Below, piece after piece: positions 1 to 64,000 of a stretch of DNA of 64,000 nt. The translations under genes and the position numbers were made by a program. The notes under the pieces were generated by a model that did no database searches, was not told the origin of the DNA, and worked only from the letters and a program-made list of their open reading frames with translations. The first letter of the stretch is position 1; each line of letters opens with the position of its first letter. Where the stretch lies: the IMG/VR virus record IMGVR_UViG_3300045972_000138, positions 127,513 to 191,512 of that record, one strand, 5' to 3'. The stretch is from a virus.

Positions 1-15
1 ACATAAGGAGTCACT

Positions 16-273
16 ATGGCAAATAAATTATCAGACGCAAATTTAATTAGATTAAAACAACTCGTAAACGATGGTGTTCAAGTCCTACAAGAATGTGAAG
101 ACCTACGTACAGGACTAAGTGAAACAGTAAAAGCAATTGCTGAGGAACTAGAAGTTAAACCTGCTCAATTAAACAAAGTTATTAAGATTGCACATAAGTC
201 TAATCTAAATCAAGTTGAAGCAGACTTCGATGAAGTAAAGAGTATGTTGGATCAATTGGGGCGTGGCATCTAA
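16..273 (+). CDS. hypothetical small protein (85 aa)
   Basis: ORF with AGGAG RBS at 6-10 upstream of ATG 16. Confidence 0.55.
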   Translation: MANKLSDANLIRLKQLVNDGVQVLQECEDLRTGLSETVKAIAEELEVKPAQLNKVIKIAHKSNLNQVEADFDEVKSMLDQLGRGI

Positions 274-316
274 AATTAAGATAAATACATACAACTAATT
301 CAAGGGGTATGTATTT

Positions 317-2536
317 ATGAGTGGTGTATCATTAAGTGGACTTTCGCTAAGTTCTGTTTCGTTAAACGGCATAGGCCATATAACTCCTGGTGCACCAGTC
401 GCATCATTTACCGCAGATGTAACATCTGGTGCATTACCGTTTAGTGTATTTTTCACAGATACATCAACAGGTACGCCAACAAGCTGGACCTGGAACTTTG
501 GTGATGGTACGACATCTACTCTACAAAATCCGTTACATACCTATAACACGATAGGATCATATAATGTATCTGTAACAGTGCATAATTCCATCGGTACATC
601 CATGAGTACACAACCAACCACTATTACAACAACTGCGATGACAGCAGTATATAGCGGTCTTTGGAATGCAGCATCAAATATACCTTCCCTAAATAACAGC
701 ACAGGTACCGATAATAGTACATATCAAGTATCGACATCGGGTACGGTAGATTTTGGAGCAGGCCCTGTAACAGCACCGACAGGCTCATATATAAGATATC
801 AATCTGGCGCTTGGTTTGTAGTAACACCGCCTAACGTAGATGCAGGTTATGGTACAGATTACTTAGGTGCATGGAATCCAATAGTTAACTATCCACTTTT
901 ACAAAATGGCGTTAATACAACTGCAGGGGTAAAATACAGAGTTTCAGTATCAGGCGCAGCAGATTTTGGAGCAGGAAGCATAGATTTTGCACTGGGAGAT
1001 TATGTAACATATTCTGGTACAGAATGGGAAAAATTAAACTTCTATGCACCTGCGCCAGACAGTAGCAGCCCTACACCGTTAGCTGCATTGGCAATAACAG
1101 CGGCATTTGCTACTACTCCGTCTGTAAACTTAGGTGCATCGACTGTGTCACCGGCTGTGTTTGGTAAAATGGGGACAGAGAATCTATTATTGAATTTCGC
1201 AAGAGCAGTAGATATGCTAGATGCTGCATCGGCAACTGGTGCACCAACAAACGATGGAAACGGTACAGACTGGAACGGCTTAATAGAACTTTCGGGTGCA
1301 GCAACGCAGGCAATGAGCGACAATACAGTTGGCGCTCCATTAATCCCGGATGATGTTATGTCACAACTTACAATTGAGTGGTTCTTAACAGTAGCCGTAA
1401 GTACGATACCCGGCGATCTTGACTCTCCAATTGACATACAAAAAACATTTGAAAGGATGTGTATCTCAGATCCGGCAGCAACAAAAGAATTATACGATGG
1501 ATTAACAAATGTGCTTACTAACTTGTTAACTTCTGTAGCTCTCACACCGGATGATTTAAAATATATACCGCAGGACGAACATGCTGGTATAGATTATGGC
1601 ACAACCCTAGATGTATTATTGTCAACTCATACATTGCAAGATCTACTAGGATACTTAACCGGCTGGCGCAATTCATTGCACCAATATGTTGATGCAGATG
1701 CAGGTATACCTACATCTATCTTTACAGCAGATAAAACAATTGTACTTGATCCAAACAATATAAGAACAATTACAATTAACTCTGGTGAAACAATAGCATT
1801 TACTGATATGTCAACTCATAACCCGGATAAATGGAATTGGGATTTTGGTGACGGGACGACATCTATAGAACAAAACCCAACGCATACGTTTACCGTTGAC
1901 ACACAGCAAGACTTTACAGTTGATATGTATGCCGCTAACTTCTTAAAGAGAAGTGCCAATGTAGATAGCGTTGTAGTTACAGTTAAACCAGTTACACCTA
2001 CAGTAAGTTTCACAATTACCCCAACAACCGGTAATGCACCTATCTATATTAACCTAACTGATACAACACCAGGCAATCCCAATAATTGGGTATGGGACAT
2101 GGGTGATGGCAATATATCATACGGAAAAAATACAGCGTATATATATCAGACACCGGGAACATATACGATTACATTAACTGTTACTTACGTAGGTGGTGCG
2201 ACTGCTTCCGGATCTAATCAGTTCGTTGCTACAACGACTATGTACAGACTTACATTTACTGATGATACTGGCACCACATTGCCTATACACTCCGATGGAG
2301 CACAGGTATACCCAGTTGTGTCAGGTGATTTCCCAGTTGATCGTTCAGTAGTAGATGCATTATGTTCGCAGTTGAGTGGTTTTGCTTGGCCGCTTAATAG
2401 CGGAGTACCAGGGGTGTTTAACAATCCTCCGCAACCTGAATCAACGGGCCAATTAATTCTTACATATAGAAATTATTTCTTTATGGATAATCAAAACTAT
2501 GGACGTTGGTTATATTTACATATCACCCCACTTTAA
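317..2536 (+). CDS. PKD-domain repeat protein, likely virion decoration/adhesin
   Basis: Three W-x-F/M-GDG-T/N PKD signatures: WTWNFGDGTTS, WNWDFGDGTTS, WVWDMGDGNIS; 739 aa, Thr/Ser/Gly rich. Confidence 0.7.
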   Translation: MSGVSLSGLSLSSVSLNGIGHITPGAPVASFTADVTSGALPFSVFFTDTSTGTPTSWTWNFGDGTTSTLQNPLHTYNTIGSYNVSVTVHNSIGTSMSTQPTTITTTAMTAVYSGLWNAASNIPSLNNSTGTDNSTYQVSTSGTVDFGAGPVTAPTGSYIRYQSGAWFVVTPPNVDAGYGTDYLGAWNPIVNYPLLQNGVNTTAGVKYRVSVSGAADFGAGSIDFALGDYVTYSGTEWEKLNFYAPAPDSSSPTPLAALAITAAFATTPSVNLGASTVSPAVFGKMGTENLLLNFARAVDMLDAASATGAPTNDGNGTDWNGLIELSGAATQAMSDNTVGAPLIPDDVMSQLTIEWFLTVAVSTIPGDLDSPIDIQKTFERMCISDPAATKELYDGLTNVLTNLLTSVALTPDDLKYIPQDEHAGIDYGTTLDVLLSTHTLQDLLGYLTGWRNSLHQYVDADAGIPTSIFTADKTIVLDPNNIRTITINSGETIAFTDMSTHNPDKWNWDFGDGTTSIEQNPTHTFTVDTQQDFTVDMYAANFLKRSANVDSVVVTVKPVTPTVSFTITPTTGNAPIYINLTDTTPGNPNNWVWDMGDGNISYGKNTAYIYQTPGTYTITLTVTYVGGATASGSNQFVATTTMYRLTFTDDTGTTLPIHSDGAQVYPVVSGDFPVDRSVVDALCSQLSGFAWPLNSGVPGVFNNPPQPESTGQLILTYRNYFFMDNQNYGRWLYLHITPL

Positions 2537-2663
2537 TAAGAAAACCTTGCTCTTTATAATACAAGGCTGTTAAACTACACAGCTAAGTATTATATACGCA
2601 AGGAGTTCAAAAATTTACATCGATGCACTATTTAAAAGAGGCGGAGACAGTGAAATTATTAGA

Positions 2664-5558
2664 GTGGTCGAACGTGTAAACGGTAAACGTGTTTACAAAG
2701 AATATCCGCCCGACTATCATTTCTATTTAAGCGATCCAAAAGGTACGAGCAAATCTATTTACGGTAATCCTGTAAAGAAAATTGTGCCACGTACCTTTGT
2801 TGAAAAACAAAAGATACTTAAAACACTATCGCACAACACAACAAAATGGGAGAGCGACGTTGATCCTATTTTTAGATGTTTCGAGCAAAACTATTCATCA
2901 GGTGAAGCACCTGTACTGAACGTAGCGTTCTTCGACATTGAAACCAGCTTTGACAAAGAGAAAGGCTGGTCTGAAGCAAGCGAAGCAAACAATTATATAA
3001 CTTCAATATCTGTTCACTTACAGTGGCTAGACGAAATCATATGTTTGGCCGTACCACCCGATACACTAACCTGGGACGAAGCACAAGCAATCGCAGCCGA
3101 AGTTGGGAACACTGTACTATTTGAAAAAGAATCGGAAATGCTTAATGCGTTTATCGATGTTATCGAAGATGCAGATGCACTAAGCGGCTGGAATAGCGAA
3201 GCATACGATATTCCGTATACAGTAAACAGAATTAAAAAAGTTCTAGGTAAACACGAAGCTAGACGCTTATGTTTGTGGGAACAGGAGCCTAAAAAGCGCG
3301 AATTTGAGCGTGGTGGCAAGACATCTGAGACATACGATCTATTGGGCAGAATACACATAGATTATATGCAAATTTATAAGAAGTATAACTATGAAGAACG
3401 ACACAGTTATGCACTTAACGCAATTGCAGAAGCAGAATTAGGCGAAACTAAGGTTGCGTATGAAGGTACACTTGATGAACTTTATAATGATGACTTCAAG
3501 ACATTCTTAGAATACAACATCCAGGATACACGACTACTTGATCAATTAGACAAGAAGTTGCAGTTTATTGACTTAGCTAATTCTATTGCGCATTCATCTT
3601 GCGTATCTATTCAGACAACAATGGGCGCGGTTGCAGTTACAGACCAAAACGTCTTAATGGAAGCACACGGTAGAAACCTTGTATGCCCGGATAAGAAGCA
3701 CAGCAAGGAAAGCGAAGCAAATAGAGCAGCAGGTGCGTGGGTTGCAACACCTAAGAAGGGATTCCACAAATGGATTGGGTCAACTGACATGAAGTCACTG
3801 TATCCATCTGTTATTCGTGCGCTGAATATGAGTCCGGAAACTATTGTAGGACAGATTACCCTGACACGAACGAACGATGCAATTAGAGCGTGGGAAGCTA
3901 AAGGCAGCAAATACACATTTGCATCTTGGTGGAACGACAGATTTAATGTGTTAGAAATGGAAGAGTTTTACGCAAATGATATTGGCACAAAACTTACATT
4001 AGAAATGGAAGATGGTAATGTATTTGAACTTACAGGTGCAGAACTACGTGAGCTAATTTTCAACGGTAACCAGCCTTGGTGCATTAGTGCGAACGGTACT
4101 ATATTCAGGACAGACATAGATGGTGTTATTCCGTCGCTGTTGTCGCGTTGGTATAGTGAACGTAAGATACTTCAAGGTATTATGACTAACTATCAAGATA
4201 TTGAAGACAATCCCAAAATCGAAGGTACAAAAGTCCCAGCAGATATGTTTACGGAAGCTGATATACTAGATGCAGAAATTAGAGCAAATCCGTACTCCGA
4301 ACACGATGCTTATAGACCTAAGAAGCTAAAGGAATTAATAGCCGAAGGTAATAATAAGCGTGTAGTGCAATATATGAACCAGCACGGTCTAACAGTTAAA
4401 GACGGCAAGGCAATTGCTAGAGATCAAAAGACATTAAAGAGTATTGTTGGCTTTTGGGATAAACGTCAACTTGTTAAGAAAATTAACTTGAACTCTGCAT
4501 ATGGTGCGTTGTTGAATGCTGGTAGTCGATTCTTTGATCAACGTTTAGGTCAATCAACAACGTTAACAGGTCGTACTATTACGCGACATATGGCATCTAA
4601 GACAAACGAAATGATTGATGGTGAGTACAATCATTACGGAAGGACTATTATTTATGGTGATACTGACTCTTGCTATTTTAGTGCATATCCTGTTCTAAAG
4701 GAAGAAATTGATAGGGGAGATATCTTGTGGACAAAGGAAAGTATTATTGATTTGTATAACGATCTTGCTAAGGCAGTATCTGCAACATTCCCGGAATTCT
4801 TGTTAACTACATTAAATGTGCCGTTAAAGAAATCTACAGGTGTTATTGCAAGTTCGCGTGAAACAGTTTCCGAAAGTGGTATCTGGATGGTTAAGAAGCG
4901 TTATGCTTGTTTAATGTACGATAAGGATGGTATTAGATTAGATGCAGCAGGCAAGGTAGGTAAAGTTAAGGCTATGGGCCTAGATTTGAAGCGTGCTGAT
5001 ACTCCTAAGTTTGTGCAAAAATTCTTATCCGAAATCTTAATGGATGCACTTACAGACAAAGGTGAGAACTTTATTATTGATAAGATTCGTAAATTCAAAC
5101 AACAATTTGAAGATATGAAACCGTGGCAACAGGGTACTCCGCGAGCAGTTAATAATTTAACTCGTTACAGAGAGAAAATTGAATTAGCTGCAATGAAAAA
5201 GCTCAAAGGCGAAGATATGGGCAACTTGCACGTTCCTGGTCACGTTAGCGCAAGTTTGGCATGGAATAGATTGCGCGATATAAACAACGATCAGCACGCA
5301 ATGCGTATTATCGACGGTCAGAAAATTATTGTTTGTAAATTAAAAGACACAGTAGAAAACCGTACATCTAGCATTGCATATCCAGTCGACGAATTGCACT
5401 TACCAGAATGGTTCTTAAGATTACCATTTGATAGCGAAGGTATGCAGGATGGCATTGTCGATAAGAAGATTGAGAACTTATTAGGTGTTCTAAAATGGGA
5501 TCTTAGCAGAACCCAAAAAGAGCACGAGCACTTAGAAACATTATTCAGCTTCGCTTGA
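2664..5558 (+). CDS. family B DNA polymerase with 3'-5' exonuclease domain
   Basis: Exo I FFDIETSF, Exo II YNIQDTRLL; pol motif A DMKSLYPSVI, motif B KKINLNSAYG, motif C IYGDTDS; GTG start, true start uncertain. Confidence 0.9.
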   Translation: MVERVNGKRVYKEYPPDYHFYLSDPKGTSKSIYGNPVKKIVPRTFVEKQKILKTLSHNTTKWESDVDPIFRCFEQNYSSGEAPVLNVAFFDIETSFDKEKGWSEASEANNYITSISVHLQWLDEIICLAVPPDTLTWDEAQAIAAEVGNTVLFEKESEMLNAFIDVIEDADALSGWNSEAYDIPYTVNRIKKVLGKHEARRLCLWEQEPKKREFERGGKTSETYDLLGRIHIDYMQIYKKYNYEERHSYALNAIAEAELGETKVAYEGTLDELYNDDFKTFLEYNIQDTRLLDQLDKKLQFIDLANSIAHSSCVSIQTTMGAVAVTDQNVLMEAHGRNLVCPDKKHSKESEANRAAGAWVATPKKGFHKWIGSTDMKSLYPSVIRALNMSPETIVGQITLTRTNDAIRAWEAKGSKYTFASWWNDRFNVLEMEEFYANDIGTKLTLEMEDGNVFELTGAELRELIFNGNQPWCISANGTIFRTDIDGVIPSLLSRWYSERKILQGIMTNYQDIEDNPKIEGTKVPADMFTEADILDAEIRANPYSEHDAYRPKKLKELIAEGNNKRVVQYMNQHGLTVKDGKAIARDQKTLKSIVGFWDKRQLVKKINLNSAYGALLNAGSRFFDQRLGQSTTLTGRTITRHMASKTNEMIDGEYNHYGRTIIYGDTDSCYFSAYPVLKEEIDRGDILWTKESIIDLYNDLAKAVSATFPEFLLTTLNVPLKKSTGVIASSRETVSESGIWMVKKRYACLMYDKDGIRLDAAGKVGKVKAMGLDLKRADTPKFVQKFLSEILMDALTDKGENFIIDKIRKFKQQFEDMKPWQQGTPRAVNNLTRYREKIELAAMKKLKGEDMGNLHVPGHVSASLAWNRLRDINNDQHAMRIIDGQKIIVCKLKDTVENRTSSIAYPVDELHLPEWFLRLPFDSEGMQDGIVDKKIENLLGVLKWDLSRTQKEHEHLETLFSFA

Positions 5559-5563
5559 AGCTG

Positions 5564-5592
5564 TTGACTTTCGGCTGTAATACAGCTACACT
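5564..5592 (+). promoter_or_regulatory. sigma70-like promoter TTGACT-N17-TACACT
   Basis: -35 5564-5569, -10 5587-5592, 20 nt upstream of ATG 5613 with AGGAG RBS. Confidence 0.5.
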
Positions 5593-5612
5593 ACTTTATA
5601 TAGGAGATTTTT

Positions 5613-6350
5613 ATGGAATTATTAGACGCGATTAAAGATATCGTAAAGCACACACATACTCTGGGCTTTATTGAAATGGTTAAAGTTACAGGTACCAAGG
5701 CAGATTTGAAGATTGAAACAAAAGATGCCGATAATACCGTAATTATCTACGGAACAATGAACGAACCTGTGGTAGGTTTAGAATCCACAATTGGTTTGTC
5801 CAGAATGGGACTGTTAAAAGGTACAATTGGTATGCACGAGAAGTCTACTGTTACACTTGTTAATGAAACACGTAACAATGCTACAGTACCTACAGAAATT
5901 AAATTTGACAATGGTTCTAAGTTTATTTCTGCTTATAGACTCATGTCTGATGCAATGGTCACAGAACACGTTAAGGTGCCTGCATTTAAGGGTGCAGCGT
6001 GGGATGTAGTGGCAACGCCATCTGCTGATGCTATTTCTTTGTTAAGTTCTAACATCGGAATCTATAGCAGCTATGAAAAGCGTTTTATCGTTAAGGTAGA
6101 TGCAGGTACACTTATGTTTGATATTGGATCTGGTCCAACAGATCGTACAGAAGTACCGTTTGCAACAGGTGTTACAGGCACATTAAAGCATAGTTGGACA
6201 TATCCACTATCGCAAGTGTTGAGTATTCTAAAGTTAACAGAAACAGCAGCAACATCAACAATGAGCTTCTCTGATGCAGGTGCATTGAAGATTGACATTG
6301 ATAGCGGCTTAGGTAAGTATTCCTTTATTCTACCAGCAGGTAAGGCATAA
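5613..6350 (+). CDS. hypothetical protein; position and size fit a sliding clamp but not verified
   Basis: 245 aa ORF directly after the polymerase, own promoter and RBS. Confidence 0.6.
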   Translation: MELLDAIKDIVKHTHTLGFIEMVKVTGTKADLKIETKDADNTVIIYGTMNEPVVGLESTIGLSRMGLLKGTIGMHEKSTVTLVNETRNNATVPTEIKFDNGSKFISAYRLMSDAMVTEHVKVPAFKGAAWDVVATPSADAISLLSSNIGIYSSYEKRFIVKVDAGTLMFDIGSGPTDRTEVPFATGVTGTLKHSWTYPLSQVLSILKLTETAATSTMSFSDAGALKIDIDSGLGKYSFILPAGKA

Positions 6351-6628
6351 TGAGCGGACAGCTGGAGCCGGGATGCCTGGCTGTAGTCATTAAGTCAGTA
6401 GAGGGTGCATCTGTGGGTAAGATTGTGCAATGTGTTAAGATACAAGGCGAGCATTCGCTGTATGGTACCATTTGGCGAGTTAGATCGCAGAGCACAATTG
6501 TTACAGAGTACGGCGGCGTGGGTAACGAAGCAGATTGCCCTGCTAAATGGCTTAAAAAGATAGAGCCGGGTTCGGATTTGTTAAACAAGAAAGTTATAAC
6601 AAAAAAAGACGACGAGTTAGTAGATTAA
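6350..6628 (+). CDS. hypothetical protein (92 aa)
   Basis: ATGA stop-start overlap with upstream gene. Confidence 0.5.
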   Translation: MSGQLEPGCLAVVIKSVEGASVGKIVQCVKIQGEHSLYGTIWRVRSQSTIVTEYGGVGNEADCPAKWLKKIEPGSDLLNKKVITKKDDELVD

Positions 6629-6641
6629 ATCTAAATACAAT

Positions 6642-8216
6642 ATGACAAACAACAGAGTAAACTTTACAGAGCGCCATCTTCACGGTGGTTGGGCAAAATA
6701 TCTACCAGCTATTAGCGGTTTCTACACTACACACCTAGGTAAGGATCTTGCAGACCCTACCTTTATTCCGCCAGATCGCGTACCTAAGGGATTTGAATTT
6801 GGAATGCAAGGTATTAATTTCTTTAACGAAGAAGATAGTTATTACAATTACAAATTCGGTCTATACTCGGCAGGTCATGCAGAACGCAACTTAGCAAAAT
6901 GCAATGCTAGAGAACCGATGATACATAATAGAGATCGTAACAAAACCATTCTTATTGGTGACTCAGGGGGTTTTCAGATTGCAACAGGTGTTATTAAGGT
7001 AGATTGGAAGACTGTTATGACACCGGCAGGCGACAAGTTACGCGAAGAAATCTTACGCTACTTAGAGCATACGGCAGACTGGTCAATGACATTAGACGTA
7101 CCTGCATTCGCAGCAGTACCGCCACTTAGCGAAAAGACGGGTCTAACAAAGTTCTCTGACTGCTTAGATGTATCCGAGCATAATCTAAAATACTTTATGG
7201 AACACCGTATTCCGGGTAAAACAAAATTCTTGAATGTATTATCGGGCACAGATGAGGCTACTTCTAAAGAGTGGTATGAACGAGTCGTACCTTATAGTAT
7301 GCCAGATGCAGTAGAAGCGATGGGATACACACGCGATCGTACACTAGAAGGGTGGGCCTTTGCCGGTATTAATATGAAGAATATGCCGTGCGTACTAAAC
7401 AGACTATTAGACCTGCGCGACGATAATTTACTTGCCGATAAAGATTGGATTCACTTCCTAGGCATTGGTAGACTAGATTGGGCTTGCTACCTGACATCAA
7501 TTGAACGTGCATTGCGTAAGCATTATAATCCTAATATCAACATTAGTTTTGATGCTGCATCACCATTTGTTGCAGCAGGAGGTTATGCATTATCTTATAA
7601 TTACAATAAGTTTAGCGAAACTCAGTTAACATATGCAATGGGCCGTGGCGTAGATAATAAGGATTTGAAAGGCTCGACAGAAGCAATGCCTTTCCAGGGC
7701 CCGATTAATGACCGCTTAACAGTTGGCGATATGTGTGTTATGGGTCCAACTGATTTAAACAAGCACGGCAAAGTCGGTAATACAAGTTGGGACACCACAT
7801 CGTATGCATTAGTTATGGCACACAATGTTCATAACCATATTCAGGCTATTCAGGAAGTAAATAGATTAGCAGACTTAGAATACTCAAGAGTACCGGAATT
7901 AGATATTAGTACTTGGAGTATTAAACCCGGTGGTAAAACTAAGGCCAAGCCGAAAAGTGTGCATATACCTAATAAGATAATTTATTTCAATCATTTTGTA
8001 AATCGTGTGTTAGATCCTGCAACAAAAAACCCGCGCCAACTGATAGAAGATAATATAGGATTCTTAGATCATATTAGCTTTAGTAGCAAAGCCCCTAAGA
8101 AAGTAGAAACAACCTTTGGTGATATGTGGGAAGTAATTGATGACGAAGTTGACCTGCCCGACATAGACGATTTAGCTGTTGAAGATAACGACACATTAGC
8201 AAACGATGCAGGTTGA
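6642..8216 (+). CDS. tRNA-guanine transglycosylase (TGT) family protein, DpdA-like putative DNA 7-deazaguanine transglycosylase
   Basis: TGT catalytic-loop motif ILIGDSGGFQIATG; 524 aa; acidic C-terminal tail; QueE encoded 7 kb downstream. Confidence 0.5.
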   Translation: MTNNRVNFTERHLHGGWAKYLPAISGFYTTHLGKDLADPTFIPPDRVPKGFEFGMQGINFFNEEDSYYNYKFGLYSAGHAERNLAKCNAREPMIHNRDRNKTILIGDSGGFQIATGVIKVDWKTVMTPAGDKLREEILRYLEHTADWSMTLDVPAFAAVPPLSEKTGLTKFSDCLDVSEHNLKYFMEHRIPGKTKFLNVLSGTDEATSKEWYERVVPYSMPDAVEAMGYTRDRTLEGWAFAGINMKNMPCVLNRLLDLRDDNLLADKDWIHFLGIGRLDWACYLTSIERALRKHYNPNINISFDAASPFVAAGGYALSYNYNKFSETQLTYAMGRGVDNKDLKGSTEAMPFQGPINDRLTVGDMCVMGPTDLNKHGKVGNTSWDTTSYALVMAHNVHNHIQAIQEVNRLADLEYSRVPELDISTWSIKPGGKTKAKPKSVHIPNKIIYFNHFVNRVLDPATKNPRQLIEDNIGFLDHISFSSKAPKKVETTFGDMWEVIDDEVDLPDIDDLAVEDNDTLANDAG

Positions 8217-8418
8217 GTTACAATCTAAACTGTCAACGCTGGACGAACTTATAAAAATCCAGCGTGATAGTTTAGAGCGTGGATACATGCACGGCATGCT
8301 AAATGGGCTTATAATGGCACATTCAGTATTCTCCGGGCAGAGTCCTGAGTTTACTAAAATGCCTAAAGTGAAGAATAAAGTTAGACACTATTTAAGGAAC
8401 CAAAATGTCAAAAAGTGA
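8206..8418 (+). CDS. hypothetical small protein
   Basis: ATG 8206 overlapping end of upstream gene; 70 aa. Confidence 0.35.
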   Translation: MQVELQSKLSTLDELIKIQRDSLERGYMHGMLNGLIMAHSVFSGQSPEFTKMPKVKNKVRHYLRNQNVKK

Positions 8419-8737
8419 AAAGAAATTATTTGTAGTTGAGGCTATTAGTATGTTCCGCCATACATATGTCATTGAAGCAAAATCGTTAGAACATGCATAC
8501 GATGAAGTAACAATGCGTGACTCAGGAAGCGAGTTAGACGACTTTGAAGAAGTATCACAACGTTTTCTAGGCGAGACTATATCCAATGGTCGTCAAATTA
8601 AAAGAAAAGAATTCAACGAATTGTTGGAAACATTTAAGAACGATAAAGATGAGTCAACTTCCTGGTGGATGGGCGAACGGCTTATTCGCAAAATCGATTA
8701 TAAGCACGACAGAGAAGGCAACACAGTAGAAGAATAA
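8405..8737 (+). CDS. hypothetical protein (110 aa)
   Basis: ORF, acidic. Confidence 0.5.
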   Translation: MSKSEKKLFVVEAISMFRHTYVIEAKSLEHAYDEVTMRDSGSELDDFEEVSQRFLGETISNGRQIKRKEFNELLETFKNDKDESTSWWMGERLIRKIDYKHDREGNTVEE

Positions 8738-8979
8738 TGGCCGCAGAGATAACACACAACGATCTCCTGAATCAGGATTTAAATGTAGGTAACTACGTTG
8801 TGGCTTCGCGCAGGGGCCAGTATAGTAGCACAATGACTATATGCCAGATAACAAAAACAACGCCAAAGAAGGTCTTTCTTCAGGAAGTCAAAACAAAGAG
8901 AGAATGGTCGACCTGGCCGCAAGAAACTGTTAAACTTAGCGGTGAAGATGTTTTACATTATATTTTGAAGTATGTCTAA
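8737..8979 (+). CDS. hypothetical protein (80 aa)
   Basis: ATGG overlap with upstream stop. Confidence 0.5.
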   Translation: MAAEITHNDLLNQDLNVGNYVVASRRGQYSSTMTICQITKTTPKKVFLQEVKTKREWSTWPQETVKLSGEDVLHYILKYV

Positions 8980-9169
8980 TACATCGGCACCGTACATTCA
9001 TATGGCACAAGTTATTACACCTACCTCTAAAACAACATACCTTGACGGAGTAGAGTCGTATTCTATATCTGCCATATTATCGAGGGAAGAGGAAGAAGAC
9101 GAAATTATTCGCCGATTAAAAGGCAATGACGATAGCTTTACATTAGAGATGTGGATAAAATATGCTTGA
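8972..9169 (+). CDS. hypothetical small protein
   Basis: ORF 65 aa. Confidence 0.4.
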   Translation: MSNTSAPYIHMAQVITPTSKTTYLDGVESYSISAILSREEEEDEIIRRLKGNDDSFTLEMWIKYA

Positions 9170-9306
9170 ATTCCCGGAAACAATTAATCCAGATAGCGAA
9201 CAACGGCTAATGGAAAAACTTATGTATGACGACGATAAAATTAAACTGTTAGATTACATACGTGGAGATATGCGTGCATTGTACCTACTTGAACAAAAAT
9301 TTAAAA

Positions 9307-9537
9307 ATGGTCACAAGAATACTAGAGGCTAAGTGGACTATACGTGATCCACTGTTTGTACCTAAGATAGATTATTCTAAACTTAGCGAAGACGAGCAGG
9401 CCGATCTTATTATTGAGAGACTTACTAATGGTGTTAGTAAAGATTTGTTAGAAGATGCTATTTCGTTTGCAATGTCAAAATTAATTGCAGAAGAAATTGA
9501 CAACGAAATATTAAATTCACTCAAAGGCACAAAATGA
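9307..9537 (+). CDS. hypothetical small protein
   Basis: Internal ATG of the 9262 ORF; an alternative small ORF 9163-9333 overlaps. Confidence 0.35.
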   Translation: MVTRILEAKWTIRDPLFVPKIDYSKLSEDEQADLIIERLTNGVSKDLLEDAISFAMSKLIAEEIDNEILNSLKGTK

Positions 9538-9878
9538 CCGTCTATACTGAACCCGGAAAAACAGCAAGCAAGATGATGTGGCATGCGTGTCGCGGTGGTG
9601 GGAGTCCGTATGTAAATTGCCAGTGCAATATAGATCATTCTGTCGACGCAACCGAAGATGAATATGATAACGGAGATTACGAAAGCATAGGCTTTGTAGA
9701 ACTAGATGGATTGGTCTTCGTTGATGGATGCGAAGGTTGCGAAAAGAAGTTAGCAAAATACGAACATTTTATATGGGACAATCGTGATATTATTCGCAGA
9801 TATCTAAAGACAAGAGTGGATCAGGAAAAGGTCTGGGCAGACCAAGAAGCATCGTTAAATGTGTTAGCTGGAATTTAA
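9534..9878 (+). CDS. hypothetical Cys-containing protein (114 aa)
   Basis: ATGA overlap; CxC...CxxC residues. Confidence 0.5.
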   Translation: MTVYTEPGKTASKMMWHACRGGGSPYVNCQCNIDHSVDATEDEYDNGDYESIGFVELDGLVFVDGCEGCEKKLAKYEHFIWDNRDIIRRYLKTRVDQEKVWADQEASLNVLAGI

Positions 9879-9892
9879 ATTAAGGAAATGAA

Positions 9893-11071
9893 ATGAGAAA
9901 ATTGTACTATATGGGTTTAGAGTCTTATGAAGCTCGTTACACTCTACAACTGCAGGATTGGAACGAACGTGTATTCCAGGAGCGTGGCATAGAATACGAA
10001 CTCATCACAGGTTCCGAATTATCAACTGATAAAAAGATTGTAACAGGCAGTGTGCTCGATGCACATGGTCGTACTTATTACAGTATGATGCAACATGCGA
10101 ATCTTATCAAGGCAATGAAAGAAGGTAAGGTAACAAGCAAGGATGTAATCTTCTACGAAGATATGTTTACGCCCGGTATCGAAAGCTTACCATACATTTT
10201 AGAGCAAGTACCTAAGAAATTTCGTCCAAAGGTGTATGTGCGTTGCCTGGCACAAAGTATTGATCCAGACGACTTTGTTAATCGCGAAGGTATGGCACAC
10301 TGGATGCGTAAGTTCGAACAAATGGTTGACGAGTTTGTTGATGGAATTTTAGTCGCAAGCGAAGAAATGGTTGCACACTTGCGTATTGCAGGAATGAACG
10401 CACCTATCTATGTAACAGGATTACCATTTGGTAAAGAAGAAGTTGCAAGTCGTGTTCCGTATGTTAAACCTATTCATCAACGCGAACGCCGTGTGGGTTT
10501 TGCTGCACGCTGGGACGACGAAAAGCAACCGGAATTCTTTATGCAATTGGCACAACGCTTTTATAAGACACGCCCGGATGTCGAATTTGCAGTGTTCTGT
10601 GGTCACCCAGAACTCAAAAGCAATAACAAACAGCACGTCGAAATGGCACGCTATTTGGAAAACAGCGATACAGCAAACTTCAAAGTGTACACTGGTTTGA
10701 AGAAAAATGATTACTATGAATTGCTTGCAGACAGTACCGTTTTATTTAACTGTGCATTGCAAGACTGGGTAAGTAACACAGTTAGCGAAGCAGACACATT
10801 TGGCACACTTACATTGTATCCAGCATACAGAAGCTTTCCAGAAGTTTTTGCTAACAATGCAAACAATATGTACATTCCGTGGAGCATTAAAGATGCCGCA
10901 GACAGATTAGAAAAGATGTTTGCTAATCCTACAAGTTACACAACAGGCAATGTGAGTGACTGGCAAGATGGTACAATCGGCCGCACACTGGATGTATTCG
11001 AAGGTAAAGGCGAAGAATGGGCTCGCAATACACATGATTATAGAAAACACGTAGCAAAGGCAAAATATTAA
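9893..11071 (+). CDS. putative glycosyltransferase (GT-B-like)
   Basis: 392 aa; RVGFAARWDDEKQPEFF and C-terminal E-rich GT-B-like segments; assignment by weak motif similarity only. Confidence 0.35.
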   Translation: MRKLYYMGLESYEARYTLQLQDWNERVFQERGIEYELITGSELSTDKKIVTGSVLDAHGRTYYSMMQHANLIKAMKEGKVTSKDVIFYEDMFTPGIESLPYILEQVPKKFRPKVYVRCLAQSIDPDDFVNREGMAHWMRKFEQMVDEFVDGILVASEEMVAHLRIAGMNAPIYVTGLPFGKEEVASRVPYVKPIHQRERRVGFAARWDDEKQPEFFMQLAQRFYKTRPDVEFAVFCGHPELKSNNKQHVEMARYLENSDTANFKVYTGLKKNDYYELLADSTVLFNCALQDWVSNTVSEADTFGTLTLYPAYRSFPEVFANNANNMYIPWSIKDAADRLEKMFANPTSYTTGNVSDWQDGTIGRTLDVFEGKGEEWARNTHDYRKHVAKAKY

Positions 11072-11245
11072 AAATGAAGAAACAACCAGATCCAAGATTA
11101 CATCAACAAATTAGTTTCGCTAAAAGCGGATTGCGTATTTTAGCAGGAATAGGATTCATGACAGGTGAAGTAGTTGCGGCAGGGTTGTTTCTTATTTTAG
11201 CAGAAATACTCGGAATAGCAGAAGAATTAGTATAAAGGAAATTTT

Positions 11246-12067
11246 ATGAATAGAGACGGACACAACAATGTAGCATTTTTTATTGGACCAGAAGTAGAAC
11301 ATACTCCTGCATATTCCAGACGCACACTATTTGTAGTAGGTAGGCAAGGTGTTGCCGATATTATTAAGCAAGCGCAAGATAATAAGGTGACACATATTTT
11401 TATGGGCGCAAACCATTCGTTTGATGTTGATCCAGCACATCCAGACGAAACAGTTAAGGCATATTGGGACAAAACAATCACTGCATTGCTTGACAAGGGT
11501 TTCTGGGTAACATTAGATTACGAAGCACATCTACACGAGATGGTGCTAAAGATGTTGAACCCAGGCATTTGGCAGTCACGCATTTTTGTTCCATTGCTAA
11601 GTGTGCGTATTCCTAAAATTGAAACAACAAGCAATAATTTGACAATTAAAATTGACGATGTTGATTTTAAAGCAACCAACCGCGGCGTATGGTGTATGCA
11701 CTTTCACGAAGTTACAGATAGCAATCGTTTCACTGATTGGCAAGACTACGAATCGGATTCTGTTATTGGTAGTACAGCACAACAACAGGCAGCATCTATT
11801 ATGGCTAATTTAGAAGGTATTGTCGAACCAAGAGCAACAAAAACACTAGCTGATACACTAGCTGATATTCCGGCACCAACTGAGCCACTTAATCAGACAG
11901 AGTTAGGATTGGATGCTAATCCAACAACAGCGTTGAAACCAGAAGAAGATAGCACTGTAGTAATTGTTAAGACACCGGAAGACGCTGCCGCAGCATACGC
12001 CGATGGTACTACGACAGATCCTCTAAGTGCTGAAAACTCTAAGAAACCAAGGGCAGCTAAGAAATGA
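11246..12067 (+). CDS. hypothetical protein with Pro/Thr/Ala-rich C-terminal tail
   Basis: 273 aa; RBS AAGGAA; N-terminal alpha/beta-like segment FFIGPE..TLFVVGRQG. Confidence 0.6.
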   Translation: MNRDGHNNVAFFIGPEVEHTPAYSRRTLFVVGRQGVADIIKQAQDNKVTHIFMGANHSFDVDPAHPDETVKAYWDKTITALLDKGFWVTLDYEAHLHEMVLKMLNPGIWQSRIFVPLLSVRIPKIETTSNNLTIKIDDVDFKATNRGVWCMHFHEVTDSNRFTDWQDYESDSVIGSTAQQQAASIMANLEGIVEPRATKTLADTLADIPAPTEPLNQTELGLDANPTTALKPEEDSTVVIVKTPEDAAAAYADGTTTDPLSAENSKKPRAAKK

Positions 12068-12465
12068 GTGCAACAATGCAAAAAATGATATGGGTTACCT
12101 TTAAGAAAGAAGGTATACACAGATATCCGGAAGCGTTAACCGATCCTGCTCTTGCAACCAACGATGAGTATGATGTTAGCTTCCTAGGATATGCACATAG
12201 ACATATTTTTCACTTCAAGGTATGGATCGATGTAATGCACGAAAACAGAGACATCGAGTTTATCCAATTTAAACGTTGGTTAGAAAACTTGTATGCACAG
12301 TCCATACTTGAACTTGATTATAAGTCTTGTGAAATGATGAGTAACGATTTATATGAAACAATTTCTGAAAAATATCCTAACAGGGAAGTTTGGATCGAAG
12401 TCTCAGAAGACGGAGAAAATGGATCATTTACAAGATACACGCCAATTAGATCATCCGATATTTGA
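12064..12465 (+). CDS. hypothetical protein (133 aa)
   Basis: ATGA overlap; QueD tested and not supported. Confidence 0.55.
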   Translation: MSATMQKMIWVTFKKEGIHRYPEALTDPALATNDEYDVSFLGYAHRHIFHFKVWIDVMHENRDIEFIQFKRWLENLYAQSILELDYKSCEMMSNDLYETISEKYPNREVWIEVSEDGENGSFTRYTPIRSSDI

Positions 12466-12640
12466 TAAGAAATATAAGGCCACTGTTATATTTCCTACAA
12501 ACACAGATGTGAGTTGGATGGATTGGGTTAATAAAAATACACAGAATAGGGGAGTCGATATTCAACTTCTAAACGACAAAGTATATGTCGCATTTGAAGA
12601 CGAAAACGACGCCCTTATCTTTAAGATAAGATATCTATGA
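12419..12640 (+). CDS. hypothetical small protein
   Basis: internal ATG of ORF 12353-12640, overlaps upstream gene end. Confidence 0.3.
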   Translation: MDHLQDTRQLDHPIFDKKYKATVIFPTNTDVSWMDWVNKNTQNRGVDIQLLNDKVYVAFEDENDALIFKIRYL

Positions 12641-13641
12641 AACATAAAATATTAGTAACTGGCGGCAACGGATTTATTGGGTCACAGGTTGTAACATCCT
12701 TAATAGATGCAGGGCACGATGTTACTGTGGTAGACTTGGTAGGTAAAAAAGAAGGTGTACCTGGATTACTAGGTAGATGTGTTGAACAAGACTACTACGC
12801 ATTCTTCTCGAATAACACAGTTAAATATGATACAGTAGTGCATTTAGCTGCCGAGCATATAGTGCCCCAGAGCGTTACTGAGCCTGACAAATACTACATA
12901 AATAACGTAATAAAAATGAAGAGTATGCTTGATTCTATGCGTACTACAGGCATTAAAAATATTATCTTTAGCTCAAGCGGTAATGTATATGGTCGGCAAG
13001 GCGCAGCAGGTTTTCCACTTACAGAAGACCTATATTACGATCCGGAGAATCCGTATGCATCAACTAAGGTTGCAGGCGAAATGCTTATTAAGGATTACGC
13101 AAGAGCATACGGTATTAACTATGTAAATTTTAGATATTTCAACGCAGCAGGAGCCGACCCGGAATGTAGGTTTGGATATACACAACGTCCTGCCACACAT
13201 GTCATTCCTATTTTGTGTAACAAGATTTTAAATAAACAGACATTTACTATTTTTGGAACAGACTATCATACACAGGATCATACCTGTGTTCGAGATTATG
13301 TACACGTTGCAGACATTGCATCTGCACACTTAAAAGCATTAGACTTCTTTGATAACGGCGGCAAAAACGAAACATTCAATTTGGGCGGCGATAGCACAGG
13401 TGTCAGCCTTAAGGATTTAGTAAGGTATGCTGCAGAAGTTGTCGGAGTAGAACCAGTAGTCGAATATGGCCCGCGCCGCGAAGGTGATCCTGCTATTTTG
13501 ATTGCTAATATTTCTAAGGCACAAAAGATATTAGGTTGGGAGCCAAAATATGACATTAAAGAAACTATTACGCACGCTTGGAATTGGGAAAGAAAATTCA
13601 TCGACTACGATATCGACAGATGGAGCAACGGGGAGCATTAA
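12637..13641 (+). CDS. NAD-dependent sugar epimerase/dehydratase (GalE-like)
   Basis: N-terminal Rossmann motif ILVTGGNGFIGS; catalytic YASTK (YxxxK); 334 aa. Confidence 0.85.
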   Translation: MKHKILVTGGNGFIGSQVVTSLIDAGHDVTVVDLVGKKEGVPGLLGRCVEQDYYAFFSNNTVKYDTVVHLAAEHIVPQSVTEPDKYYINNVIKMKSMLDSMRTTGIKNIIFSSSGNVYGRQGAAGFPLTEDLYYDPENPYASTKVAGEMLIKDYARAYGINYVNFRYFNAAGADPECRFGYTQRPATHVIPILCNKILNKQTFTIFGTDYHTQDHTCVRDYVHVADIASAHLKALDFFDNGGKNETFNLGGDSTGVSLKDLVRYAAEVVGVEPVVEYGPRREGDPAILIANISKAQKILGWEPKYDIKETITHAWNWERKFIDYDIDRWSNGEH

Positions 13642-13687
13642 TACAATAGATTATTCTAAGTACCCGGATTATACAGGAATTACAAAA

Positions 13688-14221
13688 ATGACAACGATAA
13701 ATTCTCAGGCGGGTGCCTATACACAAAATACAGGAATGACAATTACCGGTGCAATGGCATCTAATATAACAGGTACCGTTGCAGCGAATGCTAGTCAGTA
13801 CTCTATAGTAAATGCCAACTATAACAATATTGGTATTGGACAACCGATTAGTACTACGATACCTGGTTCACAATATAACATTAGTAACGGTTATACGGTC
13901 GGGTTCGCGCCGCCTGTATCAACAGTTGCATTCCACAATGGTTCAAATCAAGAAGTAGTTCGTCTAAATAAAGATGGTAGTGTTACGTGGGCAAGCGGTA
14001 TCAATATAGATGATGCAGCTGATGCATTTGCTAAATCTATACAATTAGGTGCCGAGCGTAGCGCAGGTATAACGGCAGGCGTTAAACAGCGTATGCGTGA
14101 TACAATTTTTGAAGAAATGATTGAGATGGCTAAGATAAAAGGAACACTCGATGCAGACGAGTTGACATATATGCTAAGTGCTGCTAAAATAATGGATAAG
14201 CTAAAAGGCAAATATGAATAG
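13688..14221 (+). CDS. hypothetical Thr/Asn/Gly-rich protein
   Basis: internal ATG 13688 chosen to avoid 90 nt overlap with epimerase. Confidence 0.45.
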   Translation: MTTINSQAGAYTQNTGMTITGAMASNITGTVAANASQYSIVNANYNNIGIGQPISTTIPGSQYNISNGYTVGFAPPVSTVAFHNGSNQEVVRLNKDGSVTWASGINIDDAADAFAKSIQLGAERSAGITAGVKQRMRDTIFEEMIEMAKIKGTLDADELTYMLSAAKIMDKLKGKYE

Positions 14222-14329
14222 AATTAAACAAGCATTGGTTGTTACCGTTTTGGTATGCCTAGCTGTAGGCGCGGTAACATCAATTATTGTATTTGGAAAT
14301 CACTCGGGCTTACCACCTATGGTGCCATA

Positions 14330-14503
14330 ATGAAAAAATATATATTTGAACTAACTGTCACTGAAGGTAATTCCGAATTCTGGGAAGAGTTGCTCGCAAC
14401 TAATGCCACAGGCTGCGATGACTTGCTGCAACAAATCGGAGATGCGTTGGCAGAACACGGATTTGATCCAATCGTTAAACTTGTAAAATACGAGGACAGA
14501 TAA
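14330..14503 (+). CDS. hypothetical small protein
   Basis: ATG 14330; preceded by a 38-aa hydrophobic mini-ORF 14214-14330. Confidence 0.35.
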   Translation: MKKYIFELTVTEGNSEFWEELLATNATGCDDLLQQIGDALAEHGFDPIVKLVKYEDR

Positions 14504-14715
14504 TGTGGGATCCTTTCGCACAATACAATGTCATGCGCGGCACTGGTTGCGGTGTATTATTTTCGTTGTTTGCTGTATTATTCTTTATTGTAACTATGCC
14601 GTATATGGCATTTGCACAATGGAGGCATAGTAAACTGAAAAGAGATTTTGGTTCATTTGACGAACTTAAGGCACAACGAGACGAACACGGTATAGTAAGG
14701 AGAAAAAATGATTAA
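14503..14715 (+). CDS. small membrane protein
   Basis: ATGTGG overlap; hydrophobic helix GCGVLFSLFAVLFFIV. Confidence 0.5.
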   Translation: MWDPFAQYNVMRGTGCGVLFSLFAVLFFIVTMPYMAFAQWRHSKLKRDFGSFDELKAQRDEHGIVRRKND

Positions 14716-15073
14716 ATGGCACGAAGGCATTACTGAACAAGAGTTTACAGATGCAATAAATGATGCGGTAATTAACGCACTTAAAGATGGTGTAAATGCT
14801 AAACCGCCAATTGCAGATTATAAAGATTACGTTAAAGCACATCTGAAGTTCTGGGCAGAGTCGGGTGTCGCTGCTCCAGGCAACGAATTGCAATCAATAC
14901 AGGCGTGGCTTAGATATTCATCGAATCATTCTAAAGAAGAAATTCAGGATACCTGGAGGACTAGAATGACTCTGCTAATGAAAGCAGCACAGGAAGTATA
15001 CGATGGTGGCCAGGCCGAAGAAGATAGAATCGGTATTTACGACAACCGTCCAGATATGGATAGAGGCAGATAA
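14708..15073 (+). CDS. hypothetical protein (121 aa)
   Basis: RBS AGGAGA; ATGA junctions. Confidence 0.6.
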   Translation: MIKWHEGITEQEFTDAINDAVINALKDGVNAKPPIADYKDYVKAHLKFWAESGVAAPGNELQSIQAWLRYSSNHSKEEIQDTWRTRMTLLMKAAQEVYDGGQAEEDRIGIYDNRPDMDRGR

Positions 15074-15276
15074 TGAATGAACGAACTGAGGAATTAGCAA
15101 GGCAGGCGTTTGAGTTTGGATTAGACACTGATCCTATTCTATATTACGAAGTAGGGAAGTTTGCCGAGTCGATTGTTAAGGAATGTGCATCACTATTTGA
15201 CCCGGATTTAACAGTGTTACATGAAGAGCGAATTTTGCGAGAAAGCATTTTGAATCATTTTGGGATTAAGGAATAA
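15073..15276 (+). CDS. small protein, paralog family (C-terminal HFGIKE)
   Basis: MNERTEEL...IVKEC...HFGIKE; paralogous to 15279-15500 and 43864-44046. Confidence 0.6.
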   Translation: MNERTEELARQAFEFGLDTDPILYYEVGKFAESIVKECASLFDPDLTVLHEERILRESILNHFGIKE

Positions 15277-15278
15277 CG

Positions 15279-15500
15279 ATGAACGAACGAATTAACGAAC
15301 TCGTCGGGCAGGCAAAGTTTATGGCAGAAGAAAGCACAAATAAGAAAATTTCTGCCAACACTGAATTGTATATGTTTGCTGAAAAGTTCGCTGAGTTGAT
15401 TATTAGGGAATGTCGTGTTACAATGAGTGAGAACTTTCACGAATGCAGGACTGCATCTCTAATGGATAAAGTAATCAAAGAACACTTTGGAGTTAAGTAA
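15279..15500 (+). CDS. small protein, paralog family (C-terminal HFGVK)
   Basis: MNERINEL...IIREC...EHFGVK. Confidence 0.6.
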   Translation: MNERINELVGQAKFMAEESTNKKISANTELYMFAEKFAELIIRECRVTMSENFHECRTASLMDKVIKEHFGVK

Positions 15501-16381
15501 TGTTCGGAACTAATGAAATTATCGGTAAGAAGTATTTTAAGGATGCACCTGCAGACAGCTTGTTTGTAACAAGTATGTTCTTCACACTCCAAGGAGAAGG
15601 CCCGTATGCTGGGCAACCTGCATTGTTCATCCGCCTGGCAAAGTGCAATTTAGATTGCTCATTCTGCGACACATTCTTTGACGATGGCGATTGGATGACG
15701 TTTGACGAGATTGACGAAAAGATTGAAGAAACTATCGAAGCCTACTGGACTAACAAAGGGCAAGAAGTACCTCAGTGGGCAGTTAATACCACACCTGGCG
15801 TTAAGGCAAATCCTGGTATCGTGCTTGTAATGACCGGCGGCGAGCCGCTATTGCAAGATAACATCTCTGCGTTTATGCAACAGCAACTTCAGTACTTCAA
15901 AGCGGTGCAAGTCGAAAGCAATGGTATTTTAGATACAGAAATTCCGCGTCTTGTTACTCTTGTATGCAGCCCAAAGTGCATGGAGAAAGACGGCAAAGCT
16001 GTAAAGTATTTTAGACCAAGCAAAACTATTCTCGAAGTAGCAGATTGTTTAAAGTTTGTAATGAGTGCAGACGTAGATAGTCCATACAATAATGTGCCGG
16101 ATTGGGCGCACGAATGGAAGCGGAATACAGGCAAAGAAATCTATTGCAGCCCAATGAATATTTATAATAGCCTGCCACAGAAGATTAAACTCATTCGTGC
16201 CGATAATGGTAAGATCACAATGGCAGAGCGTAGTACAGTCGATGAAGTGATTGACTTCTGGGAGCCAGGCGTTCTTAATTTAAAAGAGAATGAACTTAAC
16301 CATAAGTATACAGCACGTTACTGTATGGATCATGGATTCAAACTTAACTTGCAAATGCATTTGTACGCAGGATTATCTTAA
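15500..16381 (+). CDS. queE: 7-carboxy-7-deazaguanine synthase QueE (radical SAM)
   Basis: FFTLQGEGPYAGQPALFIRLAKCNLDCSFCDT matches QueE N-terminal cluster-binding block; MTGGEPLL; C-terminal CMDHGFKLNLQMHLYAGLS resembles E. coli QueE tail. Confidence 0.85.
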   Translation: MFGTNEIIGKKYFKDAPADSLFVTSMFFTLQGEGPYAGQPALFIRLAKCNLDCSFCDTFFDDGDWMTFDEIDEKIEETIEAYWTNKGQEVPQWAVNTTPGVKANPGIVLVMTGGEPLLQDNISAFMQQQLQYFKAVQVESNGILDTEIPRLVTLVCSPKCMEKDGKAVKYFRPSKTILEVADCLKFVMSADVDSPYNNVPDWAHEWKRNTGKEIYCSPMNIYNSLPQKIKLIRADNGKITMAERSTVDEVIDFWEPGVLNLKENELNHKYTARYCMDHGFKLNLQMHLYAGLS

Positions 16382-16711
16382 TGACAGTTACTAAACTATC
16401 ATTAGATAAAGATAACAGAATGCTCCGCGCTGGTTTTGGTAAAAATAACGGAAACTGGTTCTTTAGGATAGACGTATGGTACATAGGTTTACGGATCACA
16501 CAATGAAAGTAAGAATCATCGAACGGTATGAGGATAACAAGACTTATCCTATACTTGTTCGAATGGGCGGGGGATATCGCATTGTTGAAATGCTAGGTAG
16601 GGTTGCAAATGCGTGGAACGACGCAATATTTAACCGTTAAGTCCCAGGATAAATAGTTAACCTAGACTCTCTAGTCAAAACATCAATCATAAATAACAAT
16701 CTGAGATTAAC

Positions 16712-17341
16712 ATGTCAAAATTACCATTTGGAATATTGCCGGGCCATTGGGGTCTGAAAGGCAAAACACGCGAAATTGCAAAAGCCGAATACGAGCTAGA
16801 AGGCTACGAACTTGAAAAGAAATTATTAAGTTTAAAAGAAGATGAATTAGAGTCCAAAGATTATAACAAGCGGATGATTGATTTAGAATTTAAGCATGGT
16901 AGAATTACTAAGCAAGAGCAATTGCGTTATCTATGTAATCTTATTGAAGACGAGAAGCAACGTACACTAGCATTGCTTGAATTAGACTTCAAAGAAGGCG
17001 CTTTAACTATTACCGAATATCAAAAGCAAACTGCAACACTTAACGGCGAGCCTTGGGTGATTGTGCTTAACTTAGGTATTGGTGGCAAGACAGCGTTAGA
17101 AGGCAGCTTTGAATTAGATTGGAATGAATTCTTTATCGAAGATCTAAGAACCAAGGGATATGTGGGTCCATCAGAAGACCACATTGTTAATCAATGGTTT
17201 ATGGAAGTCTGCAGAACGATAGCCCTCGAGGAATTCGATGGCACAGGGGATTTCACAGCGGATTCCGCTGCAAATATGGAAGCCATGAAACGTTGGAATT
17301 CTACGGAATCCTACGCCAACGGCAGAAAAGGTTATCAGTAA
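16712..17341 (+). CDS. hypothetical protein (209 aa)
   Basis: ORF after 330 nt gap holding two mini-ORFs. Confidence 0.6.
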   Translation: MSKLPFGILPGHWGLKGKTREIAKAEYELEGYELEKKLLSLKEDELESKDYNKRMIDLEFKHGRITKQEQLRYLCNLIEDEKQRTLALLELDFKEGALTITEYQKQTATLNGEPWVIVLNLGIGGKTALEGSFELDWNEFFIEDLRTKGYVGPSEDHIVNQWFMEVCRTIALEEFDGTGDFTADSAANMEAMKRWNSTESYANGRKGYQ

Positions 17342-17608
17342 ATGTCGGATATCTATAGAACTTTCTATGCGATGAAAGGGCGACGTGGAGGCGAGCACCT
17401 AACTGTGCGCGACAAACTATTAGCCCACAGACTACACACTTGCCCGGGAAATGTCTACCACAACCATCCGCGTCGTGGAATCCTTTTTGACCGTCGCGTA
17501 CAATTTGGTCACCACTGCTATGTAATGTACTGGCGAGCACATCCGCAAGAATATAAAGAAACCCAACAGAACTGTAGACAAGGTTGTACTTTTAACGTAT
17601 AATACACT

Positions 17609-18151
17609 ATGAGAACGAATAAATCAAAATTAAAAGTAAGAGCAATTAATCTTGCATCCTTACGAGAGCCAGCTGATTTATATGCTTTTTTTAAAAGTTT
17701 CAAGGCGACACATTATGTATATGCATTTATATGTCGTGGAACCGTTATAAAGTATGGCGAATCAACAAGTCAATCTAGAGATACTATATTTGGCGAACGT
17801 GTAGTTAGGCAGGCATCTAATATAACAACTGGATGGGGCGATGATTATACATTACGCAAGAGCAGCAACGGTATTACAATGCGAGATTTGTGTGAAGCAT
17901 ATGAAGCTAAGTATGGATTAGTCGTTAATAGAAAAGACGTAGATATAATAGTGTATGATATGTCTGAATATCCGTTCGACGATCCGGATAATCCTGCTGC
18001 CGAAGTTAAGAAGTTAGAGGCCGAAATGCTTGATGATTTTAAATTACAGCACGGTAGTCTGCCTATAGGAAACGTAAAGCCAGAGCGTGCTAACCTTCAC
18101 ATTAAGAAAACACCTCCAGCAATTATTAAAAAATTGTTTAACGGAACATAA
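17609..18151 (+). CDS. hypothetical protein (180 aa)
   Basis: ORF. Confidence 0.55.
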   Translation: MRTNKSKLKVRAINLASLREPADLYAFFKSFKATHYVYAFICRGTVIKYGESTSQSRDTIFGERVVRQASNITTGWGDDYTLRKSSNGITMRDLCEAYEAKYGLVVNRKDVDIIVYDMSEYPFDDPDNPAAEVKKLEAEMLDDFKLQHGSLPIGNVKPERANLHIKKTPPAIIKKLFNGT

Positions 18152-19185
18152 TGCATACATTTATTCACACAGACGGACAAAATCTTTTTCATCGTCAAAT
18201 CAATATGACTAATCCTGCGATGGGATTAGATAGTGCAATTGGTATGGCTCTTCATATGATATTATATTCGATGAGGAAAGAATGGAACACATTCAACGGA
18301 ACCCACTGTGTTTTCTATATGGAAGGTCACAGCTGGCGTAAGAAAGTGTATCCTAAATACAAGGCCAACCGCCTTGTTGCACAGCAAGCACTAACAGAGC
18401 GCGAACAAGAAGATCGCGAAATCCTACAAGGCGCATTCGACGACTTAGTCGATCTTATCGATACCCATACAAATATTACTGTGCTAAAGAACCCACGCGC
18501 AGAAGCAGATGATATGATTGCTATTTTCATTGAGGCACACCCCAATGATAATCACGTACTTATTAGTTCTGACTCGGACTTCTATCAATTGTTACGTCAT
18601 CCTAATCTAACTATCTATGATCCCGTTAAAGATATCAAGATTACGCGAGAAGGCATCTGTAACGATAAAAATGAAAGGCTTGCATTTTCTGTAACTAGCA
18701 CTGCTAAGATTAAGGTGGGTAAGCCAGATCCCAACTTTGTGGTAGATCCAGATTGGTATAATTACGCATTGTTCCTGAAGTGTGTGCGTGGCGACAAAAC
18801 TGACTTTATCTTTAGTGCATATCCTGGTGTTCGCGAAAAAGGTACAAAGACATCAGTAGGTGTACGCGAAGCATACGAAGATAAGGCTAAGGGCTATGCG
18901 TGGAACAACTTCATGAACCAGAAATGGGTAGATGAAAATAAACAGGAACGCATAGTTAAAACAGAGTTTGAAATGAACAAACTTCTAATTGATCTATCTC
19001 AAATTCCTACCGATGTCAGGGAAGAATGTCTTACAGTTATTGCCGACGCAGTAGGTCGCAAAAATGTGCCAGCAGTAGATATTGGTGTACGATTTATGAA
19101 GTTTGCAGGTCGTTGGGCATTAACTAAAATTGGAAACAACTCAGCGCAGTTTATGCCAATGCTTAAATCAAAATATTCAGAATAA
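18151..19185 (+). CDS. 5'-3' exonuclease / flap endonuclease (RNase H-like)
   Basis: YKANR and ISSDSDFYQL motifs typical of the PolI 5'-exo / T4 RNase H / T5 D15 family. Confidence 0.8.
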   Translation: MHTFIHTDGQNLFHRQINMTNPAMGLDSAIGMALHMILYSMRKEWNTFNGTHCVFYMEGHSWRKKVYPKYKANRLVAQQALTEREQEDREILQGAFDDLVDLIDTHTNITVLKNPRAEADDMIAIFIEAHPNDNHVLISSDSDFYQLLRHPNLTIYDPVKDIKITREGICNDKNERLAFSVTSTAKIKVGKPDPNFVVDPDWYNYALFLKCVRGDKTDFIFSAYPGVREKGTKTSVGVREAYEDKAKGYAWNNFMNQKWVDENKQERIVKTEFEMNKLLIDLSQIPTDVREECLTVIADAVGRKNVPAVDIGVRFMKFAGRWALTKIGNNSAQFMPMLKSKYSE

Positions 19186-19194
19186 GGAGAAACT

Positions 19195-19689
19195 ATGTCA
19201 TATAAACTAAAACCAATCACAGAAAAATCTTGGCTCGTACTTGGAGACACAGAGGATACACGAATTGGCCTATTAACTGAAATTCGTGATCAGTATACAC
19301 TTATGCTGCAAGGTGCTAAGAAGCAATTCCTTAATCGCAAGGAAGTAAACAAATATTTTAATGAAGATATCTTTGGGAATATTACAGAGCCAGTTGTTGA
19401 AGCAGAAACAAAGAAAGATTATTTTATTAATGGCTATCCTGTTGAATTTGATAGTCCTAACGAAGTGTTGATTAAAGGTAGTAAGTTGCCATTGTTTAGC
19501 AAAAAAGCAACAAGCGATGTATATTACAGTGCCGGATATTACTGCCTAAACTTTCCTAAAAACTGGATGCCTGCATACTGCCCTAAGTTGGCTACATTAG
19601 AGACATACGAATATGTTGGCCCGTTTAAGACGGAAACAGAAATGCGTCTACAGTTGACAAAGATGCGTAAGGAAAAGAACTCTAAATAA
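19195..19689 (+). CDS. hypothetical protein (164 aa)
   Basis: RBS AAGGAGA. Confidence 0.6.
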   Translation: MSYKLKPITEKSWLVLGDTEDTRIGLLTEIRDQYTLMLQGAKKQFLNRKEVNKYFNEDIFGNITEPVVEAETKKDYFINGYPVEFDSPNEVLIKGSKLPLFSKKATSDVYYSAGYYCLNFPKNWMPAYCPKLATLETYEYVGPFKTETEMRLQLTKMRKEKNSK

Positions 19690-19923
19690 TTAGATAGGAA
19701 CAACATCCACGCGCCTGCGTGGATTCCTATTATACACATTATTGGCAATTTTCATTGCCTCTTCTTTTGTCGCAAACTTCTTCCACGGTTTGTGTTCAAT
19801 GGTTATCATATAATTCATTTTTACTTCACGTGGTGTCGGTGTTACAACCGCAGGTTGTTTGTCAAAATCAGCATCAATTGCTTTATTTTTCCAATAACCT
19901 TCTAATAGTTCTTGTAGTTTCAT
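19690..19923 (-). CDS. hypothetical small basic protein, minus-strand insert
   Basis: 77 aa ORF convergent with 19195-19689, AT-rich divergent region 19924-19980. Confidence 0.45.
   Translation of the reverse strand: MKLQELLEGYWKNKAIDADFDKQPAVVTPTPREVKMNYMITIEHKPWKKFATKEEAMKIANNVYNRNPRRRVDVVPI
19694..19730. terminator. bidirectional hairpin between convergent genes
   Basis: ATAGGAA-caaca-TCCACGC-gcct-GCGTGGA-TTCCTAT nested inverted repeat. Confidence 0.45.
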
Positions 19924-19980
19924 AGTGATATTTATCTTCTAAAAATAAATACGCATATTTGATAAATATATGTATACTTA

Positions 19981-20292
19981 TTGGAGAAAGTAATTATGGC
20001 AAGGCCAAAACCCACAATTATACTTGAACACGTAAATCCTAAGAGCTATAAGGCTGAACAAGTTTTAGAAGCAGAATCTATTTACGCAGTGTTCTATCAA
20101 GGCAAACCTATCAATCTCAGAACATTAAGTCATCTTGTTTCGTACCCTGGACCTAAATATAAGAAAGTAAGCTTTTCAAATTCAGGACACGCTTTTAATC
20201 TTGCAGAAAGGATGAATAAACTATTCAAAACTACAGACTTCACAGTACATAGATTAGACGGCGGAACATTGATTACTGAGATTGAAGACTAA
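19981..20292 (+). CDS. hypothetical protein (103 aa)
   Basis: RBS GGAGAAAG. Confidence 0.6.
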   Translation: MEKVIMARPKPTIILEHVNPKSYKAEQVLEAESIYAVFYQGKPINLRTLSHLVSYPGPKYKKVSFSNSGHAFNLAERMNKLFKTTDFTVHRLDGGTLITEIED

Positions 20293-20296
20293 CCTA

Positions 20297-20325
20297 TTGA
20301 CTAACTAGCAGACCTATATTACACT
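20297..20325 (+). promoter_or_regulatory. sigma70-like promoter TTGACT-N17-TACACT
   Basis: upstream of 20350 (RBS AAGGAG). Confidence 0.5.
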
Positions 20326-20349
20326 ACGCTTTTAACTAAGGAGTGTGTA

Positions 20350-21324
20350 ATGGGCTGTTGGAACAAAACCTGCGGATTATCTAATCTGCATATCACTGCA
20401 GGCGACGAAGTCTATGTATTCGTAATTGAAGAAGGTACAGACAAGACCGACCGTTGCTATTCGACTGCATTCTGGAAACCTGTTCTCCTCCCTTTTATGA
20501 GCAAGTACAATGACTACGGTGGTGGCGAAGAAAGTTCTGGCCCTGGCTTCCAAATCATTATGGACAGTGTTGCAAAGCAACTTGTTGAGATGGAACTCGG
20601 CGAAAACGAATACCACGACATTCCTGTAAAGAAAGAAGGCTTTGGCGAAGAGCAGTTCTTTGATGCTGTACACGAAAATCGATTATTCAAATCAGATCGC
20701 CAATTTAGGACCGGCGAAAAAATTATGGTTCCTATCGATTTTGTCATGATGCGTAAAGACATTGTTGACTACATTATCGACAATCGTGTAATCAAAGACT
20801 ATGTCGGTGAAGGTAAAGGAACTAGTGGTTGGGGCAACAGCTATATCAATTATAAATTTGAAGACATTCTGAAAGACCTTCCCGAATTTATGGACAAGCT
20901 GGCAGCAGCAGTGGACCCAGCAAACTTTGACAGCAAAGATCCAGAGTTGCAGGAAGCACTAATGGAAGTACGATTTATGCGCGGGCTTGGCATATTTGGG
21001 TATGAACACCCTAACAAGGTTAGCAAATGGCTGCGCGGCGATGGATATCGTTTTAGTTCCATTGTTCGCGTACAAGATGTACTGATGTCTTTACTGAAAG
21101 AAGGAAAGCGCGAAGAAGCAGACCTGCTGGTAGTTGATCTGTTAAAAGGCCATTACATTAATATGTTTATGGAACTTACTCGCAAGAATTGGGCACCTGG
21201 TGGACACGAAGGAAGTCAGAGTCAGGAAGCCGATGAATATCGTTTGTTGATTAAGGCAACGACTAATGCGTTAGATGTTGAAAAAGCGTATTACGCAGAA
21301 GTAAACGGCGAAGACGAAGACTAA
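20350..21324 (+). CDS. hypothetical protein (324 aa), acidic C-terminus
   Basis: N-terminal MGCWNKTCG. Confidence 0.6.
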   Translation: MGCWNKTCGLSNLHITAGDEVYVFVIEEGTDKTDRCYSTAFWKPVLLPFMSKYNDYGGGEESSGPGFQIIMDSVAKQLVEMELGENEYHDIPVKKEGFGEEQFFDAVHENRLFKSDRQFRTGEKIMVPIDFVMMRKDIVDYIIDNRVIKDYVGEGKGTSGWGNSYINYKFEDILKDLPEFMDKLAAAVDPANFDSKDPELQEALMEVRFMRGLGIFGYEHPNKVSKWLRGDGYRFSSIVRVQDVLMSLLKEGKREEADLLVVDLLKGHYINMFMELTRKNWAPGGHEGSQSQEADEYRLLIKATTNALDVEKAYYAEVNGEDED

Positions 21325-21695
21325 AACGTAAAGCACTCGGGGTAGGTTTTACCAAAACGACGCATAATAACACCAGCAATGGCGTTAGCGTCGTTTTCAG
21401 TTGTGCTGCCATCTGCGCCATCCATTTCTTCGCCAGCCATCCGTTGTTTGTAATGTACCAACTCGTGTGCAATAGTTCGCATAACATCCATCGGATGTCT
21501 ATTAGCAGTAATTACGTCTATACCATCATCTGTAAATTCGCCGAATGATGAGCCACCGCCTACAGTAGGTTTATCTTTTATAAGGCGAATTTTAGGTAAT
21601 TGAGAAAGACCCAATTCTTTCTTGCACATTTTTAACAAATGTGTTACCATTGTTTCTAATAATATTTCTGATGGTTTCATGTAGCTATTTATCAT
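21321..21695 (-). CDS. putative zinc metallopeptidase (HExxH)
   Basis: IAHELVHYKQ motif; 124 aa; convergent 4-nt overlap with 20350-21324. Confidence 0.5.
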   Translation of the reverse strand: MINSYMKPSEILLETMVTHLLKMCKKELGLSQLPKIRLIKDKPTVGGGSSFGEFTDDGIDVITANRHPMDVMRTIAHELVHYKQRMAGEEMDGADGSTTENDANAIAGVIMRRFGKTYPECFTF

Positions 21696-21719
21696 TATTT
21701 GTGTTAGACTAAATAATCT

Positions 21720-22079
21720 ATGGTACCCCTAAAAATTGCAATTTTTAACGAAGTTAGGAGCAAGCACGAAAAGTCTGCTACGCTAACCGATGAGCAATTA
21801 AACCAAATAATATTTAGAAGTCCAACAGGGCTTAGATTAAACTTCCAAGGATTTTTAATACTAAAGAATATATTTACGGTGTACAGTTTCGAAATGGATA
21901 TATCATTAACCGCCAAGCACCATATTGGTATGGATAAAATGGAATACCCGTATTACTATACAACAAGAAGATTGATATTATTTTCCGAAATGGATGCTAT
22001 GGTAATAAAATTGCATGGCGGTATTAAAGGATTTTTAGATAACTGTTTTACACATAGCAGAGAAGAATGTAATGAATGA
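21720..22079 (+). CDS. hypothetical protein (119 aa)
   Basis: ATGAATGA junction to next gene; competes with minus ORF 21704-21916. Confidence 0.35.
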   Translation: MVPLKIAIFNEVRSKHEKSATLTDEQLNQIIFRSPTGLRLNFQGFLILKNIFTVYSFEMDISLTAKHHIGMDKMEYPYYYTTRRLILFSEMDAMVIKLHGGIKGFLDNCFTHSREECNE

Positions 22080-22512
22080 AGATGAATCGATGGACAGGCT
22101 CTATGAAAGCCTAATCCTCGACCCTGTAAAAGTTTCAGCAGCTATGCCACCGGAATATGTTCGCGGGAATATATGGCCGACATGGTGGGGAAGACCAGCG
22201 ACAAAAGAAGATATAGCATACTACGATACAGATAAACGTTTACATCGTGTATACGGCCCTGCGTATGTGAGCCCTCACTACAAATACGAAATATGGTACC
22301 TCCACGGGGAATTGCATCATGAAGGAGGACCTGCTATAATATTAAAGAACGCAGAGCTTTGGTTCCTAAATGGTCGACCACATAGGTTAGATGGTCCTGC
22401 AATAAGCGGTACAGGTCGTAAAAGAGAATATTGGATTAGTGGTCAACAGCTATCTCCAAAATTCTACAAACTAGAAATCGAGCGCAGAAAGCGTAAAGGT
22501 TTATTGAAATGA
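22072..22512 (+). CDS. tandem-repeat protein (HRxxGPAx / GGPAI repeats)
   Basis: HRVYGPAYV / HHEGGPAII / HRLDGPAIS spaced about 23 aa. Confidence 0.6.
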   Translation: MNEDESMDRLYESLILDPVKVSAAMPPEYVRGNIWPTWWGRPATKEDIAYYDTDKRLHRVYGPAYVSPHYKYEIWYLHGELHHEGGPAIILKNAELWFLNGRPHRLDGPAISGTGRKREYWISGQQLSPKFYKLEIERRKRKGLLK

Positions 22513-22763
22513 TAACTGAAGAAATGACTGTAATGGCATTACAATATAATGCAAAACAGTATCCTCTTGGTTATACATTTTTTCGAAATCATCCACAGAT
22601 GAGATCAGACGGCGCAATGACATTTGGTGCTATTGTTGCAATATATGATAAGGACGGTAATCCGTGCCCTAAAGGCGAATTTGTAAAAATTCAGATGACA
22701 GTGTTACGGGAAAGACAACGACTATATAGAGAACGTAATAATATAAATGAAATATCCATCTAA
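22509..22763 (+). CDS. hypothetical protein (84 aa)
   Basis: ATGA overlap. Confidence 0.5.
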   Translation: MITEEMTVMALQYNAKQYPLGYTFFRNHPQMRSDGAMTFGAIVAIYDKDGNPCPKGEFVKIQMTVLRERQRLYRERNNINEISI

Positions 22764-23688
22764 ATATTTAGAAGTGAATACTAAAGGCAGAGACTTTGTC
22801 ATTGGGGATCTGCACGGATCGTTGTCTTGCCTCCAAAACTTACTTACAAATATTAACTTCGATAAAGAGGTTGACCGTTTAATTTCCGTAGGTGATATCA
22901 TGGACCGTGGCCCACACAGTTTGCAGTGCTTAGAATTGCTGTACGAATCATGGTTCCACTCGGTGTTAGGTAATCACGAAAAGATGATGTTAAACGCATT
23001 CGCTGATCCTAGTAATTCATATATGTGGATGCATAACGGCGGTGAGTGGGCATATGAGCATCTTAACGATTGGAACAACCGTAATAACAAAGCACGTATA
23101 CCGGACGATGCTAGTGTACGCCTGTTTGATTTGATTCCGATAGTTGAAGATCTGCCGTACGTTATTACAGTAGACACTAAGTCTGGTAAGAAATTTCACA
23201 TTATACACGCCGAATTACCGGCTGGTGCTGCAACTGCTACAGACGATCTTATGGATGATCCTGTTGCATTGCACCGACTAGTAACTATTAAGCGTGGCGA
23301 GGGAGAAGCAGTATTATGGTCGCGTGCAGTGTACGGAACACTATACGAGGCTAACCTGCAGAATAAGGATAAACTTGTTCGCAGCATTGCTTACTCAAAT
23401 AGGCAAATGGTATTCAACGATAAGCTATCGCATATTATTTCCGGGCATACTATTGTGCAGGCACCTGTTACAGTAATTGGGCAAACCTGCATCGATACTG
23501 GTGCGTTTGATTCATATTGGAAAATAGTTCAACCATACCAGGGAGGCAATGTTGCTCCTGTAAAATGGGCAGGGCTTACCTGTGTGGATTTAGATAGTTG
23601 GAGATTCTACAAAGCAACTACGCAAACATTTGAAGAAGTTGAACCTGTTGTTATTACACAAAAGGAGATTAACAATGCAAGAACTTGA
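22747..23688 (+). CDS. PPP-family metallophosphatase (lambda Ser/Thr phosphatase / ApaH-like)
   Basis: GDLHG, GDIMDRG, GNHE motifs. Confidence 0.8.
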   Translation: MKYPSKYLEVNTKGRDFVIGDLHGSLSCLQNLLTNINFDKEVDRLISVGDIMDRGPHSLQCLELLYESWFHSVLGNHEKMMLNAFADPSNSYMWMHNGGEWAYEHLNDWNNRNNKARIPDDASVRLFDLIPIVEDLPYVITVDTKSGKKFHIIHAELPAGAATATDDLMDDPVALHRLVTIKRGEGEAVLWSRAVYGTLYEANLQNKDKLVRSIAYSNRQMVFNDKLSHIISGHTIVQAPVTVIGQTCIDTGAFDSYWKIVQPYQGGNVAPVKWAGLTCVDLDSWRFYKATTQTFEEVEPVVITQKEINNART

Positions 23689-23875
23689 TCTCGAAAATGT
23701 AATAGTCGAATATGCATATACCGGAATCACCGGGCAGATATATCACCCAACTATTAAAAACGGTAAGTGGTATATTAATCCGTTGAATGGACCTGTTACA
23801 TTCTATGATGTTGTATATTTGTGCAGGATTCCCGACGACGATGCTCTTATGTTACGATTGAAGTACGGCGGTTGA
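23675..23875 (+). CDS. hypothetical small protein
   Basis: internal ATG 23675 of ORF 23630-23875. Confidence 0.4.
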   Translation: MQELDLENVIVEYAYTGITGQIYHPTIKNGKWYINPLNGPVTFYDVVYLCRIPDDDALMLRLKYGG

Positions 23876-23971
23876 CTGTGTTTGTCCTTTACTTTATACT
23901 ACCGTTGCAGGCTACATTTATGTGTATTGCCTTTTACGAATTATTTGATTCAATTAGAAAGTTAGAGCAAA

Positions 23972-24331
23972 ATGACAGGCTACGCCACAATTCGGAAACT
24001 TCGCAGAATTGAAGAAGAATGCGCTGCTATAGGTATGAAGCTTGCGTGCCCTAAATACGGATGGGGCAATCAGGAACCGGGTACCAGATTAGCTGTTATT
24101 CCGATGGATGATGCATTGCCTATTTTTTGCAGAGATGCAGAATTGTTTACAGGTACGCTTGAAGAATTAAACGAGTGGCTGCTTGGTGTGCAGTGGATGC
24201 ATAATTACTATCTTATGCTCAGACTAGTCGATGAGAAGAAAATCAAGAAGAAAGAAGACGAAATCCGCCACGCCGCGTTGATACGCAAATTGAAAGAACA
24301 ACCCAAAGAAGAAAAGGTAGCAGTATTATGA
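23972..24331 (+). CDS. hypothetical protein (119 aa)
   Basis: ORF. Confidence 0.5.
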   Translation: MTGYATIRKLRRIEEECAAIGMKLACPKYGWGNQEPGTRLAVIPMDDALPIFCRDAELFTGTLEELNEWLLGVQWMHNYYLMLRLVDEKKIKKKEDEIRHAALIRKLKEQPKEEKVAVL

Positions 24332-24837
24332 TTACGATTAAAGAATGGATGGAGTTAGTAGGCTTCCGCATTACTGAAGGCACCGAGTTTGGCTGGCAGT
24401 GTTTTGGATCTTATGCTTATGCACTCGATAGCTGGAACGGCGACAACCAAAAAGGTTATTCGTTGACTATGGTTTTTGACACACGTACACAGGTTGTCTA
24501 CCAAGTCGAAGTTCACGACTACAAGCGCGAACGTGCATACAGTTTCACTAACCCAGATTTTATTGAAGCATACAATGATGAAGAACAGGCACGTGGTGCA
24601 ATCGATTACGATTATAAAATGATCGAACTCGAAGTTCTCGAAGATTGGGTCGAAAAGGCAACTGCCATTGTTGCTGGAAAGAAATACGACAAGCGTGTGC
24701 AGATTCCGTTGAACCTACCTAACGATGTAATGATTGAACTAATGACATTGGCGCATGCCGAAGATATTACGCTAAACAAAATGGTAGAAAAAGTTCTTAA
24801 GGTGGCAATTGAAAGGGCAGAAAATGATTGCAGTTAA
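24328..24837 (+). CDS. hypothetical protein (169 aa)
   Basis: ATGA overlap. Confidence 0.55.
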   Translation: MITIKEWMELVGFRITEGTEFGWQCFGSYAYALDSWNGDNQKGYSLTMVFDTRTQVVYQVEVHDYKRERAYSFTNPDFIEAYNDEEQARGAIDYDYKMIELEVLEDWVEKATAIVAGKKYDKRVQIPLNLPNDVMIELMTLAHAEDITLNKMVEKVLKVAIERAENDCS

Positions 24838-24915
24838 TGTTATTCTTTTAGCATTCTTTGTTGGCTGGACCTACTTGGTTGCGCGTATTGCATATGCAGC
24901 AGGAAAGTCTACAAA

Positions 24916-25521
24916 ATGATACACCCTGACTATAAAGAATATGCAGACGGGCTTGATGCATTTAAAGCAAGATTGCAGGCAGCAGCAAAAGACAAAATGT
25001 CGTTCTTTAATAAAATGATGGAAGAAAAACGTATGAGCAATAGTAAACTGAAACATACCAAGGGTAATCTGCTTGACTTAGCCGAAGCAGGCAAGTTTGA
25101 TATTGTGGTACAAGGCTGCAATTGCTTTAATGCAATGGGCGGTGGCATCGCACGCGAAATTCGCGAACGCTATCCACATGTCTCTGAAGTTGATAGCAAG
25201 ACAGACCGCGGCGATTATAATAAGCTGGGAGACTGGACTTCTGAAGTTGTTATTATAAAAAATGGCACAATTGTATTCGACATTATTAATGCCTACACTC
25301 AGTACAACATGAGCACCGGTGAGGATGTATTTGAATATGTTGCATTCCAGCTTATTTTGCAAAAACTTGCTCACCGGTATCCTAACGGTAAATTTGGTTT
25401 TCCTTATATTGGTATGGGCCTTGCGAATGGTGACAAAAATATTATTTTGGAGATGCTTGACGACTTTGCTACTAAGGTGCATAATACGGGAGGTAGTGTA
25501 ACTTTAGTGGAGTTTGCATAA
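24916..25521 (+). CDS. macro-domain protein (ADP-ribose binding/hydrolase)
   Basis: DIVVQGCNCFNAMGGGIAREI resembles macro-domain VNAAN...GGGV block. Confidence 0.5.
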   Translation: MIHPDYKEYADGLDAFKARLQAAAKDKMSFFNKMMEEKRMSNSKLKHTKGNLLDLAEAGKFDIVVQGCNCFNAMGGGIAREIRERYPHVSEVDSKTDRGDYNKLGDWTSEVVIIKNGTIVFDIINAYTQYNMSTGEDVFEYVAFQLILQKLAHRYPNGKFGFPYIGMGLANGDKNIILEMLDDFATKVHNTGGSVTLVEFA

Positions 25522-25760
25522 TGACAGATACAAAGATTCTTGCAGAATTGAAAGCACGTAAGGCAAAGTTTGGATTCAAACTCGAAGGCGGACTTTATAC
25601 TGCAATTTTTATTCCGCTAGGCAGGATACTGGAATCGCTGAACAATAACAAGTTCACATACTCGGCAGAACTAGCAGGAATGCACGGTACAGATTTTAGA
25701 TTGTATACTGACGATAGTAGTGCTGCAGATTTTATTCGCGTAAATTTTGTTAAGTCTTAG
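25521..25760 (+). CDS. hypothetical protein (79 aa)
   Basis: ATGA overlap. Confidence 0.5.
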   Translation: MTDTKILAELKARKAKFGFKLEGGLYTAIFIPLGRILESLNNNKFTYSAELAGMHGTDFRLYTDDSSAADFIRVNFVKS

Positions 25761-25769
25761 AAAGTTTGT

Positions 25770-26117
25770 ATGGCAGTCAAATATCATTTTATTGGTTGGT
25801 GCAAAGAAGGCAATCACGATAAGGTGTGGGGCATCATTCAGCTTACTGAAAACGATGCTACTAACAATCGAGGTTGGACGGCCTGGCACTCCAATGATTA
25901 TGTAGTTGTTTGGGGTCGGCGTGGTAAGACATTGCAAACTAAGATTCACAAAGATAGCACGCAGTATGCTATGAATCAGCTTGCTGATAAAAAGAAACAC
26001 AAGCCCAAACCAGAAGAGTGCTACAAGGAAGTCGACAAGACCAAACTTGACGAAGTGTATCCCGAGTTTGAACAGGATTTGAAAGAGACAGCGTTTTGGT
26101 CTAAGCTGAAGCTGTAA
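25770..26117 (+). CDS. hypothetical protein (115 aa)
   Basis: ORF. Confidence 0.5.
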   Translation: MAVKYHFIGWCKEGNHDKVWGIIQLTENDATNNRGWTAWHSNDYVVVWGRRGKTLQTKIHKDSTQYAMNQLADKKKHKPKPEECYKEVDKTKLDEVYPEFEQDLKETAFWSKLKL

Positions 26118-26515
26118 TGGTTCAACCCACGCGGCCATGGCCTACTGCACCACCGCACCCTGGTTCATCAAGGGCGATATTAGAAACGTACAGGCAAAAG
26201 GTAAAAATTCAATTGGCCAAATCGGAAATACATAAGCGTACTTTAAATATACTTTCCAATCTATGGTGGAAATATATGCCTGGCACTATTATTGAAGTTA
26301 AGTGGCCAATTGGTAAAGATTCGGCAGATCCAAATCATTACTATAGGCCCGATTTGGAAAAGTACGCAGGCAAGCAAGGATGGCACTGGGATTGGCGCAT
26401 AGGTGGTGTTGCAGCTGAAAATCAGGATGGTACAAAAGGATATGACACGCTGCTGATTAAGTTTTGCAGGAGTAGAGAAGATTACGCAATTGTTGCAAAG
26501 TTAAAATGGATGTAA
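26117..26515 (+). CDS. hypothetical protein (132 aa)
   Basis: ATGG overlap. Confidence 0.5.
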   Translation: MVQPTRPWPTAPPHPGSSRAILETYRQKVKIQLAKSEIHKRTLNILSNLWWKYMPGTIIEVKWPIGKDSADPNHYYRPDLEKYAGKQGWHWDWRIGGVAAENQDGTKGYDTLLIKFCRSREDYAIVAKLKWM

Positions 26516-26526
26516 GAAAGTAAATT

Positions 26527-27165
26527 ATGCCCCAAATTATGGTATGGCAATGCCCGTCAACAAAGAAATTGTTCATTGAGCAGGCAGAGTATAAAACTCA
26601 CCTTGCTAAACTTGCACGCGAACGTCGCAAGGTAAAGCACCACAATTATATTAAGTCTACATTCTTTGAATGGCTCGACGAAGAACGGTTGAAGATGGAT
26701 AGCATTGGCGATATGTCACAATGGTTGTTGGACAATCAACAGACTATTATGGATGCGGCCAATCTTATTCCTTGCGGAAATTGGTCCGACGATAAATTTC
26801 ACGATACTGATCGATTTCTTAAAATTGATTTTACTAGTCTACGTTGGAATCCAAGTATCTCCAATACCCATTCTTGCCCCAAAGGTGGAGTAACAAATTG
26901 GGCAGGTAAAGAACTGTTTGCCAATGGTTTACCAAAACCAAATGGATACCCCGGATGGGGTGGGCGGCTCGAAGGTAGTCTGAAACGCCTTAAGAAGCAT
27001 GACAATAACTATCCCTCAAGTGGATTTTTTAAGCTGGTGGGTCTTCATACTGGTACAGGTGGTGGTGGCAATACGAACTTTGGTTGGGACGTTAAAATCT
27101 TTGCCGAAGAATGGCCGGGCCCTGCAGCAGAGATGACTTTTAACAAGCTGAAAGCAACCGTTTGA
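26527..27165 (+). CDS. hypothetical protein (212 aa)
   Basis: Gly-rich C-terminus. Confidence 0.55.
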   Translation: MPQIMVWQCPSTKKLFIEQAEYKTHLAKLARERRKVKHHNYIKSTFFEWLDEERLKMDSIGDMSQWLLDNQQTIMDAANLIPCGNWSDDKFHDTDRFLKIDFTSLRWNPSISNTHSCPKGGVTNWAGKELFANGLPKPNGYPGWGGRLEGSLKRLKKHDNNYPSSGFFKLVGLHTGTGGGGNTNFGWDVKIFAEEWPGPAAEMTFNKLKATV

Positions 27166-27190
27166 CATATCAGCGATAGCACTACATAAT
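27162..27190 (+). promoter_or_regulatory. sigma70-like promoter TTGACA-N17-CATAAT
   Basis: upstream of 27227. Confidence 0.45.
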
Positions 27191-27226
27191 ACAAACATAT
27201 TAACTTTTTACACAGAAGGACTTAAA

Positions 27227-28330
27227 ATGGCAGCAGCAATTGATACAACCCGCACAGAACGCCCGCGCGACATTCGTACACTCGTTATTCGTTGTATGAA
27301 GGTTGGTCGTCCTCCGATGATCTGGGGACCTCCTGGCATCGGCAAGAGTGAACTGATTGCAGAAATTGGTGTGGAAATGAATCGCCCTGTTATCGATATG
27401 CGTTTGCTGTTGCTGGAACCTACTGACATCAAGGGTATTCCGTATTTCGATCCCGAAACCAAAACAATGAAGTGGGCACAACCTGCAGACTTGCCTACTG
27501 AGTTGAGCCTGAACAACGCAATTTTGTTCTTGGACGAAATCAATGCTGCACCTCCTAGCGTGCAGGCAGCAGCATATCAACTTATCCTTAACCGTCGCGT
27601 TGGTGAATATCGTTTGCCCGCAGGTGTTAGCATGATTTGCGCTGGTAACCGTGAAAGCGATAAGGGTGTTACTTACCGTATGCCAAGTCCGCTTGCTAAT
27701 CGTTTGGTCCACTTTGAAATGGCTTGCAACTTCGAAGACTGGCAAAAATGGGCTATTGCAAACCACGAACATGCTGACGTTGTTGGTTTCCTGAGCCACC
27801 ACAAGCACAAGCTCTTCAACTTTGATAGCAAGTCTCCCGACAAGGCATTCGCTACACCACGTAGCTGGCACTTTGTTAGCGAACTTATCGTCGATGATGG
27901 CTCGCTTACTGAATCGCTCAACACTACATTGGTGGCAGGTTCGGTTGGTGATGGCCTTGCAACAGAGTTCAGCCAACACCGTAAGGTTGCTTCCAAGATG
28001 CCTAAATCCGAAGATGTGCTGTTGGGCAAGGAAACTCAACTCAATGTCAAAGACTTGAGCGCAATGTACTCGCTTACCATCTCTATGTGCTACACACTCC
28101 AAGAATGGGTTGCACGCTCCAAGACTAAGGAAGATGGTTTTGATGTTGCTAAGTGGCATGAATGTGTTGATCACTTCTTCAAGTTCATGATGGCTAACTT
28201 CCAAACTGAAATGATCGTGCTTGGTGCTAAGACTGCACTGCGTGATTACCAACTGCCAATCAATCACCGTCAACTCAAAGAGTTCAAGGGCTTCCATGAC
28301 AAGTACGGTAAGTACATTCTGGAAGATTAA
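27227..28330 (+). CDS. MoxR-family AAA+ ATPase
   Basis: Walker A GPPGIGKS; Walker B LFLDEINAA; 367 aa. Confidence 0.8.
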   Translation: MAAAIDTTRTERPRDIRTLVIRCMKVGRPPMIWGPPGIGKSELIAEIGVEMNRPVIDMRLLLLEPTDIKGIPYFDPETKTMKWAQPADLPTELSLNNAILFLDEINAAPPSVQAAAYQLILNRRVGEYRLPAGVSMICAGNRESDKGVTYRMPSPLANRLVHFEMACNFEDWQKWAIANHEHADVVGFLSHHKHKLFNFDSKSPDKAFATPRSWHFVSELIVDDGSLTESLNTTLVAGSVGDGLATEFSQHRKVASKMPKSEDVLLGKETQLNVKDLSAMYSLTISMCYTLQEWVARSKTKEDGFDVAKWHECVDHFFKFMMANFQTEMIVLGAKTALRDYQLPINHRQLKEFKGFHDKYGKYILED

Positions 28331-28346
28331 TAGCAGGTGATACAGT

Positions 28347-28373
28347 GTAAGGGGCTACGGCCCCTTACCTTTT
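28347..28373 (+). terminator. rho-independent terminator
   Basis: TAAGGGGC-tacg-GCCCCTTA then CCTTTT. Confidence 0.5.
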
Positions 28374-28400
28374 GACATAAAATTAAATATAGTTTATAAT
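28372..28400 (+). promoter_or_regulatory. sigma70 promoter TTGACA-N17-TATAAT
   Basis: consensus hexamers; followed by conserved leader TAACTTTTAAGGATTATATG (28412-28431). Confidence 0.6.
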
Positions 28401-28428
28401 TAGATATCACTTAACTTTTAAGGATTAT

Positions 28429-28755
28429 ATGAAAGACGGTTTAATTTTTGGATTCAATGCAATAGTTGCTGTTATTGCACTGGTCTTCGGTATTGGTGCG
28501 TTGTCGTACGGTATGTACGCATATTTTGCACCAAAGTACACAGCAGTTGACAATCAGGTGTTCCACGAGTCGCAGCAATACAATGACGGAATGATCCGTG
28601 ATTTGGAAAACTTGCAAATGGAATATCTTAGCGCAGATGCTGACAAGAAGGATGCAATCCGCGCAATAGTGTTGCATCGCTTTAGTGTGTATCCGGAAGA
28701 TAAGATGCCGCCAAATCTCCGTAACTTTTACAATCAACTTAAATCTGGAAAGTAA
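28429..28755 (+). CDS. small membrane protein
   Basis: N-terminal TM LIFGFNAIVAVIALVFGIGALSY. Confidence 0.6.
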   Translation: MKDGLIFGFNAIVAVIALVFGIGALSYGMYAYFAPKYTAVDNQVFHESQQYNDGMIRDLENLQMEYLSADADKKDAIRAIVLHRFSVYPEDKMPPNLRNFYNQLKSGK

Positions 28756-28758
28756 ACA

Positions 28759-29265
28759 ATGAAATCTCTACTCAAACTCGCGGCACTTCTTAGCGTAGCA
28801 GCACTGGCGCTGTCTGGTTGTTACGAAGATAACAGCAGCCATGCCAAAGAAGCAGCACAGCAAGAACAGTTAAATCTGCAAGCAGTGCAGGCAGTCGGTA
28901 TGCCAGCTATTACTAATTTTGCCGAACGCCGTATGATGAAAGACATCCTGGAACTGCGCGATAAGGATGTGGCCACCACAACATACACTCGCGATATGAA
29001 TGGCCGTCTGCACAAGATTTGCGATAGCGTAGGATATGGATTGCCATACGCAACGCAATTCACCAATCCGCAGACTGAACACTATGTACCCGGATCGGCA
29101 GGTCATTGGTCAATCCTACCACAAGCTGACCCAAACGGTTTGTACAGCCCTGCGGCAGCAGAAGGCACGTGGGTGATGTGTGTTAATCATAAGACTGGCA
29201 AACCAGCACCTGTGTATATTGAAGATCGCGTAACTGTGTCTCCAATGGAACTTGAATCTAATTAA
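28759..29265 (+). CDS. lipoprotein
   Basis: signal peptide with lipobox LSGC. Confidence 0.6.
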   Translation: MKSLLKLAALLSVAALALSGCYEDNSSHAKEAAQQEQLNLQAVQAVGMPAITNFAERRMMKDILELRDKDVATTTYTRDMNGRLHKICDSVGYGLPYATQFTNPQTEHYVPGSAGHWSILPQADPNGLYSPAAAEGTWVMCVNHKTGKPAPVYIEDRVTVSPMELESN

Positions 29266-29283
29266 TTTAACTGAAAGATTATT

Positions 29284-30138
29284 ATGTCAGAACTCGTAGT
29301 ACAATCATCTGTTGATGAACAAAAGAAGCAGCAATTTATTACATACGCAAAATGGGGTGTGATTGTTGCGGCCTGTGCGGTAGCACTACCCGTGGTAGTG
29401 TTTGGTGCGCTGGGAATGGTAGGCATTATGATTGCCGGCGGCATCGGATTGGTTGGTATCAATGCAGCACCTGTTGTTGCGCTGAAGCTTGCTAATATGA
29501 AGTACCGCCTAATGGATGCTGAAAAAGTGCAGCACATTGAAAAAGTGCAGCAAGCGGCAGCAGAAAATCCGATTGAAACTGCGGTAACACAGTCGCAAGC
29601 GTTTAAGGCACGTGGGGTGAAACAACTCGAAGCTATTACTGCATACGGTACTGAAGTTAACAACTTCGAAACTATGGTTGCCGGATTTGCAAAGAAGTAC
29701 CCTGAGCAGGTAAATCGCTATAAACAGCAACTTGATGTAATGAAGCAAGCACTTCAATTCAAGCAAGACAAGTATTCTGAACTACAGAAGAATATTAAGA
29801 AGATGGACGAAGAAATCGAATTCTTGCGTGCCAACTGGAAGATGAGTCAAGCATTGCAAAAGGCTAATGCATTGGCTGGCATGGATACTGAAGATCCAAT
29901 GGCACAACTGAAAACTGACGCAGCAATTGACGCTGTGGTGAATTCAATCAACCGTGCGTTTGCTGAAATGGATTCTGCAGTGTTGTCTGATGCTGCACAA
30001 TCCGGTAAAGGTACTATCACAGGTCGTGCTACAATGCTTAACGATGCCCCTGGTATGCAAGCATTGGAAAACAATCCGTCACAGACATTGGGTCTTGTGA
30101 CAATGGAAACTGTATCACAAAAGAAAGTAGGTGCGTAA
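29284..30138 (+). CDS. membrane protein with coiled-coil region
   Basis: two TM helices near N-terminus; 284 aa. Confidence 0.6.
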   Translation: MSELVVQSSVDEQKKQQFITYAKWGVIVAACAVALPVVVFGALGMVGIMIAGGIGLVGINAAPVVALKLANMKYRLMDAEKVQHIEKVQQAAAENPIETAVTQSQAFKARGVKQLEAITAYGTEVNNFETMVAGFAKKYPEQVNRYKQQLDVMKQALQFKQDKYSELQKNIKKMDEEIEFLRANWKMSQALQKANALAGMDTEDPMAQLKTDAAIDAVVNSINRAFAEMDSAVLSDAAQSGKGTITGRATMLNDAPGMQALENNPSQTLGLVTMETVSQKKVGA

Positions 30139-31155
30139 ATGAAAAAGATTCTAGTAGCATTGGCTCTGTTTGCTGTAGCAGCATTCGCAGAACCATCATT
30201 TGAACAAATGCAAGAACTGATTGGCCAGAAGAACTATGCGGCTGCAGAACAGGGATTGGAAGTTATTCTCCAAGCACACCCAACTTCTGCCAAAGCATTC
30301 TACTCGATGTCGCAAGCACAGGCTGGACTTGGCCACCTGGATAAGGCACAGCTTGCACTAAACAAGGCACGCGGACTCGATCCTTCGCTGAAGTTTGCAA
30401 GCGAAGATAATATCAAGGCACTGGAGCAAGCAATTACTCCACAAGCGGCAAAGATTGAAGCAGTTGAGCCAAGTCACTTTTGGCGCAATTTGATTTTGGT
30501 GCTGATTGGTGTGATTGCAGGTGTTGCATTCTACTTCTATCGCAAGAAAGACAGGCCCGCTGATGAAAAGGTAATCTTCCCAACACCGCCTGATGCACAA
30601 CCAGCATATGACAGCCCTAGCGATAAGGCTTATATGGAAGAGCACAACTTGAATGATGCTATCAAAGAAAGCTACACACCAAAGAAGCGTGGTCGCCCTG
30701 CTAAGGTTACGCCAGCCCCTGTAGCAACACCGTCACCGTCTGCATATGTTCGTACATACACACCGGCACCTACTCCGGTGTATCAGGCGCCACCCCAGCC
30801 AGTTATTGTTAACAATAACAGTGGTAGCGATATGTTGACAGGTGTAATGATTGGCAGTATGATGAATAACAATCATCACGATCGCACAACGGTTATTGAA
30901 CGTGAAGTGATTGTGGAACGTCCGAGCCGCAGCACGTATGTGGCACCCGAGCCAGCATATGAAGCACCTGCACCGAGCCGTAGCAGTTCCTGGGATGATA
31001 CTCCTGCAAAGAGTTCAAGCTGGAACGATGATAGCTCTAGCAAGTCTAGCAGCTGGGGCAGTAGCTCAAGCAGCGATAGCAGCAGTAGCTGGTCTAGCAG
31101 CGATAGCAGCTCGTCGAGCAGCAGCGACAGCGGATCTTCTAGTAGCTGGGATTAA
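30139..31155 (+). CDS. secreted/membrane TPR-like protein with Ser-rich low-complexity tail
   Basis: signal peptide, TM helix LILVLIGVIAGVAFYFY, KKRGRPAKV motif, tail SSSWSSSDSSSSSSSDSGSSSSWD. Confidence 0.6.
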   Translation: MKKILVALALFAVAAFAEPSFEQMQELIGQKNYAAAEQGLEVILQAHPTSAKAFYSMSQAQAGLGHLDKAQLALNKARGLDPSLKFASEDNIKALEQAITPQAAKIEAVEPSHFWRNLILVLIGVIAGVAFYFYRKKDRPADEKVIFPTPPDAQPAYDSPSDKAYMEEHNLNDAIKESYTPKKRGRPAKVTPAPVATPSPSAYVRTYTPAPTPVYQAPPQPVIVNNNSGSDMLTGVMIGSMMNNNHHDRTTVIEREVIVERPSRSTYVAPEPAYEAPAPSRSSSWDDTPAKSSSWNDDSSSKSSSWGSSSSSDSSSSWSSSDSSSSSSSDSGSSSSWD

Positions 31156-31156
31156 T

Positions 31157-31414
31157 ATGGTATTCTTAGACTTGGTCGTAGCAGTATTAGTATTGTGCAT
31201 AATGATACTATTACTGACACAGGTAATAACACCTGTACTATTTGGAACACCGTTTTTCCCATTGTTCCGAAAATCCACAGAACTTAAAAAGGAAGTGGAT
31301 GCATTAGAGCTAACTCTCGAAGAAAAGGAAGAGTTAGTATTGTTGAAGATGAAACTTAGTAAATTAAAGGCTCGTGAAGCCGAACTTGAAAGTAAAGAAA
31401 ATGGCACAACTTAG
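31157..31414 (+). CDS. small membrane protein with coiled coil
   Basis: ATG 31157 two nt after upstream stop; TM MVFLDLVVAVLVLCIMILLL. Confidence 0.4.
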   Translation: MVFLDLVVAVLVLCIMILLLTQVITPVLFGTPFFPLFRKSTELKKEVDALELTLEEKEELVLLKMKLSKLKAREAELESKENGTT

Positions 31415-32636
31415 TATCTCCCCTAAACGCACTATTATCGCAGCAGCGTCTGCAATTGGTGCATTGTTTCTAATCATCTTTGTGGTGTTCTTGTTCAAGA
31501 ATGTCGATGCAAAGGATTATGTGGTTATCCAGGCACCAATCAGCGGTGAGCTGTCAGTTCATACAGACGGTGGATGGAAGTGGCAAGGTATGGGCAAGTC
31601 CCAAACTTATCACCGACGTGACCAGTTCAGCTTTAGCAATAAAGTTGATCAAGGTAAAGCAGGTGACGAATCCATTAGCACACGGTTTAACGATGGCGGC
31701 CACGGTAACATTTCTGGTACAGTGAATTGGCAAATGCCCGCAAGTCCAGACTTGATTATCAAGTTGCACAAAGACTTCGGTAGCATGGATGCAATTGAAC
31801 AACAATTGATTCGTCCTGCAATGCAAAAGGTTATCTACAATGTAGGCCCAACAATGTCCTCAACAGAATCTAGTGCTGAAAAGCGTCCTGAGATTCCAAA
31901 GTATATCGACGACCAACTTGTTAACGGTCCTTACTTGACTAAGACTGTTAATGTTACGCAAAAGGATGCAATCTCCGGGCAAGACAAAGTTGTTCCGGTA
32001 GTGCAAATTGCGTTGAATGACAAAGGTCAACCGATGCGTGAAAGCAAGTCGCAGATCACCGAATACGGCATTGTTTTGCAACCTGTAGCAATCAATGCAA
32101 TCGTGTACGACACTGTAGTTGAAGATCAGATTAAACAGCGTCAAACTGCAACTACGCAAGTACAGATTTCTATTGCTAATGCACGTAAGGCTGAACAGGA
32201 AGCAATTACTACAGAACAGCAAGGTAAGGCCAATGCCGCTAAAGCTAAGTGGGAACAGGAAACAGTGAATGCAAAGGATGTTGCATTGGCTGAAAAGGAA
32301 CTGCAAGTTGCTACATTGGCCGCAAAGACTGCTGAACAATCAAAACGTGAAAACATCTTGATTGGTGAAGGTGAAGCTGCTCGTAAGCGTCTGGTAATGG
32401 AAGCTAACGGTGCGTTGGATGCTAAGTTAGCTGCATATGTGGATGTAAACAAGGCCTATGCCGAAGCTATCTCCAAAGCACAACCTGGCGCATGGTCTCC
32501 ACAAGTTGTAATGGGTGGCGGAGCAAGCGGTGCTAACACATCTAACTCGCTTATCGAAATGCTGACTGCTAAGACAGCTCGCGAACTCGGAGTTGATATG
32601 TCAGTTATCAAGGGCAATACCGCTAAAACTAAGTAA
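31374..32636 (+). CDS. SPFH/band-7 (HflK/C, flotillin-like) membrane protein
   Basis: N-terminal TM, SPFH-like core, long Ala/Glu/Lys coiled coil; GTG start. Confidence 0.65.
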   Translation: MKPNLKVKKMAQLSISPKRTIIAAASAIGALFLIIFVVFLFKNVDAKDYVVIQAPISGELSVHTDGGWKWQGMGKSQTYHRRDQFSFSNKVDQGKAGDESISTRFNDGGHGNISGTVNWQMPASPDLIIKLHKDFGSMDAIEQQLIRPAMQKVIYNVGPTMSSTESSAEKRPEIPKYIDDQLVNGPYLTKTVNVTQKDAISGQDKVVPVVQIALNDKGQPMRESKSQITEYGIVLQPVAINAIVYDTVVEDQIKQRQTATTQVQISIANARKAEQEAITTEQQGKANAAKAKWEQETVNAKDVALAEKELQVATLAAKTAEQSKRENILIGEGEAARKRLVMEANGALDAKLAAYVDVNKAYAEAISKAQPGAWSPQVVMGGGASGANTSNSLIEMLTAKTARELGVDMSVIKGNTAKTK

Positions 32637-32656
32637 GACTATTATCGGTAGACATT

Positions 32657-32693
32657 AAAGCCCATACTGCTATAATACGCATATGGGCTTTTT
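32657..32693 (+). terminator. rho-independent terminator; loop holds a TGCTATAAT extended -10
   Basis: 10-bp stem AAAGCCCATA/TATGGGCTTT then TTT. Confidence 0.6.
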
Positions 32694-32716
32694 AACACAC
32701 AGAAACGGAGTTATAT

Positions 32717-33814
32717 ATGGGTAAGATTATTGGTTCGGTAGCATTCCTTATTGCTATTATTGTTGGTGGTTACTTTGCTGATCCGGGGTTCCACGAAAAG
32801 GTTAACGGTATGCTGGGCAAAGGTGGTGCACAGGTTTCTGCCGTGCGTACTACGCAAACAGAACCAACTGCGTGGGAAGCAAAGAAAGGTTCTACACTGT
32901 CTAACATCATCGATAGCGGTGTGGTACATGCAAGCGTACAGGATCCTAGCAAGCCGTTCTACTACAAAGAAGGCGCACGTGCCAAAGGTTTCAATGTTGA
33001 CTTTATGAACATCTTGTTCGCTCAAAACGAATTCAGAACCAAGGTGGGAATTAAAGTTGAAGCAAGTGCAGTGGATTCGTATCCCGATGTACCGAAGCAA
33101 TTGCTTGATGGTAAGAAGGTTGATATTGCAATTGACGGCCTTACATTCAATGATGAAGACTTGAAGGGTGTGAAGTACACAATTCCTTATGTGAAGGACT
33201 TTGGTTACGCACTAATTACTCCTAAAGGTGTAAATGTAAACAATGTTGCTGACTTGGCTGGTGCAAAGGTTGGTATCATTAAAGGCGATCCGGATGTAAA
33301 ATCCTTTGTCGAAGGTGCTTTTCCTGGTGCTACTATTGTTGAAGTGTCTGACAAAGCAGACGAATCCGGCAAGTTTATTGCAGGCCACTTTAAAGCACAT
33401 CGTATCGACGCAATGGTTTATGACTATCCGTTTGCTGTAGCAGAAGTTGAAGGCACTAACCTGCAGTTTGCAATGACAAAGATCAAAGGTAGCGACATCC
33501 AGTATCGCATTGGTGTACGTGACGAAGATAAGGACTTGTTGGCAGCATTGAACGGTGCTATCCGTAAGGCAATGGATACGCCCGAATATACAGAAATGCT
33601 GAAACAATACTTTATGAGCAACAGTGTTGCGGCTGTACGCCGTGCAAGTTCCGGTGAAGTTAGCTATGTAGTGGTTAAGGGCGACACACTGAGCACTATT
33701 GCAGCATCGCAACTTGGTGACTTGAAGCGTTATCCGGATATCCAGGCACGTAATAACTTGGCCAACCCCAACTTTATTGCAGTTGGACAAAAGTTGATTA
33801 TTCCTAGCAAGTAA
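32717..33814 (+). CDS. solute-binding-protein-like domain fused to C-terminal LysM
   Basis: N-terminal TM; SBP_bac_3-like core; C-terminal YVVVKGDTLSTIAASQLGD...GQKLIIP LysM. Confidence 0.65.
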   Translation: MGKIIGSVAFLIAIIVGGYFADPGFHEKVNGMLGKGGAQVSAVRTTQTEPTAWEAKKGSTLSNIIDSGVVHASVQDPSKPFYYKEGARAKGFNVDFMNILFAQNEFRTKVGIKVEASAVDSYPDVPKQLLDGKKVDIAIDGLTFNDEDLKGVKYTIPYVKDFGYALITPKGVNVNNVADLAGAKVGIIKGDPDVKSFVEGAFPGATIVEVSDKADESGKFIAGHFKAHRIDAMVYDYPFAVAEVEGTNLQFAMTKIKGSDIQYRIGVRDEDKDLLAALNGAIRKAMDTPEYTEMLKQYFMSNSVAAVRRASSGEVSYVVVKGDTLSTIAASQLGDLKRYPDIQARNNLANPNFIAVGQKLIIPSK

Positions 33815-33817
33815 TTG

Positions 33818-33846
33818 TTGACTGCCCCTAAGGCCCGTGTTACAAT
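33818..33846 (+). promoter_or_regulatory. sigma70-like promoter TTGACT-N17-TACAAT
   Basis: upstream of rtcB ATG 33884 with AAGG RBS. Confidence 0.5.
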
Positions 33847-33883
33847 AATATGTAACGCGGGCTTTATTCTATTTAAGGTATAT

Positions 33884-35077
33884 ATGGAAATCAATAATGT
33901 AAAAATGTGGGTAGGTGATATGGAAGTTGAAGAAGCTGCTATTCAGCAGATTATGAATATTTCCCAATTGCCTATTCTTGCCGGACATATGGCTATTATG
34001 CCAGACGTTCATATGGGCAAGGGTGCAACAGTTGGTTCTGTTATTCCTACACGTTCCGCTATTATTCCTGCCGCAGTAGGTGTGGATATTGGTTGCGGTA
34101 TGATTGCTGCAATGACAAACCTTAAGGCAGAAGATCTTCCAACATCATTGTTCTCCTTGCGTAATGCAATTGAACGTGATGTACCTGTAGGCTTCAACGA
34201 GCACGACAAGGGTATCCCTTCTGTGTCGGGTCCTTATGCAGATATCCTGCGTAAGAATCTACGCAAGACAATGGATGACTTCGATACACTAACATTGAAG
34301 AAGAATTTGGGTCGTGCTGACGAAAAGAAGATTGCACGCCAGATTGGTACGCTAGGTGGCGGTAACCACTTTATCGAAATTTGTCTTGATACACAAAATC
34401 GTGTGTGGATTATGCTGCACTCTGGATCACGTGGCATCGGTAACCAAATTGGTACAGTTGCAATTGAACTGGCAAAGGAACAGGCTGCAAAGCGTGCATG
34501 GGGTCTCCCAGATCAGGATCTTGCTTGGTTGGATGAAGGCACACCGGAATTCGAAGCCTACATTGAAGCTATGCATTGGGCGCAGGATTATGCACGTTTC
34601 AATCGCGACACAATGATGAACTTGGTTGTGGCAGCAATGCTGCGTAAGTTTCCTACAATGAAGATTTTGGGCGAAGTGGTAAACTGCCATCACAACTTTA
34701 CAAGCCTGGAAGAACACTTTGGTACAAAGATGTGGATTACTCGTAAGGGTGCTGTATCTGCTAAACAAGGGCAAATGGGTATTATTCCTGGTTCGATGGG
34801 TGCTAAGTCGTTTATTGTGCAAGGCAAGGGTAATCACGATTCGTACTGCTCTTGCTCACACGGCGCAGGCCGCAAAATGAGCCGTAATCAGGCGAAAAAA
34901 CTGTTCGACGTTGCAGCTATGGAAGCGCAGACGCAAGGCATCGAGTGCCGCAAGGACTCGGGTGTTATTGACGAGATTCCTGCAGCATACAAAGACATCG
35001 ATCAAGTTATGGCAGCACAATCTGAATTGGTTGATGTAGTGCATACGCTGAAGCAGGTGCTCTGCGTTAAAGGTTAA
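33884..35077 (+). CDS. rtcB: RNA-splicing ligase RtcB
   Basis: VKMW...MPDVHMGKGATVGSVIPT...AAVGVDIGCGM, GGGNHFIEI, CSCSHGAGRKMSR; start at internal ATG 33884. Confidence 0.9.
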   Translation: MEINNVKMWVGDMEVEEAAIQQIMNISQLPILAGHMAIMPDVHMGKGATVGSVIPTRSAIIPAAVGVDIGCGMIAAMTNLKAEDLPTSLFSLRNAIERDVPVGFNEHDKGIPSVSGPYADILRKNLRKTMDDFDTLTLKKNLGRADEKKIARQIGTLGGGNHFIEICLDTQNRVWIMLHSGSRGIGNQIGTVAIELAKEQAAKRAWGLPDQDLAWLDEGTPEFEAYIEAMHWAQDYARFNRDTMMNLVVAAMLRKFPTMKILGEVVNCHHNFTSLEEHFGTKMWITRKGAVSAKQGQMGIIPGSMGAKSFIVQGKGNHDSYCSCSHGAGRKMSRNQAKKLFDVAAMEAQTQGIECRKDSGVIDEIPAAYKDIDQVMAAQSELVDVVHTLKQVLCVKG

Positions 35078-35078
35078 T

Positions 35079-35297
35079 ATGCAACGCTGGGGACCTACCT
35101 TGTGGTTGTTTAGCAAAGAAGAGTTTGATAAACTACCTAACGGATTTGTACTGACATCAATAAATGGTACGAAGAAGACCAAAGGTGTCGATAGTATAGA
35201 TACAGATGTAAGGTGGGGCCATATTGCATGGGGTGTAGAAGATCCAATGAATCACCCCGAAGCTGAATTATTCACAGTGTTTAGATTGGAAGCATAA
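35079..35297 (+). CDS. hypothetical small protein
   Basis: ATATGC junction; 72 aa. Confidence 0.35.
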   Translation: MQRWGPTLWLFSKEEFDKLPNGFVLTSINGTKKTKGVDSIDTDVRWGHIAWGVEDPMNHPEAELFTVFRLEA

Positions 35298-35473
35298 TGG
35301 AAGATATTGATAAGACACACGCCACCCTTGTTTATGGATTGTGCGAAAAGTGCAACATAAATACTGGTACAGAAGGCCATACCTGCCCCTATGCAGAAGA
35401 TATTAACGGAGACTATCTGTCGGAATGCAATTGCTGCGATAGTTGCTGCAAAGATTGTGCAGACGACATTTAA
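35297..35473 (+). CDS. Cys-rich mini-protein (58 aa)
   Basis: CEKC...CPY...CNCCDSCCKDC; not in ORF track. Confidence 0.3.
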   Translation: MEDIDKTHATLVYGLCEKCNINTGTEGHTCPYAEDINGDYLSECNCCDSCCKDCADDI

Positions 35474-35477
35474 TCAG

Positions 35478-35506
35478 TTGACTAGACAAAAGTTTAGTCA
35501 TATAAT
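35478..35506 (+). promoter_or_regulatory. sigma70 promoter TTGACT-N17-TATAAT
   Basis: consensus; upstream of 35533. Confidence 0.6.
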
Positions 35507-35532
35507 AAACAAATAAACAAAAGAGGTTTTTA

Positions 35533-36732
35533 ATGGCCATTGATACATCGCCCGAAGCAGTGCTAGAACAACTAACTCGCGCACGAATTTCTTTGTTGTT
35601 GCAACAACCTTTCTGGGGCACACTTGCAACACGTCTTATTTTGAAAGACGCCACTGAAGAAGATTGGTGCCCAACAGCGGCAACAAACGGCAGATACTTT
35701 TACTACAATCGTAATTTTATCTCCAAACTCAACAAGCAAGAATGCATCTTCCTTGTAGCGCACGAAGTTGAACACTGTGTTTACGATCACATGGATCGTC
35801 GTGGTGGTCGTGCAGCAAAACGCTGGAATGCAGCAGCAGACTACGTTATCAATTATGAACTGCATGAATACAACATTGGTAAGATTCCAGATCCAAAGAC
35901 ATCTGGTGTACAGGCCTGCTTTGATCCAAAGTACAAAGGAATGTTTGCTGAAGAAGTATACGAACAACTTACAGACGATCAAAAGTTTCCAGAGTTCGAT
36001 GTTCACCTGGAGCCAGGTGATGGCAAGGGTGATCCGATGTCGGAAGACGAACAGCGCGAATTGAGCGATGAAATCCGTAATGCCGTTATGCAGGCAGCAA
36101 AGAGCGCAGGTGCTGGCAAGGTTCCTGCAGGTGTGCGTCGTATGCTCAAGGATCTTACCGAACCACAAATGGATTGGCGTGAAATCTTGAATATGAAGAT
36201 TCAATCTATGGTTAAGAGCGACTTTACCTGGGATCGTTGCTCGCGTAAGATGCAGAGCACTGGTATCTATTTGCCATCAACAAAGAATGACTTCAAGGCT
36301 CGTGCAGCAGTAGCAATCGATGCATCCGGATCTATGGGCGATAATATGTTGCGTGATTTGCTTGGCGAAACCAAAGGCATCATGGAACAGTTCAACGATT
36401 TTGAACTTGATGTGTGGACATTTGATACAAAGGTATACAACCCTGTACGTTTCACACCCGACAATATTGATGAAATCGATACATACGATATTAAGGGCGG
36501 CGGTGGTACTGACTTTGATGTCAACTTTGCTTACATGAAGGAAGCTGGGTTGGAACCAGAACGCTTTATTATGATGACAGACGGATACCCTTGCGGTAGC
36601 TGGGGCGACGAATTTTACTGCGATACATTGTTCCTTATCCACGGTGACCCACATCACAAGTTAGTTGCACCGTTTGGTATGACAGCATGGTACGAACCAG
36701 ATAGTCATTCACCGCAAAACAAGAAGAAATAA
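35533..36732 (+). CDS. VWA-domain protein with N-terminal HExxH metallopeptidase-like domain
   Basis: VAHEVEHCVYDH; MIDAS motif AIDASGSMGD; probable partner of MoxR ATPase. Confidence 0.7.
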   Translation: MAIDTSPEAVLEQLTRARISLLLQQPFWGTLATRLILKDATEEDWCPTAATNGRYFYYNRNFISKLNKQECIFLVAHEVEHCVYDHMDRRGGRAAKRWNAAADYVINYELHEYNIGKIPDPKTSGVQACFDPKYKGMFAEEVYEQLTDDQKFPEFDVHLEPGDGKGDPMSEDEQRELSDEIRNAVMQAAKSAGAGKVPAGVRRMLKDLTEPQMDWREILNMKIQSMVKSDFTWDRCSRKMQSTGIYLPSTKNDFKARAAVAIDASGSMGDNMLRDLLGETKGIMEQFNDFELDVWTFDTKVYNPVRFTPDNIDEIDTYDIKGGGGTDFDVNFAYMKEAGLEPERFIMMTDGYPCGSWGDEFYCDTLFLIHGDPHHKLVAPFGMTAWYEPDSHSPQNKKK

Positions 36733-36733
36733 T

Positions 36734-37012
36734 ATGAGTTTTCTACTACCAACCAACGAAGAGTTTGTTGAAGAAGTAGCCAAAGCATTAGGCAGAGACA
36801 GGCTATTCAGGGATGCCTCTGACCTAATGAAATCTAAGCTAGGTGTTACACTCAAAGAAACCGAGTCACTTGATGCACGGTTTGATGGTGTGTTCGAACA
36901 GCTTTGGGCCGGTGATGACGAAGAAGCCGAATGGAATAGAGAAAACTATAAGGCAGATGCCCTTACAGCTATCAACAAGATTAATCTTCTATTACTCACA
37001 ATGGTAAATTAA
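36734..37012 (+). CDS. hypothetical protein (92 aa)
   Basis: ORF. Confidence 0.5.
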   Translation: MSFLLPTNEEFVEEVAKALGRDRLFRDASDLMKSKLGVTLKETESLDARFDGVFEQLWAGDDEEAEWNRENYKADALTAINKINLLLLTMVN

Positions 37013-37037
37013 AGGTAAATACATTAAGGGCAACTTA

Positions 37038-37310
37038 ATGTATCAAACCTCATTATTTTTTAGAATAAAAAACAGTAGCACGGCATTTGAAAAGTACCGT
37101 ATTATTGAGTACTTCTTTAAATATTGGGTAGACGATACCTGCAACAATGAAGTTGATTACAGTGTAGAATCTGTATCAACTGCCAGCATAGATTCACGTA
37201 AGCTAGAAGAATTAGTTAGAGTGGATTTCGAACACATTGAAGATGCAGTCGCTATAAAGCTAAAAGGTGTCCCACGAGAATACCAACCATATATTGAAAT
37301 AGTAGGTTGA
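37038..37310 (+). CDS. hypothetical protein (90 aa)
   Basis: ORF. Confidence 0.45.
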   Translation: MYQTSLFFRIKNSSTAFEKYRIIEYFFKYWVDDTCNNEVDYSVESVSTASIDSRKLEELVRVDFEHIEDAVAIKLKGVPREYQPYIEIVG

Positions 37311-37335
37311 CCTACTATGTCTATGGTTATATAAT
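37307..37335 (+). promoter_or_regulatory. sigma70-like promoter TTGACC-N17-TATAAT
   Basis: upstream of 37367. Confidence 0.45.
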
Positions 37336-37366
37336 AACAACAAATAGACTTAACCAATAAATTATT

Positions 37367-37987
37367 ATGTCAGATGTACTACTATTAAACGCAGATGGAA
37401 TGCCATTGTCGTCGATCCCACTTTCAGTGGTGAATTGGCAAGTGGCTGTACGACTTCTTGTAACTGACAAGGTTAAAATCTTGAAAGAATACGATGACTG
37501 GGTTGTAAGATCTCAACACCTAGAAATGAAGGTGCCGTCTATCGTCATTATGTCTGAGCAAGTAAAGTGGGCAAAGACACTAAAATATAGCCGAAATAAC
37601 GTCTATTTACGTGATGATTTTACGTGTCAGCTACAAAGTACGAACCGTTGTGCCGACGCACACGGAAAAGGTCATCCTGTTGCTGAATTGACATTAGACC
37701 ACGTTGTTCCTAAGTCCCATGGTGGTAAGACATCCTGGACAAACGTTGTTACCTGCTGCAAGTCTTGTAACAGCGAAAAGGGTAACGACCATACTATTGT
37801 TCCTAAGAAGGTTCCAGTGAAGCCAACGTACTACCAGATACTGGCCAAACGTAAGACATTACCAATTAGTGTTAAAGACCCGGATTGGAAGTTTTACATA
37901 CAGTGGCCAGAACATCTTGTTACGGTAGTAGATCACCGAGCAGGTGCTCAGCCAAGTCTACTTGATGACGAATCAATAGACATTTAA
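37367..37987 (+). CDS. HNH endonuclease
   Basis: LDHVVPKSHGGKTSWTNVVTCCKSCNSEKGN. Confidence 0.8.
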   Translation: MSDVLLLNADGMPLSSIPLSVVNWQVAVRLLVTDKVKILKEYDDWVVRSQHLEMKVPSIVIMSEQVKWAKTLKYSRNNVYLRDDFTCQLQSTNRCADAHGKGHPVAELTLDHVVPKSHGGKTSWTNVVTCCKSCNSEKGNDHTIVPKKVPVKPTYYQILAKRKTLPISVKDPDWKFYIQWPEHLVTVVDHRAGAQPSLLDDESIDI

Positions 37988-38012
37988 AAAAAGCCCCGCA
38001 AGGGGCTTTTTT
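37986..38012. terminator. bidirectional rho-independent terminator
   Basis: AAAAAAGCCCC-gcaa-GGGGCTTTTTT between convergent HNH and iscA. Confidence 0.8.
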
Positions 38013-38331
38013 ATATCCGGAAACTTTCTCCACACCCACATCGGTCGCGCTCATTAGGATTATTGAATTTAAATCCTTCATTCAACCCTTCGCGTACATA
38101 GTCTATCTCCATTCCCTGTAGGTATGCACAGCTCTTTGGATCAACAAATAGTTTACATTCTTTGCAATCTATACACAGATCTTCATCTTGTGCTGCATCT
38201 ACATATTCTAGTACATATGCGAGCCCACTACATCCTGTAGTTTTAACACCCAATCTTATACCTGTCCCTTTGCCACGCTTTACAATTACCTGCTGAATTT
38301 TCCTTGCTGCCTTATCAGTTAGTGTCAGCAT
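38011..38331 (-). CDS. iscA: A-type Fe-S cluster carrier IscA
   Basis: LGVKTTGCSGLAYVLEYVD and C-terminal CGCGESF; close to enterobacterial IscA. Confidence 0.85.
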   Translation of the reverse strand: MLTLTDKAARKIQQVIVKRGKGTGIRLGVKTTGCSGLAYVLEYVDAAQDEDLCIDCKECKLFVDPKSCAYLQGMEIDYVREGLNEGFKFNNPNERDRCGCGESFRI

Positions 38332-38701
38332 GTTTTGCCCTATAATCCGCTACAGCAGCCTTGATAGCATCTTCTGCCAAAATCGAGCAATGAATCTTAA
38401 CGGGTGGAAGTGCAAGTTCTTCGGCAATTTCACTGTTCTTAAGACTTCCTGCTTGATCAAGTGTTTTTCCTTTAACCCATTCTGTGACGAGCGATGAACT
38501 AGCAATAGCGGATCCGCATCCGTATGTTTTGAATTTTGCATCTTGAATTACTCCATTAACTACTTTAATTTGTAGTTTCATTACGTCGCCACACGCAGGC
38601 GCGCCGACCATGCCTGTGCCTACGTCTTCATCTCCCTTATCAAAGGAGCCCACGTTACGTGGATTTTCATAGTGATCTATAACTTGTTGTGAATATGCCA
38701 T
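38315..38701 (-). CDS. iscU: Fe-S cluster scaffold IscU
   Basis: MAYSQQVIDHYENPRNVGSF, GAPACGDVMKLQI, KTYGCGSAIASSSLVTEWVKGK, PPVKIHCSILAEDAIKAA; near-identical pattern to E. coli IscU. Confidence 0.9.
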   Translation of the reverse strand: MAYSQQVIDHYENPRNVGSFDKGDEDVGTGMVGAPACGDVMKLQIKVVNGVIQDAKFKTYGCGSAIASSSLVTEWVKGKTLDQAGSLKNSEIAEELALPPVKIHCSILAEDAIKAAVADYRAKHADTN

Positions 38702-38768
38702 AATAGTTTACCTTTTTACTCTACTATTTATCACAAATTTTTATAGTTAACTACAGTTTTATAAATAT

Positions 38769-39239
38769 TTGATGGACTATACAAAAATATACAATAATAT
38801 TATACATCGTGCTCAGAATAGAATCTTAGAAGGGTATATTGAGAAACACCATATTATACCAAAGTGCCTTGGTGGCAACAACGATATAATTAACCTGGTT
38901 GCACTTACACCGGAAGAGCATTATCTCTGCCATCTTATATTAGTAAAAATTCATCCTTCTAACCGTAAAATATTACACGCGGCTAAAATGATGAGTGGCC
39001 AAGGTAATAATAAAAAATACGGCTGGATTAAGAGGCGAATTTCTAAATTAGGATTTAGCGATGAACATAAAGCAAATATGTCCAAAGCACAATTCGAAAG
39101 AGCAAAAATCTATAAAAGAGAAACAACCTTAGAACAAATGCAAGAAAGATGGGCCAAGAATGCAATAAAAAGGGAAGAGAAGAAAACAAATGCTATTATA
39201 ACAGCACTTATATATGCAGTTTCTGTAAAATCGTTGTAA
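38769..39239 (+). CDS. HNH-family homing-endonuclease-like protein
   Basis: EKHHIIPKCLGGNNDIINLVALTPEEHYLCH; paralog of 63075-63770. Confidence 0.6.
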   Translation: MMDYTKIYNNIIHRAQNRILEGYIEKHHIIPKCLGGNNDIINLVALTPEEHYLCHLILVKIHPSNRKILHAAKMMSGQGNNKKYGWIKRRISKLGFSDEHKANMSKAQFERAKIYKRETTLEQMQERWAKNAIKREEKKTNAIITALIYAVSVKSL

Positions 39240-39332
39240 AAAATGACCAATATTATGGGCGAAAATCTATATAAGATATAAATATGTGCGTATAGAATCA
39301 CTCTTACACCATTTAACAAAACGGAGATTATA

Positions 39333-39617
39333 ATGGCAAAAGCAAAGAAGACCCCAGCAGCAGAAGCAGTAGTTACACCAGAAGCTGAAGCGCAAACAAC
39401 AACATCTATTGAGCCAGTGCAATTAACTATTGCCGACTTGCAACTATTGGGTCGTATTATCGACTTGGCATCGCGCCGTGGTGCATTCCAGGCTAATGAA
39501 TTGTCACAAGTTGGTGATGCATTTAACAAGCTATCAGGCTTTTTAGCATATGTCGAAAGTGTCCAGTCCAAGGAAGCAGAAGCAGTAGCTGAAGAAGAAA
39601 CAGCAGACGCAGAATAA
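39333..39617 (+). CDS. hypothetical acidic protein (94 aa)
   Basis: RBS ACGGAGA. Confidence 0.55.
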   Translation: MAKAKKTPAAEAVVTPEAEAQTTTSIEPVQLTIADLQLLGRIIDLASRRGAFQANELSQVGDAFNKLSGFLAYVESVQSKEAEAVAEEETADAE

Positions 39618-39642
39618 ACAAAGGGGATAATCCCCTTTGTTT
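39618..39642 (+). terminator. rho-independent terminator
   Basis: AAAGGGGAtaaTCCCCTTTG then TTTCC. Confidence 0.6.
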
Positions 39643-39660
39643 CCTTAAGGAGACACTAAC

Positions 39661-40470
39661 GTGGCAATTGAAAATTTAAAGAAGCATGCCGGAGTGCTAA
39701 AAAATACCGGAGTGCGAGTCGCAGTTGTTTTTAGAAAACTTCCTAACGATGATAAGAATTGTCTTATTGTTGAAACAGAACGTTTGCCAGACAGCTATCA
39801 CGACTACGTAATTCAAACTCTAAACTCTAGGGAAGCAGCAGAGACAAATGAGTTTTATGAAGTATTAAATCGCAGGACATTTCCGGATGGAACAAACTGT
39901 TTAACATCGTTGCATCAACGCGGTTTCCTACGTAGGGAACCAGTTACAAATGTAACAATGATGCCGTTACCGGGCCAGGCAGTTCCTCTTGAGCTTATCA
40001 ATGCTACTATTGATAATAAGGTAGCAGAGTACAAAGCAAGGCAAGCAGATCAAGCAACATCTGACTCTGTTGCAGAAACTGTAGCAGCAGCACGCGAAGC
40101 ATTAGCCAATGATCCATCGGCTATTGCCAAGGGTTTAATTGCTCAAGCCGAACTACTTGAAGCAGATGCAGCAGCAAAACGCGAGCAGGCATATACTCTT
40201 GATCCCGAGTCACGCCCAGGTCGTGGTCGTCCTTCATTACCTGTTGATATCAAGGCACAGAAACTTGAAGAACAGAAAGCAAAACGTCGTGAGCGTGACC
40301 AACGCAAAGCGGCAGATGCTAAGGTAGAGAAGAAGGTATCTGCAATTGATGCTAAGGTGCAGGCCAAGTTAGAAAGAGATGCTGCCCGCAGCGAATCTGC
40401 AACAACTATCACTATCAAAGAGAAACCTGCAGCTAAGTCTAGAGCAAAAACACCTGTCACAGCTAAATAA
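39661..40470 (+). CDS. hypothetical basic protein with AT-hook-like RPGRGRPS
   Basis: GTG start, RBS AAGGAGA; Lys/Ala/Glu-rich C-terminal half. Confidence 0.55.
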   Translation: MAIENLKKHAGVLKNTGVRVAVVFRKLPNDDKNCLIVETERLPDSYHDYVIQTLNSREAAETNEFYEVLNRRTFPDGTNCLTSLHQRGFLRREPVTNVTMMPLPGQAVPLELINATIDNKVAEYKARQADQATSDSVAETVAAAREALANDPSAIAKGLIAQAELLEADAAAKREQAYTLDPESRPGRGRPSLPVDIKAQKLEEQKAKRRERDQRKAADAKVEKKVSAIDAKVQAKLERDAARSESATTITIKEKPAAKSRAKTPVTAK

Positions 40471-40483
40471 TTCTCCCATTAAA

Positions 40484-40513
40484 GCAGCTGGTTATACACC
40501 AGCTGCCTTCTTA
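40484..40513 (+). terminator. hairpin, weak terminator
   Basis: GCAGCTGG-ttataca-CCAGCTGC then CTTCTT. Confidence 0.35.
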
Positions 40514-40541
40514 TAAATACTTATAACAGGGAGATGCAAGG

Positions 40542-40874
40542 ATGACTAAGAAAGTAACAAACATTAGTGTCGATAAGGCGTTGAGTAGAATTGCGAAGCC
40601 ATCAGTCTTTGATCGAATAGTAAAAGAGATTGATGCTAAGGAAATTCCCGCAAAATATGTTCAGCAGATTTTAGTTCAATACTACGACGGTAATATTGTT
40701 GAGTTACATGGTAATGAAATAACGCACCCTATTCCAATGAATAAGGATGCACCGTGGGATAAGATATCAGAATCATTTAAGAAAATGAGAGATGTTAAAG
40801 TTTTTATTAACGTTGATGTGCTCGAAGAAGATATAAATGAACTAGTTGAAAAATACCTTGGTGCTTATTGTTAA
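40542..40874 (+). CDS. hypothetical protein (110 aa)
   Basis: RBS AGGGAGA. Confidence 0.55.
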   Translation: MTKKVTNISVDKALSRIAKPSVFDRIVKEIDAKEIPAKYVQQILVQYYDGNIVELHGNEITHPIPMNKDAPWDKISESFKKMRDVKVFINVDVLEEDINELVEKYLGAYC

Positions 40875-41935
40875 CTACTAAATTTTAATTCTAACCAATT
40901 ATAATCATTGATCAACCCGAGCATATCGGGTTGATCCTTATGTGCTCGGCCAAATTTGGCACCTGCAATAGCACCCTCGATTGCAAATTCTCCAAACTCT
41001 CTATCTGCACCTTTTGTGCACCAGGTATTCAATCTTTCTTCTGTTTCGGTATCTACGCCATTTGTTATAATTTTAGAAGCCAGTTTAGCACATTCCCTAA
41101 ATCCACTACGCCATGCAGAAAACGGATCTGTATTGAATTTGGTTATATTGCTTACTTCGGGCATCACTTTAAAGTGTTTAGAAACACTTGTTGTAAAGTC
41201 AATAGGTGAGCCGTTGTATTCTAGTAACATCTTACGCGGAAATAACTTAACACCACCATATCCGTATATTAAGTCGTTAATGGGATTCTTTGAATTCCAT
41301 ACATGTACTGTGTTTATATTGTAGGCATCGGGGTAGTAATCGAAGTTGAATAGTAGTTCTATTTCAGCATCGGCATCTACTACATAAAACACATCTGTTT
41401 CTGCTTTAGATGCTGCAACCTTATGAGCCTCGTAAATTCCATTCACACCATTCACACGCTTGGCCTGTGGAAATTTATTTTTAAGTTTGCCAAAATTATA
41501 GTCAGCAAATGCTTCGTTATAACTTAGAAATACAATATCAATTTTAGGATATGCAAATATAGATTCAGATATTACCTTAAGTTTTACGTTACCGGCTGCA
41601 ACATTATCGTCACTATATAAATTAGGATTCTCTAACACTAATTCTTTATTGTATAATCTTACAGATAAGTCGTTGTTCCATATATGTAGATATTCTTTAT
41701 CCCACACTGGTGGCTTAAAGCTAAAATTAAAGGAAGTAAATAATAACTCTCTATCGGCGTTTATAACATAAAAGAAATCTGTTGTAGATTTCTTAGCAAG
41801 ATTATATAAATCACTGCCCGTAAGATTAGATTGCTCAACCTTAATAATCGAATTAACAAACATGTTCTTGTTCATTGATTCAGCCATAGGTTTAGTAATT
41901 TCGGTATATGTAATAAAGATATGTTGTGCCATACT
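40871..41935 (-). CDS. hypothetical protein with internal tandem duplication
   Basis: long minus ORF; start placed at internal MAQHIF; two similar ~30-aa segments FYVINADRELLFTSFNFSFKPPVWDKEYLHIWN / FYVVDADAEIELLFNFDYYPDAYNINTVHVWN. Confidence 0.5.
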   Translation of the reverse strand, partial: SMAQHIFITYTEITKPMAESMNKNMFVNSIIKVEQSNLTGSDLYNLAKKSTTDFFYVINADRELLFTSFNFSFKPPVWDKEYLHIWNNDLSVRLYNKELVLENPNLYSDDNVAAGNVKLKVISESIFAYPKIDIVFLSYNEAFADYNFGKLKNKFPQAKRVNGVNGIYEAHKVAASKAETDVFYVVDADAEIELLFNFDYYPDAYNINTVHVWNSKNPINDLIYGYGGVKLFPRKMLLEYNGSPIDFTTSVSKHFKVMPEVSNITKFNTDPFSAWRSGFRECAKLASKIITNGVDTETEERLNTWCTKGADREFGEFAIEGAIAGAKFGRAHKDQPDMLGLINDYNWLELKFSS

Positions 41936-41953
41936 GTATTTATGCAGGGTTAT

Positions 41954-41982
41954 TTGACAAAAATAATTATTGGTTGTATACT
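41954..41982 (+). promoter_or_regulatory. sigma70 promoter TTGACA-N17-TATACT, -10 ends 6 nt before ATG 41989 (leaderless?)
   Basis: hexamers and spacing. Confidence 0.4.
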
Positions 41983-41988
41983 GGTGAT

Positions 41989-42264
41989 ATGAATGAGTAC
42001 GTTTATGTTGAGTTCCTTTTCGATATGCCCGATTCACTAATAGGGTCTGTTGAATTGCGAAAGCTTGGCGATGATTTTCAGTTGATAGATACGAGCGAGG
42101 AATTCGATCACGGTGGTGCATACCACACCGGCCAACGATATTGCGGGAAGATAAGTGCTGAAGCAGCAACAATGATTAAACTTAGTAATCCATTCTTGGC
42201 CGAACATATGCATATTTCTTATATCTCCACACAGTTGAAAGACAAATACAGAACTGATAAATAG
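41989..42264 (+). CDS. hypothetical protein
   Basis: internal ATG of ORF 41926-42264; divergent from minus gene. Confidence 0.35.
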   Translation: MNEYVYVEFLFDMPDSLIGSVELRKLGDDFQLIDTSEEFDHGGAYHTGQRYCGKISAEAATMIKLSNPFLAEHMHISYISTQLKDKYRTDK

Positions 42265-42267
42265 TGG

Positions 42268-42654
42268 ATGACAATCACTATATCTAACATAATTGCACTA
42301 CCTACAAGTCCTTTCCAGGGATCTGGATTAGTAGGTATTGTAATAACCTCGGGTGTTCCTAGTTACTTTAAACTAGAGGGCACTGAACTAAACAGAATAA
42401 CTGATGTAAATTGGTACCCAAATAACCCGGCTTCGGTTGCATTTATAACAAGGCAACTTATACTTGTTGATCAGACTATGGGCACGTTTATGATAAAGGT
42501 TACAGACAACTATTTGTCTGTAACGGATAGAGGCGGCAGGTTAAGTTTTAGAATAGACACAGGCGAAACAATAACGTTTCCAGTAAAGACATATGGTCCT
42601 GTATCCTATCAGCCATTATGGACAAGCCCGTACGAAGGTTTAAATACAGGTTAA
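42268..42654 (+). CDS. hypothetical protein (128 aa)
   Basis: ORF. Confidence 0.5.
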   Translation: MTITISNIIALPTSPFQGSGLVGIVITSGVPSYFKLEGTELNRITDVNWYPNNPASVAFITRQLILVDQTMGTFMIKVTDNYLSVTDRGGRLSFRIDTGETITFPVKTYGPVSYQPLWTSPYEGLNTG

Positions 42655-42656
42655 CA

Positions 42657-43433
42657 ATGAAATATATTATCGCCATATGTGCTATGTCTATATGCTTTAC
42701 CGCATCTGCTAGGTCGGGTCATAGCCATAAGGCGCCTGCACATCCTTCTGTGCCTTTTACTTCAACACCAGAGAGTTATCTTATTGCCGATAGCAATGGT
42801 GTCACAATCAAAGAACAAGATAGTGAGCTTCAACGCCCTATTGCATCTATATCAAAGTTGATGGTTGGCTTACTAGCGTCTGCACAGGATCTAAAAGAAG
42901 AATTATTGATTCCTTCTAAGCGTGCGGTAAGCAGCAGCATACCGAATAAGCAAAAAACATTGCCGCGAATAGAATTGCTGACATTAGCATTAGTTAAGTC
43001 CGATAACTTTGCAGCACAAATCCTTTGCGAAAATATCCCTAACTGCATAAGTGCAATGAATACACGAGCACAGGAGCTAGGAATGTTGCGCACGTACTAT
43101 GAAGAGCCAACTGGCCTAAGTAAAAACAATGTGAGTACAGCAAACGATCTACTAAAATTGTTGATGGTAGCAGCATCAAATACAACAATAACATCGGTAT
43201 CTAGTTTATCCACAGCAAGTGTAGATACTGGTAATAAATCAATCACTATAAAGAACACAAACCCGTTAACGGCTAAAATGGATATAGTATTATCTAAGAC
43301 AGGATTCACTAATCCTGCTGGCCAATGTTTGATTATGGGTGTTAGGTCGCCAGTCGGAGTGAAGTATTTTATACTTTTAGGAAGTAAACATCGTATTCCG
43401 GAGATGGAAAGACTATACAAAGATGTATCTTAG
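42657..43433 (+). CDS. D-alanyl-D-alanine carboxypeptidase/endopeptidase (PBP5/PbpG-like, S11)
   Basis: signal peptide; SxxK SISKLM, SxN KSDNFAA, KTG SKTGFT. Confidence 0.75.
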   Translation: MKYIIAICAMSICFTASARSGHSHKAPAHPSVPFTSTPESYLIADSNGVTIKEQDSELQRPIASISKLMVGLLASAQDLKEELLIPSKRAVSSSIPNKQKTLPRIELLTLALVKSDNFAAQILCENIPNCISAMNTRAQELGMLRTYYEEPTGLSKNNVSTANDLLKLLMVAASNTTITSVSSLSTASVDTGNKSITIKNTNPLTAKMDIVLSKTGFTNPAGQCLIMGVRSPVGVKYFILLGSKHRIPEMERLYKDVS

Positions 43434-43448
43434 CTGTATAATGTATGC

Positions 43449-43664
43449 ATGATCAAGCTAATCTACACAGTCGAACCTAAGGAAGCACCTGCTGAAAAGG
43501 AATGGCTTCGCAGTTTAAAAGTCTATCCTACCTTTGAAAATTATACAGATTGGATACAGAATAAACTATATGTACGATTTGGAATGATAGTTGCACCCGA
43601 TGTTGCACTAATGATTAAGCTGCGCCATCCTTTACAATTTCAATCAGAATACAAACAACGATAA
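43449..43664 (+). CDS. hypothetical protein (71 aa)
   Basis: ORF. Confidence 0.45.
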   Translation: MIKLIYTVEPKEAPAEKEWLRSLKVYPTFENYTDWIQNKLYVRFGMIVAPDVALMIKLRHPLQFQSEYKQR

Positions 43665-43867
43665 TGAAATACTTTATTCGTGTTAGCGAAGGCGCCGAAG
43701 ATACGTGTTTTATTGATTTCTGCAAACGCAATAAGTTGACACCTACATATATCGATTGTGCCTGGGGAACAGAAACATTAACATATCTATATACGTTGAT
43801 GGTATCGCCTAAAGCTATAACAGCATTAAAACTTTCTATGTCACTTCAAATAGCAGAATCTATATGA
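43664..43867 (+). CDS. hypothetical protein (67 aa)
   Basis: ATGA overlap. Confidence 0.45.
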   Translation: MKYFIRVSEGAEDTCFIDFCKRNKLTPTYIDCAWGTETLTYLYTLMVSPKAITALKLSMSLQIAESI

Positions 43868-44046
43868 ATGATAATATAAAAGATGTAGTGGTCGGATTAA
43901 TGATCGATGCAAGTGTCGAAGACATTGAAAAGTTATCTATTGCTATCATAAAAGAATGTGCAGAATTAAATGACGAGTGGGATGATTCGGGTAAGTATCA
44001 TACATTCGGTGAAAGACTTAGACAACACTTTGGGATAAAAGAATGA
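43864..44046 (+). CDS. small protein, HFGIKE paralog family
   Basis: C-terminal RQHFGIKE and IIKEC shared with 15073-15500 pair. Confidence 0.55.
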   Translation: MNDNIKDVVVGLMIDASVEDIEKLSIAIIKECAELNDEWDDSGKYHTFGERLRQHFGIKE

Positions 44047-44357
44047 ACGAAGAATACACATTTACTTTCGAAAAAGAAGAAGAAGCACGGTTCCGTAATA
44101 TCCTATCGCGGCTAGATCCAGATGAATATGTTATTACCGAAGACTTCCATCTTGTTGATCCTGAGCATCCACGAACATCGGATGTTGCTGTAAAAATCCA
44201 AATGGAACCAGAGGCTGCATCCACATTCCGCTTCGGTATGAAGCGTCTTGTTATTCGCCGTACACGTACAGAAGAAGAACTTGCTGCTGAAAAAGAACGC
44301 GACGAAAAGTCCAAAGTGTCTATTACTGTCAGAGTAAACGGATTACCTACCCCATAA
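44043..44357 (+). CDS. hypothetical protein (104 aa)
   Basis: ATGA overlap. Confidence 0.5.
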   Translation: MNEEYTFTFEKEEEARFRNILSRLDPDEYVITEDFHLVDPEHPRTSDVAVKIQMEPEAASTFRFGMKRLVIRRTRTEEELAAEKERDEKSKVSITVRVNGLPTP

Positions 44358-44381
44358 TTAACACTATGCATAAATACCATT

Positions 44382-44837
44382 ATGCGCTACTTCATTCTGC
44401 TTATTGCAATCCTAACGGTTATGGGCGTATTAGCGGACGACAATAAGAAGCCGCGTGAGATAGAGTGGAAGAAAATTTATGGATGGAAGGGCAGGAATAC
44501 AACAGCATATGTTGATACCAAATCCGTAAAAGTTCATAAAGAAGATGGTGTGGACTACAAAATGGGAATGATATTATTCTATAGGAAAGAACCTAAGGAA
44601 GTTAACATACCTGGTACAAAACCGTTTGAAGCAAACATATTCGCTAGTTATTATGTTGCTGATTGCGAAAACTACAAAGTAGCAACAGTAACAGATTTTT
44701 ATTTTAATTTAGATAGATTGCCGTTACCTTCGGATAAACCATTTAAAATATTTGATTACTCTGACAATGTAACAAAGGTTGAGGAAGTATCAAAAGATGA
44801 TCCACTCTTTGCCGAACTTTGCCCCGTATACATTTGA
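44382..44837 (+). CDS. secreted protein
   Basis: signal peptide MRYFILLIAILTVMGVLA. Confidence 0.55.
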   Translation: MRYFILLIAILTVMGVLADDNKKPREIEWKKIYGWKGRNTTAYVDTKSVKVHKEDGVDYKMGMILFYRKEPKEVNIPGTKPFEANIFASYYVADCENYKVATVTDFYFNLDRLPLPSDKPFKIFDYSDNVTKVEEVSKDDPLFAELCPVYI

Positions 44838-44887
44838 TTTAAAATCCTAGATTTTAATCTCAGATTTTAATCTCAGATTCATAATTC
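44836..44887. repeat. tandem direct repeat AGATTTTAATCTC x2 plus degenerate copies
   Basis: read directly: 44849-44861 and 44862-44874 identical. Confidence 0.7.
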
Positions 44888-44923
44888 TAAATATAAATCC
44901 TGCATCGAAAACGTGCGTATAGG

Positions 44924-44952
44924 TTGACATACATATATACATAATACATAAT
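44924..44952 (+). promoter_or_regulatory. sigma70-like promoter TTGACA-N17-CATAAT, leaderless to ATG 44959
   Basis: -10 ends 6 nt before ATG. Confidence 0.4.
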
Positions 44953-44958
44953 AGCACT

Positions 44959-45492
44959 ATGACAAACGATTCAGAACAAACATTTGAAGACCTAGCAAAG
45001 ATGTGTCCAGAACTAATGGAAAAATCTAGAATAGGCGAGAGCATGGGCGTCGGCGAAGGCTGGTTTACCATTGTATCAGTACTATGCCAAACTATCTACG
45101 AACCGGTCCGACAAGCAAGGTATAGGCTGCAAGCAGCAATCGAATACCCACGCGATGATGCTGGTGCATATCTTGCAGAATGCGAAAAAGAAGTAGCAGA
45201 TGCACTAGAAGCATTACCGGAAATAGTACAGGTTAAAGAGAAGTTTGGTACACTACGCTTCTATTACTACGGTGGCGATGATAGAGTTTCTGCATTAGTC
45301 GATTTTGCAGAAGCAATGTCCGGAGTCACCTGTGAAGAATGTGGTGCACCCGGCACCCAGACAGGCGGCGGCTGGATTAAAACTCTTTGTGCCGAGCATC
45401 GCAGAAAATCTGCGCCCGATGAAGACCAAGAGGATATCGAAGAGGGTACCATTTCGGCGAAAATCGAAGACGACGATCCGGCTTCCTGGTGA
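44959..45492 (+). CDS. hypothetical protein with C-terminal Cys cluster
   Basis: CEECGAPG...CAEH. Confidence 0.55.
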   Translation: MTNDSEQTFEDLAKMCPELMEKSRIGESMGVGEGWFTIVSVLCQTIYEPVRQARYRLQAAIEYPRDDAGAYLAECEKEVADALEALPEIVQVKEKFGTLRFYYYGGDDRVSALVDFAEAMSGVTCEECGAPGTQTGGGWIKTLCAEHRRKSAPDEDQEDIEEGTISAKIEDDDPASW

Positions 45493-45673
45493 AATGATTT
45501 TCGTATGCCCATTTCGGTCAACGTTTCAGTCTCTACGAAGATCGTATTCCATCCAGTCCCATTGTTGTCCTAATGCAACACCGATTATAACTTGAACTTT
45601 GACCCATCCGTGATCTTCAAAAAGTGTTGACATACCTCGCTATGTAGTTTACAATCGTGCAAAGGAGAATTCT

Positions 45674-45838
45674 ATGCTAGAAGAAATTTTTGATGATGAA
45701 ACCCAAGACGAATGGTATGATGCAGACGGTAACAGCGACGAAAACGGGTTTTACGATGCGGGTGGGCATTTCTATATGGAACGTGCTCATTATGTCGTAG
45801 ATGCATATCGCGAACGTATGCGCGAATTGGAATCCTAA
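45674..45838 (+). CDS. acidic mini-protein (54 aa)
   Basis: RBS AAGGAGA 6 nt upstream of ATG; below ORF-track size cut-off. Confidence 0.35.
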   Translation: MLEEIFDDETQDEWYDADGNSDENGFYDAGGHFYMERAHYVVDAYRERMRELES

Positions 45839-45999
45839 AATGGTATTAGAAACACTTATTATTTGTGTAACTATCTTCATTCTGTTTTTGCCGCTGGTTT
45901 CTGCAAAGGCTGAAGAAATACGCGAGCGTGCCCGAAAGTTGGAGCTCGAAAATAGCCAAGCAGAGTTTAACGAACTTTAATTAAGTATTCGTAATCGAC

Positions 46000-46033
46000 G
46001 CTTGTTATATTGATAAATACATCAATATAACAA
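46000..46033. promoter_or_regulatory. perfect 14-bp inverted repeat with 6-bp spacer (operator or RBS-occluding hairpin)
   Basis: CTTGTTATATTGAT aaatac ATCAATATAACAAG; 3' arm overlaps SD AAGGA of gene 46046. Confidence 0.5.
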
Positions 46034-46045
46034 GGATCGTCTTCT

Positions 46046-47230
46046 ATGCCAATCAATATCTCTGGTGATACATATCTAAGCTTCGTTAAAGTAGGTACTG
46101 TATCGATACCTCCGGTTGCAAGTTTCACTAGTACACCGGTATCCGGGAATGTCCCATTTAATGTAACATTTACTGATACATCAACCAACTATCCTACAAG
46201 TTGGTTGTGGCATTTTGGCGATGGAACAACATCAACAGCAAGAAATCCTACACATACCTATACTACACAAGGTACATACAGCCCAACATTAACAGCTACA
46301 AATTCGTCAGGTAGCGGTACAGGCGGCGGTGGGTCTATTACAGCAAACCCTGCTGTGTTTGCTGCCAGCGCAACTATTCTTACTGGTTACATACTTGGAA
46401 ACTGGTTCTCTAGTAGCTACACAAATGGCAAATTTGTTATAGTTGACTATGGTAGTGCGAATAGTTATTATTCATCCGATAACGGATCATCGTGGACATT
46501 AGGTAATACAGGTGCGTTACACGGTATTCGTGGACTATCACATGGTGCATATTATATGGCCGGTGTCCAGGCGAATAATGGGAATACAAATGTTGGATAC
46601 TACAGTGGTGATGGCACAAACTGGTATACATTGACATTACCATCCGTACAACAATGGTGGGGTGCAGTATATGGCAATGGTGGATATGTATTTTATGGAT
46701 CTGTTACGGGTGGGCAAATTGCGCTATCGGGCGATTTAGGCAGTTTTTCAATGATATCAACAGGTGTTTCATCGGCATATACTAATGCATACTTCGGTAA
46801 TGGTATATATATGTTATGCACTTATGTTGGTGCTCTTGTCATGACTAGTAATGATGGTGGACAAACCTGGACAAGGCATAATACACCAGTCCCATTCTAT
46901 AGTGTGGCATACGGTAATGGCGTATGGGTAGGTACAACGGGCGGCATATCTGCTACTGTGTATACCAGCACTGATAATGGTGTGACATGGACAACACACA
47001 TAAATGCAATGCCGACCAACTCCGGATGGCGCGCAACAACATACGGCAATGGGGTCTTTGTATCAGTAGCAGACAACGGTGGCGGTTTAGGTAATGCTGC
47101 ATACAGTACCAATGGCGTAAGTTGGACACTGATTGGCAATATGGATAGATCAGGTTGGGCAAGTCTAATATATGCAAATGGTACATTTATTACAACGTGC
47201 GGCGGTACAGAGCTTGCTAAGGTAATTTAA
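46046..47230 (+). CDS. PKD-domain plus BNR/Asp-box repeat protein (virion surface/adhesin-like)
   Basis: WLWHFGDGTTS PKD; four S-x-D/N-x-G-x-x-W boxes: SSDNGSSW, SNDGGQTW, STDNGVTW, STNGVSW. Confidence 0.7.
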   Translation: MPINISGDTYLSFVKVGTVSIPPVASFTSTPVSGNVPFNVTFTDTSTNYPTSWLWHFGDGTTSTARNPTHTYTTQGTYSPTLTATNSSGSGTGGGGSITANPAVFAASATILTGYILGNWFSSSYTNGKFVIVDYGSANSYYSSDNGSSWTLGNTGALHGIRGLSHGAYYMAGVQANNGNTNVGYYSGDGTNWYTLTLPSVQQWWGAVYGNGGYVFYGSVTGGQIALSGDLGSFSMISTGVSSAYTNAYFGNGIYMLCTYVGALVMTSNDGGQTWTRHNTPVPFYSVAYGNGVWVGTTGGISATVYTSTDNGVTWTTHINAMPTNSGWRATTYGNGVFVSVADNGGGLGNAAYSTNGVSWTLIGNMDRSGWASLIYANGTFITTCGGTELAKVI

Positions 47231-47234
47231 TAGG

Positions 47235-47263
47235 TTGACTAGAGCATAATTGCTCTGTATAAT
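47235..47263 (+). promoter_or_regulatory. sigma70 promoter TTGACT-N17-TATAAT
   Basis: consensus; spacer is itself a palindrome AGAGCAtaatTGCTCT; 5'UTR hairpin CTCTGTATA/TATACAGAG 47253-47290. Confidence 0.6.
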
Positions 47264-47289
47264 AAAGGCAAGTCCACTAACTATACAGA

Positions 47290-47676
47290 GTGATTATGGA
47301 AACTAAAGATTTACACACCAAAGAAGACGCACTGGAGTTTGCAGAGAAGATGCACAATGACGATAATGCTGTTGACATTGCAAAAACTGCTGATGGTCTG
47401 TTTCGTGTGCGTTGGATTAAGAACAAAAAGTACACAACGTACGACGGCAAAGAATTCACTGATGAAGTTTGGATGACAGAGAAAGAAGAACTTATTTGCA
47501 TCCAAGATCTAACCGAAGCGCACGCCAAAAATATCATTCGTATGATGTTGCGTAATAGCCGTGAAACAAATCAGGCAGCGACAGCAATGCTCGAAAGCTT
47601 GTCTGCACTTGCAGATGTGTTTGCTACTAGCAACGAAGTTGAGATTCCCGAATCCAGTAATCACGTGTTGCATTGA
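47290..47676 (+). CDS. hypothetical protein (128 aa)
   Basis: GTG 47290 or ATG 47296. Confidence 0.55.
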   Translation: MIMETKDLHTKEDALEFAEKMHNDDNAVDIAKTADGLFRVRWIKNKKYTTYDGKEFTDEVWMTEKEELICIQDLTEAHAKNIIRMMLRNSRETNQAATAMLESLSALADVFATSNEVEIPESSNHVLH

Positions 47677-47925
47677 CGTGATAAATAATAGTGCGTATAA
47701 TGCATTAAAAGGATAAATATGGACACAATTGAACACATACAACTTTTGATTGCAGAATTATGGACCAATTGGGATTTTGTGGCACCCGTGCTAGTCCCTA
47801 TTGCATATTTTCTTAACTAATAACCCTGGCGTTCGTTCAACGGATAGGACATCTTTCTTCTAAAGAGATAATAGTGGTTCGATTCCACTACGCCGGACCA
47901 ATTTTTAAACCACCAAGGACTTAAA

Positions 47926-48150
47926 ATGGAAATGACTAAAGTGTATGCCGCTCCCATTCTTGCAGAAGAAATGATTGCTTTGCGTGCAATCGACGCGTCT
48001 AACGCAGAACTTCGCGCACGGAATGAGGCACGCCTTTTTGAATTCAAGGAGTCGATGGGTATCAAGTATCTGTTGCATCCCGACAACGCACCAAAGCGTC
48101 AAGAATATGTTCACGTGCTGACGCACAAAAAAGAAACTATCAACGAGTAA
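47926..48150 (+). CDS. hypothetical protein (74 aa)
   Basis: RBS AAGGAC. Confidence 0.5.
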   Translation: MEMTKVYAAPILAEEMIALRAIDASNAELRARNEARLFEFKESMGIKYLLHPDNAPKRQEYVHVLTHKKETINE

Positions 48151-48153
48151 TAC

Positions 48154-48354
48154 GTGAACGACTTAGTTACGCTGAAAAACATTCTAGCCGTTTTAATTGA
48201 AAACGGCGTACACAACGAAGTAACACAGCTCGATAATGCTGTGCTCTTCGAGGGTGTTCCGCAGAATGTAATATACAAGGATGATTTGGTTGCAGCAGGT
48301 GCAACTTATGATTCAAACTTCGAAGCCTGGATGTTTTGGGGCAACGAAGAGTAA
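48154..48354 (+). CDS. hypothetical protein (66 aa)
   Basis: ORF. Confidence 0.45.
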   Translation: MNDLVTLKNILAVLIENGVHNEVTQLDNAVLFEGVPQNVIYKDDLVAAGATYDSNFEAWMFWGNEE

Positions 48355-48398
48355 AGCACGCAACTCTGATAAATAACATTATTGGAGTCGAATGCTTT

Positions 48399-48956
48399 AT
48401 GATATGTGAACATTGTTTAAAAGAATATACAAATAAATCCGGATATTCTAACCACATCAGGCGCTGCCCATCTAACCCGAATCGGGTAATGGAGACAATG
48501 TCCCCCGAAGGTCGACTTAAAATAAGTAAGTCATCAACCGATTACAATAAGATAAAGTGGGCAGATCCTGTTATACGAGCAAAACACAAGCAGTCAATGA
48601 AAGATGCCGTAAAGAATAATCCAGATTCTTACACATCATCTAATCGTGGAAGAACTAAACAAATAATTGTTGATGGTATTAAATTACAAGGGCAATGGGA
48701 AGTAGATTTTTATAATTGGGCAAAAGAAAAAGGATTGAGCCCAGAAAGACCAACTATAGCATTTAAGTATGAGTGGAATGGTGAAAGATTTTATCATCCA
48801 GATTTTTATATACCATCACTAGATTTATACGTAGAAGTGAAGGGTTATGAAACAGATAGGGATAGAGCAAAATGGTCGCAATTTCCGGGTAAGTTGCGTA
48901 TAATAAAAGCTGCAGAGATAAAACAGATTAGGCAAGGGTGCTTTGAGCGAGTTTAG
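48399..48956 (+). CDS. putative endonuclease: N-terminal zinc finger plus PD-(D/E)xK-like C-terminus
   Basis: CEHC...CP Zn finger; DFYIP...LYVEVKG resembles PD-(D/E)xK core; overlaps tRNA-Met start by 10 nt. Confidence 0.45.
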   Translation: MICEHCLKEYTNKSGYSNHIRRCPSNPNRVMETMSPEGRLKISKSSTDYNKIKWADPVIRAKHKQSMKDAVKNNPDSYTSSNRGRTKQIIVDGIKLQGQWEVDFYNWAKEKGLSPERPTIAFKYEWNGERFYHPDFYIPSLDLYVEVKGYETDRDRAKWSQFPGKLRIIKAAEIKQIRQGCFERV

Positions 48957-49021
48957 CATAAAGGTAGTGCCGAGAACTCATAATTCTTAAGGTCCGGGTT
49001 CGATCCCCGGGGCTCGCACCA
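48947..49021 (+). tRNA. tRNA-Met (anticodon CAT; elongator or Ile-lysidine type), CCA encoded
   Basis: Hand-folded cloverleaf: acceptor GCGAGTT/GGCTCGC, U8, D-loop GG, anticodon loop CTCATAA, T-arm CCGGG-TTCGATC-CCCGG, G1-C72. Confidence 0.75.
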
Positions 49022-49053
49022 AAGCATCTTTCCCTAATCTTAGAAAGACACAC

Positions 49054-49260
49054 ATGGCAGAAATCAAACTAACAAGCGTATGGGCAGTTGACATTATTGA
49101 ATCTGAGCGCGGTTGGGGTTCTAAGGTCGACGAAACAAAACTTTTCGAAACACAGGAAGAAGCTGTGAAGTTTTCGAAAGATTACAACGCAAAGTACAAT
49201 ACCGCTACAGAAGTACCGGATTGGTATATGTCTGCTCAGACTCCGTACAAGGTTAAATAA
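49054..49260 (+). CDS. hypothetical protein (68 aa)
   Basis: ORF. Confidence 0.5.
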   Translation: MAEIKLTSVWAVDIIESERGWGSKVDETKLFETQEEAVKFSKDYNAKYNTATEVPDWYMSAQTPYKVK

Positions 49261-49363
49261 TCAACTAAGGGCCGTGCTCTAACATTCCAACGATTCGCCT
49301 ACTTCGGTATATTCCAATGGTACGCGGCTGTAAATATATGTTGGTTGATAAAGGTGGCTACCG

Positions 49364-49427
49364 CGGTAGAATACGAAGGTAGTTACAGGCAGTAGCATAT
49401 CTTGATGACTGAGAATGTATTCTACCG
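49364..49427 (+). other. long hairpin (11-bp perfect stem, 42-nt loop) in 266-nt non-coding spacer
   Basis: CGGTAGAATAC ... GTATTCTACCG; adjacent palindrome CTACCGCGGTAG. Confidence 0.5.
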
Positions 49428-49526
49428 AAAGGTCCCTATACAAAAGCTTTCATTCACCTCTATGCGTGACTGCCACCTATTCAAATAGTAGTTGCTCTAC
49501 TTCCTATTTAATGTATAATAGGAAGC

Positions 49527-50030
49527 ATGAAGCAAATACTTATACTCCTAGCAATGGTGCCTACAACGCTGTATAACACAGTATGCCCTAAAATGCCAAA
49601 GATGGATGCCGCACAAGAAAAGTGCTTGGCTACTACCATTTACGGAGAAGCACGTAGCGAACCCGAACAAGGGCAGGTTGCAGTGGCTTATACACTACTA
49701 AATCGCGCTAAAAATAAGACCATATGCGATGTTGCACTAGCACGCAAGCAATATAGTGTATTCAACAATAATCCTACATTACGAGCAATAGCGACATCCT
49801 TGCACCTGTTACCAGAACAGAAAAATACAATTGACCAAAAGAGTTGGGAAATGGCTGTTCGTGTTTCAAGGATAGTTATGTATGGATTAACACCAGACCC
49901 AACTAACGGTGCTACTCATTACATTGCTGACAAGGTCATGAAAGTAAAAGGATACAAATATCCTAAGTGGTCAAAAGAATATAAGGTTGTGGCAACCATC
50001 AGCAACCATAAATTTTATAAAATCGGTTGA
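49527..50030 (+). CDS. cell wall hydrolase, SleB family (candidate endolysin)
   Basis: TIYGEARSEPEQGQVAVAYTLLNRA and THY motif; RBS AGGAAG sits in hairpin 49500-49525. Confidence 0.65.
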   Translation: MKQILILLAMVPTTLYNTVCPKMPKMDAAQEKCLATTIYGEARSEPEQGQVAVAYTLLNRAKNKTICDVALARKQYSVFNNNPTLRAIATSLHLLPEQKNTIDQKSWEMAVRVSRIVMYGLTPDPTNGATHYIADKVMKVKGYKYPKWSKEYKVVATISNHKFYKIG

Positions 50031-50055
50031 CTGGTACAGGTCGAACTCATACAAT
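50027..50055 (+). promoter_or_regulatory. sigma70-like promoter TTGACT-N17-TACAAT
   Basis: upstream of 50075 with TAAGGATTATATG leader. Confidence 0.5.
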
Positions 50056-50074
50056 AAATAGATCTAAGGATTAT

Positions 50075-50956
50075 ATGTCTATTAAGTACACCTTGTCGGT
50101 AATTATGTTGGCCTCACTGGTTGCTTGTGGAGGTGGGGGCGGAGGTAGCCCAGGCAGCGATGTTGCATCACCTACCAGATTACCAGTTAACGGTATTGTC
50201 TTATCTGCAGATCTGGCACCGGCCAATCTTAGTTGCACCGATTATGTAGAATACGATACAGGTAATGGCAGACTAACCAATAATGTCTGGAATAAACAAG
50301 CAGCAGGAACATTTCCGTACGCACAATGCATCACAGCTAAAGGACCACTATCAGCAAAGGTGTATGGATGGTCGTGGAATTGGCCTGCGAACTCTGGCAG
50401 TGTATTTGCCTATCCAGAAATAGTGTACGGATGGAAACCGTGGAACGGCGGATCGAGTAATGTACCTACATTGCCTATACGTGTTTCGGCAATTACCACT
50501 TTACGTTTCTCCTATGATCTTACTGTGACAACAAACGGTAAACACAATGTTTCTACATCTATGTGGTTAACAAGCAACGGTGCGACGAGTAATAAACCGG
50601 ACTCGTCGCATATCACAACCGAGTTTATGATATGGACAGATGGATATGATTTTCATCCTGCTGGTAATTTGGCAGCAATATATACAACCCAAACGGGAAC
50701 ACAATACGAGGTATGGTTTGATCCATATCAAACCGATGCATCGGGGCAGAATGCAAATGTATGGAAATATGTTGCGTACCGTGCAGTAGTTCCTAGTCTT
50801 ACGCCAACTATCGATTTGAAATTAATACTGCAAGATGCAGTAACAAGAGGATATGTTTCGGCTACCGATTATGTATCTAATGTTGAACTTGGAAACGAAA
50901 TTATGTCCAGTTCAGGTCAAACGTGGATTAACTCTATTTCGTTAGTAGCACAATGA
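50075..50956 (+). CDS. secreted lipoprotein, possible GH12-like glycoside hydrolase
   Basis: lipobox LVAC then Gly run; EFMIWTD resembles GH12 nucleophile motif E-x-MIW; second GNE. Confidence 0.5.
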   Translation: MSIKYTLSVIMLASLVACGGGGGGSPGSDVASPTRLPVNGIVLSADLAPANLSCTDYVEYDTGNGRLTNNVWNKQAAGTFPYAQCITAKGPLSAKVYGWSWNWPANSGSVFAYPEIVYGWKPWNGGSSNVPTLPIRVSAITTLRFSYDLTVTTNGKHNVSTSMWLTSNGATSNKPDSSHITTEFMIWTDGYDFHPAGNLAAIYTTQTGTQYEVWFDPYQTDASGQNANVWKYVAYRAVVPSLTPTIDLKLILQDAVTRGYVSATDYVSNVELGNEIMSSSGQTWINSISLVAQ

Positions 50957-51079
50957 AACTTACAACATATCAAAAACACCTATTCTCCAGATTCAAACTT
51001 CGCGGTGACTATGTCACTTGGTGTTTTAATTCTAAAGGGTGGTTGCGTATTCATCGATTCATTATCCGCTGGCGTCTAG

Positions 51080-51110
51080 TTGACATCAACGCCGTAAGCT
51101 GTGCTATAAT
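51080..51110 (+). promoter_or_regulatory. promoter with extended -10 (TGCTATAAT), -35 TTGACA at 19-bp spacing
   Basis: likely drives the tRNA array. Confidence 0.45.
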
Positions 51111-51276
51111 ACACTCAGCAGTGTGAGTGCAGTCCTATATAGTAGGCATACAAATAAGTCCTACTATATTTTATGCAGATAATGCTTGCTAGAGTCATAA
51201 ATAAGTGCTACAATAAGCACTTAGCAAAACAAATAGTTGATCGCAACTGTTTGTGGTAAGTTCTTTAACAAAATAT

Positions 51277-51363
51277 GCGAGTGTGGCGAAATAGGTAGAC
51301 GCAACAGACTTAAAATCTGTCGGGGGCAACTTCATGCCGGTTCGATTCCGGCCACTCGCACCA
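51277..51363 (+). tRNA. tRNA-Leu (anticodon TAA), type II long variable arm, CCA encoded
   Basis: acceptor GCGAGTG/CACTCGC perfect; anticodon stem ACAGA/TCTGT loop CTTAAAA; T-arm GCCGG-TTCGATT-CCGGC; 15-nt variable arm. Confidence 0.85.
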
Positions 51364-51518
51364 TAGTTTATGTCCCTGTCGGTGGAGAGCGACACCTCCG
51401 CGCTTAACGGCAATGCAGAAATGCAAAGGATACGAAAGTATCAAGGGACTCCAATTTTAAGGGATACTTACAGCAATTTTAATTCACCGTAAATGAAACC
51501 AAAAAGGTATCCTGTTTA

Positions 51519-51593
51519 GCCCTTGTAGCAGAGTGGTAATGCACGCGCCTTGTAAGCGCGGGATCTGGTGTTCGATTCACCACGAGGGCACCA
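51519..51593 (+). tRNA. tRNA-Thr (anticodon TGT), CCA encoded
   Basis: acceptor GCCCTTG/CGAGGGC; anticodon stem CGCGC/GCGCG loop CTTGTAA; T-arm TGGTG-TTCGATT-CACCA. Confidence 0.8.
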
Positions 51594-51684
51594 TATTAGA
51601 ATGCACTAACTGAGTACAAGGCTCAGCGTGCGAATTCAGTAACTAAGCCTCAAGAGGAAGCTATAGTGCATTCTAATATGGTGT
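51589..51684 (+). repeat. long hairpin H1 of the CCATAT...ATATGG family (16-bp stem, 59-nt loop); 5' arm starts on the CCA of tRNA-Thr
   Basis: CATATTAGAATGCAC / GTGCATTCTAATATG perfect. Confidence 0.8.
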
Positions 51685-51790
51685 GTTGATCGTTAAATCA
51701 AAAAGTAAAGCGAAGTACAAGCTAGCCAATAGACCCGCGAACGTACTTAGAATCGTTCATGACAGTGAAAGCCTGTAAGGGGAGATTAAC

Positions 51791-51859
51791 ATACCATATT
51801 AGAACACACTACGACTCTAACGAGGGCTGGTTCACCGGTAGTGTGTTCTAATATGGTAT
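51791..51859 (+). repeat. long hairpin H2 (20-bp stem, 29-nt loop)
   Basis: ATACCATATTAGAACACACT / AGTGTGTTCTAATATGGTAT. Confidence 0.8.
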
Positions 51860-51928
51860 ACCGATAGCCCAAAGATAAGAGGCAAGTATAATTACTGACA
51901 GTGCAGGTTAGATTCCTGTTCGGATACT

Positions 51929-52073
51929 ACCATATTAAACTACATTCGTTGATCGGTGAGCCCAGGGCAGATCCGCAAATGTCGAAGTGTTGTTACACAC
52001 AGTTTCGGTCCTTGCCATATAGTGCTTGGTATCGGGTAAGACGGTTTAATTCCGCAGTGTAGTTTAATATGGT
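51929..52073 (+). repeat. long hairpin H3 (15-17-bp stem, ~110-nt loop)
   Basis: CCATATTAAACTACA / TGTAGTTTAATATGG. Confidence 0.75.
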
Positions 52074-52190
52074 GATGTAATGTCCTCGCAAGGGACTGTG
52101 GCAGAGCAACGCGGATCGTTATACGGCAATGCTCAAGAGAATGCAACCACATGGGGCAAGAGTAAGTGAACGTGAGTAACCGATTACCTC

Positions 52191-52317
52191 TACCATATCA
52201 ATCCGCAAAGCTCTTGCGACGGGGCTTTACAGGACGGGAATTGACCCGAAACGTGTCGCAGCGTTGGCATCTGGTAAGGATGCATAGCCTGAATTAACAG
52301 GGCGGATTGATATGGTG
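52191..52317 (+). repeat. long hairpin H5 (15-bp stem, 95-nt loop)
   Basis: ACCATATCAATCCGC / GCGGATTGATATGGT. Confidence 0.75.
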
Positions 52318-52858
52318 TGCTAAGTTAAGTGCCTTAAACTGAAAGAGAATGAAAAGTAGAATTGCAGCTAATGTAGCCTGGCCAGGTACGGCATTAGACG
52401 TTCTAGTTAGTAGATTTCTGGAGGGGTAGTTTAGTGTAATAGGAGCACGCAACCTTTATGGCGCCGAAGAACGGTGCGATACCGTGGCTATTAAAGGTGC
52501 TTAACTTAGATTTCCGAAGCTTGTAATCAAGCCTGACACGACAGCATAACGTGGGTTGGACCTTAGCCAAGTAAAAATATTAAGGTGCAGTATTGCCATG
52601 CATAGAAGTGTGATAGTTTACGGGGCGGAGTTCTTAAAACTACCCTGGTATGGTCCTAATCATTAGGCCAAAGAAAGTGTTGTTAACGACACCAAAGTCA
52701 TCCTAGACTGGAAAAACTAGGGTGCATATATTTTAAAGATTTGCCTCAGTACCTCAGTGGATTTGTGATTGTACTACTTTAAAGGAACGTTTAGTAGGGA
52801 TTGCACTTTAAAGACGAATGCTTCTTCTTGCACAGATGCGCGATCTGGAATGGTTTTA

Positions 52859-52932
52859 GTTGAAGTCAATACTGTAGAGGGCCGGATTTCTAATCCGAAA
52901 GTCGGGGGTTCGATTCCTTCCTGCGGCACCAT
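52859..52932 (+). tRNA. degenerate tRNA-like element (T-arm + CCA, TCT anticodon-like loop); possible tRNA-Arg pseudogene
   Basis: GGGGG-TTCGATT-CCTTC T-arm, CTGCGGC-A-CCA 3' end, CCGGA-TTTCTAA-TCCG loop; no canonical 5' acceptor strand or D-arm found. Confidence 0.25.
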
Positions 52933-53002
52933 ATAGAAACACATTTCCGACAGTAGGCGGAGGTGACAATGTCCATTCGGGTGAATGTGTTTCTATATGG
53001 TA
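52929..53002 (+). repeat. long hairpin H4 (18-bp stem, 38-nt loop); 5' arm starts on CCA of the tRNA-like element
   Basis: ACCATATAGAAACACATT / AATGTGTTTCTATATGGT. Confidence 0.8.
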
Positions 53003-53292
53003 TGAAGCGTACTGTAACACTTAGTGGGAAAGCGCCTTCTGTTGTATATGATTTAGCAACTCACCTCTGGTAAATCACGACAGGAGAAAGTTACAGCCAT
53101 TTTTATTATGGTAAATGCGGAGACTGATCCGCGAGTTAGGTTGCGTCACCGGGTGGCTTATTTTGCCAAGATCACATCAGATTGAGGCTACACTCCTACC
53201 GCGGAAATTGGGTGATGTCCGAGGGTCTGAAGCGTAAGATGAGTAGTAGGAAAATCTAAATAATGCAGGAGATCAGTACCTGTTACCATTTT

Positions 53293-53431
53293 TATAGAAA
53301 GCTTCCTGAGTAGCTACACTGGAACAACTGAAATACTAATGCCAGCCCCGAAAAAAGTGGGAAAGTTTCTTAGGACCAGCCAGGAAGAGTAGGGCTACCA
53401 CGAATTCGAGCGTCACAGGAAGCTTTCTATA
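53293..53431 (+). repeat. long hairpin H6 (16-bp stem, 107-nt loop), shares TATAGAAA with H4
   Basis: TATAGAAAGCTTCCTG / CAGGAAGCTTTCTATA. Confidence 0.7.
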
Positions 53432-53443
53432 GATAAATACTGT

Positions 53444-53659
53444 ATGGCCACAATCAAGCGAAAATCTAAAATGACAGATGATGATTTCAGACGCGATTTC
53501 GAAGACAGTGTCATTATGGAAGAACTTGATTTTGATACCATACCAATGGAACTATTAGCAGAATTTGAAGCAATGTCTATACAGTCAAAAGGTATAGACC
53601 AGGATGTACAAGAACATATAGAAACTGAATTTGATCAATTACGTGACACCTATCTATAA
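53444..53659 (+). CDS. hypothetical acidic protein (71 aa)
   Basis: ORF. Confidence 0.5.
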   Translation: MATIKRKSKMTDDDFRRDFEDSVIMEELDFDTIPMELLAEFEAMSIQSKGIDQDVQEHIETEFDQLRDTYL

Positions 53660-53874
53660 TGCTATTAAACATATTAAAACTCCTAGTGGTGGGCAAGCCA
53701 AAGGCCGCAACTAAAACGCCAAAGTACGAATCCTGGTACAATTCCGATATACGACTGTGGACTGCACAATTTAAAAATGATTCTGGTGATCAGATTGGTA
53801 GTGCAGGATTTGGTGCCAACAAATCTTCAGCAATTGAAGATCTATTCTACCAAAACATAGACATACTAGAATAA
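53659..53874 (+). CDS. hypothetical protein (71 aa)
   Basis: ATAATG overlap. Confidence 0.5.
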   Translation: MLLNILKLLVVGKPKAATKTPKYESWYNSDIRLWTAQFKNDSGDQIGSAGFGANKSSAIEDLFYQNIDILE

Positions 53875-53909
53875 TTGTGTTATACTAACCACAACTAAGA
53901 AAGATTGCT

Positions 53910-54416
53910 ATGGACATTGTATACAAAGCGCGGGTATTTGCTACTGCTGCACACTACGCGGTTAAACAGGTGCGGAAGTACACTGGTGAACCTTACATCG
54001 TGCATCCAGCAGAAGTAGTTAACATTCTGTACAAATATGGTGCAACAGACGAAATGGCTGCTGCAGGATGGTTACACGACACAGTGGAAGACACTGGTGT
54101 CACAATCGATGTCATTTACTACGAATTTGGGCAAACCATCGGCGAATATGTGAATTGGTTGACTGACCAAACCAAGCCCGAAGATGGTAACCGTGCCGTA
54201 CGAAAGAAGATGGATGCTGATCGTTTAGCACTGGCACCAGCCGAAGTGCAGACTGTAAAGTATGCTGACCTGATCTCCAATACCAGGTCCATTACTGAAT
54301 ATGATGCAGGTTTCGCTAAAACATATTTGGTTGAAAAGGCTTACCTGTTAAGCGTAATGACAAAGGGTAATCCGCACCTTTACGAACTTGCGATGAAGAA
54401 TATTGTATCAGTCTAA
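53910..54416 (+). CDS. (p)ppGpp hydrolase, SpoT/Mesh1-like HD domain
   Basis: YIVHPAEVVNIL...AAAGWLHDTVEDTGVTIDVIYYEFG matches RelA/SpoT HD block HxxxV...LHDvvEDT. Confidence 0.7.
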   Translation: MDIVYKARVFATAAHYAVKQVRKYTGEPYIVHPAEVVNILYKYGATDEMAAAGWLHDTVEDTGVTIDVIYYEFGQTIGEYVNWLTDQTKPEDGNRAVRKKMDADRLALAPAEVQTVKYADLISNTRSITEYDAGFAKTYLVEKAYLLSVMTKGNPHLYELAMKNIVSV

Positions 54417-54562
54417 GGTACTCTATGAAATACGCTAAAATTGCGGTTGGAATCCTATTTGTGTTAGTGCTAGTCAAAGGTCTTCTGTTTATCTCTAGTG
54501 AAGAGAACAGTATTAGACTGAATACTGACTGGGGCATCGCAAAAGATCATCCAATAAAATAA

Positions 54563-54590
54563 TTGACTTTGTTTAAATTACTGCTATAAT
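54563..54590 (+). promoter_or_regulatory. sigma70 promoter TTGACT-N16-TATAAT with TGc extended -10; leaderless to ATG 54597
   Basis: -10 ends 6 nt before ATG. Confidence 0.5.
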
Positions 54591-54596
54591 ACATAT

Positions 54597-56015
54597 ATGA
54601 CATACCAACTTATTAAAGAAATCGCATCTGATAACTCCAAGCTTCACAAGGAAGCAGTTATCAAGCGCGAAGCACTTGCAAACAATAGCGATTTCTTTGC
54701 AGGCCTGCGCTATGCACTGGACAATATCGACACCTTCGGTGTTAAGAAGGTTCCAGAACGCAGTGGGCCCGACGGCCCTGGGTTGCCGTTTATTGGATTT
54801 GCTGCATTAGCGAACCAACTCATTGAACGCAATATTACTGGCGGCGCTGCATTGGATGCAATTGAAAAAGGTATGCGTCTTGCAACCAACGATGAGTGGA
54901 ATGGCTGGTATCGTCTCATTCTGATTAAAGATTTGAAGGCAGGCTTCTCCGAGAGTACTGTTAACAAGGCAATCAAAGATACCCACCCGCAATGGGTAAT
55001 TCCAACTACGCCGTATATGCGCTGCACATTGCCAGCCAAGTCCAACATGGAAGACTGGGATTGGAGCAAAGGTATTTACAGCCAAACCAAGGCCGATGGT
55101 ATGTTTGCTAATGTGAACATCCGTCAAGATGGTTACTTGTGGGTTACTAGCCGTGGTGGTACATTGTTTCCACCCGGTAGCCTGGGCATCGAAGATCAGC
55201 TTGTCGCAGTGTTCGATAAGGGCACACAGACGCACGGCGAACTTACTGTCTATATCGATGGTGTGTTGCAAGCTCGCGAAATCGGCAATGGTATCTTCAA
55301 CAGTCTGCTTAAAGGCGGATCGTTGGAAGCAAACCAGAAGGTGCATTACGATTGCTGGGATCAGATTCCAATTGCCAAAGCACTACCTAAGGGCAAGTAC
55401 GAGATTGGATACGAAAAGCGGTTTACTGTTTTAAAGATTCAGGTTGATACTGCAAAGAAAGATTCAGTAACTGCACACTTGGATCCAATTGAGCTTACCG
55501 AAACGCGCATTGTGTTCTCTATGTCTGAAGCTGTAGTGCATTACAAGGAACACCGTGCTCGCAAGTTGGAAGGCACAATCCTTAAGGCACCTACTACAAT
55601 TTGGAAGGATGGCACATCCAAAGACCAAGTTAAGATGAAGGAAGAGATTGACGTTGAGTTGAAGGTAATTGGCTTCAATCCTGGCAAGGGCAAGAATGCA
55701 AACACATTTGGTTCTATCCAGTGTGCAAGCGAATGCGACTTGCTGGAAGTAAATGTGTCTGGTATGAGCGATGATATGCGTGCTGCTATCCACGCAGACC
55801 GTCTGAACTGGCCCGGTAAGATTATTACTGGTCGTTCCAACTCGCTGCTGGCTCCAAGCAAAGGTAAGAAGAATGGTAAGTGGTCTCTGTTCCTCCCGCG
55901 CTTGATTGAAGAGCGTATGGACAAGACTGTTGCCGATACATTGGAACAGATCCAAGCTCAGTTTGCTGCTGCTGAAGCTGCTGTTAAATCTACCGAAGAG
56001 GATAGCGAAGAATGA
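54597..56015 (+). CDS. ATP-dependent polynucleotide ligase (DNA ligase-like)
   Basis: motif I TKADGMF (KxDG), motif III HGELTVYIDG, motif IV EGTILK; 472 aa; DNA vs RNA substrate not resolved. Confidence 0.65.
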   Translation: MTYQLIKEIASDNSKLHKEAVIKREALANNSDFFAGLRYALDNIDTFGVKKVPERSGPDGPGLPFIGFAALANQLIERNITGGAALDAIEKGMRLATNDEWNGWYRLILIKDLKAGFSESTVNKAIKDTHPQWVIPTTPYMRCTLPAKSNMEDWDWSKGIYSQTKADGMFANVNIRQDGYLWVTSRGGTLFPPGSLGIEDQLVAVFDKGTQTHGELTVYIDGVLQAREIGNGIFNSLLKGGSLEANQKVHYDCWDQIPIAKALPKGKYEIGYEKRFTVLKIQVDTAKKDSVTAHLDPIELTETRIVFSMSEAVVHYKEHRARKLEGTILKAPTTIWKDGTSKDQVKMKEEIDVELKVIGFNPGKGKNANTFGSIQCASECDLLEVNVSGMSDDMRAAIHADRLNWPGKIITGRSNSLLAPSKGKKNGKWSLFLPRLIEERMDKTVADTLEQIQAQFAAAEAAVKSTEEDSEE

Positions 56016-56164
56016 ACGAAGAAATGGTAACCATCACTAAAGCAGAATACGATCAACTCTGTAAGGACTCTGAGTGGCTTGGCTATCTCGAAGCGGCTGG
56101 TGTTGACAACTGGCAAGGTATCGACGAAGCAATACAGATGCGACGAGAGGACAACGAAGAATGA
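56012..56164 (+). CDS. mini-protein (50 aa)
   Basis: ATGA overlap with ligase stop. Confidence 0.3.
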   Translation: MNEEMVTITKAEYDQLCKDSEWLGYLEAAGVDNWQGIDEAIQMRREDNEE

Positions 56165-56292
56165 AAGACTGCCCTGATTGCTGGCAAGAAGTAATCGATG
56201 CAGACACAACTGAGTGCGAAAGCTGTGGCTTTAAATTTGTTGAGTTGATTGCTAATGAACACGATTGGGAAGAAATAAGTGAAACAGTATAA
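56161..56292 (+). CDS. zinc-ribbon mini-protein (43 aa)
   Basis: CPDC...CESCG. Confidence 0.3.
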   Translation: MKDCPDCWQEVIDADTTECESCGFKFVELIANEHDWEEISETV

Positions 56293-56491
56293 AATTTTAG
56301 ATACTATCTATTTGGGATTCTTAACTCATAATGATTCTTACGAATTGTTTATTGATCCGGGGTTTGGGCATTTGAAATTTGACGGTAGCGATATTGTGTA
56401 TATTGATGCACACGGCGGCGAACACGTTTCGCACACTACAAACAACGCGATCGATATTTGGTTAGAACAAGGAAAGATTGAGGTGATGTAA
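56279..56491 (+). CDS. hypothetical protein (70 aa)
   Basis: GTG start. Confidence 0.45.
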   Translation: MKQYKILDTIYLGFLTHNDSYELFIDPGFGHLKFDGSDIVYIDAHGGEHVSHTTNNAIDIWLEQGKIEVM

Positions 56492-56762
56492 TGAAAGAAG
56501 AATTGTTAAAACTTCTTTACAGTCAACGCAGTCAAGTAATAGCAGACAGCGAACCCGACGAATTCGATTGTCTAGTTGGCCTTGTCGAAGATGGTACAAT
56601 TAGTACCTTTGAAGAACTTGCAGAATATGGCGTTGAGAAATAACTTTCGAAATGGGGATGCGTTAGGTCAAGATTATAAACCTGGAAGAACCCTATATAT
56701 GTTTAACTAGGGTCCTAATGTTCGGTTCGAGACCGAAGCGAAAGTATCTATAAGGAGATGAA

Positions 56763-56939
56763 ATGTTTGCTACATTGGTATTCTGTATTGTGATGTCGTT
56801 ATTTGCAGTGGGATGTGTTGTTAAACCGCACTCAGATGCAAGGCGCGGAGATGTTCTTAAAACGTGGCTTGTTATGTTTTCGTCTTGCTGCATTGTATCG
56901 TTTCCAGTGCATTGGGCATTTGTTGCGCTTTTTTGGTAA
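56763..56939 (+). CDS. small membrane protein (58 aa)
   Basis: RBS AAGGAGA; two hydrophobic helices. Confidence 0.4.
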   Translation: MFATLVFCIVMSLFAVGCVVKPHSDARRGDVLKTWLVMFSSCCIVSFPVHWAFVALFW

Positions 56940-57324
56940 TAAATACTTTACACAACTGATGAGTCCTTAAGGACGAAATTACAGAAGTAGTAGGATAAGG
57001 GATGGGATTCTCCTTCTGTAATATTGTGTTATAAACATTTATATCGGTAGATAATACAACCACTATGGCATTACAAGCATCATAAGAGGTGAATGGTGCT
57101 TAACGCTATATGCATTTAAACTAAGATATTAAAGGTAACTATGCGCTCATCCACACGCAGGGAGAATATATCCAAAGGATTCTAATTTTTGCCAAACAGA
57201 CCTGTTGGCGGTCTAGTCCATCATATGACTTTAAGGTGCCTATGAATAATATAATTATCGGATGAAAAATCCAAACCGCTCTCGTCACTGCTCATCGGGC
57301 GAGATGTAATATGTAAGCAGATTG

Positions 57325-57349
57325 GAGGGCCCACTTCGGTGGGCTTTCT
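57325..57349 (+). terminator. rho-independent terminator
   Basis: GGCCCAC-ttcg-GTGGGC then TTTCTTTT. Confidence 0.65.
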
Positions 57350-57367
57350 TTTGACCACAAATAGTTG

Positions 57368-57396
57368 TTGACTGGTAGTGCTTCCTGCGTTATAAT
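57368..57396 (+). promoter_or_regulatory. sigma70 promoter TTGACT-N17-TATAAT
   Basis: consensus. Confidence 0.65.
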
Positions 57397-57425
57397 AAAG
57401 ACATACACAGCAACCAGGATACACA

Positions 57426-57809
57426 ATGTATACCAAGTATATTGAAGCACTGCGAATGATGGACGAAGTTATTGCAGTAGGCAAGGACGAGAAACAGACA
57501 CTTACCAAGTGGGACGAGTTGTTTACTTACATCCACGCTAACTTCGAATCCCCACATATCGGCAAGGCGGCTGAAGGATATGATGTACGTGTAGATTACA
57601 ACTATTGCCGGCCTGTAATCGACGGATCCTTTCGTGAAAATATGGAGGAAGTTATCCGCAGCATTCCGCCTATATTGCTCGACATTGTGTGGCCAATTGG
57701 TATTGCACGTTTCCTGCTACGCGAAAATCGTGTGAAGTTTAACCATCGCTGGTCTACTACATTTGGCGAATTCCACGACCGTTACGGCTATATGATTTTG
57801 GAGTGCTAA
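57426..57809 (+). CDS. hypothetical protein (127 aa)
   Basis: ORF. Confidence 0.55.
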   Translation: MYTKYIEALRMMDEVIAVGKDEKQTLTKWDELFTYIHANFESPHIGKAAEGYDVRVDYNYCRPVIDGSFRENMEEVIRSIPPILLDIVWPIGIARFLLRENRVKFNHRWSTTFGEFHDRYGYMILEC

Positions 57810-57813
57810 TACT

Positions 57814-58302
57814 ATGTCACTAATCAGTCAACTCAACAAACTTGGTAAGGCCGTGAATTGGGAATACCCCAATATCAACTACGGTGGTTGCTGTGTGTAT
57901 GCTGCATTAGTTGCCGAAGCCTTGCTGTTGCATAAGGTTAATGTGCGCGGCATTGTAGCATCGCGTGAGGCGTGGGACTTCAATCGATATAATTCTATTG
58001 ATGATATTCGCCCGCATATCAAACATCACACAATCAACCGTTGGCAAGATAACGGTGTTGATTTTAGCCACATTGGGTTGGAATTCGAGATAAATGGTAA
58101 GCTTCGTCATTATGATTCCACTGGTGTAAAGAGGCCGGCGCGGGTCTTTAGCAACATGCCAATTTATAAAGGTCGCTTACAAGTGTATGAGCTTGTAAAA
58201 TTAGCAGGCAAGGCACAGGGTTGGAATACAGCATTCAATCGTCGCCACATACCAAAAATCCGTGCAATGGTGCAGGATTATTTGGCAATTGATAAAGTTT
58301 AA
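57814..58302 (+). CDS. hypothetical protein (162 aa)
   Basis: ORF. Confidence 0.55.
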   Translation: MSLISQLNKLGKAVNWEYPNINYGGCCVYAALVAEALLLHKVNVRGIVASREAWDFNRYNSIDDIRPHIKHHTINRWQDNGVDFSHIGLEFEINGKLRHYDSTGVKRPARVFSNMPIYKGRLQVYELVKLAGKAQGWNTAFNRRHIPKIRAMVQDYLAIDKV

Positions 58303-58311
58303 GGAATAGAA

Positions 58312-58713
58312 ATGGTAAAAGAAACTGCCGCTGCACGTCGTGAGCGTGAAGCAAAAGAATTCGATAAGGCCAAGGAATTGGAATGGGCAGAATTCACTGC
58401 TGCTTATCCTGCTAACTTTGCCAATCTCATTTTTGAATATATGGGTTTGTATTACGCAGGCTTCCGTGTTAGAAAAATAGACAGCGACACCTACAACTTC
58501 AACCGTGAAGACTATTCTTGGAAAGAATTTACGTTGCAGGTGGTTCCTCCTAAATCCTACACGTGGGAATATATAAACGATTTCGATAACGCATACAAAA
58601 CCTTAGCAGATTATGCGGCCGAAAAGGCAGAAGAGCGTCGTAGGGAATCTGTGCGAATGGCAGCACTGGCCAAGTTGAGCAAGGAAGAACGCGAACTGTT
58701 GGGGGTAAAATGA
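58312..58713 (+). CDS. hypothetical protein (133 aa)
   Basis: ORF. Confidence 0.55.
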   Translation: MVKETAAARREREAKEFDKAKELEWAEFTAAYPANFANLIFEYMGLYYAGFRVRKIDSDTYNFNREDYSWKEFTLQVVPPKSYTWEYINDFDNAYKTLADYAAEKAEERRRESVRMAALAKLSKEERELLGVK

Positions 58714-59177
58714 AACAACTTTACGCTATCCGTGCATTTGGTGGTTCTTACGAAGATGCGTGGGAACGGACAGAATATGTAACCGATGATTTGGTCAAGG
58801 GTGAAGCATACTGTGCAGAGATGAATGCCTTCCGTGATGAAGTAATTACTGCCAAGAAGAAATGTCAAGAGTTCAGCCAACAATGGATAGCACAAAATCC
58901 ACGCCTTCCACATCCAGAACCAAAACAAATAGTGGTTCCACGGTGGGATAGCAAGACAAAGGTTACACAAGAAATGCGCGACGAACGTAAGCGACTAGAA
59001 GAAATAAACACCAATGCCAGAATGGTTGCATATGAACCTATGCGTCAATGGGGATTGGATTATAATGCCGCTATGAAAGCGTTCGACGCTACCTTCTCTG
59101 CTGAAATACAAGAAGGTCTTCAGAAGAATTGCGATGACACATATTGGGATATCGAACCCGTTGAATGGCTGGAGTAA
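58710..59177 (+). CDS. hypothetical protein (155 aa)
   Basis: ATGA overlap. Confidence 0.55.
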   Translation: MKQLYAIRAFGGSYEDAWERTEYVTDDLVKGEAYCAEMNAFRDEVITAKKKCQEFSQQWIAQNPRLPHPEPKQIVVPRWDSKTKVTQEMRDERKRLEEINTNARMVAYEPMRQWGLDYNAAMKAFDATFSAEIQEGLQKNCDDTYWDIEPVEWLE

Positions 59178-59181
59178 CAAA

Positions 59182-59529
59182 ATGGACAAATACACAAAAG
59201 CGATTGAATTGTTTAATACCTGTACATTATCGGCGCCCGATAATGTAAATGAGTGCGTAGATAATTTCCTGCTGCATATACACACAACGTTTGAAGCCCC
59301 ACGTTCTTCTCCTGAAAATATTGTAGAATGCAAAAACATATTGTTAAGGAAGATATCTAAGGAAGATATACTACGCATTCCTACTGTTGTTTCGGACGAT
59401 ATGTATCCTGTTGCGTTAATGAAGTTGTTGCTCACCGAATATCAACTTCCTATCATTGCGTCTAAGATTATGCATTTTAATGCATTCCATAGTCGCTATG
59501 GTAGCATCATAATTCAATCAATGATGTAA
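59182..59529 (+). CDS. hypothetical protein
   Basis: internal ATG 59182. Confidence 0.45.
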   Translation: MDKYTKAIELFNTCTLSAPDNVNECVDNFLLHIHTTFEAPRSSPENIVECKNILLRKISKEDILRIPTVVSDDMYPVALMKLLLTEYQLPIIASKIMHFNAFHSRYGSIIIQSMM

Positions 59530-59534
59530 TAGTA

Positions 59535-59562
59535 TTGACAAGGCTCCTATCTGTGCTATAAT
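59535..59562 (+). promoter_or_regulatory. sigma70 promoter TTGACA-N16-TATAAT with TGc extended -10
   Basis: CTGTGCTATAAT block shared with 51100-51110. Confidence 0.6.
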
Positions 59563-59592
59563 AAAGGCATAGAGTAACAAAAGGACCATACA

Positions 59593-59886
59593 ATGTCTTA
59601 CATACTATTTGACCCAAACACAACGAAGATCGTTCGCATTATGCGTAACGGTTACTGGCAAGATGCTAAGTTTGCCACAATGGCTGCTGCTAAGGCTGCT
59701 GCTACTCGTATGTTCAAGGCAGGCACGCTGGCAAACGATGCTTGTGCAATCTTGGAAGCAAGCGAGTTTGCCAAGATTGAAAAGACCGAGATTGTGCAGA
59801 ATTTGATGACTGGCAAGGATGTTGTGCAAAGTGTCAACACTCCGCTTTGCTGCGATGTATCTTCCGAAACTTATTGGAGCACCTGA
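59593..59886 (+). CDS. hypothetical protein (97 aa)
   Basis: RBS AAGGAC. Confidence 0.55.
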   Translation: MSYILFDPNTTKIVRIMRNGYWQDAKFATMAAAKAAATRMFKAGTLANDACAILEASEFAKIEKTEIVQNLMTGKDVVQSVNTPLCCDVSSETYWST

Positions 59887-59887
59887 A

Positions 59888-60037
59888 ATGAAATACCTTG
59901 TGATTAGCCTGTATGATGGTACGCACCGTGTCGAGACCGAACTCGATGCCGATGCTTTCTTCGATATGGATTGTATTGAAAGCGAAGAAGCTATTGTGTG
60001 GCGCGGCGAAGAAACAATGATTGTCCGCTTCAAATGA
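59888..60037 (+). CDS. hypothetical small protein
   Basis: ATG 59888 right after upstream stop. Confidence 0.4.
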   Translation: MKYLVISLYDGTHRVETELDADAFFDMDCIESEEAIVWRGEETMIVRFK

Positions 60038-60234
60038 CTAAACAAGAAGAACAAATTCGGACTCGTATTGCCCGCAAAGGTATCTACTCCGAAGATATCA
60101 AACACGCAGGACGGTTAACCGATGATGAGATTGCCGACCTGGCTATCGATAAGGTGTATTCCTGGGTGCGGCAGGGTGCGTGGAAAACAAAAGACTTCAA
60201 CAAGTGGCTGAAGGTAATGAGGGTAATAGAATGA
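60034..60234 (+). CDS. hypothetical small protein
   Basis: ATGA overlap. Confidence 0.4.
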   Translation: MTKQEEQIRTRIARKGIYSEDIKHAGRLTDDEIADLAIDKVYSWVRQGAWKTKDFNKWLKVMRVIE

Positions 60235-60416
60235 ACGAGATGATAAACACAGCAATGAAAGTTATGAAGATGGCCGATTTGGAGAAAGAAGAAAAACTTG
60301 CTCCGTTTGAAAAGGAAGAGCTGGCACGGTTGCGGCAAAAGCTAATGGGTACTGTACTCGAAGCCCCATTGCGTGTTTCTGATCCATTTGGGCTACTTAA
60401 TGAGGACACAGAATGA
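60231..60416 (+). CDS. hypothetical small protein
   Basis: ATGA overlap. Confidence 0.4.
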   Translation: MNEMINTAMKVMKMADLEKEEKLAPFEKEELARLRQKLMGTVLEAPLRVSDPFGLLNEDTE

Positions 60417-60771
60417 CACTACACGAACGTTGGCTGGCATTCTGCAAGAAGTATCTCGACAAGTGGATGCTTGCATTCCAACGCTCGCCAGATGTAAGCT
60501 ACAGTGACTGGAAAGAGTTGCAAGTAGAATACAAGAAGGTGTATAATAAAGATTACGAACGCTAAATGGTTGGAGGATGATATGGCCATTCTATCTCGTG
60601 AACAGAAGTCAGAAGAAATTATGCGCTTAGAAATCGAACTATCTAAGATAGACAGAGATAACAACTATAACGAATATCTGAAAGTATTGCGTAAGATACA
60701 GAAATTAAGGAACTCGCTATGAACGAACTAATCTTACAACTTCAAATTCGTGCAACTTTTGGAGTTAAAGA

Positions 60772-61038
60772 ATGAAACAGTTTGAAATGGATTGCTACGA
60801 AGTAGTCGAAGCAGATGGCGGCGGTATGCACGATCTCCACATCTGCTTCGTAGGTTCATCTAACCTTGCTGAAACACTTGTTGCTAGAAGTAAAGGTTAT
60901 CGCAGGTATGTTAAGCACAATAAAACCTATACTGTTTTTGATACACTGGAAGAGGTTGATGCAAATAGTAAGGCTAACTTACGCAAGAGTGGTTTGGCCA
61001 AGTTAACCAATCTCGAAAAAGAAGCATTGGGGCTGTAG
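60772..61038 (+). CDS. hypothetical protein (88 aa)
   Basis: ORF. Confidence 0.5.
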   Translation: MKQFEMDCYEVVEADGGGMHDLHICFVGSSNLAETLVARSKGYRRYVKHNKTYTVFDTLEEVDANSKANLRKSGLAKLTNLEKEALGL

Positions 61039-61271
61039 TGTCTTTACTAACCAGACTTGAAAAGCAAGAAGAGCGAGTGCGTAAAGCGGCCTTCAACCTG
61101 TCAAAAGAAAAATTAGCCCTTAGAGAATTAGAATTAAAAAGACTCAATTGCGCTCACATTTTTAGTAAACCTGTGTTAAACTACGAGCACGAAGGCGGAT
61201 ACTGCACTAAATGTGGTATTAACGAATTGTACGCATACACATTAGCAAATGAACAAAGAACTACTCGATAA
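61038..61271 (+). CDS. hypothetical protein with CxxC pair
   Basis: ORF. Confidence 0.45.
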   Translation: MSLLTRLEKQEERVRKAAFNLSKEKLALRELELKRLNCAHIFSKPVLNYEHEGGYCTKCGINELYAYTLANEQRTTR

Positions 61272-61650
61272 GGTGCTACCTATTGCTCGTGGTGTCCGGA
61301 CGTGGACAGAACGAAAAGCAGAGGCGGCAAATTACAACCCCGATACATTGTGTGGCTGGTGTGCTATTTCCGCTGCCCACCTGTTTCGTGCATTAAGCAA
61401 TGAAGGAATTAAATCCGAATTGCATTATGTTAGTGGGCACTGCTTTGTGGTAGTAGAAGATCACGTAGTAGATGTGACTGCTACTCAGTTCCCAGAACTT
61501 CGAACTAACGATGTCTTTATTAAACATCACAAGGAAGTTGATTATCATTGGTTCTACCAAACCAGTCATATATTTGAGAAACCAATGGAACTGCGTGAAC
61601 ACCAACTTAAAGAAAAGTGGCCACGTCGCCAAATTGCCTATACACGGTAA
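61249..61650 (+). CDS. hypothetical protein (133 aa)
   Basis: ORF. Confidence 0.5.
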   Translation: MNKELLDKVLPIARGVRTWTERKAEAANYNPDTLCGWCAISAAHLFRALSNEGIKSELHYVSGHCFVVVEDHVVDVTATQFPELRTNDVFIKHHKEVDYHWFYQTSHIFEKPMELREHQLKEKWPRRQIAYTR

Positions 61651-61717
61651 AATAGGTAGACAGGTGATGCCTTCTTTGTTATAATTAAAACATCATTAAC
61701 ACACATAGGAGCCTAAA

Positions 61718-61972
61718 ATGGCATCTTTGAAGAAATGCGTAGAAGCAAAGTGCAAGCAATGCACATATGATTCCGCACAAGCAGGATCGTGGCGTCATCA
61801 GGTTGAATTGTGTACTGTGCGTTCTTGCCCACTGTGGGAAGTTCGTCCAATCACAATGGAAACAATGTTGGCTCGTCGCAAGGACAAGAATGCAGCTGGC
61901 ATCAATCTCGATGCGCTGGTCGATGGCCTGGAAGACGAATCCGACGACGAACCCGCAATGGCGGTAGCGTGA
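61718..61972 (+). CDS. zinc-finger-like small protein
   Basis: CVEAKCKQC...CTVRSCP. Confidence 0.5.
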   Translation: MASLKKCVEAKCKQCTYDSAQAGSWRHQVELCTVRSCPLWEVRPITMETMLARRKDKNAAGINLDALVDGLEDESDDEPAMAVA

Positions 61973-62196
61973 GCCTATTCTGCAAACTGCTAGGCCATAA
62001 GATTCCGAAAGGATATTATGGCTACGGCGAGAAGTATCTCAATGTCGGTGTGTTTGCAATTGATGGCATTGATCGCATACACGCTCGATTAACAGTTGAA
62101 TGTGAGCGTTGCGAAACAAAGTTCGATGTTGGTAACATTCATCTTCCTATGCTTACACAACACGAAGCAAATATGCTTGTAAGGAAAGAAAAATGA
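61969..62196 (+). CDS. hypothetical small protein
   Basis: GTGA overlap start 61969; CxxC pair. Confidence 0.4.
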   Translation: MSLFCKLLGHKIPKGYYGYGEKYLNVGVFAIDGIDRIHARLTVECERCETKFDVGNIHLPMLTQHEANMLVRKEK

Positions 62197-62444
62197 GCTT
62201 CTTAGGAAAAACAATTCGACTTAAAGGTAAGTCGATGAAAGGCAAGAATCGCGTGCGCGAGCATGGCGAGAATTGGAATGTGAATGCCGAAACCGACCGT
62301 GTCCTGTTTGCTAAGGACAAGATTGGTCCGTGGCTGTACATTGTTCCGACTGGCAAGGATCATGACCACAAAGCTGGCCGTTGGATTCATGCAGCAAATG
62401 ATCTGGATTTTGATTTGTTTGTCCAGGTTGACAATAAACCTTAA
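62193..62444 (+). CDS. hypothetical protein (83 aa)
   Basis: ATGA overlap. Confidence 0.5.
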   Translation: MSFLGKTIRLKGKSMKGKNRVREHGENWNVNAETDRVLFAKDKIGPWLYIVPTGKDHDHKAGRWIHAANDLDFDLFVQVDNKP

Positions 62445-62519
62445 AACAAATATACTAGATACAAGTTAGCAGGAATAGTCCAAACTAACTTAACCTTAAC
62501 ACACACAAAGGAAATTGAA

Positions 62520-63005
62520 ATGACGAAAGCATCCACCACCCCCGTAGCAGTTGAAACCGTTGCCACTGTTGCATCCACCGAAACCATCGTGACTCCTGCT
62601 GCACCTGCTGCACCGAAGGCACCTTCCAAGAAGTCCTTGGCCACTGCAATCTTTGCTGCCAAGATGACTGAACGCACGCAAGGCCTGTTCGCCTCCAACA
62701 AGGAATTCCGTGCTGCTGTGCTCAACGCAATCGTTACCGATTTGGGCGTGTCGATTCCTTCCGCTGCAACGATGTACAACGCCTGCAAGGCCGAAGCTGA
62801 AAAGGCTGACGCATCGGTTGGTTTGGGCCGTGACCCCAAAGTGGTGAAGGTGAAGGTTGAAGGCGCTGGCAAACGCGGTCGTCCTCAGGGTAGTGTCAAC
62901 AAAAAGAAAGATGCTGAAGTTGTTGTGACTGACGCTACCGTCGAAGTTGCTACCGTCGAAGTTGCTGCAGAAGCTGATACTGTTACTGAAGCAGTTGCTG
63001 CCTAA
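62520..63005 (+). CDS. low-complexity Ala/Val/Thr-rich protein with AT-hook GRP motif (DNA-binding?)
   Basis: KRGRPQGS; repeated VEVATVEVA. Confidence 0.55.
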   Translation: MTKASTTPVAVETVATVASTETIVTPAAPAAPKAPSKKSLATAIFAAKMTERTQGLFASNKEFRAAVLNAIVTDLGVSIPSAATMYNACKAEAEKADASVGLGRDPKVVKVKVEGAGKRGRPQGSVNKKKDAEVVVTDATVEVATVEVAAEADTVTEAVAA

Positions 63006-63033
63006 TACCTACTAAGACGGTAATGGCAATGTT

Positions 63034-63059
63034 AAAAAAGGGCCCGCGGGCCCTTTTTT
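63034..63059 (+). terminator. rho-independent terminator
   Basis: AAAAAAGGGCCCG/CGGGCCCTTTTTT palindrome. Confidence 0.8.
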
Positions 63060-63074
63060 ATTGATAAATATACA

Positions 63075-63770
63075 ATGAACTATGCCAATATCTATAACCA
63101 ACTAATTCAATCTGCCCAAGATAGGCAAACATTAGACGGTTACAAAGAAAAACATCATATTATTCCGCGGTGTGTGCAAGGTACGAACGATAAGAGTAAT
63201 TTGGTTTATTTGACAGCAAGAGAGCATCTTATTGCACATAGACTTTTAGATAAAATTTATCCAGATAATTATAAAATATTCTTTGCACTGTGGTCTATGC
63301 TTACAATGAAGACAAACAATATGCAACGCATATCAAATTCAAGAGAATACGAAAAAGCAAAGATTAGATTGCGGTCTGTCATGTCCTTAATACAGACTGG
63401 ATCTAAACGACCGCCACGGACTCCAGAGCATACGGCCAAGATTGTTGCCGCACAAAAAGGCCGAGTTGTATCAGAAGAAACAAGATCTAAGATTAGAGAA
63501 GCACGAAAATCTCAGACTTGGTCAGATGAGCAGCGCCTGGCTCAGTCAATTCGATTATCTGGTAGTGGAAATCACTTCTTTGGTAAAACGCATTCAGATC
63601 AAACCAAATCAAAGATAAGTGCAAATAATGCAGCATCTAAGAAAGTTTCGTGTGACGGGGTTATATACGAGTCGATGGTAGAAGCTGCTGCAGGTTGTGG
63701 ATTTAAACATTACGAAACTATAAAGAAACGGTGCAGGTCAGACAAATATCCAAATTGGTTCTTTATTTAA
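63075..63770 (+). CDS. HNH homing endonuclease with NUMOD-like repeats
   Basis: EKHHIIPRCVQGTNDKSNLVYLTAREHLIAH; repeated x-E-x-R-x-K-I-S/R segments. Confidence 0.65.
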   Translation: MNYANIYNQLIQSAQDRQTLDGYKEKHHIIPRCVQGTNDKSNLVYLTAREHLIAHRLLDKIYPDNYKIFFALWSMLTMKTNNMQRISNSREYEKAKIRLRSVMSLIQTGSKRPPRTPEHTAKIVAAQKGRVVSEETRSKIREARKSQTWSDEQRLAQSIRLSGSGNHFFGKTHSDQTKSKISANNAASKKVSCDGVIYESMVEAAAGCGFKHYETIKKRCRSDKYPNWFFI

Positions 63771-63826
63771 AAGGTTGTTATTATACAGGTCAGCCGATAA
63801 ATACCGTTATAACTTTTAAGGATTAT

Positions 63827-64000
63827 ATGATTCACTACTTAACTCAAATATCATTCATAGCTAAATTTTTACTTTGGATTAGAAGTCTGATATCTAAATC
63901 AGGTAATACAACTATTAATAAGACAGGTGTTAGTGCCAGCATAAATGGTAACAACAATAACATAAATTTAAATATTTCCGAAGACAAAAATAAATCATTA
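63827..64000 (+). CDS. N-terminal fragment of a membrane/secreted protein (runs off window)
   Basis: preceded by conserved leader TAACTTTTAAGGATTATATG (63810-63829); no stop before 64000. Confidence 0.4.
   Translation, partial: MIHYLTQISFIAKFLLWIRSLISKSGNTTINKTGVSASINGNNNNINLNISEDKNKSL

What the first reader, a model, noticed from the sequence alone, without database searches (positions are those of the whole stretch)
51589..53431. Family of six long hairpins (15-20 bp perfect stems, 29-110 nt loops) interleaved with tRNAs, with compensatory covariation between copies
Each element starts with CCATAT(T/A/C)A... and ends with ...T(A/T/G)ATATGG. The inner stem sequences differ between copies, yet each 3' arm exactly matches its own 5' arm (H1 TAGAATGCAC, H2 TAGAACACACT, H3 TAAACTACA, H4 AGAAACACATT, H5 CAATCCGC, H6 TATAGAAAGCTTCCTG). 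That covariation argues selection is on the structure, as for RNA, and not on the sequence. H1 and H4 begin exactly on the encoded CCA of tRNA-Thr and of the tRNA-like element, so the stem includes the tRNA 3' end. None is followed by a U-tract, so they are not terminators. They could be 3'-end processing or RNase III signals in a polycistronic tRNA transcript, stable small RNAs, or remnants of a structured mobile element. I do not recognise this arrangement from known phage tRNA regions.
Basis: seen in the sequence. Interest (0 to 1): 0.85.

Follow-up and report, generated by a model that had tools for sequence, protein, structure and literature searches.

The report
Clamp-stem small RNAs in phage tRNA operons
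The six long hairpins are real and belong to an apparently undescribed, widespread family of phage RNA elements that start on the CCA end of a tRNA gene and use one conserved 18-bp stem to enclose many different small structured RNAs.

Summary
Five hairpins (15-22 bp perfect stems) begin ACCATAT and end ATATGGT. A sixth lacks those ends. They lie in a 2.3-kb non-coding tRNA operon of a new jumbo-type phage.

They are not peculiar to this phage. One pattern scan of IMG/VR found at least 119 loci carrying the same tRNA-CCA hairpin inside large tRNA arrays. The stem consensus is ACCAUAUAAAAACACAUU / AGUGUGUUUCUAUAUGGU.

The stem is conserved in sequence as well as structure. It covaries, and it tolerates G.U only on the tRNA strand (136 G.U against 2 A.C cells), so it folds as a single strand of tRNA polarity, most simply RNA. 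Loops are highly varied (4-182 nt, over 100 kinds). Three window loops (H3, H4, H6) recur in unrelated phages, and two (H3, H6) have their own covarying helices.

Nothing matches in Rfam, cultured phages or cellular genomes, apart from six contigs of freshwater metagenome-assembled genomes (MAGs).

Best reading: small RNA cassettes held in a common clamp helix that continues the upstream acceptor stem. tRNA-processing enzymes, and probably a double-strand-specific RNase, would excise them. The processing mechanism is inferred, not shown.

The hairpins are not terminators, MITEs, ribozymes or known Y RNAs.

The parts
51186..51214 (+). Sigma-70-like promoter (TTGCTA, 17-nt spacer, TG-TACAAT) upstream of the tRNA operon
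   Evidence: Consensus scan, 9 of 12 matches with an extended -10. Prediction only.
51261..51271 (+). boxA-like element (G)TTCTTTAACAA(AA), ending 5 nt before tRNA-Leu. It resembles the antitermination boxA of rRNA operons.
   Evidence: Only exact copy in the window. In the IMG/VR loci the same motif occurs 51 times on the tRNA strand and 10 on the other, typically after a promoter and a small hairpin and about 25 nt before the first tRNA. The boxA function is inferred from my own knowledge of rrn leaders.
51277..51363 (+). tRNA-Leu(UAA)
   Evidence: ARAGORN. Rfam 62.7 bits.
51455..51518 (+). Member of a second inter-tRNA spacer family: (CCA)AUUUUAAGGGAUAC..CAGCAA..GGUAUCCUGUUUAG. It runs from an NCCA to the first base of tRNA-Thr.
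   Evidence: Homologous to L024 and L126. The RGGAT..CAGCAA motif occurs 94 times on the tRNA strand and once on the other in the loci.
51519..51593 (+). tRNA-Thr(UGU). Its C72-A73-CCA forms the first bases of H1.
   Evidence: ARAGORN. Rfam 65.4 bits.
51589..51683 (+). H1 clamp hairpin: 20 bp perfect stem, 55-nt cargo
   Evidence: z -7.5. Stem profile score -1.9, p 0.005 against random perfect stems.
51684..51790 (+). Spacer X1. Its ends pair (GUGUUGAUC with GAUUAACAU), followed by ACCA. Not a recognised tRNA.
   Evidence: Inverted repeat I3. Fold. The last base before the discriminator is paired.
51791..51859 (+). H2 clamp hairpin: 22 bp perfect stem, 25-nt cargo
   Evidence: z -7.7. Covariance model built only from IMG/VR arms: 24-25 bits, E about 1e-3. 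Profile score 8.0.
51858..51932 (+). Spacer X2: a 75-nt degenerate tRNA-like element with a T-arm-like GCAGGUUAGAUUCCUGU, ending in ACCA
   Evidence: Fold. Not called by ARAGORN or Rfam.
51929..52073 (+). H3 clamp hairpin: 18-bp stem including U17.G, with a 109-nt conserved tRNA-like cargo
   Evidence: The cargo is found in 8 IMG/VR contigs with canonical clamps. It has invariant blocks and a T-arm-like hairpin next to the 3' strand. The 5' arm is also present in the related locus L137.
52074..52195 (+). Spacer X3, ending in a small helix followed by ACCA
   Evidence: Fold. No homologue in the fetched loci.
52192..52316 (+). H5 clamp hairpin: 15 bp perfect stem, 95-nt cargo with four predicted inner hairpins. 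The stem matches the family only at the ACCAUAU/AUAUGGU ends.
   Evidence: z -6.5. Profile score -17.8, p 0.23. No cargo homologue.
52317..52858 (+). Spacer X4: a 540-nt non-coding stretch with a long-range stem (52320-52338 with 52491-52509)
   Evidence: No Rfam hit at E up to 1.
52859..52928 (+). Degenerate tRNA-like element. The T-arm and the 3' acceptor strand are intact. The anticodon loop resembles UCU (my reading of the sequence).
   Evidence: Rfam tRNA 26.5 bits, below the 29-bit threshold. The 3' half is similar to tRNAs in many loci.
52928..53001 (+). H4 clamp hairpin: 18 bp perfect stem that matches the family consensus closely (ACCAUAUAGAAACACAUU), with a 38-nt cargo
   Evidence: z -6.6. 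Profile score 12.9. 83-86% identical to L019, L116 and L121, and L077 (82%) shares the cargo; in L019, L077 and L116 it follows tRNA-Lys(UUU).
53002..53292 (+). Spacer X5. It begins AUGAAGCG, close to the UGUAUGAAGC seen after hairpins in 6 loci.
   Evidence: (repeat D11).
53293..53431 (+). H6: 16 bp perfect stem with about 100 nt of cargo. It lacks the outer ACCAUAU pairing.
   Evidence: z -3.6. The cargo is homologous to L129:20-182 (a related phage) and to L058:5036-5178. Both have ACCATATG 5' arms, and the L058 copy closes with ...CCATATGGT. 14 pairs covary among the 3 sequences.

Best explanation
**What they are.** The hairpins are RNA elements transcribed as part of a long, antiterminated, polycistronic tRNA operon. 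Each has two parts.
- A clamp helix of about 18-22 bp. Its 5' strand starts at the discriminator and encoded CCA of the preceding tRNA, tRNA-like element or minihelix. Its 3' strand ends in UGGU, often at or inside the first bases of the next tRNA.
- A cargo loop of 4-180 nt. It differs between copies but is itself a conserved, structured small RNA in the sub-families examined. Some cargoes are tRNA-like, with a T-arm next to the 3' strand.

**How they probably work (inferred).**
- Because the clamp begins at position 73, it can stack on the acceptor stem of the upstream tRNA.
- RNase P cleavage at the next tRNA would define the 3' side.
- An endonuclease acting at or just after CCA would free the tRNA 3' end and the 5' side. 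The likeliest candidate is a double-strand-specific enzyme of the RNase III type acting on the clamp, as in the processing stems of rRNA operons.
- The product would be a clamp-closed small RNA whose ends are protected from exonucleases.
- The conserved stem sequence and the conserved mismatch at base pair 9 suggest a specific protein recognises the clamp.

**My probabilities for the separate claims.**
- A single-stranded fold of tRNA-strand polarity, most simply RNA, belonging to a widespread phage family: about 0.9.
- The cargo is functional and not merely a spacer: about 0.7.
- Excision by RNase P plus a double-strand-specific RNase: about 0.4.
For: **Shown: the family is widespread**
- Those loci hold 2058 tRNAs, all on the hairpin strand.
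- 161 of 204 hairpin calls start exactly on an encoded CCA. In 64, the next tRNA starts at or inside the 3' arm.
- Stem positions 8-18, which the search pattern did not fix, are conserved.

**Shown: the stem is under selection as a fold**
- On 137 distinct arm pairs, 91.3% of cells are paired.
- 340 cells have changes on both sides, against 125 in shuffles (0 of 500 shuffles reach the observed value).
- The covariation score is 0.346, against 0.14 shuffled and at most 0.10 when the partners are slid.

**Shown: strand asymmetry**
- At positions 8 and 10-18 there are 136 G.U cells and 2 A.C cells. Excluding position 17, the counts are 59 and 2.

**Shown: operon context**
- A promoter-like site and a boxA-like leader lie on the same strand.
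- No terminator follows any hairpin.

**Shown: the cargo is conserved**
- H3 cargo: 7 aligned sequences share invariant blocks, inner helices (one with compensatory changes) and a T-arm-like hairpin.
- H6 cargo: 14 covarying pairs among 3 phages.
- H4 cargo: 83-86% identical in contigs whose flanking proteins show no similarity to the window.
- Other loop sub-families are listed.

**Shown: what precedes hairpins that lack an upstream tRNA call**
- They follow degenerate tRNAs or a minihelix plus NCCA.
- The base before the discriminator is paired in 15 of 36 cases, against 47 of 300 at random control positions.

**Shown: restricted to viruses**
- There are only 6 hits among 185,579 species genomes, all on freshwater MAG contigs.

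**Inferred from established knowledge**
- RNase III accommodates about 22 bp and leaves 2-nt 3' overhangs (PMC6212723).
- From my own knowledge: RNase III cuts the long stems that enclose 16S and 23S rRNA in boxA-antiterminated rrn operons, and RNase P separates polycistronic tRNAs.
Against: - There is no transcript or cleavage data of any kind. The processing enzymes are inferred.
- No RNase III or other obvious RNA-processing nuclease was found among the window ORFs I scanned. The host is unknown.
- RNase III rarely needs a specific sequence, so the strong sequence conservation of the stem is not explained by processing alone.
- In the window all stems are perfect Watson-Crick, so the strand evidence comes from homologues, not from this phage.
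- H5 matches the family only at its 7-bp ends.
- H1, H2 and H5 cargoes have no detected homologues.
- A G.T-tolerant fold of single-stranded DNA of the same polarity is not formally excluded.
- The loci were selected by a pattern that required a tRNA and fixed ends. Frequencies such as 88 of 203 hairpins following tRNA-Lys(UUU) are therefore biased.
Confidence: 0.55

Rival explanations
1. The hairpins are pure processing spacers. The clamp is only an RNase III-type (or similar) cleavage site that separates tRNAs, and the loops are neutral filler.
For: - The stems are 18-22 bp and lie between co-transcribed tRNAs. They include the CCA and often the first bases of the next tRNA.
- Loops range from 4 to 182 nt and share no common motif.
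- The operon leader resembles that of rrn operons.
- RNase III accommodates about 22 bp (PMC6212723).
Against: - Loop sub-families are conserved across unrelated phages, some with invariant blocks and helices kept by compensatory changes.
- The H4 cargo is 83-86% identical where flanking genes share nothing.
- Most tRNA junctions in the same arrays manage with 2-10 nt spacers and no hairpin.
Confidence: 0.2
2. The hairpins are Y-RNA-like or tRNA-mimic ribonucleoprotein scaffolds or decoys. A protein (Ro60-like or other) binds the clamp with its conserved mismatch. The cargoes, some of them tRNA-like, recruit or distract tRNA-acting enzymes or host tRNA-targeting defence nucleases.
For: - The stem is sequence-conserved, with a mismatch at base pair 9 (A.C or C.A in 63 of 132 arm pairs).
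- That mismatch is enriched after tRNA-Lys(UUU): 61 of 79 against 25 of 88 elsewhere.
- T-arm-like hairpins lie next to the 3' strand in the H3 cargo and in others.
- The hairpins follow Lys(UUU), Glu(UUC) and Lys(CUU) tRNAs far more often than other tRNAs.
- The window encodes RtcB.
- Bacterial Y RNAs pair a closing stem with a tRNA-like domain and occur in phages (PMC4201824). Some jumbo phages encode TROVE proteins (PMC7824862).
Against: - The YrlA Ro-binding motif GNCGAAN0-1G is not present in the clamp consensus.
- There is no Rfam Y RNA hit at E up to 1.
- No TROVE protein was found among the scanned window ORFs.
- Most cargoes are not tRNA-like.
- The bias towards tRNA-Lys may reflect one orthologous junction sampled many times.
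Confidence: 0.12
3. The hairpins are DNA-level elements: MITE-like insertions that target tRNA 3' ends, or attC-like or PeSL-like recombination boundaries whose conserved arms allow cassettes to be swapped between phages.
For: - The arms are conserved while the loops are unrelated. The same cargo turns up in otherwise unrelated phages.
- ATAT is both a direct and an inverted flank, and an uninterrupted ACCA-TAT-GG junction exists between tRNA-Lys(CUU) and tRNA-Lys(UUU).
- In L137 an ORF sits directly after an H3-type 5' arm, and the best candidate partner 3' arm lies about 700 nt further on.
- Homing endonuclease genes lie within the arrays.
Against: - The 136 G.U against 2 A.C asymmetry shows selection on a fold of one strand, not on duplex terminal repeats.
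- Copies within a genome do not share internal sequence.
- No empty-site polymorphism was seen at tRNA-Lys genes that lack hairpins.
- No transposase or integrase lies next to the region.
- The ends do not match the attC core GTTRRRY.
- Exchange by recombination at the arms could still be how cargoes spread, alongside an RNA function.
Confidence: 0.08
4. The hairpins are transcription terminators or attenuators, or self-cleaving ribozymes that trim tRNA 3' trailers (as the theta ribozymes do).
For: - They are stable hairpins directly 3' of tRNAs.
- Theta ribozymes occupy the same position in gut phages and are proposed to process tRNA 3' trailers (PMC10879173).
Against: - No U-tract follows any hairpin, and co-oriented tRNAs follow directly.
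- The loops share no conserved catalytic core.
- No ribozyme family matches in Rfam.
- tRNAs linked to theta ribozymes mostly lack an encoded CCA (4.5% have one, PMC10879173). Here the CCA is encoded and paired.
Confidence: 0.03

Closest known systems
Processing stems of bacterial rRNA operons (RNase III substrates enclosing 16S and 23S rRNA, in boxA-antiterminated operons that also carry tRNAs). From my own knowledge, plus PMC6212723.
   Same: - A long helix formed by the sequences flanking a functional RNA.
- Location inside a long untranslated polycistronic transcript next to tRNAs.
- A boxA-like leader upstream.
- A stem length that fits the roughly 22-bp RNase III footprint.
   Different: - The enclosed RNA is 4-180 nt and differs from copy to copy.
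- The stem is sequence-conserved and begins exactly at the tRNA discriminator and CCA.
- No cleavage has been shown.
tRNA-miRNA-encoded RNAs (TMERs) of murine gammaherpesvirus 68: a tRNA-like element followed directly by one or two hairpins that tRNase Z releases. From my own knowledge.
   Same: - A viral tRNA or tRNA-like element followed immediately by hairpins.
- The tRNA 3'-end machinery defines the 5' end of the hairpin.
- Several units are clustered together.
   Different: - TMERs are eukaryotic RNA polymerase III transcripts whose hairpins feed the miRNA pathway, and their CCA is added after cleavage.
- Here the CCA is encoded and is part of the stem, and the loops are large and structured.
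HDV-like theta ribozymes next to phage tRNAs (PMC10879173)
   Same: A structured RNA placed directly 3' of phage tRNA genes. It was found only by metagenome mining and is proposed to act in 3'-trailer processing.
   Different: - Theta elements have a conserved ribozyme core, occur in gut phages, and sit next to tRNAs that mostly lack an encoded CCA.
- The clamp hairpins have no common core, come from freshwater phages, and pair with the encoded CCA.
Bacterial Y RNAs (YrlA) bound by Ro60/Rsr (PMC4201824)
   Same: - A closing stem formed by the 5' and 3' ends, combined with a tRNA-like module that includes a T-arm.
- They occur in phages and are often linked to RtcB.
   Different: - The clamp has no GNCGAAN0-1G motif.
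- No rsr gene lies nearby and there is no Rfam match.
- Most cargoes are not tRNA-like.
- The elements are embedded in tRNA arrays, not placed beside rsr.
Phage T4 stable RNAs species 1 and 2 (rnaC, rnaD), encoded in the T4 tRNA cluster. From my own knowledge.
   Same: Small stable RNAs of unknown function, co-transcribed and co-processed with phage tRNAs in a T4-type phage.
   Different: I detected no sequence or structural similarity. T4 has two such RNAs, not a scaffold family with over 100 cargoes.

Membership tests
tRNA-CCA clamp hairpins of phage tRNA arrays (family defined here from IMG/VR loci) | The 5' strand starts at the discriminator and encoded CCA of a tRNA, tRNA-like element or minihelix on the same strand | tested here: met
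   - H1 starts on tRNA-Thr and H4 on a weak tRNA-like element.
- H2, H3 and H5 follow segments that end in ACCA.
- H6 follows ACCAUUUUU, but the CCA is not in its stem.
- In the loci, 161 of 204 hairpin calls start on an encoded CCA.
tRNA-CCA clamp hairpins of phage tRNA arrays (family defined here from IMG/VR loci) | Terminal pairing of ACCAUAU with AUAUGGU | tested here: met
   Met by H1, H2, H3, H4 and H5. Not met by H6.
tRNA-CCA clamp hairpins of phage tRNA arrays (family defined here from IMG/VR loci) | Stem positions 8-19 match the family pair profile (consensus ..AAAACACAUU / AGUGUGUUU..) | tested here: inconclusive
   - Profile built from 107 IMG/VR arm cores: H4 12.9, H2 8.0 and H3 4.6 (p < 2e-4 against random perfect stems).
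- H1 scores -1.9 (p 0.005). H5 scores -17.8 (p 0.23).
- The arms-only covariance model detects H2 (24-25 bits) and H4 (13.5 bits). Long loops are penalised, so the others are missed.
tRNA-CCA clamp hairpins of phage tRNA arrays (family defined here from IMG/VR loci) | Cargo homologous to the cargo of a canonical family member | tested here: met
   - Met for H3 (8 contigs), H4 (L019, L077, L116, L121) and H6 (L058, L129).
- No homologue found for H1, H2 or H5.
Intrinsic (Rho-independent) terminators | A G+C-rich stem with a short loop, followed by a U-tract | tested here: not met
   No terminator-like site lies at any hairpin end. The flanks after 80 hairpins in the loci that have no tRNA within 12 nt downstream are A-rich or mixed.
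MITE or IS terminal inverted repeats | Multiple copies sharing internal sequence, target-site duplication with empty sites, and repeats with no strand bias | tested here: not met
   - Loops are unrelated within a genome.
- No empty sites were seen.
- There are 136 G.U cells against 2 A.C.
Integron attC sites | Core sites RYYYAAC and GTTRRRY at the ends, extrahelical bases, and an intI integrase nearby | tested here: not met
   The ends are ACCATAT and ATATGGT. No integrase was found among the ORFs flanking the region. The whole genome is not available.
Y RNA / YrlA | Ro-binding motif GNCGAAN0-1G in the stem, T- and D-arm-like stem-loops, and a gene next to rsr (PMC4201824) | tested here: not met
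   - The motif is absent from the clamp consensus.
- There is no Rfam hit.
- No TROVE protein was found in the scanned ORFs.
- A T-arm-like hairpin is present only in some cargoes.
HDV-like (theta) and other self-cleaving ribozymes | A conserved catalytic core or nested pseudoknot | tested here: not met
   No ribozyme family matches at E up to 1. The loops share no motif. Self-cleavage itself cannot be tested here.
RNase III processing stems | About 20-22 bp of dsRNA in a precursor, cut on both strands with a 2-nt stagger | not testable with these tools
   The stem length is met: 18-22 bp, plus possible coaxial stacking on the acceptor stem. Cleavage requires experiment.

The most novel reading that the evidence does not exclude
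Phage tRNA arrays may also be arrays of a second gene class. A universal 18-bp clamp, docked on a tRNA 3' end, would serve as an expression, processing and stability cassette for over 100 kinds of exchangeable small structured RNAs, some of them tRNA mimics. A dedicated protein would read the clamp. The cargoes would be swapped between unrelated phages by recombination at the conserved arms. They might act as decoys or regulators in the conflict over host tRNA-targeting defences, which would fit the strong link to tRNA-Lys(UUU) and tRNA-Glu(UUC).
Probability: 0.25. Interest if true: 0.9.

Novelty: new variant of a known kind. Interest (0 to 1): 0.72.

Why it matters
- Phage tRNA clusters are usually read as codon-usage or anti-defence tRNA supplies, and the DNA between the tRNAs is ignored.
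- Here that DNA holds a conserved, virus-specific RNA scaffold carrying a large and varied repertoire of structured small RNAs. It is present in at least 119 uncultured phage contigs and absent from Rfam and from cultured phages.
- If the clamp is a processing and stability module, it gives a natural bacterial-virus counterpart of tRNA-linked small-RNA expression. It would also be a ready-made design for expressing RNAs from tRNA operons.
- If the cargoes act against host defences or on translation, they would be a new layer of phage-host conflict.
- The family also supplies many new candidate structured RNAs for comparative and structural study. The H3-type and H6-type cargoes already show conserved folds.

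Tried and rejected
- **Similar phages.** Near and distant BLAST of the region against 50,697 phage records matched only the tRNAs. A canonical Lys-hairpin-Met unit also matched only a tRNA.
- **Flanking proteins.** Using them to fetch relatives from IMG/VR found nothing. The ligase did find relatives in JGI metagenomes, but their tRNA regions are largely rearranged.
- **Exact-protein look-up.** It returned only a contig identical to the window.
- **Rfam.** Searches of the window at E up to 1 and of 14 loci gave no family for the hairpins.
- **Covariance model.** A model built from the arms alone works only for short loops: H2 at E about 1e-3 and H4 at E 0.5. Long loops are penalised, so it cannot test membership of the others.
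- **H5 cargo.** A scan with a 17-mer from the cargo gave only two chance hits.
- **Partner protein.** No RNase III, RNase Z, CCA-adding enzyme or TROVE protein was found in about 40 window ORFs. The most recurrent neighbour in the loci, PF04308 RNaseH_like (26 loci), has no homologue in the window. The DUF2828/DUF7788 protein (9 loci) gave no PDB sequence match.
- **MoxR, vWA-peptidase and SPFH genes beside RtcB.** I considered these as RNA-repair partners. The literature assigns the MoxR-vWA pair of jumbo phages to virion assembly (PMC7824862), so I do not use them as evidence.
- **Literature.** Searches by sequence strings and by topic found no description of the element. The library is incomplete.
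- **Correction to my own counts.** My first hairpin call set included nested false calls, in which the G-rich 5' end of tRNA-Lys(UUU) pairs with the 3' arm through G.U. I removed these before the final statistics.

Full report
**1. Context**

The window is a phage.
- It has a T4-type family B DNA polymerase, 38-55% identical to those of jumbo phages such as Atu_ph07, PA5oct and RaK2.
- It also has a DNA ligase, RtcB, tail proteins and other phage genes.
- It has no close relative among 50,697 phage records. Neither of the two flanking proteins I tried found a relative in IMG/VR.
- A Logan contig is identical over 11.7 kb.

Positions 51127-53443 contain no credible ORF. This stretch carries:
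- a promoter-like site at 51186-51214;
- a boxA-like motif at 51261-51271;
- tRNA-Leu(UAA) at 51277-51363 and tRNA-Thr(UGU) at 51519-51593;
- a weak tRNA-like element at 52859-52928;
- the six hairpins.

**2. The observation**

| Hairpin | Coordinates | Stem | Loop | Fold z-score |
|---|---|---|---|---|
| H1 | 51589-51683 | 20 bp perfect | 55 nt | -7.5 |
| H2 | 51791-51859 | 22 bp perfect | 25 nt | -7.7 |
| H3 | 51929-52073 | 16 bp perfect, 18 with U.G | 113 nt | -3.2 |
| H5 | 52192-52316 | 15 bp perfect | 95 nt | -6.5 |
| H4 | 52928-53001 | 18 bp perfect | 38 nt | -6.6 |
| H6 | 53293-53431 | 16 bp perfect | 93 nt between the 23-nt arms | -3.6 |

- They are the longest perfect hairpins in the 64 kb.
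- Ten of the 22 ACCATAT sites in the window are their ends.
- H1 includes C72, A73 and the CCA of tRNA-Thr. H4 starts at the discriminator of the tRNA-like element.
- None is followed by a U-tract.
- H6 lacks the ACCATAT/ATATGGT ends.
- The segments between the hairpins are not recognisable tRNAs, but each ends in ACCA. X1 has paired ends and X2 has a T-arm-like hairpin.

**3. The hairpins belong to a widespread family**

I scanned IMG/VR with one pattern: a tRNA T-loop, 11 bases, ACCATAT, 50-80 bases, ATATGGT. Chance cannot explain this, because the bases the pattern left free are conserved and paired. The consensus is ACCAUAUAAAAACACAUU ... AGUGUGUUUCUAUAUGGU.

The loci are large tRNA arrays of T4-like phages.
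- They hold 2058 tRNAs in 1.03 Mb, all on the hairpin strand.
- RegA and clamp-loader genes lie nearby.
- After I removed nested false calls, 183 hairpins remained (159 distinct sequences), 40-218 nt long with a median of 86.
- 161 of the 204 original calls start exactly on an encoded CCA. In 64, the next tRNA starts at or inside the last bases of the 3' arm.
- The upstream gene is tRNA-Lys(UUU) in 88 cases, Glu(UUC) in 19 and Lys(CUU) in 14. The downstream gene is tRNA-Met(CAU) in 44. These frequencies are biased by the search pattern and by repeated sampling of related phages.
- Hairpins without an upstream tRNA call follow degenerate tRNAs or small helices plus NCCA.

The family is virus-specific and uncharacterised.
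- A clamp pattern without any tRNA requirement hit only 6 stretches in 185,579 bacterial and archaeal species genomes. All are on freshwater MAG contigs (Planktophila, Polynucleobacter, Lac Pavin and others).
- No cultured phage carries the unit.
- Rfam 15 has no matching family, even at E up to 1.

**4. The fold is selected on one strand**

On 137 distinct arm pairs:
- 91.3% of cells form standard pairs;
- 340 cells have changes on both sides, against 125 in shuffles (0 of 500 shuffles reach this);
- the covariation score is 0.346, against 0.14 shuffled and at most 0.10 when the partners are slid.

The decisive point is strand asymmetry. At positions 8 and 10-18 of 132 IMG/VR arm pairs there are 136 G.U cells and 2 A.C cells. 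Excluding the dominant U17.G, the counts are 59 and 2. A duplex-DNA element, or an RNA from the other strand, would show the reverse pattern or no bias. The simplest reading is an RNA hairpin in the tRNA transcript. A fold of single-stranded DNA of the same polarity is not formally excluded.

Base pair 9 is a conserved mismatch (A.C in 59 and C.A in 4 of 132). It is enriched after tRNA-Lys(UUU): 61 of 79 against 25 of 88 elsewhere.

**5. Membership of the window copies**

I scored stem positions 8-19 with a pair profile built only from IMG/VR arms, so the score is independent of the ACCAUAU ends.

| Hairpin | Profile score | p against random perfect stems |
|---|---|---|
| H4 | 12.9 | < 2e-4 |
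| H2 | 8.0 | < 2e-4 |
| H3 | 4.6 | < 2e-4 |
| H1 | -1.9 | 0.005 |
| H5 | -17.8 | 0.23 |

An arms-only covariance model finds H2 (24-25 bits) and H4 (13.5 bits). It penalises long loops and misses the rest.

Cargo homology adds independent support.
- **H4.** The cargo is 83-86% identical to L019, L116 and L121, and L077 (82% over 100 nt) shares it. In L019, L077 and L116 it follows tRNA-Lys(UUU).
- **H6.** The cargo matches L129 (a related phage) and L058. Both have ACCATATG 5' arms, and the L058 copy closes with ...CCATATGGT. 14 pairs covary among the three sequences.
- **H3.** The cargo occurs in 8 IMG/VR contigs with canonical clamps. It has invariant blocks and inner helices, one of which (the hairpin after the GCAGAUCCGCAAAUGUC block) keeps a pair through U-A to A-U exchange in 3 of the 7 aligned sequences. 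A T-arm-like hairpin sits directly before the 3' strand (GACGGUUCGAUUCCGU in L143).
- **The CCA positions covary too.** In L147 the CCA is CTA and its partner TGG is TAG, a compensatory change.

**6. The loops are cargo, not filler**

Loops fall into more than 100 clusters and share no motif. Within sub-families they are conserved, and the H3-type and H6-type cargoes show compensatory changes. Most tRNA junctions in the same arrays have only 2-10 nt spacers, so a hairpin is not needed simply to separate tRNAs.

**7. Mechanism**

Shown:
- The elements lie in co-oriented arrays behind promoter-like sites.
- A boxA-like motif (GUUCUUUAA[A/C]AA) occurs 51 times on the tRNA strand and 10 on the other, about 25 nt before the first tRNA. 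This is the layout of rRNA operon leaders.
- The clamp starts at position 73 of a tRNA-like helix and often ends in the first bases of the next tRNA.

Inferred:
- The clamp stacks on the acceptor stem.
- RNase P at the next tRNA sets the 3' side.
- A double-strand-specific endonuclease cuts the clamp near the CCA, as RNase III cuts the stems that enclose 16S and 23S rRNA. RNase III has a footprint of about 22 bp and leaves 2-nt overhangs (PMC6212723).
- Exonucleases then finish the tRNA 3' end.
- The clamp-closed cargo survives as a small RNA.

The sequence conservation and the base pair 9 mismatch point to an additional specific reader, which I did not identify. No RNase III was found in the window ORFs I scanned.

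**8. Rivals**

- **Processing spacer only.** Disfavoured because the cargo is conserved.
- **Y-RNA-like scaffold or tRNA-mimic decoy.** This fits the stem plus T-arm architecture and the tRNA-Lys link. The YrlA motif, rsr adjacency and an Rfam match are all absent (PMC4201824).
- **MITE or attC-like DNA element.** Disfavoured by the strand asymmetry, the unrelated loops and the lack of empty sites. Recombination at the arms may still explain how cargoes move between phages.
- **Terminators and ribozymes.** Excluded by the tests available here.

**9. Comparison with known systems**

The closest known systems are:
- rRNA processing stems;
- MHV68 tRNA-hairpin units;
- theta ribozymes 3' of phage tRNAs, where only 4.5% of the associated tRNAs encode CCA (PMC10879173);
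- bacterial Y RNAs;
- the T4 stable RNAs.

The clamp family shares the theme of a structured RNA riding on tRNA processing. It differs in three ways: its conserved CCA-anchored stem, its exchangeable cargo, and its restriction to uncultured freshwater phages.

**10. Verdict**

This is a real, non-random and apparently undescribed RNA family. Its function is unproven. I rate interest at 0.72.

Noticed in passing
window 51261-51271; IMG/VR loci L003-L076 (examples): A boxA-like motif (GTTCTTTAA[A/C]AA) follows a promoter-like site and a small hairpin and lies 5-30 nt before the first tRNA. It occurs 51 times on the tRNA strand and 10 on the other. Phage tRNA operons appear to use an rRNA-operon-style antitermination leader.
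   Followed up: partly
window 51455-51518; many loci: A second conserved inter-tRNA spacer family: CCA-(A)GUUUUAGGAUnnnnnCAGCAAA ... nnAUCCUGUUU, running from an NCCA to the next tRNA. The RGGAT..CAGCAA motif occurs 94 times on the tRNA strand and once on the other. It is not in Rfam; the only hit is a spurious Dicty_Class_I_RNA match at E 0.3.
   Followed up: partly
window 51371-51458: Between tRNA-Leu and the second-family spacer lies a cloverleaf-like fold. GUCCCU pairs with AGGGAC to close three hairpins, followed by UCCA. ARAGORN and Rfam do not call it a tRNA. It shares an ACGGCAAUGC..AUGCAA block with 52120-52150.
   Followed up: no
window 52317-52858: A 540-nt non-coding stretch between H5 and the tRNA-like element, with a long-range stem (52320-52338 with 52491-52509, 84% complementary). 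It has no Rfam hit and no homologue in the fetched loci.
   Followed up: no
window 27227-36732: A gene cluster containing a MoxR-type AAA ATPase, an SPFH/Band 7 protein, an SBP_bac_3-LysM protein, RtcB RNA ligase (E 7e-128) and a DUF2201 metallopeptidase-vWA protein. The literature links the MoxR-vWA pair of jumbo phages to virion assembly and RtcB to tRNA repair (PMC7824862).
   Followed up: partly
L137 2841-3058, 3065-3152, 4762-5840; L128 358-1031: In the nearest relatives found through the ligase gene:
- tRNA-Leu(UAA) is interrupted in its D-loop region by a group I intron-like insert (48.4 bits, E 1.7e-10);
- there are tRNAs with CUA and UCA anticodons (suppressor-like), which hints at stop-codon recoding;
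- an ORF with a GIY-YIG-like N-terminus (judged by eye, not scanned) sits in the array, and another ORF follows directly on an H3-type 5' arm.
   Followed up: partly
L058 6249-6711; L099 770-1060; L049 1244-1435: Other RNAs in the same arrays: a GOLLD RNA (197 bits) with a tRNA inside it, a permuted tmRNA (97.5 bits) and a group I intron (58.9 bits).
   Followed up: no
window 52968-53081 (L001 9060-9164): A short ORF of about 34-37 aa starts inside the H4 loop behind a strong Shine-Dalgarno-like GGAGGUGA and was called as a gene on the Logan contig. In the IMG/VR orthologues the ATG is kept, but the ORF is only about 14 codons and lacks the Shine-Dalgarno sequence, so it is probably not coding.
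   Followed up: partly
L077 12877-13028 and similar loci: The 5' end of tRNA-Lys(UUU), GGGGGUAUAACUU, preceded by ACCA-UAU from tRNA-Lys(CUU), can pair through G.U with the 3' clamp arm of the hairpin that follows tRNA-Lys(UUU). This alternative long-range helix would enclose the whole tRNA. It may be chance, because the 3' arm is U/G-rich.
   Followed up: no
IMG/VR loci: Proteins that recur near the arrays: PF04308 RNaseH_like/DUF458 (26 loci), a small Metallophos phosphoesterase (23), a DSP-type phosphatase (14), a cytidine/dCMP deaminase-like protein (12) and DUF2828/DUF7788 (9). None has a homologue in the window. They are candidates for RNA-end or tRNA-related functions.
   Followed up: partly
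window 52999-53011 and 53224-53236; 6 loci: A short module, GGUAUGAAGCGUA (GGUCUGAAGCGUA in the second copy), follows H4 and recurs 225 nt downstream. A similar UGUAUGAAGC directly follows clamp hairpins in several IMG/VR loci.
   Followed up: no

Follow-up and report, generated by a model that had tools for sequence, protein, structure and literature searches.

Phage-encoded small alarmone hydrolases (SAHs) are a kind of enzyme already known. Two of them were tested in 2020 (PMC7229694), and in that work the PaSpo enzyme of Salmonella phage SSU5 and the PbcSpo-type SAH of phage PVP-SE1 neutralise all five toxSAS classes. SSU5 PaSpo is also reported to strip the tRNA modification made by FaRel2, while MESH1 and ATfaRel restore the aminoacylation of pyrophosphorylated tRNA in vitro (Kurata et al.). 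ATfaRel of C. marina, a PbcSpo-type SAH and the antitoxin of the FaRel type IV system, hydrolyses (pp)pApp and takes pyrophosphate off tRNA. In jumbo phages, 'HD-alarmone' phosphodiesterases (PDeases) were catalogued in a 2021 survey (PMC7824862). Phages are predicted to use such alarmone hydrolases against abortive infection that works through alarmones or through tRNA pyrophosphorylation (toxSAS, for example CapRel). The published support for their anti-toxin role is heterologous co-expression, and the literature searched holds no phage SAH shown to matter during real infection.

The gene described here, from an uncultured jumbo phage of the T4 superfamily, adds one member to this class. It lies in a 64,000-nucleotide stretch of viral DNA that was analysed as a whole (the window), which carries genes for a tail protein, a family-B DNA polymerase and an endolysin-like protein, together with homing/HNH endonucleases, RtcB and four tRNAs. 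Nearly all long ORFs of the window are on the + strand, and those on the − strand mostly overlap them. The DNA polymerase is 42% identical to the polymerases of Phosso and Atu_ph07, and no DNA nearly identical to positions 51000–57000 is present in 50,697 deposited phage genomes (INPHARED).

The gene is an ATG-to-TAA ORF encoding a stand-alone protein of 168 aa, exactly where the earlier note had placed it and of the length given there, and the signature on which that note had relied, HPAEV...LHDTVEDT, is found in residues 29–62 (...YIVHPAEVVNILYKYGATDEMAAAGWLHDTVEDT...). The features of the locus are as follows.

53858..53886, + strand, candidate sigma-70-like promoter, TAGACA-17-TATACT with an extended −10 TG, 24 nt before the ATG
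53910..54416, + strand, SAH ORF, 168 aa, with an HD_4 domain at residues 7–129 followed by a C-terminal helical cap
53973..53975, + strand, codon of Arg22, equivalent to RelSeq Arg44, the substrate-contacting Arg of motif HD1
54003..54005, + strand, codon of His32, equivalent to RelSeq His53, a Mn2+ ligand
54075..54092, + strand, H56-D57-T-V-E60-D61, the HD metal ligands and the ED catalytic dyad, equivalent to RelSeq H77, D78, E81 and D82
54267..54281, + strand, D120-L-I-S-N124, with the Asp that serves as fourth metal ligand (D144 of RelSeq) and the conserved Asn of motif HD6 (N148 of RelSeq)
54425..54562, + strand, ORF of 45 aa, hydrophobic near its N terminus, beginning 9 nt past the SAH stop codon
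54597..56015, + strand, T4-type ATP-dependent DNA ligase (phrog_114, E=1e-94)

The window protein is a stand-alone hydrolase of the RelA/SpoT-homologue (RSH) family, that is, a SAH. This assignment holds because four independent lines agree, namely sequence profiles, homologs of solved structure, the predicted fold and the conservation of catalytic residues, and the phage-encoded stand-alone HD hydrolase of SpoT/Mesh1 type proposed from the sequence by the earlier note is thereby borne out. Specifically, the Pfam model HD_4 (PF13328) matches residues 7–129 (E=3e-12) with 47 bits, its gathering cut-off being 27.2, the N-terminal part of NCBIfam spoT_relA matches positions 4–123 (E=6e-20), and PHROG 990 is matched with E=9e-35. 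HD_4 and HD are the only Pfam matches, and Pfam detects no synthetase, TGS or ACT domain in the 168 aa, so that the architecture is single-domain; homologs in a metagenome protein set are of similar size, 166–184 aa. In a phmmer search of the PDB, every match with E<=1e-3 is an RSH hydrolase, a small alarmone hydrolase or a (p)ppApp hydrolase. RelSeq (1vj7) is the best of them (E=1e-15), and the matches include M. tuberculosis Rel, Lmo0812, MESH1 (E=4e-11), SpoT, PaSAH and RelH, with MESH1, PaSAH and RelH at 22–50 bits. An Aph1-type (p)ppApp-specific HD hydrolase (Ahmad et al. 2023) was considered and rejected: the match to Aph1 (7smg) is partial, covering residues 6–79 with 22 bits (E=1.1e-3), and RelSeq and MESH1 are both closer.

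The AlphaFold (AF2) model of the 168-aa protein has a pLDDT of 94.8 and a pTM of 0.90, and superposes as an all-alpha fold on the solved structures of SAHs and MESH1. The best Foldseek matches are MESH1 (3nr1), with a TM of 0.88 and an rmsd of 1.9 Å, the L. levettii SAH (7qoe) and PaSAH (6yvc); 7qoe, 6yvc and 7qod are matched at TM 0.80–0.85. All 50 of the 50 PDB matches listed by Foldseek are RSH hydrolase domains, SAHs or the (p)ppApp hydrolase Aph1.

The active site is intact. Residues R22, H32, H56, D57, E60, D61, D120 and N124 align, in order, with RelSeq R44, H53, H77, D78, E81, D82, D144 and N148 (1vj7 alignment), and all eight are invariant in 45 homologs of 60–79% identity. The Mn2+-binding tetrad H...HD...D is complete (H32, H56, D57 and D120), and the ED dyad sits three residues after the HD motif, accompanied by the Arg of HD1 and the Asn of HD6. 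The loss of catalytic His or Asp residues that the earlier note had warned of is not seen, and, judged by this alignment, the enzyme looks catalytically competent. An abundant uncultured jumbo-phage group gains with it a well-conserved, apparently active SAH representative, although the window gene alone leaves the wider picture unchanged.

By sequence, the nearest characterised relative is the PaSpo enzyme of SSU5 (SSU5_099, AFL47026.1; 44% identity over 154 aa, E=9e-40, 121 bits), well above the 22–50 bits of MESH1, PaSAH and RelH. The tentative placement in PaSpo rather than PbcSpo is made by nearest neighbour only, the subfamilies being defined by the HMMs and phylogeny of their authors (Jimmy et al. 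2020). SSU5 PaSpo is likewise a phage-encoded stand-alone RSH hydrolase with the same catalytic motifs, and, like the window SAH, it has no adjoining synthetase gene. It differs in its length of 213 aa, with a longer C-terminal tail, in its residence in a 103-kb Salmonella phage among unrelated neighbours (a methylase and hypothetical proteins), and in that its anti-toxSAS activity has been seen by co-expression, whereas the window protein is known from its sequence. The jumbo-phage HD-alarmone PDeases of the 2021 survey belong to the same domain family and have the same proposed counter-alarmone role, but the window phage is of another lineage, the T4 superfamily. Copies of phiKZ type were detected by tblastn at 34.5% identity to the window SAH, and the listed copies of phiKZ-like, Erwinia, Dickeya and Klebsiella jumbo phages are only 29–38% identical to it, the copy in phage Viktualia being closer (49.6%).

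ATfaRel, which detoxifies by degrading its toxin's product, resembles the window protein in being a single-domain SAH. ATfaRel, however, is encoded in an operon with its own toxin, whereas the window SAH has no synthetase neighbour and is therefore an orphan rather than the antitoxin of a resident module. MESH1 (human/Drosophila), PaSAH (P. aeruginosa), RelH (C. glutamicum) and the L. levettii SAH share its metal-binding and catalytic residues and its all-helical fold (TM 0.80–0.88, rmsd 1.9–3.1 Å), but are only 22–28% identical to it and have cellular, housekeeping or self-protection roles; MESH1 is an NADPH phosphatase as well. The hydrolase domains of RelSeq and SpoT provide the best sequence matches, with the hydrolase motifs aligned residue for residue, but the window protein lacks the synthetase, TGS and ACT domains of these enzymes, and so lacks reciprocal regulation by ribosomes or by a synthetase domain.

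We infer that the window SAH is a competent single-domain RSH hydrolase of broad range, acting on alarmones and pyrophosphorylated tRNA, that would serve in counter-defence during infection, and we put the probability of this reading at roughly 0.75. By homology, Mn2+ would be held by His32, His56, Asp57 and Asp120, and the Glu60–Asp61 dyad would activate a water molecule, which would attack the phosphoester on the ribose 3′-oxygen and release pyrophosphate. The enzyme would thus return (p)ppGpp to GDP/GTP, (p)ppApp to ADP/ATP, and the 3′-pyrophosphorylated CCA end of tRNA to a chargeable 3′-OH. During infection, it would strip the products of the RelA/SpoT stringent response of the host and also those of toxic synthetases, both the (pp)pApp makers of FaRel/Tas1 type and the tRNA pyrophosphorylases of CapRel/PhRel/FaRel2 type, and may thereby keep the cell translationally and metabolically permissive instead of letting it enter growth arrest or abortive infection.

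The physiological substrate is left wider than (p)ppGpp because SSU5 PaSpo counters (pp)pApp-making and tRNA-pyrophosphorylating toxins alike. Where the earlier note had written '(p)ppGpp hydrolase', membership in the RSH hydrolase family stands, while the evidence does not justify restricting the substrate to (p)ppGpp. A strict (p)ppGpp hydrolase, which would do nothing but silence the stringent response of the host in the manner of SpoT and so keep ribosome synthesis, replication and nucleotide pools high for the phage, is conceivable but on the unlikely side. The best sequence matches are indeed hydrolase domains of long bifunctional (p)ppGpp enzymes (RelSeq, with its E of 1e-15, M. tuberculosis Rel and SpoT), and the residues by which RelSeq contacts ppGpp are conserved in the window SAH. 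However, the tested stand-alone SAHs, which are nearer in architecture, are all promiscuous: MESH1, PaSAH, ATfaRel and SSU5 PaSpo act on (p)ppApp and/or pyrophosphorylated tRNA, and MESH1 on NADPH, and no feature of the sequence singles out guanine over adenine. A reliable published rule for residues that discriminate between guanine, adenine and tRNA was looked for and not found, and for another phage SAH the annotators called the prediction of substrate from sequence hindered (PMC12846349).

It is doubtful, though worth weighing, that the protein is mainly an RNA 3′-end repair phosphoesterase in a phage tRNA-maintenance toolkit, rather than a degrader of free alarmones, and that it would clear 3′-pyrophosphate (or 3′-phosphate) from damaged tRNA for charging or ligation. 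SAHs have been shown elsewhere to de-pyrophosphorylate tRNA, and HD-like phosphatases occur in some jumbo-phage RNA-repair systems (Iyer et al. 2021). Of 80 IMG/VR loci with homologs of 51–67% identity, 64 have RNA-repair-type genes no more than a few kb from the SAH, a linkage seen in 10 of 24 lineages delimited at 80% identity. A calcineurin-like phosphoesterase is near the SAH in 57 of the 80 loci, upstream by a median of 81 nt, a DSP/PTP-type phosphatase in 53, a Pnk-like AAA_33 kinase in 47 and a T4 Rnl1-like RNA ligase in 28. In 35 of the loci there are tRNA genes no more than 6 kb away, as many as 29 in one locus. Furthermore, RtcB is encoded 2.6 kb upstream of the SAH in Rhizobium phage RHph_N1_10, and in Pseudomonas phage Viktualia a gene for a Thg1-like tRNA-His guanylyltransferase precedes the SAH by about 0.8 kb; in the window, the four tRNAs are 2.3–6 kb upstream of the SAH and RtcB is at 33815..35077, 19 kb away.

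Against a main role in RNA repair, no homolog of the Pnk-like kinase, of either phosphoesterase or of Rnl1 was found in the 64-kb window (phmmer, E<=1e-2), and the same search found none of the DUF2828, RF-1-like, radical SAM, NAD synthase and Thy1 genes that adjoin the SAH in relatives. The closest relatives (67–80% identity; L009, L175, L176 and the P0018 contig) have no island either, and in them a DNA ligase follows the SAH instead. In addition, 52 of the 80 loci belong to one lineage, so that common descent of the gene order may account for much of the linkage, and other phage and bacterial copies of the SAH have unrelated neighbours. A neighbour-joining tree of 81 viral SAHs puts the window protein among the unlinked copies, a placement that is not robust. 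Contrary to the tree, percent identity ranks linked copies closest to the window SAH. Membership of the window SAH in a heal-and-seal cassette (Pnk-like kinase, phosphoesterase and Rnl1) was rejected, as the kinase and RNA ligase linkage is missing here and is met only in relatives of 51–67% identity.

For the large uncultured jumbo-phage group as a whole, we consider it a speculative proposal that the SAH is a dedicated component of a tRNA-maintenance island more than a degrader of second messengers, and that the window copy retains this function after loss or relocation of the rest of the island. Such an island would have the order tRNA array, DSP/PTP phosphatase, Pnk-like kinase, calcineurin-like phosphoesterase, SAH and Rnl1, and its SAH would repair tRNA 3′ ends pyrophosphorylated by host toxSAS effectors of CapRel/PhRel/FaRel2 type. 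If true, the classical T4 Pnkp/Rnl1 pathway would gain a third 'healing' chemistry; if the linkage is functional, it would point to damaged tRNA rather than free ppGpp as natural substrate, and the cassette would be experimentally tractable. The island is a useful lead on related phages rather than on this window.

Very unlikely is a MESH1-like phosphatase of some other 2′/3′-phosphorylated nucleotide (NADPH or PAPS-like) that would remodel the cofactor pools of the host. Human MESH1 with NADPH and with PAPS is among the top structural matches (5vxa and 9chy; TM 0.86–0.87), but that resemblance lies in the hydrolase core common to RSH proteins, and bacterial SAHs match just as well. Moreover, SSU5 PaSpo, the closest relative by sequence, is employed as a hydrolase of alarmones and tRNA, and no genes of NAD(P) metabolism adjoin the SAH. 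A generic HD-superfamily dNTPase (the alternative named by the earlier note) or nucleotidase, or a catalytically dead HD fold serving as a binding protein, is most improbable, since, although the superfamily is functionally broad and Pfam's generic HD model matches weakly (16.3 bits, under its cut-off of 22), good scores come from RSH-type models and structures only with no other HD family above cut-off, the RSH-specific ED dyad and Arg/Asn motifs that generic HD dNTPases lack are invariant, and all catalytic residues are strongly conserved.

The SAH is flanked by ORFs of 71, 71 and 45 aa, followed by the DNA ligase. No toxin or synthetase is recognised among the flanking ORFs by PHROG or PADLOC matches, and when the SAH was scanned with PADLOC together with nine neighbours, a homing endonuclease at 63075..63770 was the sole match, hence no defence or toxin partner. 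A toxSAS–SAH type IV toxin-antitoxin module of the FaRel–ATfaRel type was rejected, there being no adjoining small alarmone synthetase toxin. The DNA ligase starts 181 nt downstream of the SAH and has a near-consensus promoter of its own (54563..54590). It is a neighbour in synteny rather than part of the SAH, and the order of SAH then ligase is repeated in the four closest relatives. The two 71-aa ORFs upstream (53444..53874) were compared with the 146-aa gene found ahead of the SAH in L009, L175 and L176, and the idea that they are a frameshifted form of it was discarded, as tblastn finds no similarity. The 45-aa ORF is probably co-transcribed with the SAH. It is also called in a second copy of the same phage (L001).

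The candidate promoter upstream of the SAH scores 10/12, as a match to the consensus only. In the whole window, eight perfect TTGAC-N17-19-TATAAT sites are found on the + strand, against 0.25 expected. Judged by these motifs, the SAH is probably transcribed early by the host RNA polymerase.

Homologs of the window SAH are widespread: the metagenome protein set contains 3580 of them (E<=1e-5), many of 60–80% identity, and there are copies in 246 deposited phage records (INPHARED). Most of the deposited phage copies are labelled just 'metal-dependent phosphohydrolase' or 'hypothetical protein'; the remark of the earlier note that such genes are not commonly annotated in phages is thus right about the vagueness of the labels, while the 246 records speak against the class being rare or new. 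In bacteria, clustering of 80 loci by neighbourhood yields nothing but antisense artefacts and chromosomal neighbours specific to single lineages, and no toxSAS or RNA-repair partner emerges from it. The metagenome set also includes a protein identical to the window SAH, and the longest contig of its cluster is 237,609 bp.

The open reading frame (ORF) at 53910..54416 on the + strand of the window starts with ATG, ends with TAA and encodes a protein of 168 aa. The earlier note had read it as a SpoT/Mesh1-type HD hydrolase acting on (p)ppGpp; its coordinates, length and HD signature are confirmed, with motif YIVHPAEVVNILYKYGATDEMAAAGWLHDTVEDT found in the translated ORF, and the interpretation holds at the level of the family. 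Specifically, the protein matches Pfam HD_4 (PF13328), the model for HD domains of the RelA/SpoT kind, with E=3e-12 and 47 bits (gathering cut-off 27.2), and scores under the cut-off of the generic Pfam HD model. It matches only the N-terminal hydrolase part of NCBIfam spoT_relA (positions 4-123 of 687, E=6e-20), and PHROG 990, 'metal-dependent phosphohydrolase', with E=9e-35. Sequence matches in the PDB at E<=1e-3 all belong to one of three kinds, RSH hydrolases, small alarmone hydrolases and (p)ppApp hydrolases, and include RelSeq 1vj7 (E=1e-15), M. tuberculosis Rel, Lmo0812, human MESH1, SpoT, PaSAH and RelH. The 168-aa protein contains no synthetase, TGS or ACT domain, and we therefore call it a small alarmone hydrolase (SAH).

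In the HMMER alignment, SAH residues R22, H32, H56, D57, E60, D61, D120 and N124 correspond to RelSeq R44, H53, H77, D78, E81, D82, D144 and N148, which reportedly bind Mn2+, form the ED dyad or, in the case of the Arg and Asn, contact the substrate. None of the eight varies across 45 aligned homologs (60-79% identity). The AlphaFold2 model computed from this alignment is all-helical, with a mean pLDDT of 94.8 and a pTM of 0.90. It superimposes over its full length on MESH1 with a TM-score of 0.88 and an rmsd of 1.9 Å, and compares with bacterial SAHs at TM 0.80-0.85. The 50 PDB matches listed by Foldseek comprise nothing besides RSH hydrolase domains, small alarmone hydrolases and the (p)ppApp hydrolase Aph1. 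Thus, the catalytic His and Asp residues, whose loss had been named beforehand as counting against the assignment, are intact, and the matches are of RSH type rather than to a generic HD dNTPase. The family call is supported by four independent, agreeing lines: profiles, solved-structure sequences, active site and fold.

The window, of GC ~0.40, carries nearly all of its long ORFs on the + strand, and the − strand ORFs mostly overlap + ones. Its genes include a tail protein, a family-B DNA polymerase, an exonuclease, an endolysin-like protein, and HNH and homing endonucleases. The following features are referred to here:

27227..28330, MoxR-like AAA ATPase, farther upstream of RtcB than the Band_7/SPFH gene
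31374..32636, Band_7/SPFH protein, two genes upstream of RtcB
33815..35077, RtcB tRNA-splicing/repair ligase (Pfam RtcB, E=7e-128)
35533..36732, HNH endonuclease, next after RtcB
47826..51593, four tRNA genes (Arg-TCT, Met-CAT, Leu-TAA, Thr-TGT) with protein-coding genes in between
48336..48956, endonuclease-like ORF (phrog_15137), its end inside the start of tRNA-Met
54597..56015, + strand, T4-type ATP-dependent DNA ligase, 181 nt downstream of SAH
63075..63770, homing endonuclease

The window phage belongs to the uncultured jumbo phages of the T4 superfamily, because none of 50,697 deposited phage genomes contains near-identical DNA, its DNA polymerase shares no more than 42% identity with its counterparts in the jumbo phages Phosso and Atu_ph07 and in Rak2-like phages, and the cluster of a protein identical to SAH includes a JGI contig of 237,609 bp, the longest recorded for that cluster. 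A 29-kb Logan contig also encodes the identical protein. The immediate neighbours of SAH are ORFs of 71, 71 and 45 aa that match no family, followed by the ligase. Adjacent ORFs and family and PADLOC scans reveal no synthetase gene beside SAH, and the gene is thus an orphan rather than an antitoxin within a resident module of toxic small alarmone synthetases (toxSAS). The ~1.85 kb that separates tRNA-Thr from the small ORFs preceding SAH (51594..53443) contains no ORF >70 aa; within it lie a hairpin with a 22-bp perfect stem (51791..51858, dG -40.9 kcal/mol, z=-6.3) and a degenerate tRNA-like element (52859..52928) that scores 26.5 bits against Rfam tRNA (cut-off 29) and was not called by ARAGORN. 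Mobile endonucleases appear common in the part of the window that holds the tRNA genes and the homing endonuclease. Unusual cell-wall-related phage cargo is also present: a D-alanyl-D-alanine carboxypeptidase-like protein (42618..43433; Peptidase_S11, E=7e-28) and a protein combining a solute-binding-protein family 3 domain with a LysM domain (32717..33814).

Perfect TTGAC-N17-19-TATAAT sites occur eight times in the window, against a chance expectation of 0.25, and every one is on the + (coding) strand (28372, 35478, 37307, 47235, 47673, 54563, 57368 and 59535), which suggests that host sigma-70 RNA polymerase transcribes 28-60 kb as an early region. For the T4 late-promoter motif TATAAATA, the window shows no enrichment (4 found, 5.9 expected). 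A candidate promoter with an extended -10, matching the consensus at 10/12 positions, precedes the SAH start by 24 nt. Because of this candidate and the richness of the window in perfect sites, the SAH gene probably belongs to the host-polymerase-dependent early class, a placement made from promoter-like sites.

We infer, with a probability of roughly 0.75, that SAH is an active, Mn2+-dependent 3'-pyrophosphohydrolase produced early in infection. The (p)ppGpp and (p)ppApp made by the host would lose their 3'-pyrophosphate to the enzyme, as probably would pyrophosphorylated tRNA, so that stringent-type shutdown or toxSAS-driven abortive infection would be averted. SAHs are present in many phages and prophages; those of SSU5 (PaSpo) and PVP-SE1 (PbcSpo) neutralise all five tested toxSAS classes, and such hydrolases have been proposed to let incoming phages bypass alarmone-mediated abortive infection (Jimmy et al. 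2020, PMC7229694). The CCA end of tRNA is pyrophosphorylated by FaRel2, PhRel, PhRel2 and CapRel, a modification that two SAHs, MESH1 and ATfaRel, undo (Kurata et al. 2021). SSU5 PaSpo, which reportedly also reverses the modification of tRNA by FaRel2, is in routine use so that CapRel can be expressed. HD-alarmone phosphodiesterases of jumbo phages have been catalogued too, with a proposed role against alarmones (Iyer et al. 2021, PMC7824862). The narrower version in the earlier note, a strict ppGpp hydrolase, is plausible but somewhat unlikely, as the stand-alone SAHs tested so far are promiscuous. A 2025 Pseudomonas phage genome paper (PMC12846349) annotates an SAH gene and calls its substrate preference unpredictable. 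The literature searched contains no infection-level test of a phage SAH.

In long viral contigs, SAH homologs of ~64% identity are surrounded by four RNA-repair-type genes, encoding a DSP/PTP-type phosphatase (Pfam Tc-R-P), a calcineurin-like phosphoesterase, an AAA_33 (Pnk-like) kinase and a T4 Rnl1-type RNA ligase. We clustered de novo the + strand ORFs within 6 kb of SAH homologs (51-67% identity) in 80 IMG/VR loci. The phosphoesterase is found in 57 of the 80, at a median of 81 nt upstream of SAH, the PTP-like phosphatase in 53, the kinase in 47 and Rnl1 in 28; at least one of the four is present in 64/80 loci and 10/24 lineages. Small ORFs of 67 aa (50/80) and 75 aa (37/80) are also conserved, and tRNA genes, up to 29 per locus, lie within 6 kb of SAH in 35/80. 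The genes are usually arranged as tRNA array, PTP, kinase, phosphoesterase, SAH, Rnl1 and the 67-aa ORF (for example L087:4337-7405 and L076:3924-8620; others are among IMG/VR and metagenome loci L005, L007 and L011-L090), with a T4-type DNA ligase next in some loci. Scattered echoes of the island are found in cultured phages: RtcB lies 2.6 kb upstream of SAH in Rhizobium phage RHph_N1_10, and a Thg1-like tRNA-His guanylyltransferase ~0.8 kb upstream in Pseudomonas phage Viktualia.

The island agrees with a suggestion in the literature that SAHs could be RNA 3'-phosphatases 'similar to T4 Pnk', and with the observation that some jumbo-phage RNA-repair systems include HD-like phosphatases (Iyer et al. 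2021). However, one lineage (80% SAH identity) accounts for 52/80 loci and the linkage extends to 10/24 lineages, so much of it may be inherited synteny. Furthermore, a phmmer scan at E<=1e-2 finds no homologs of the kinase, phosphoesterases and Rnl1 in the 64-kb window, island genes are also missing from the closest relatives (67-80% identity; L009, L175, L176 and the P0018 contig), where SAH is followed by DNA ligase, and the neighbours of bacterial homologs and other phage copies are unrelated to the island. For these reasons, membership of SAH in a tRNA/RNA-repair island is doubtful as the main explanation, and a role as an RNA 3'-end repair enzyme is unlikely. A MESH1-like NADPH/PAPS phosphatase is very improbable, and a generic or dead HD protein is even less likely, as the RSH-specific motifs are present and invariant.

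The SAH family in phages is already known, and the window gene adds one more copy. A tblastn search finds homologs in 246 phage records, including Komagataeibacter phage phiKM1 (54%), Salmonella phage SSU5 (43.5%), phiKZ-like phages, and Erwinia, Dickeya and Serratia jumbo phages; by BLASTP, SSU5_099 shares 44% identity with SAH over 154 aa (E=9e-40). The novelty claimed earlier was thus overstated, although most deposited phage copies are indeed labelled as just 'metal-dependent phosphohydrolase' or 'hypothetical protein'. A phage SAH will not surprise a specialist; the tRNA/RNA-repair linkage in related uncultured phages is the sole part worth pursuing. Homologs with 44-57% identity also occur widely on proteobacterial chromosomes (loci L095-L174), chiefly those of Serratia, Pantoea, Erwinia, Novosphingobium and Halomonas, and also in Dickeya and Sphingomonas. 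They appear as orphan genes of ~200 aa without an adjacent synthetase, and in several enterobacterial loci adjoin an OsmC-like gene and a large membrane protein. In phiKM1, a temperate phage with the best cultured-phage homolog, SAH comes immediately after a HicA/HicB toxin-antitoxin pair, close to the integrase (LC644974.1 46408-47587), a context that differs from that of the window, yet is again conflict-related.
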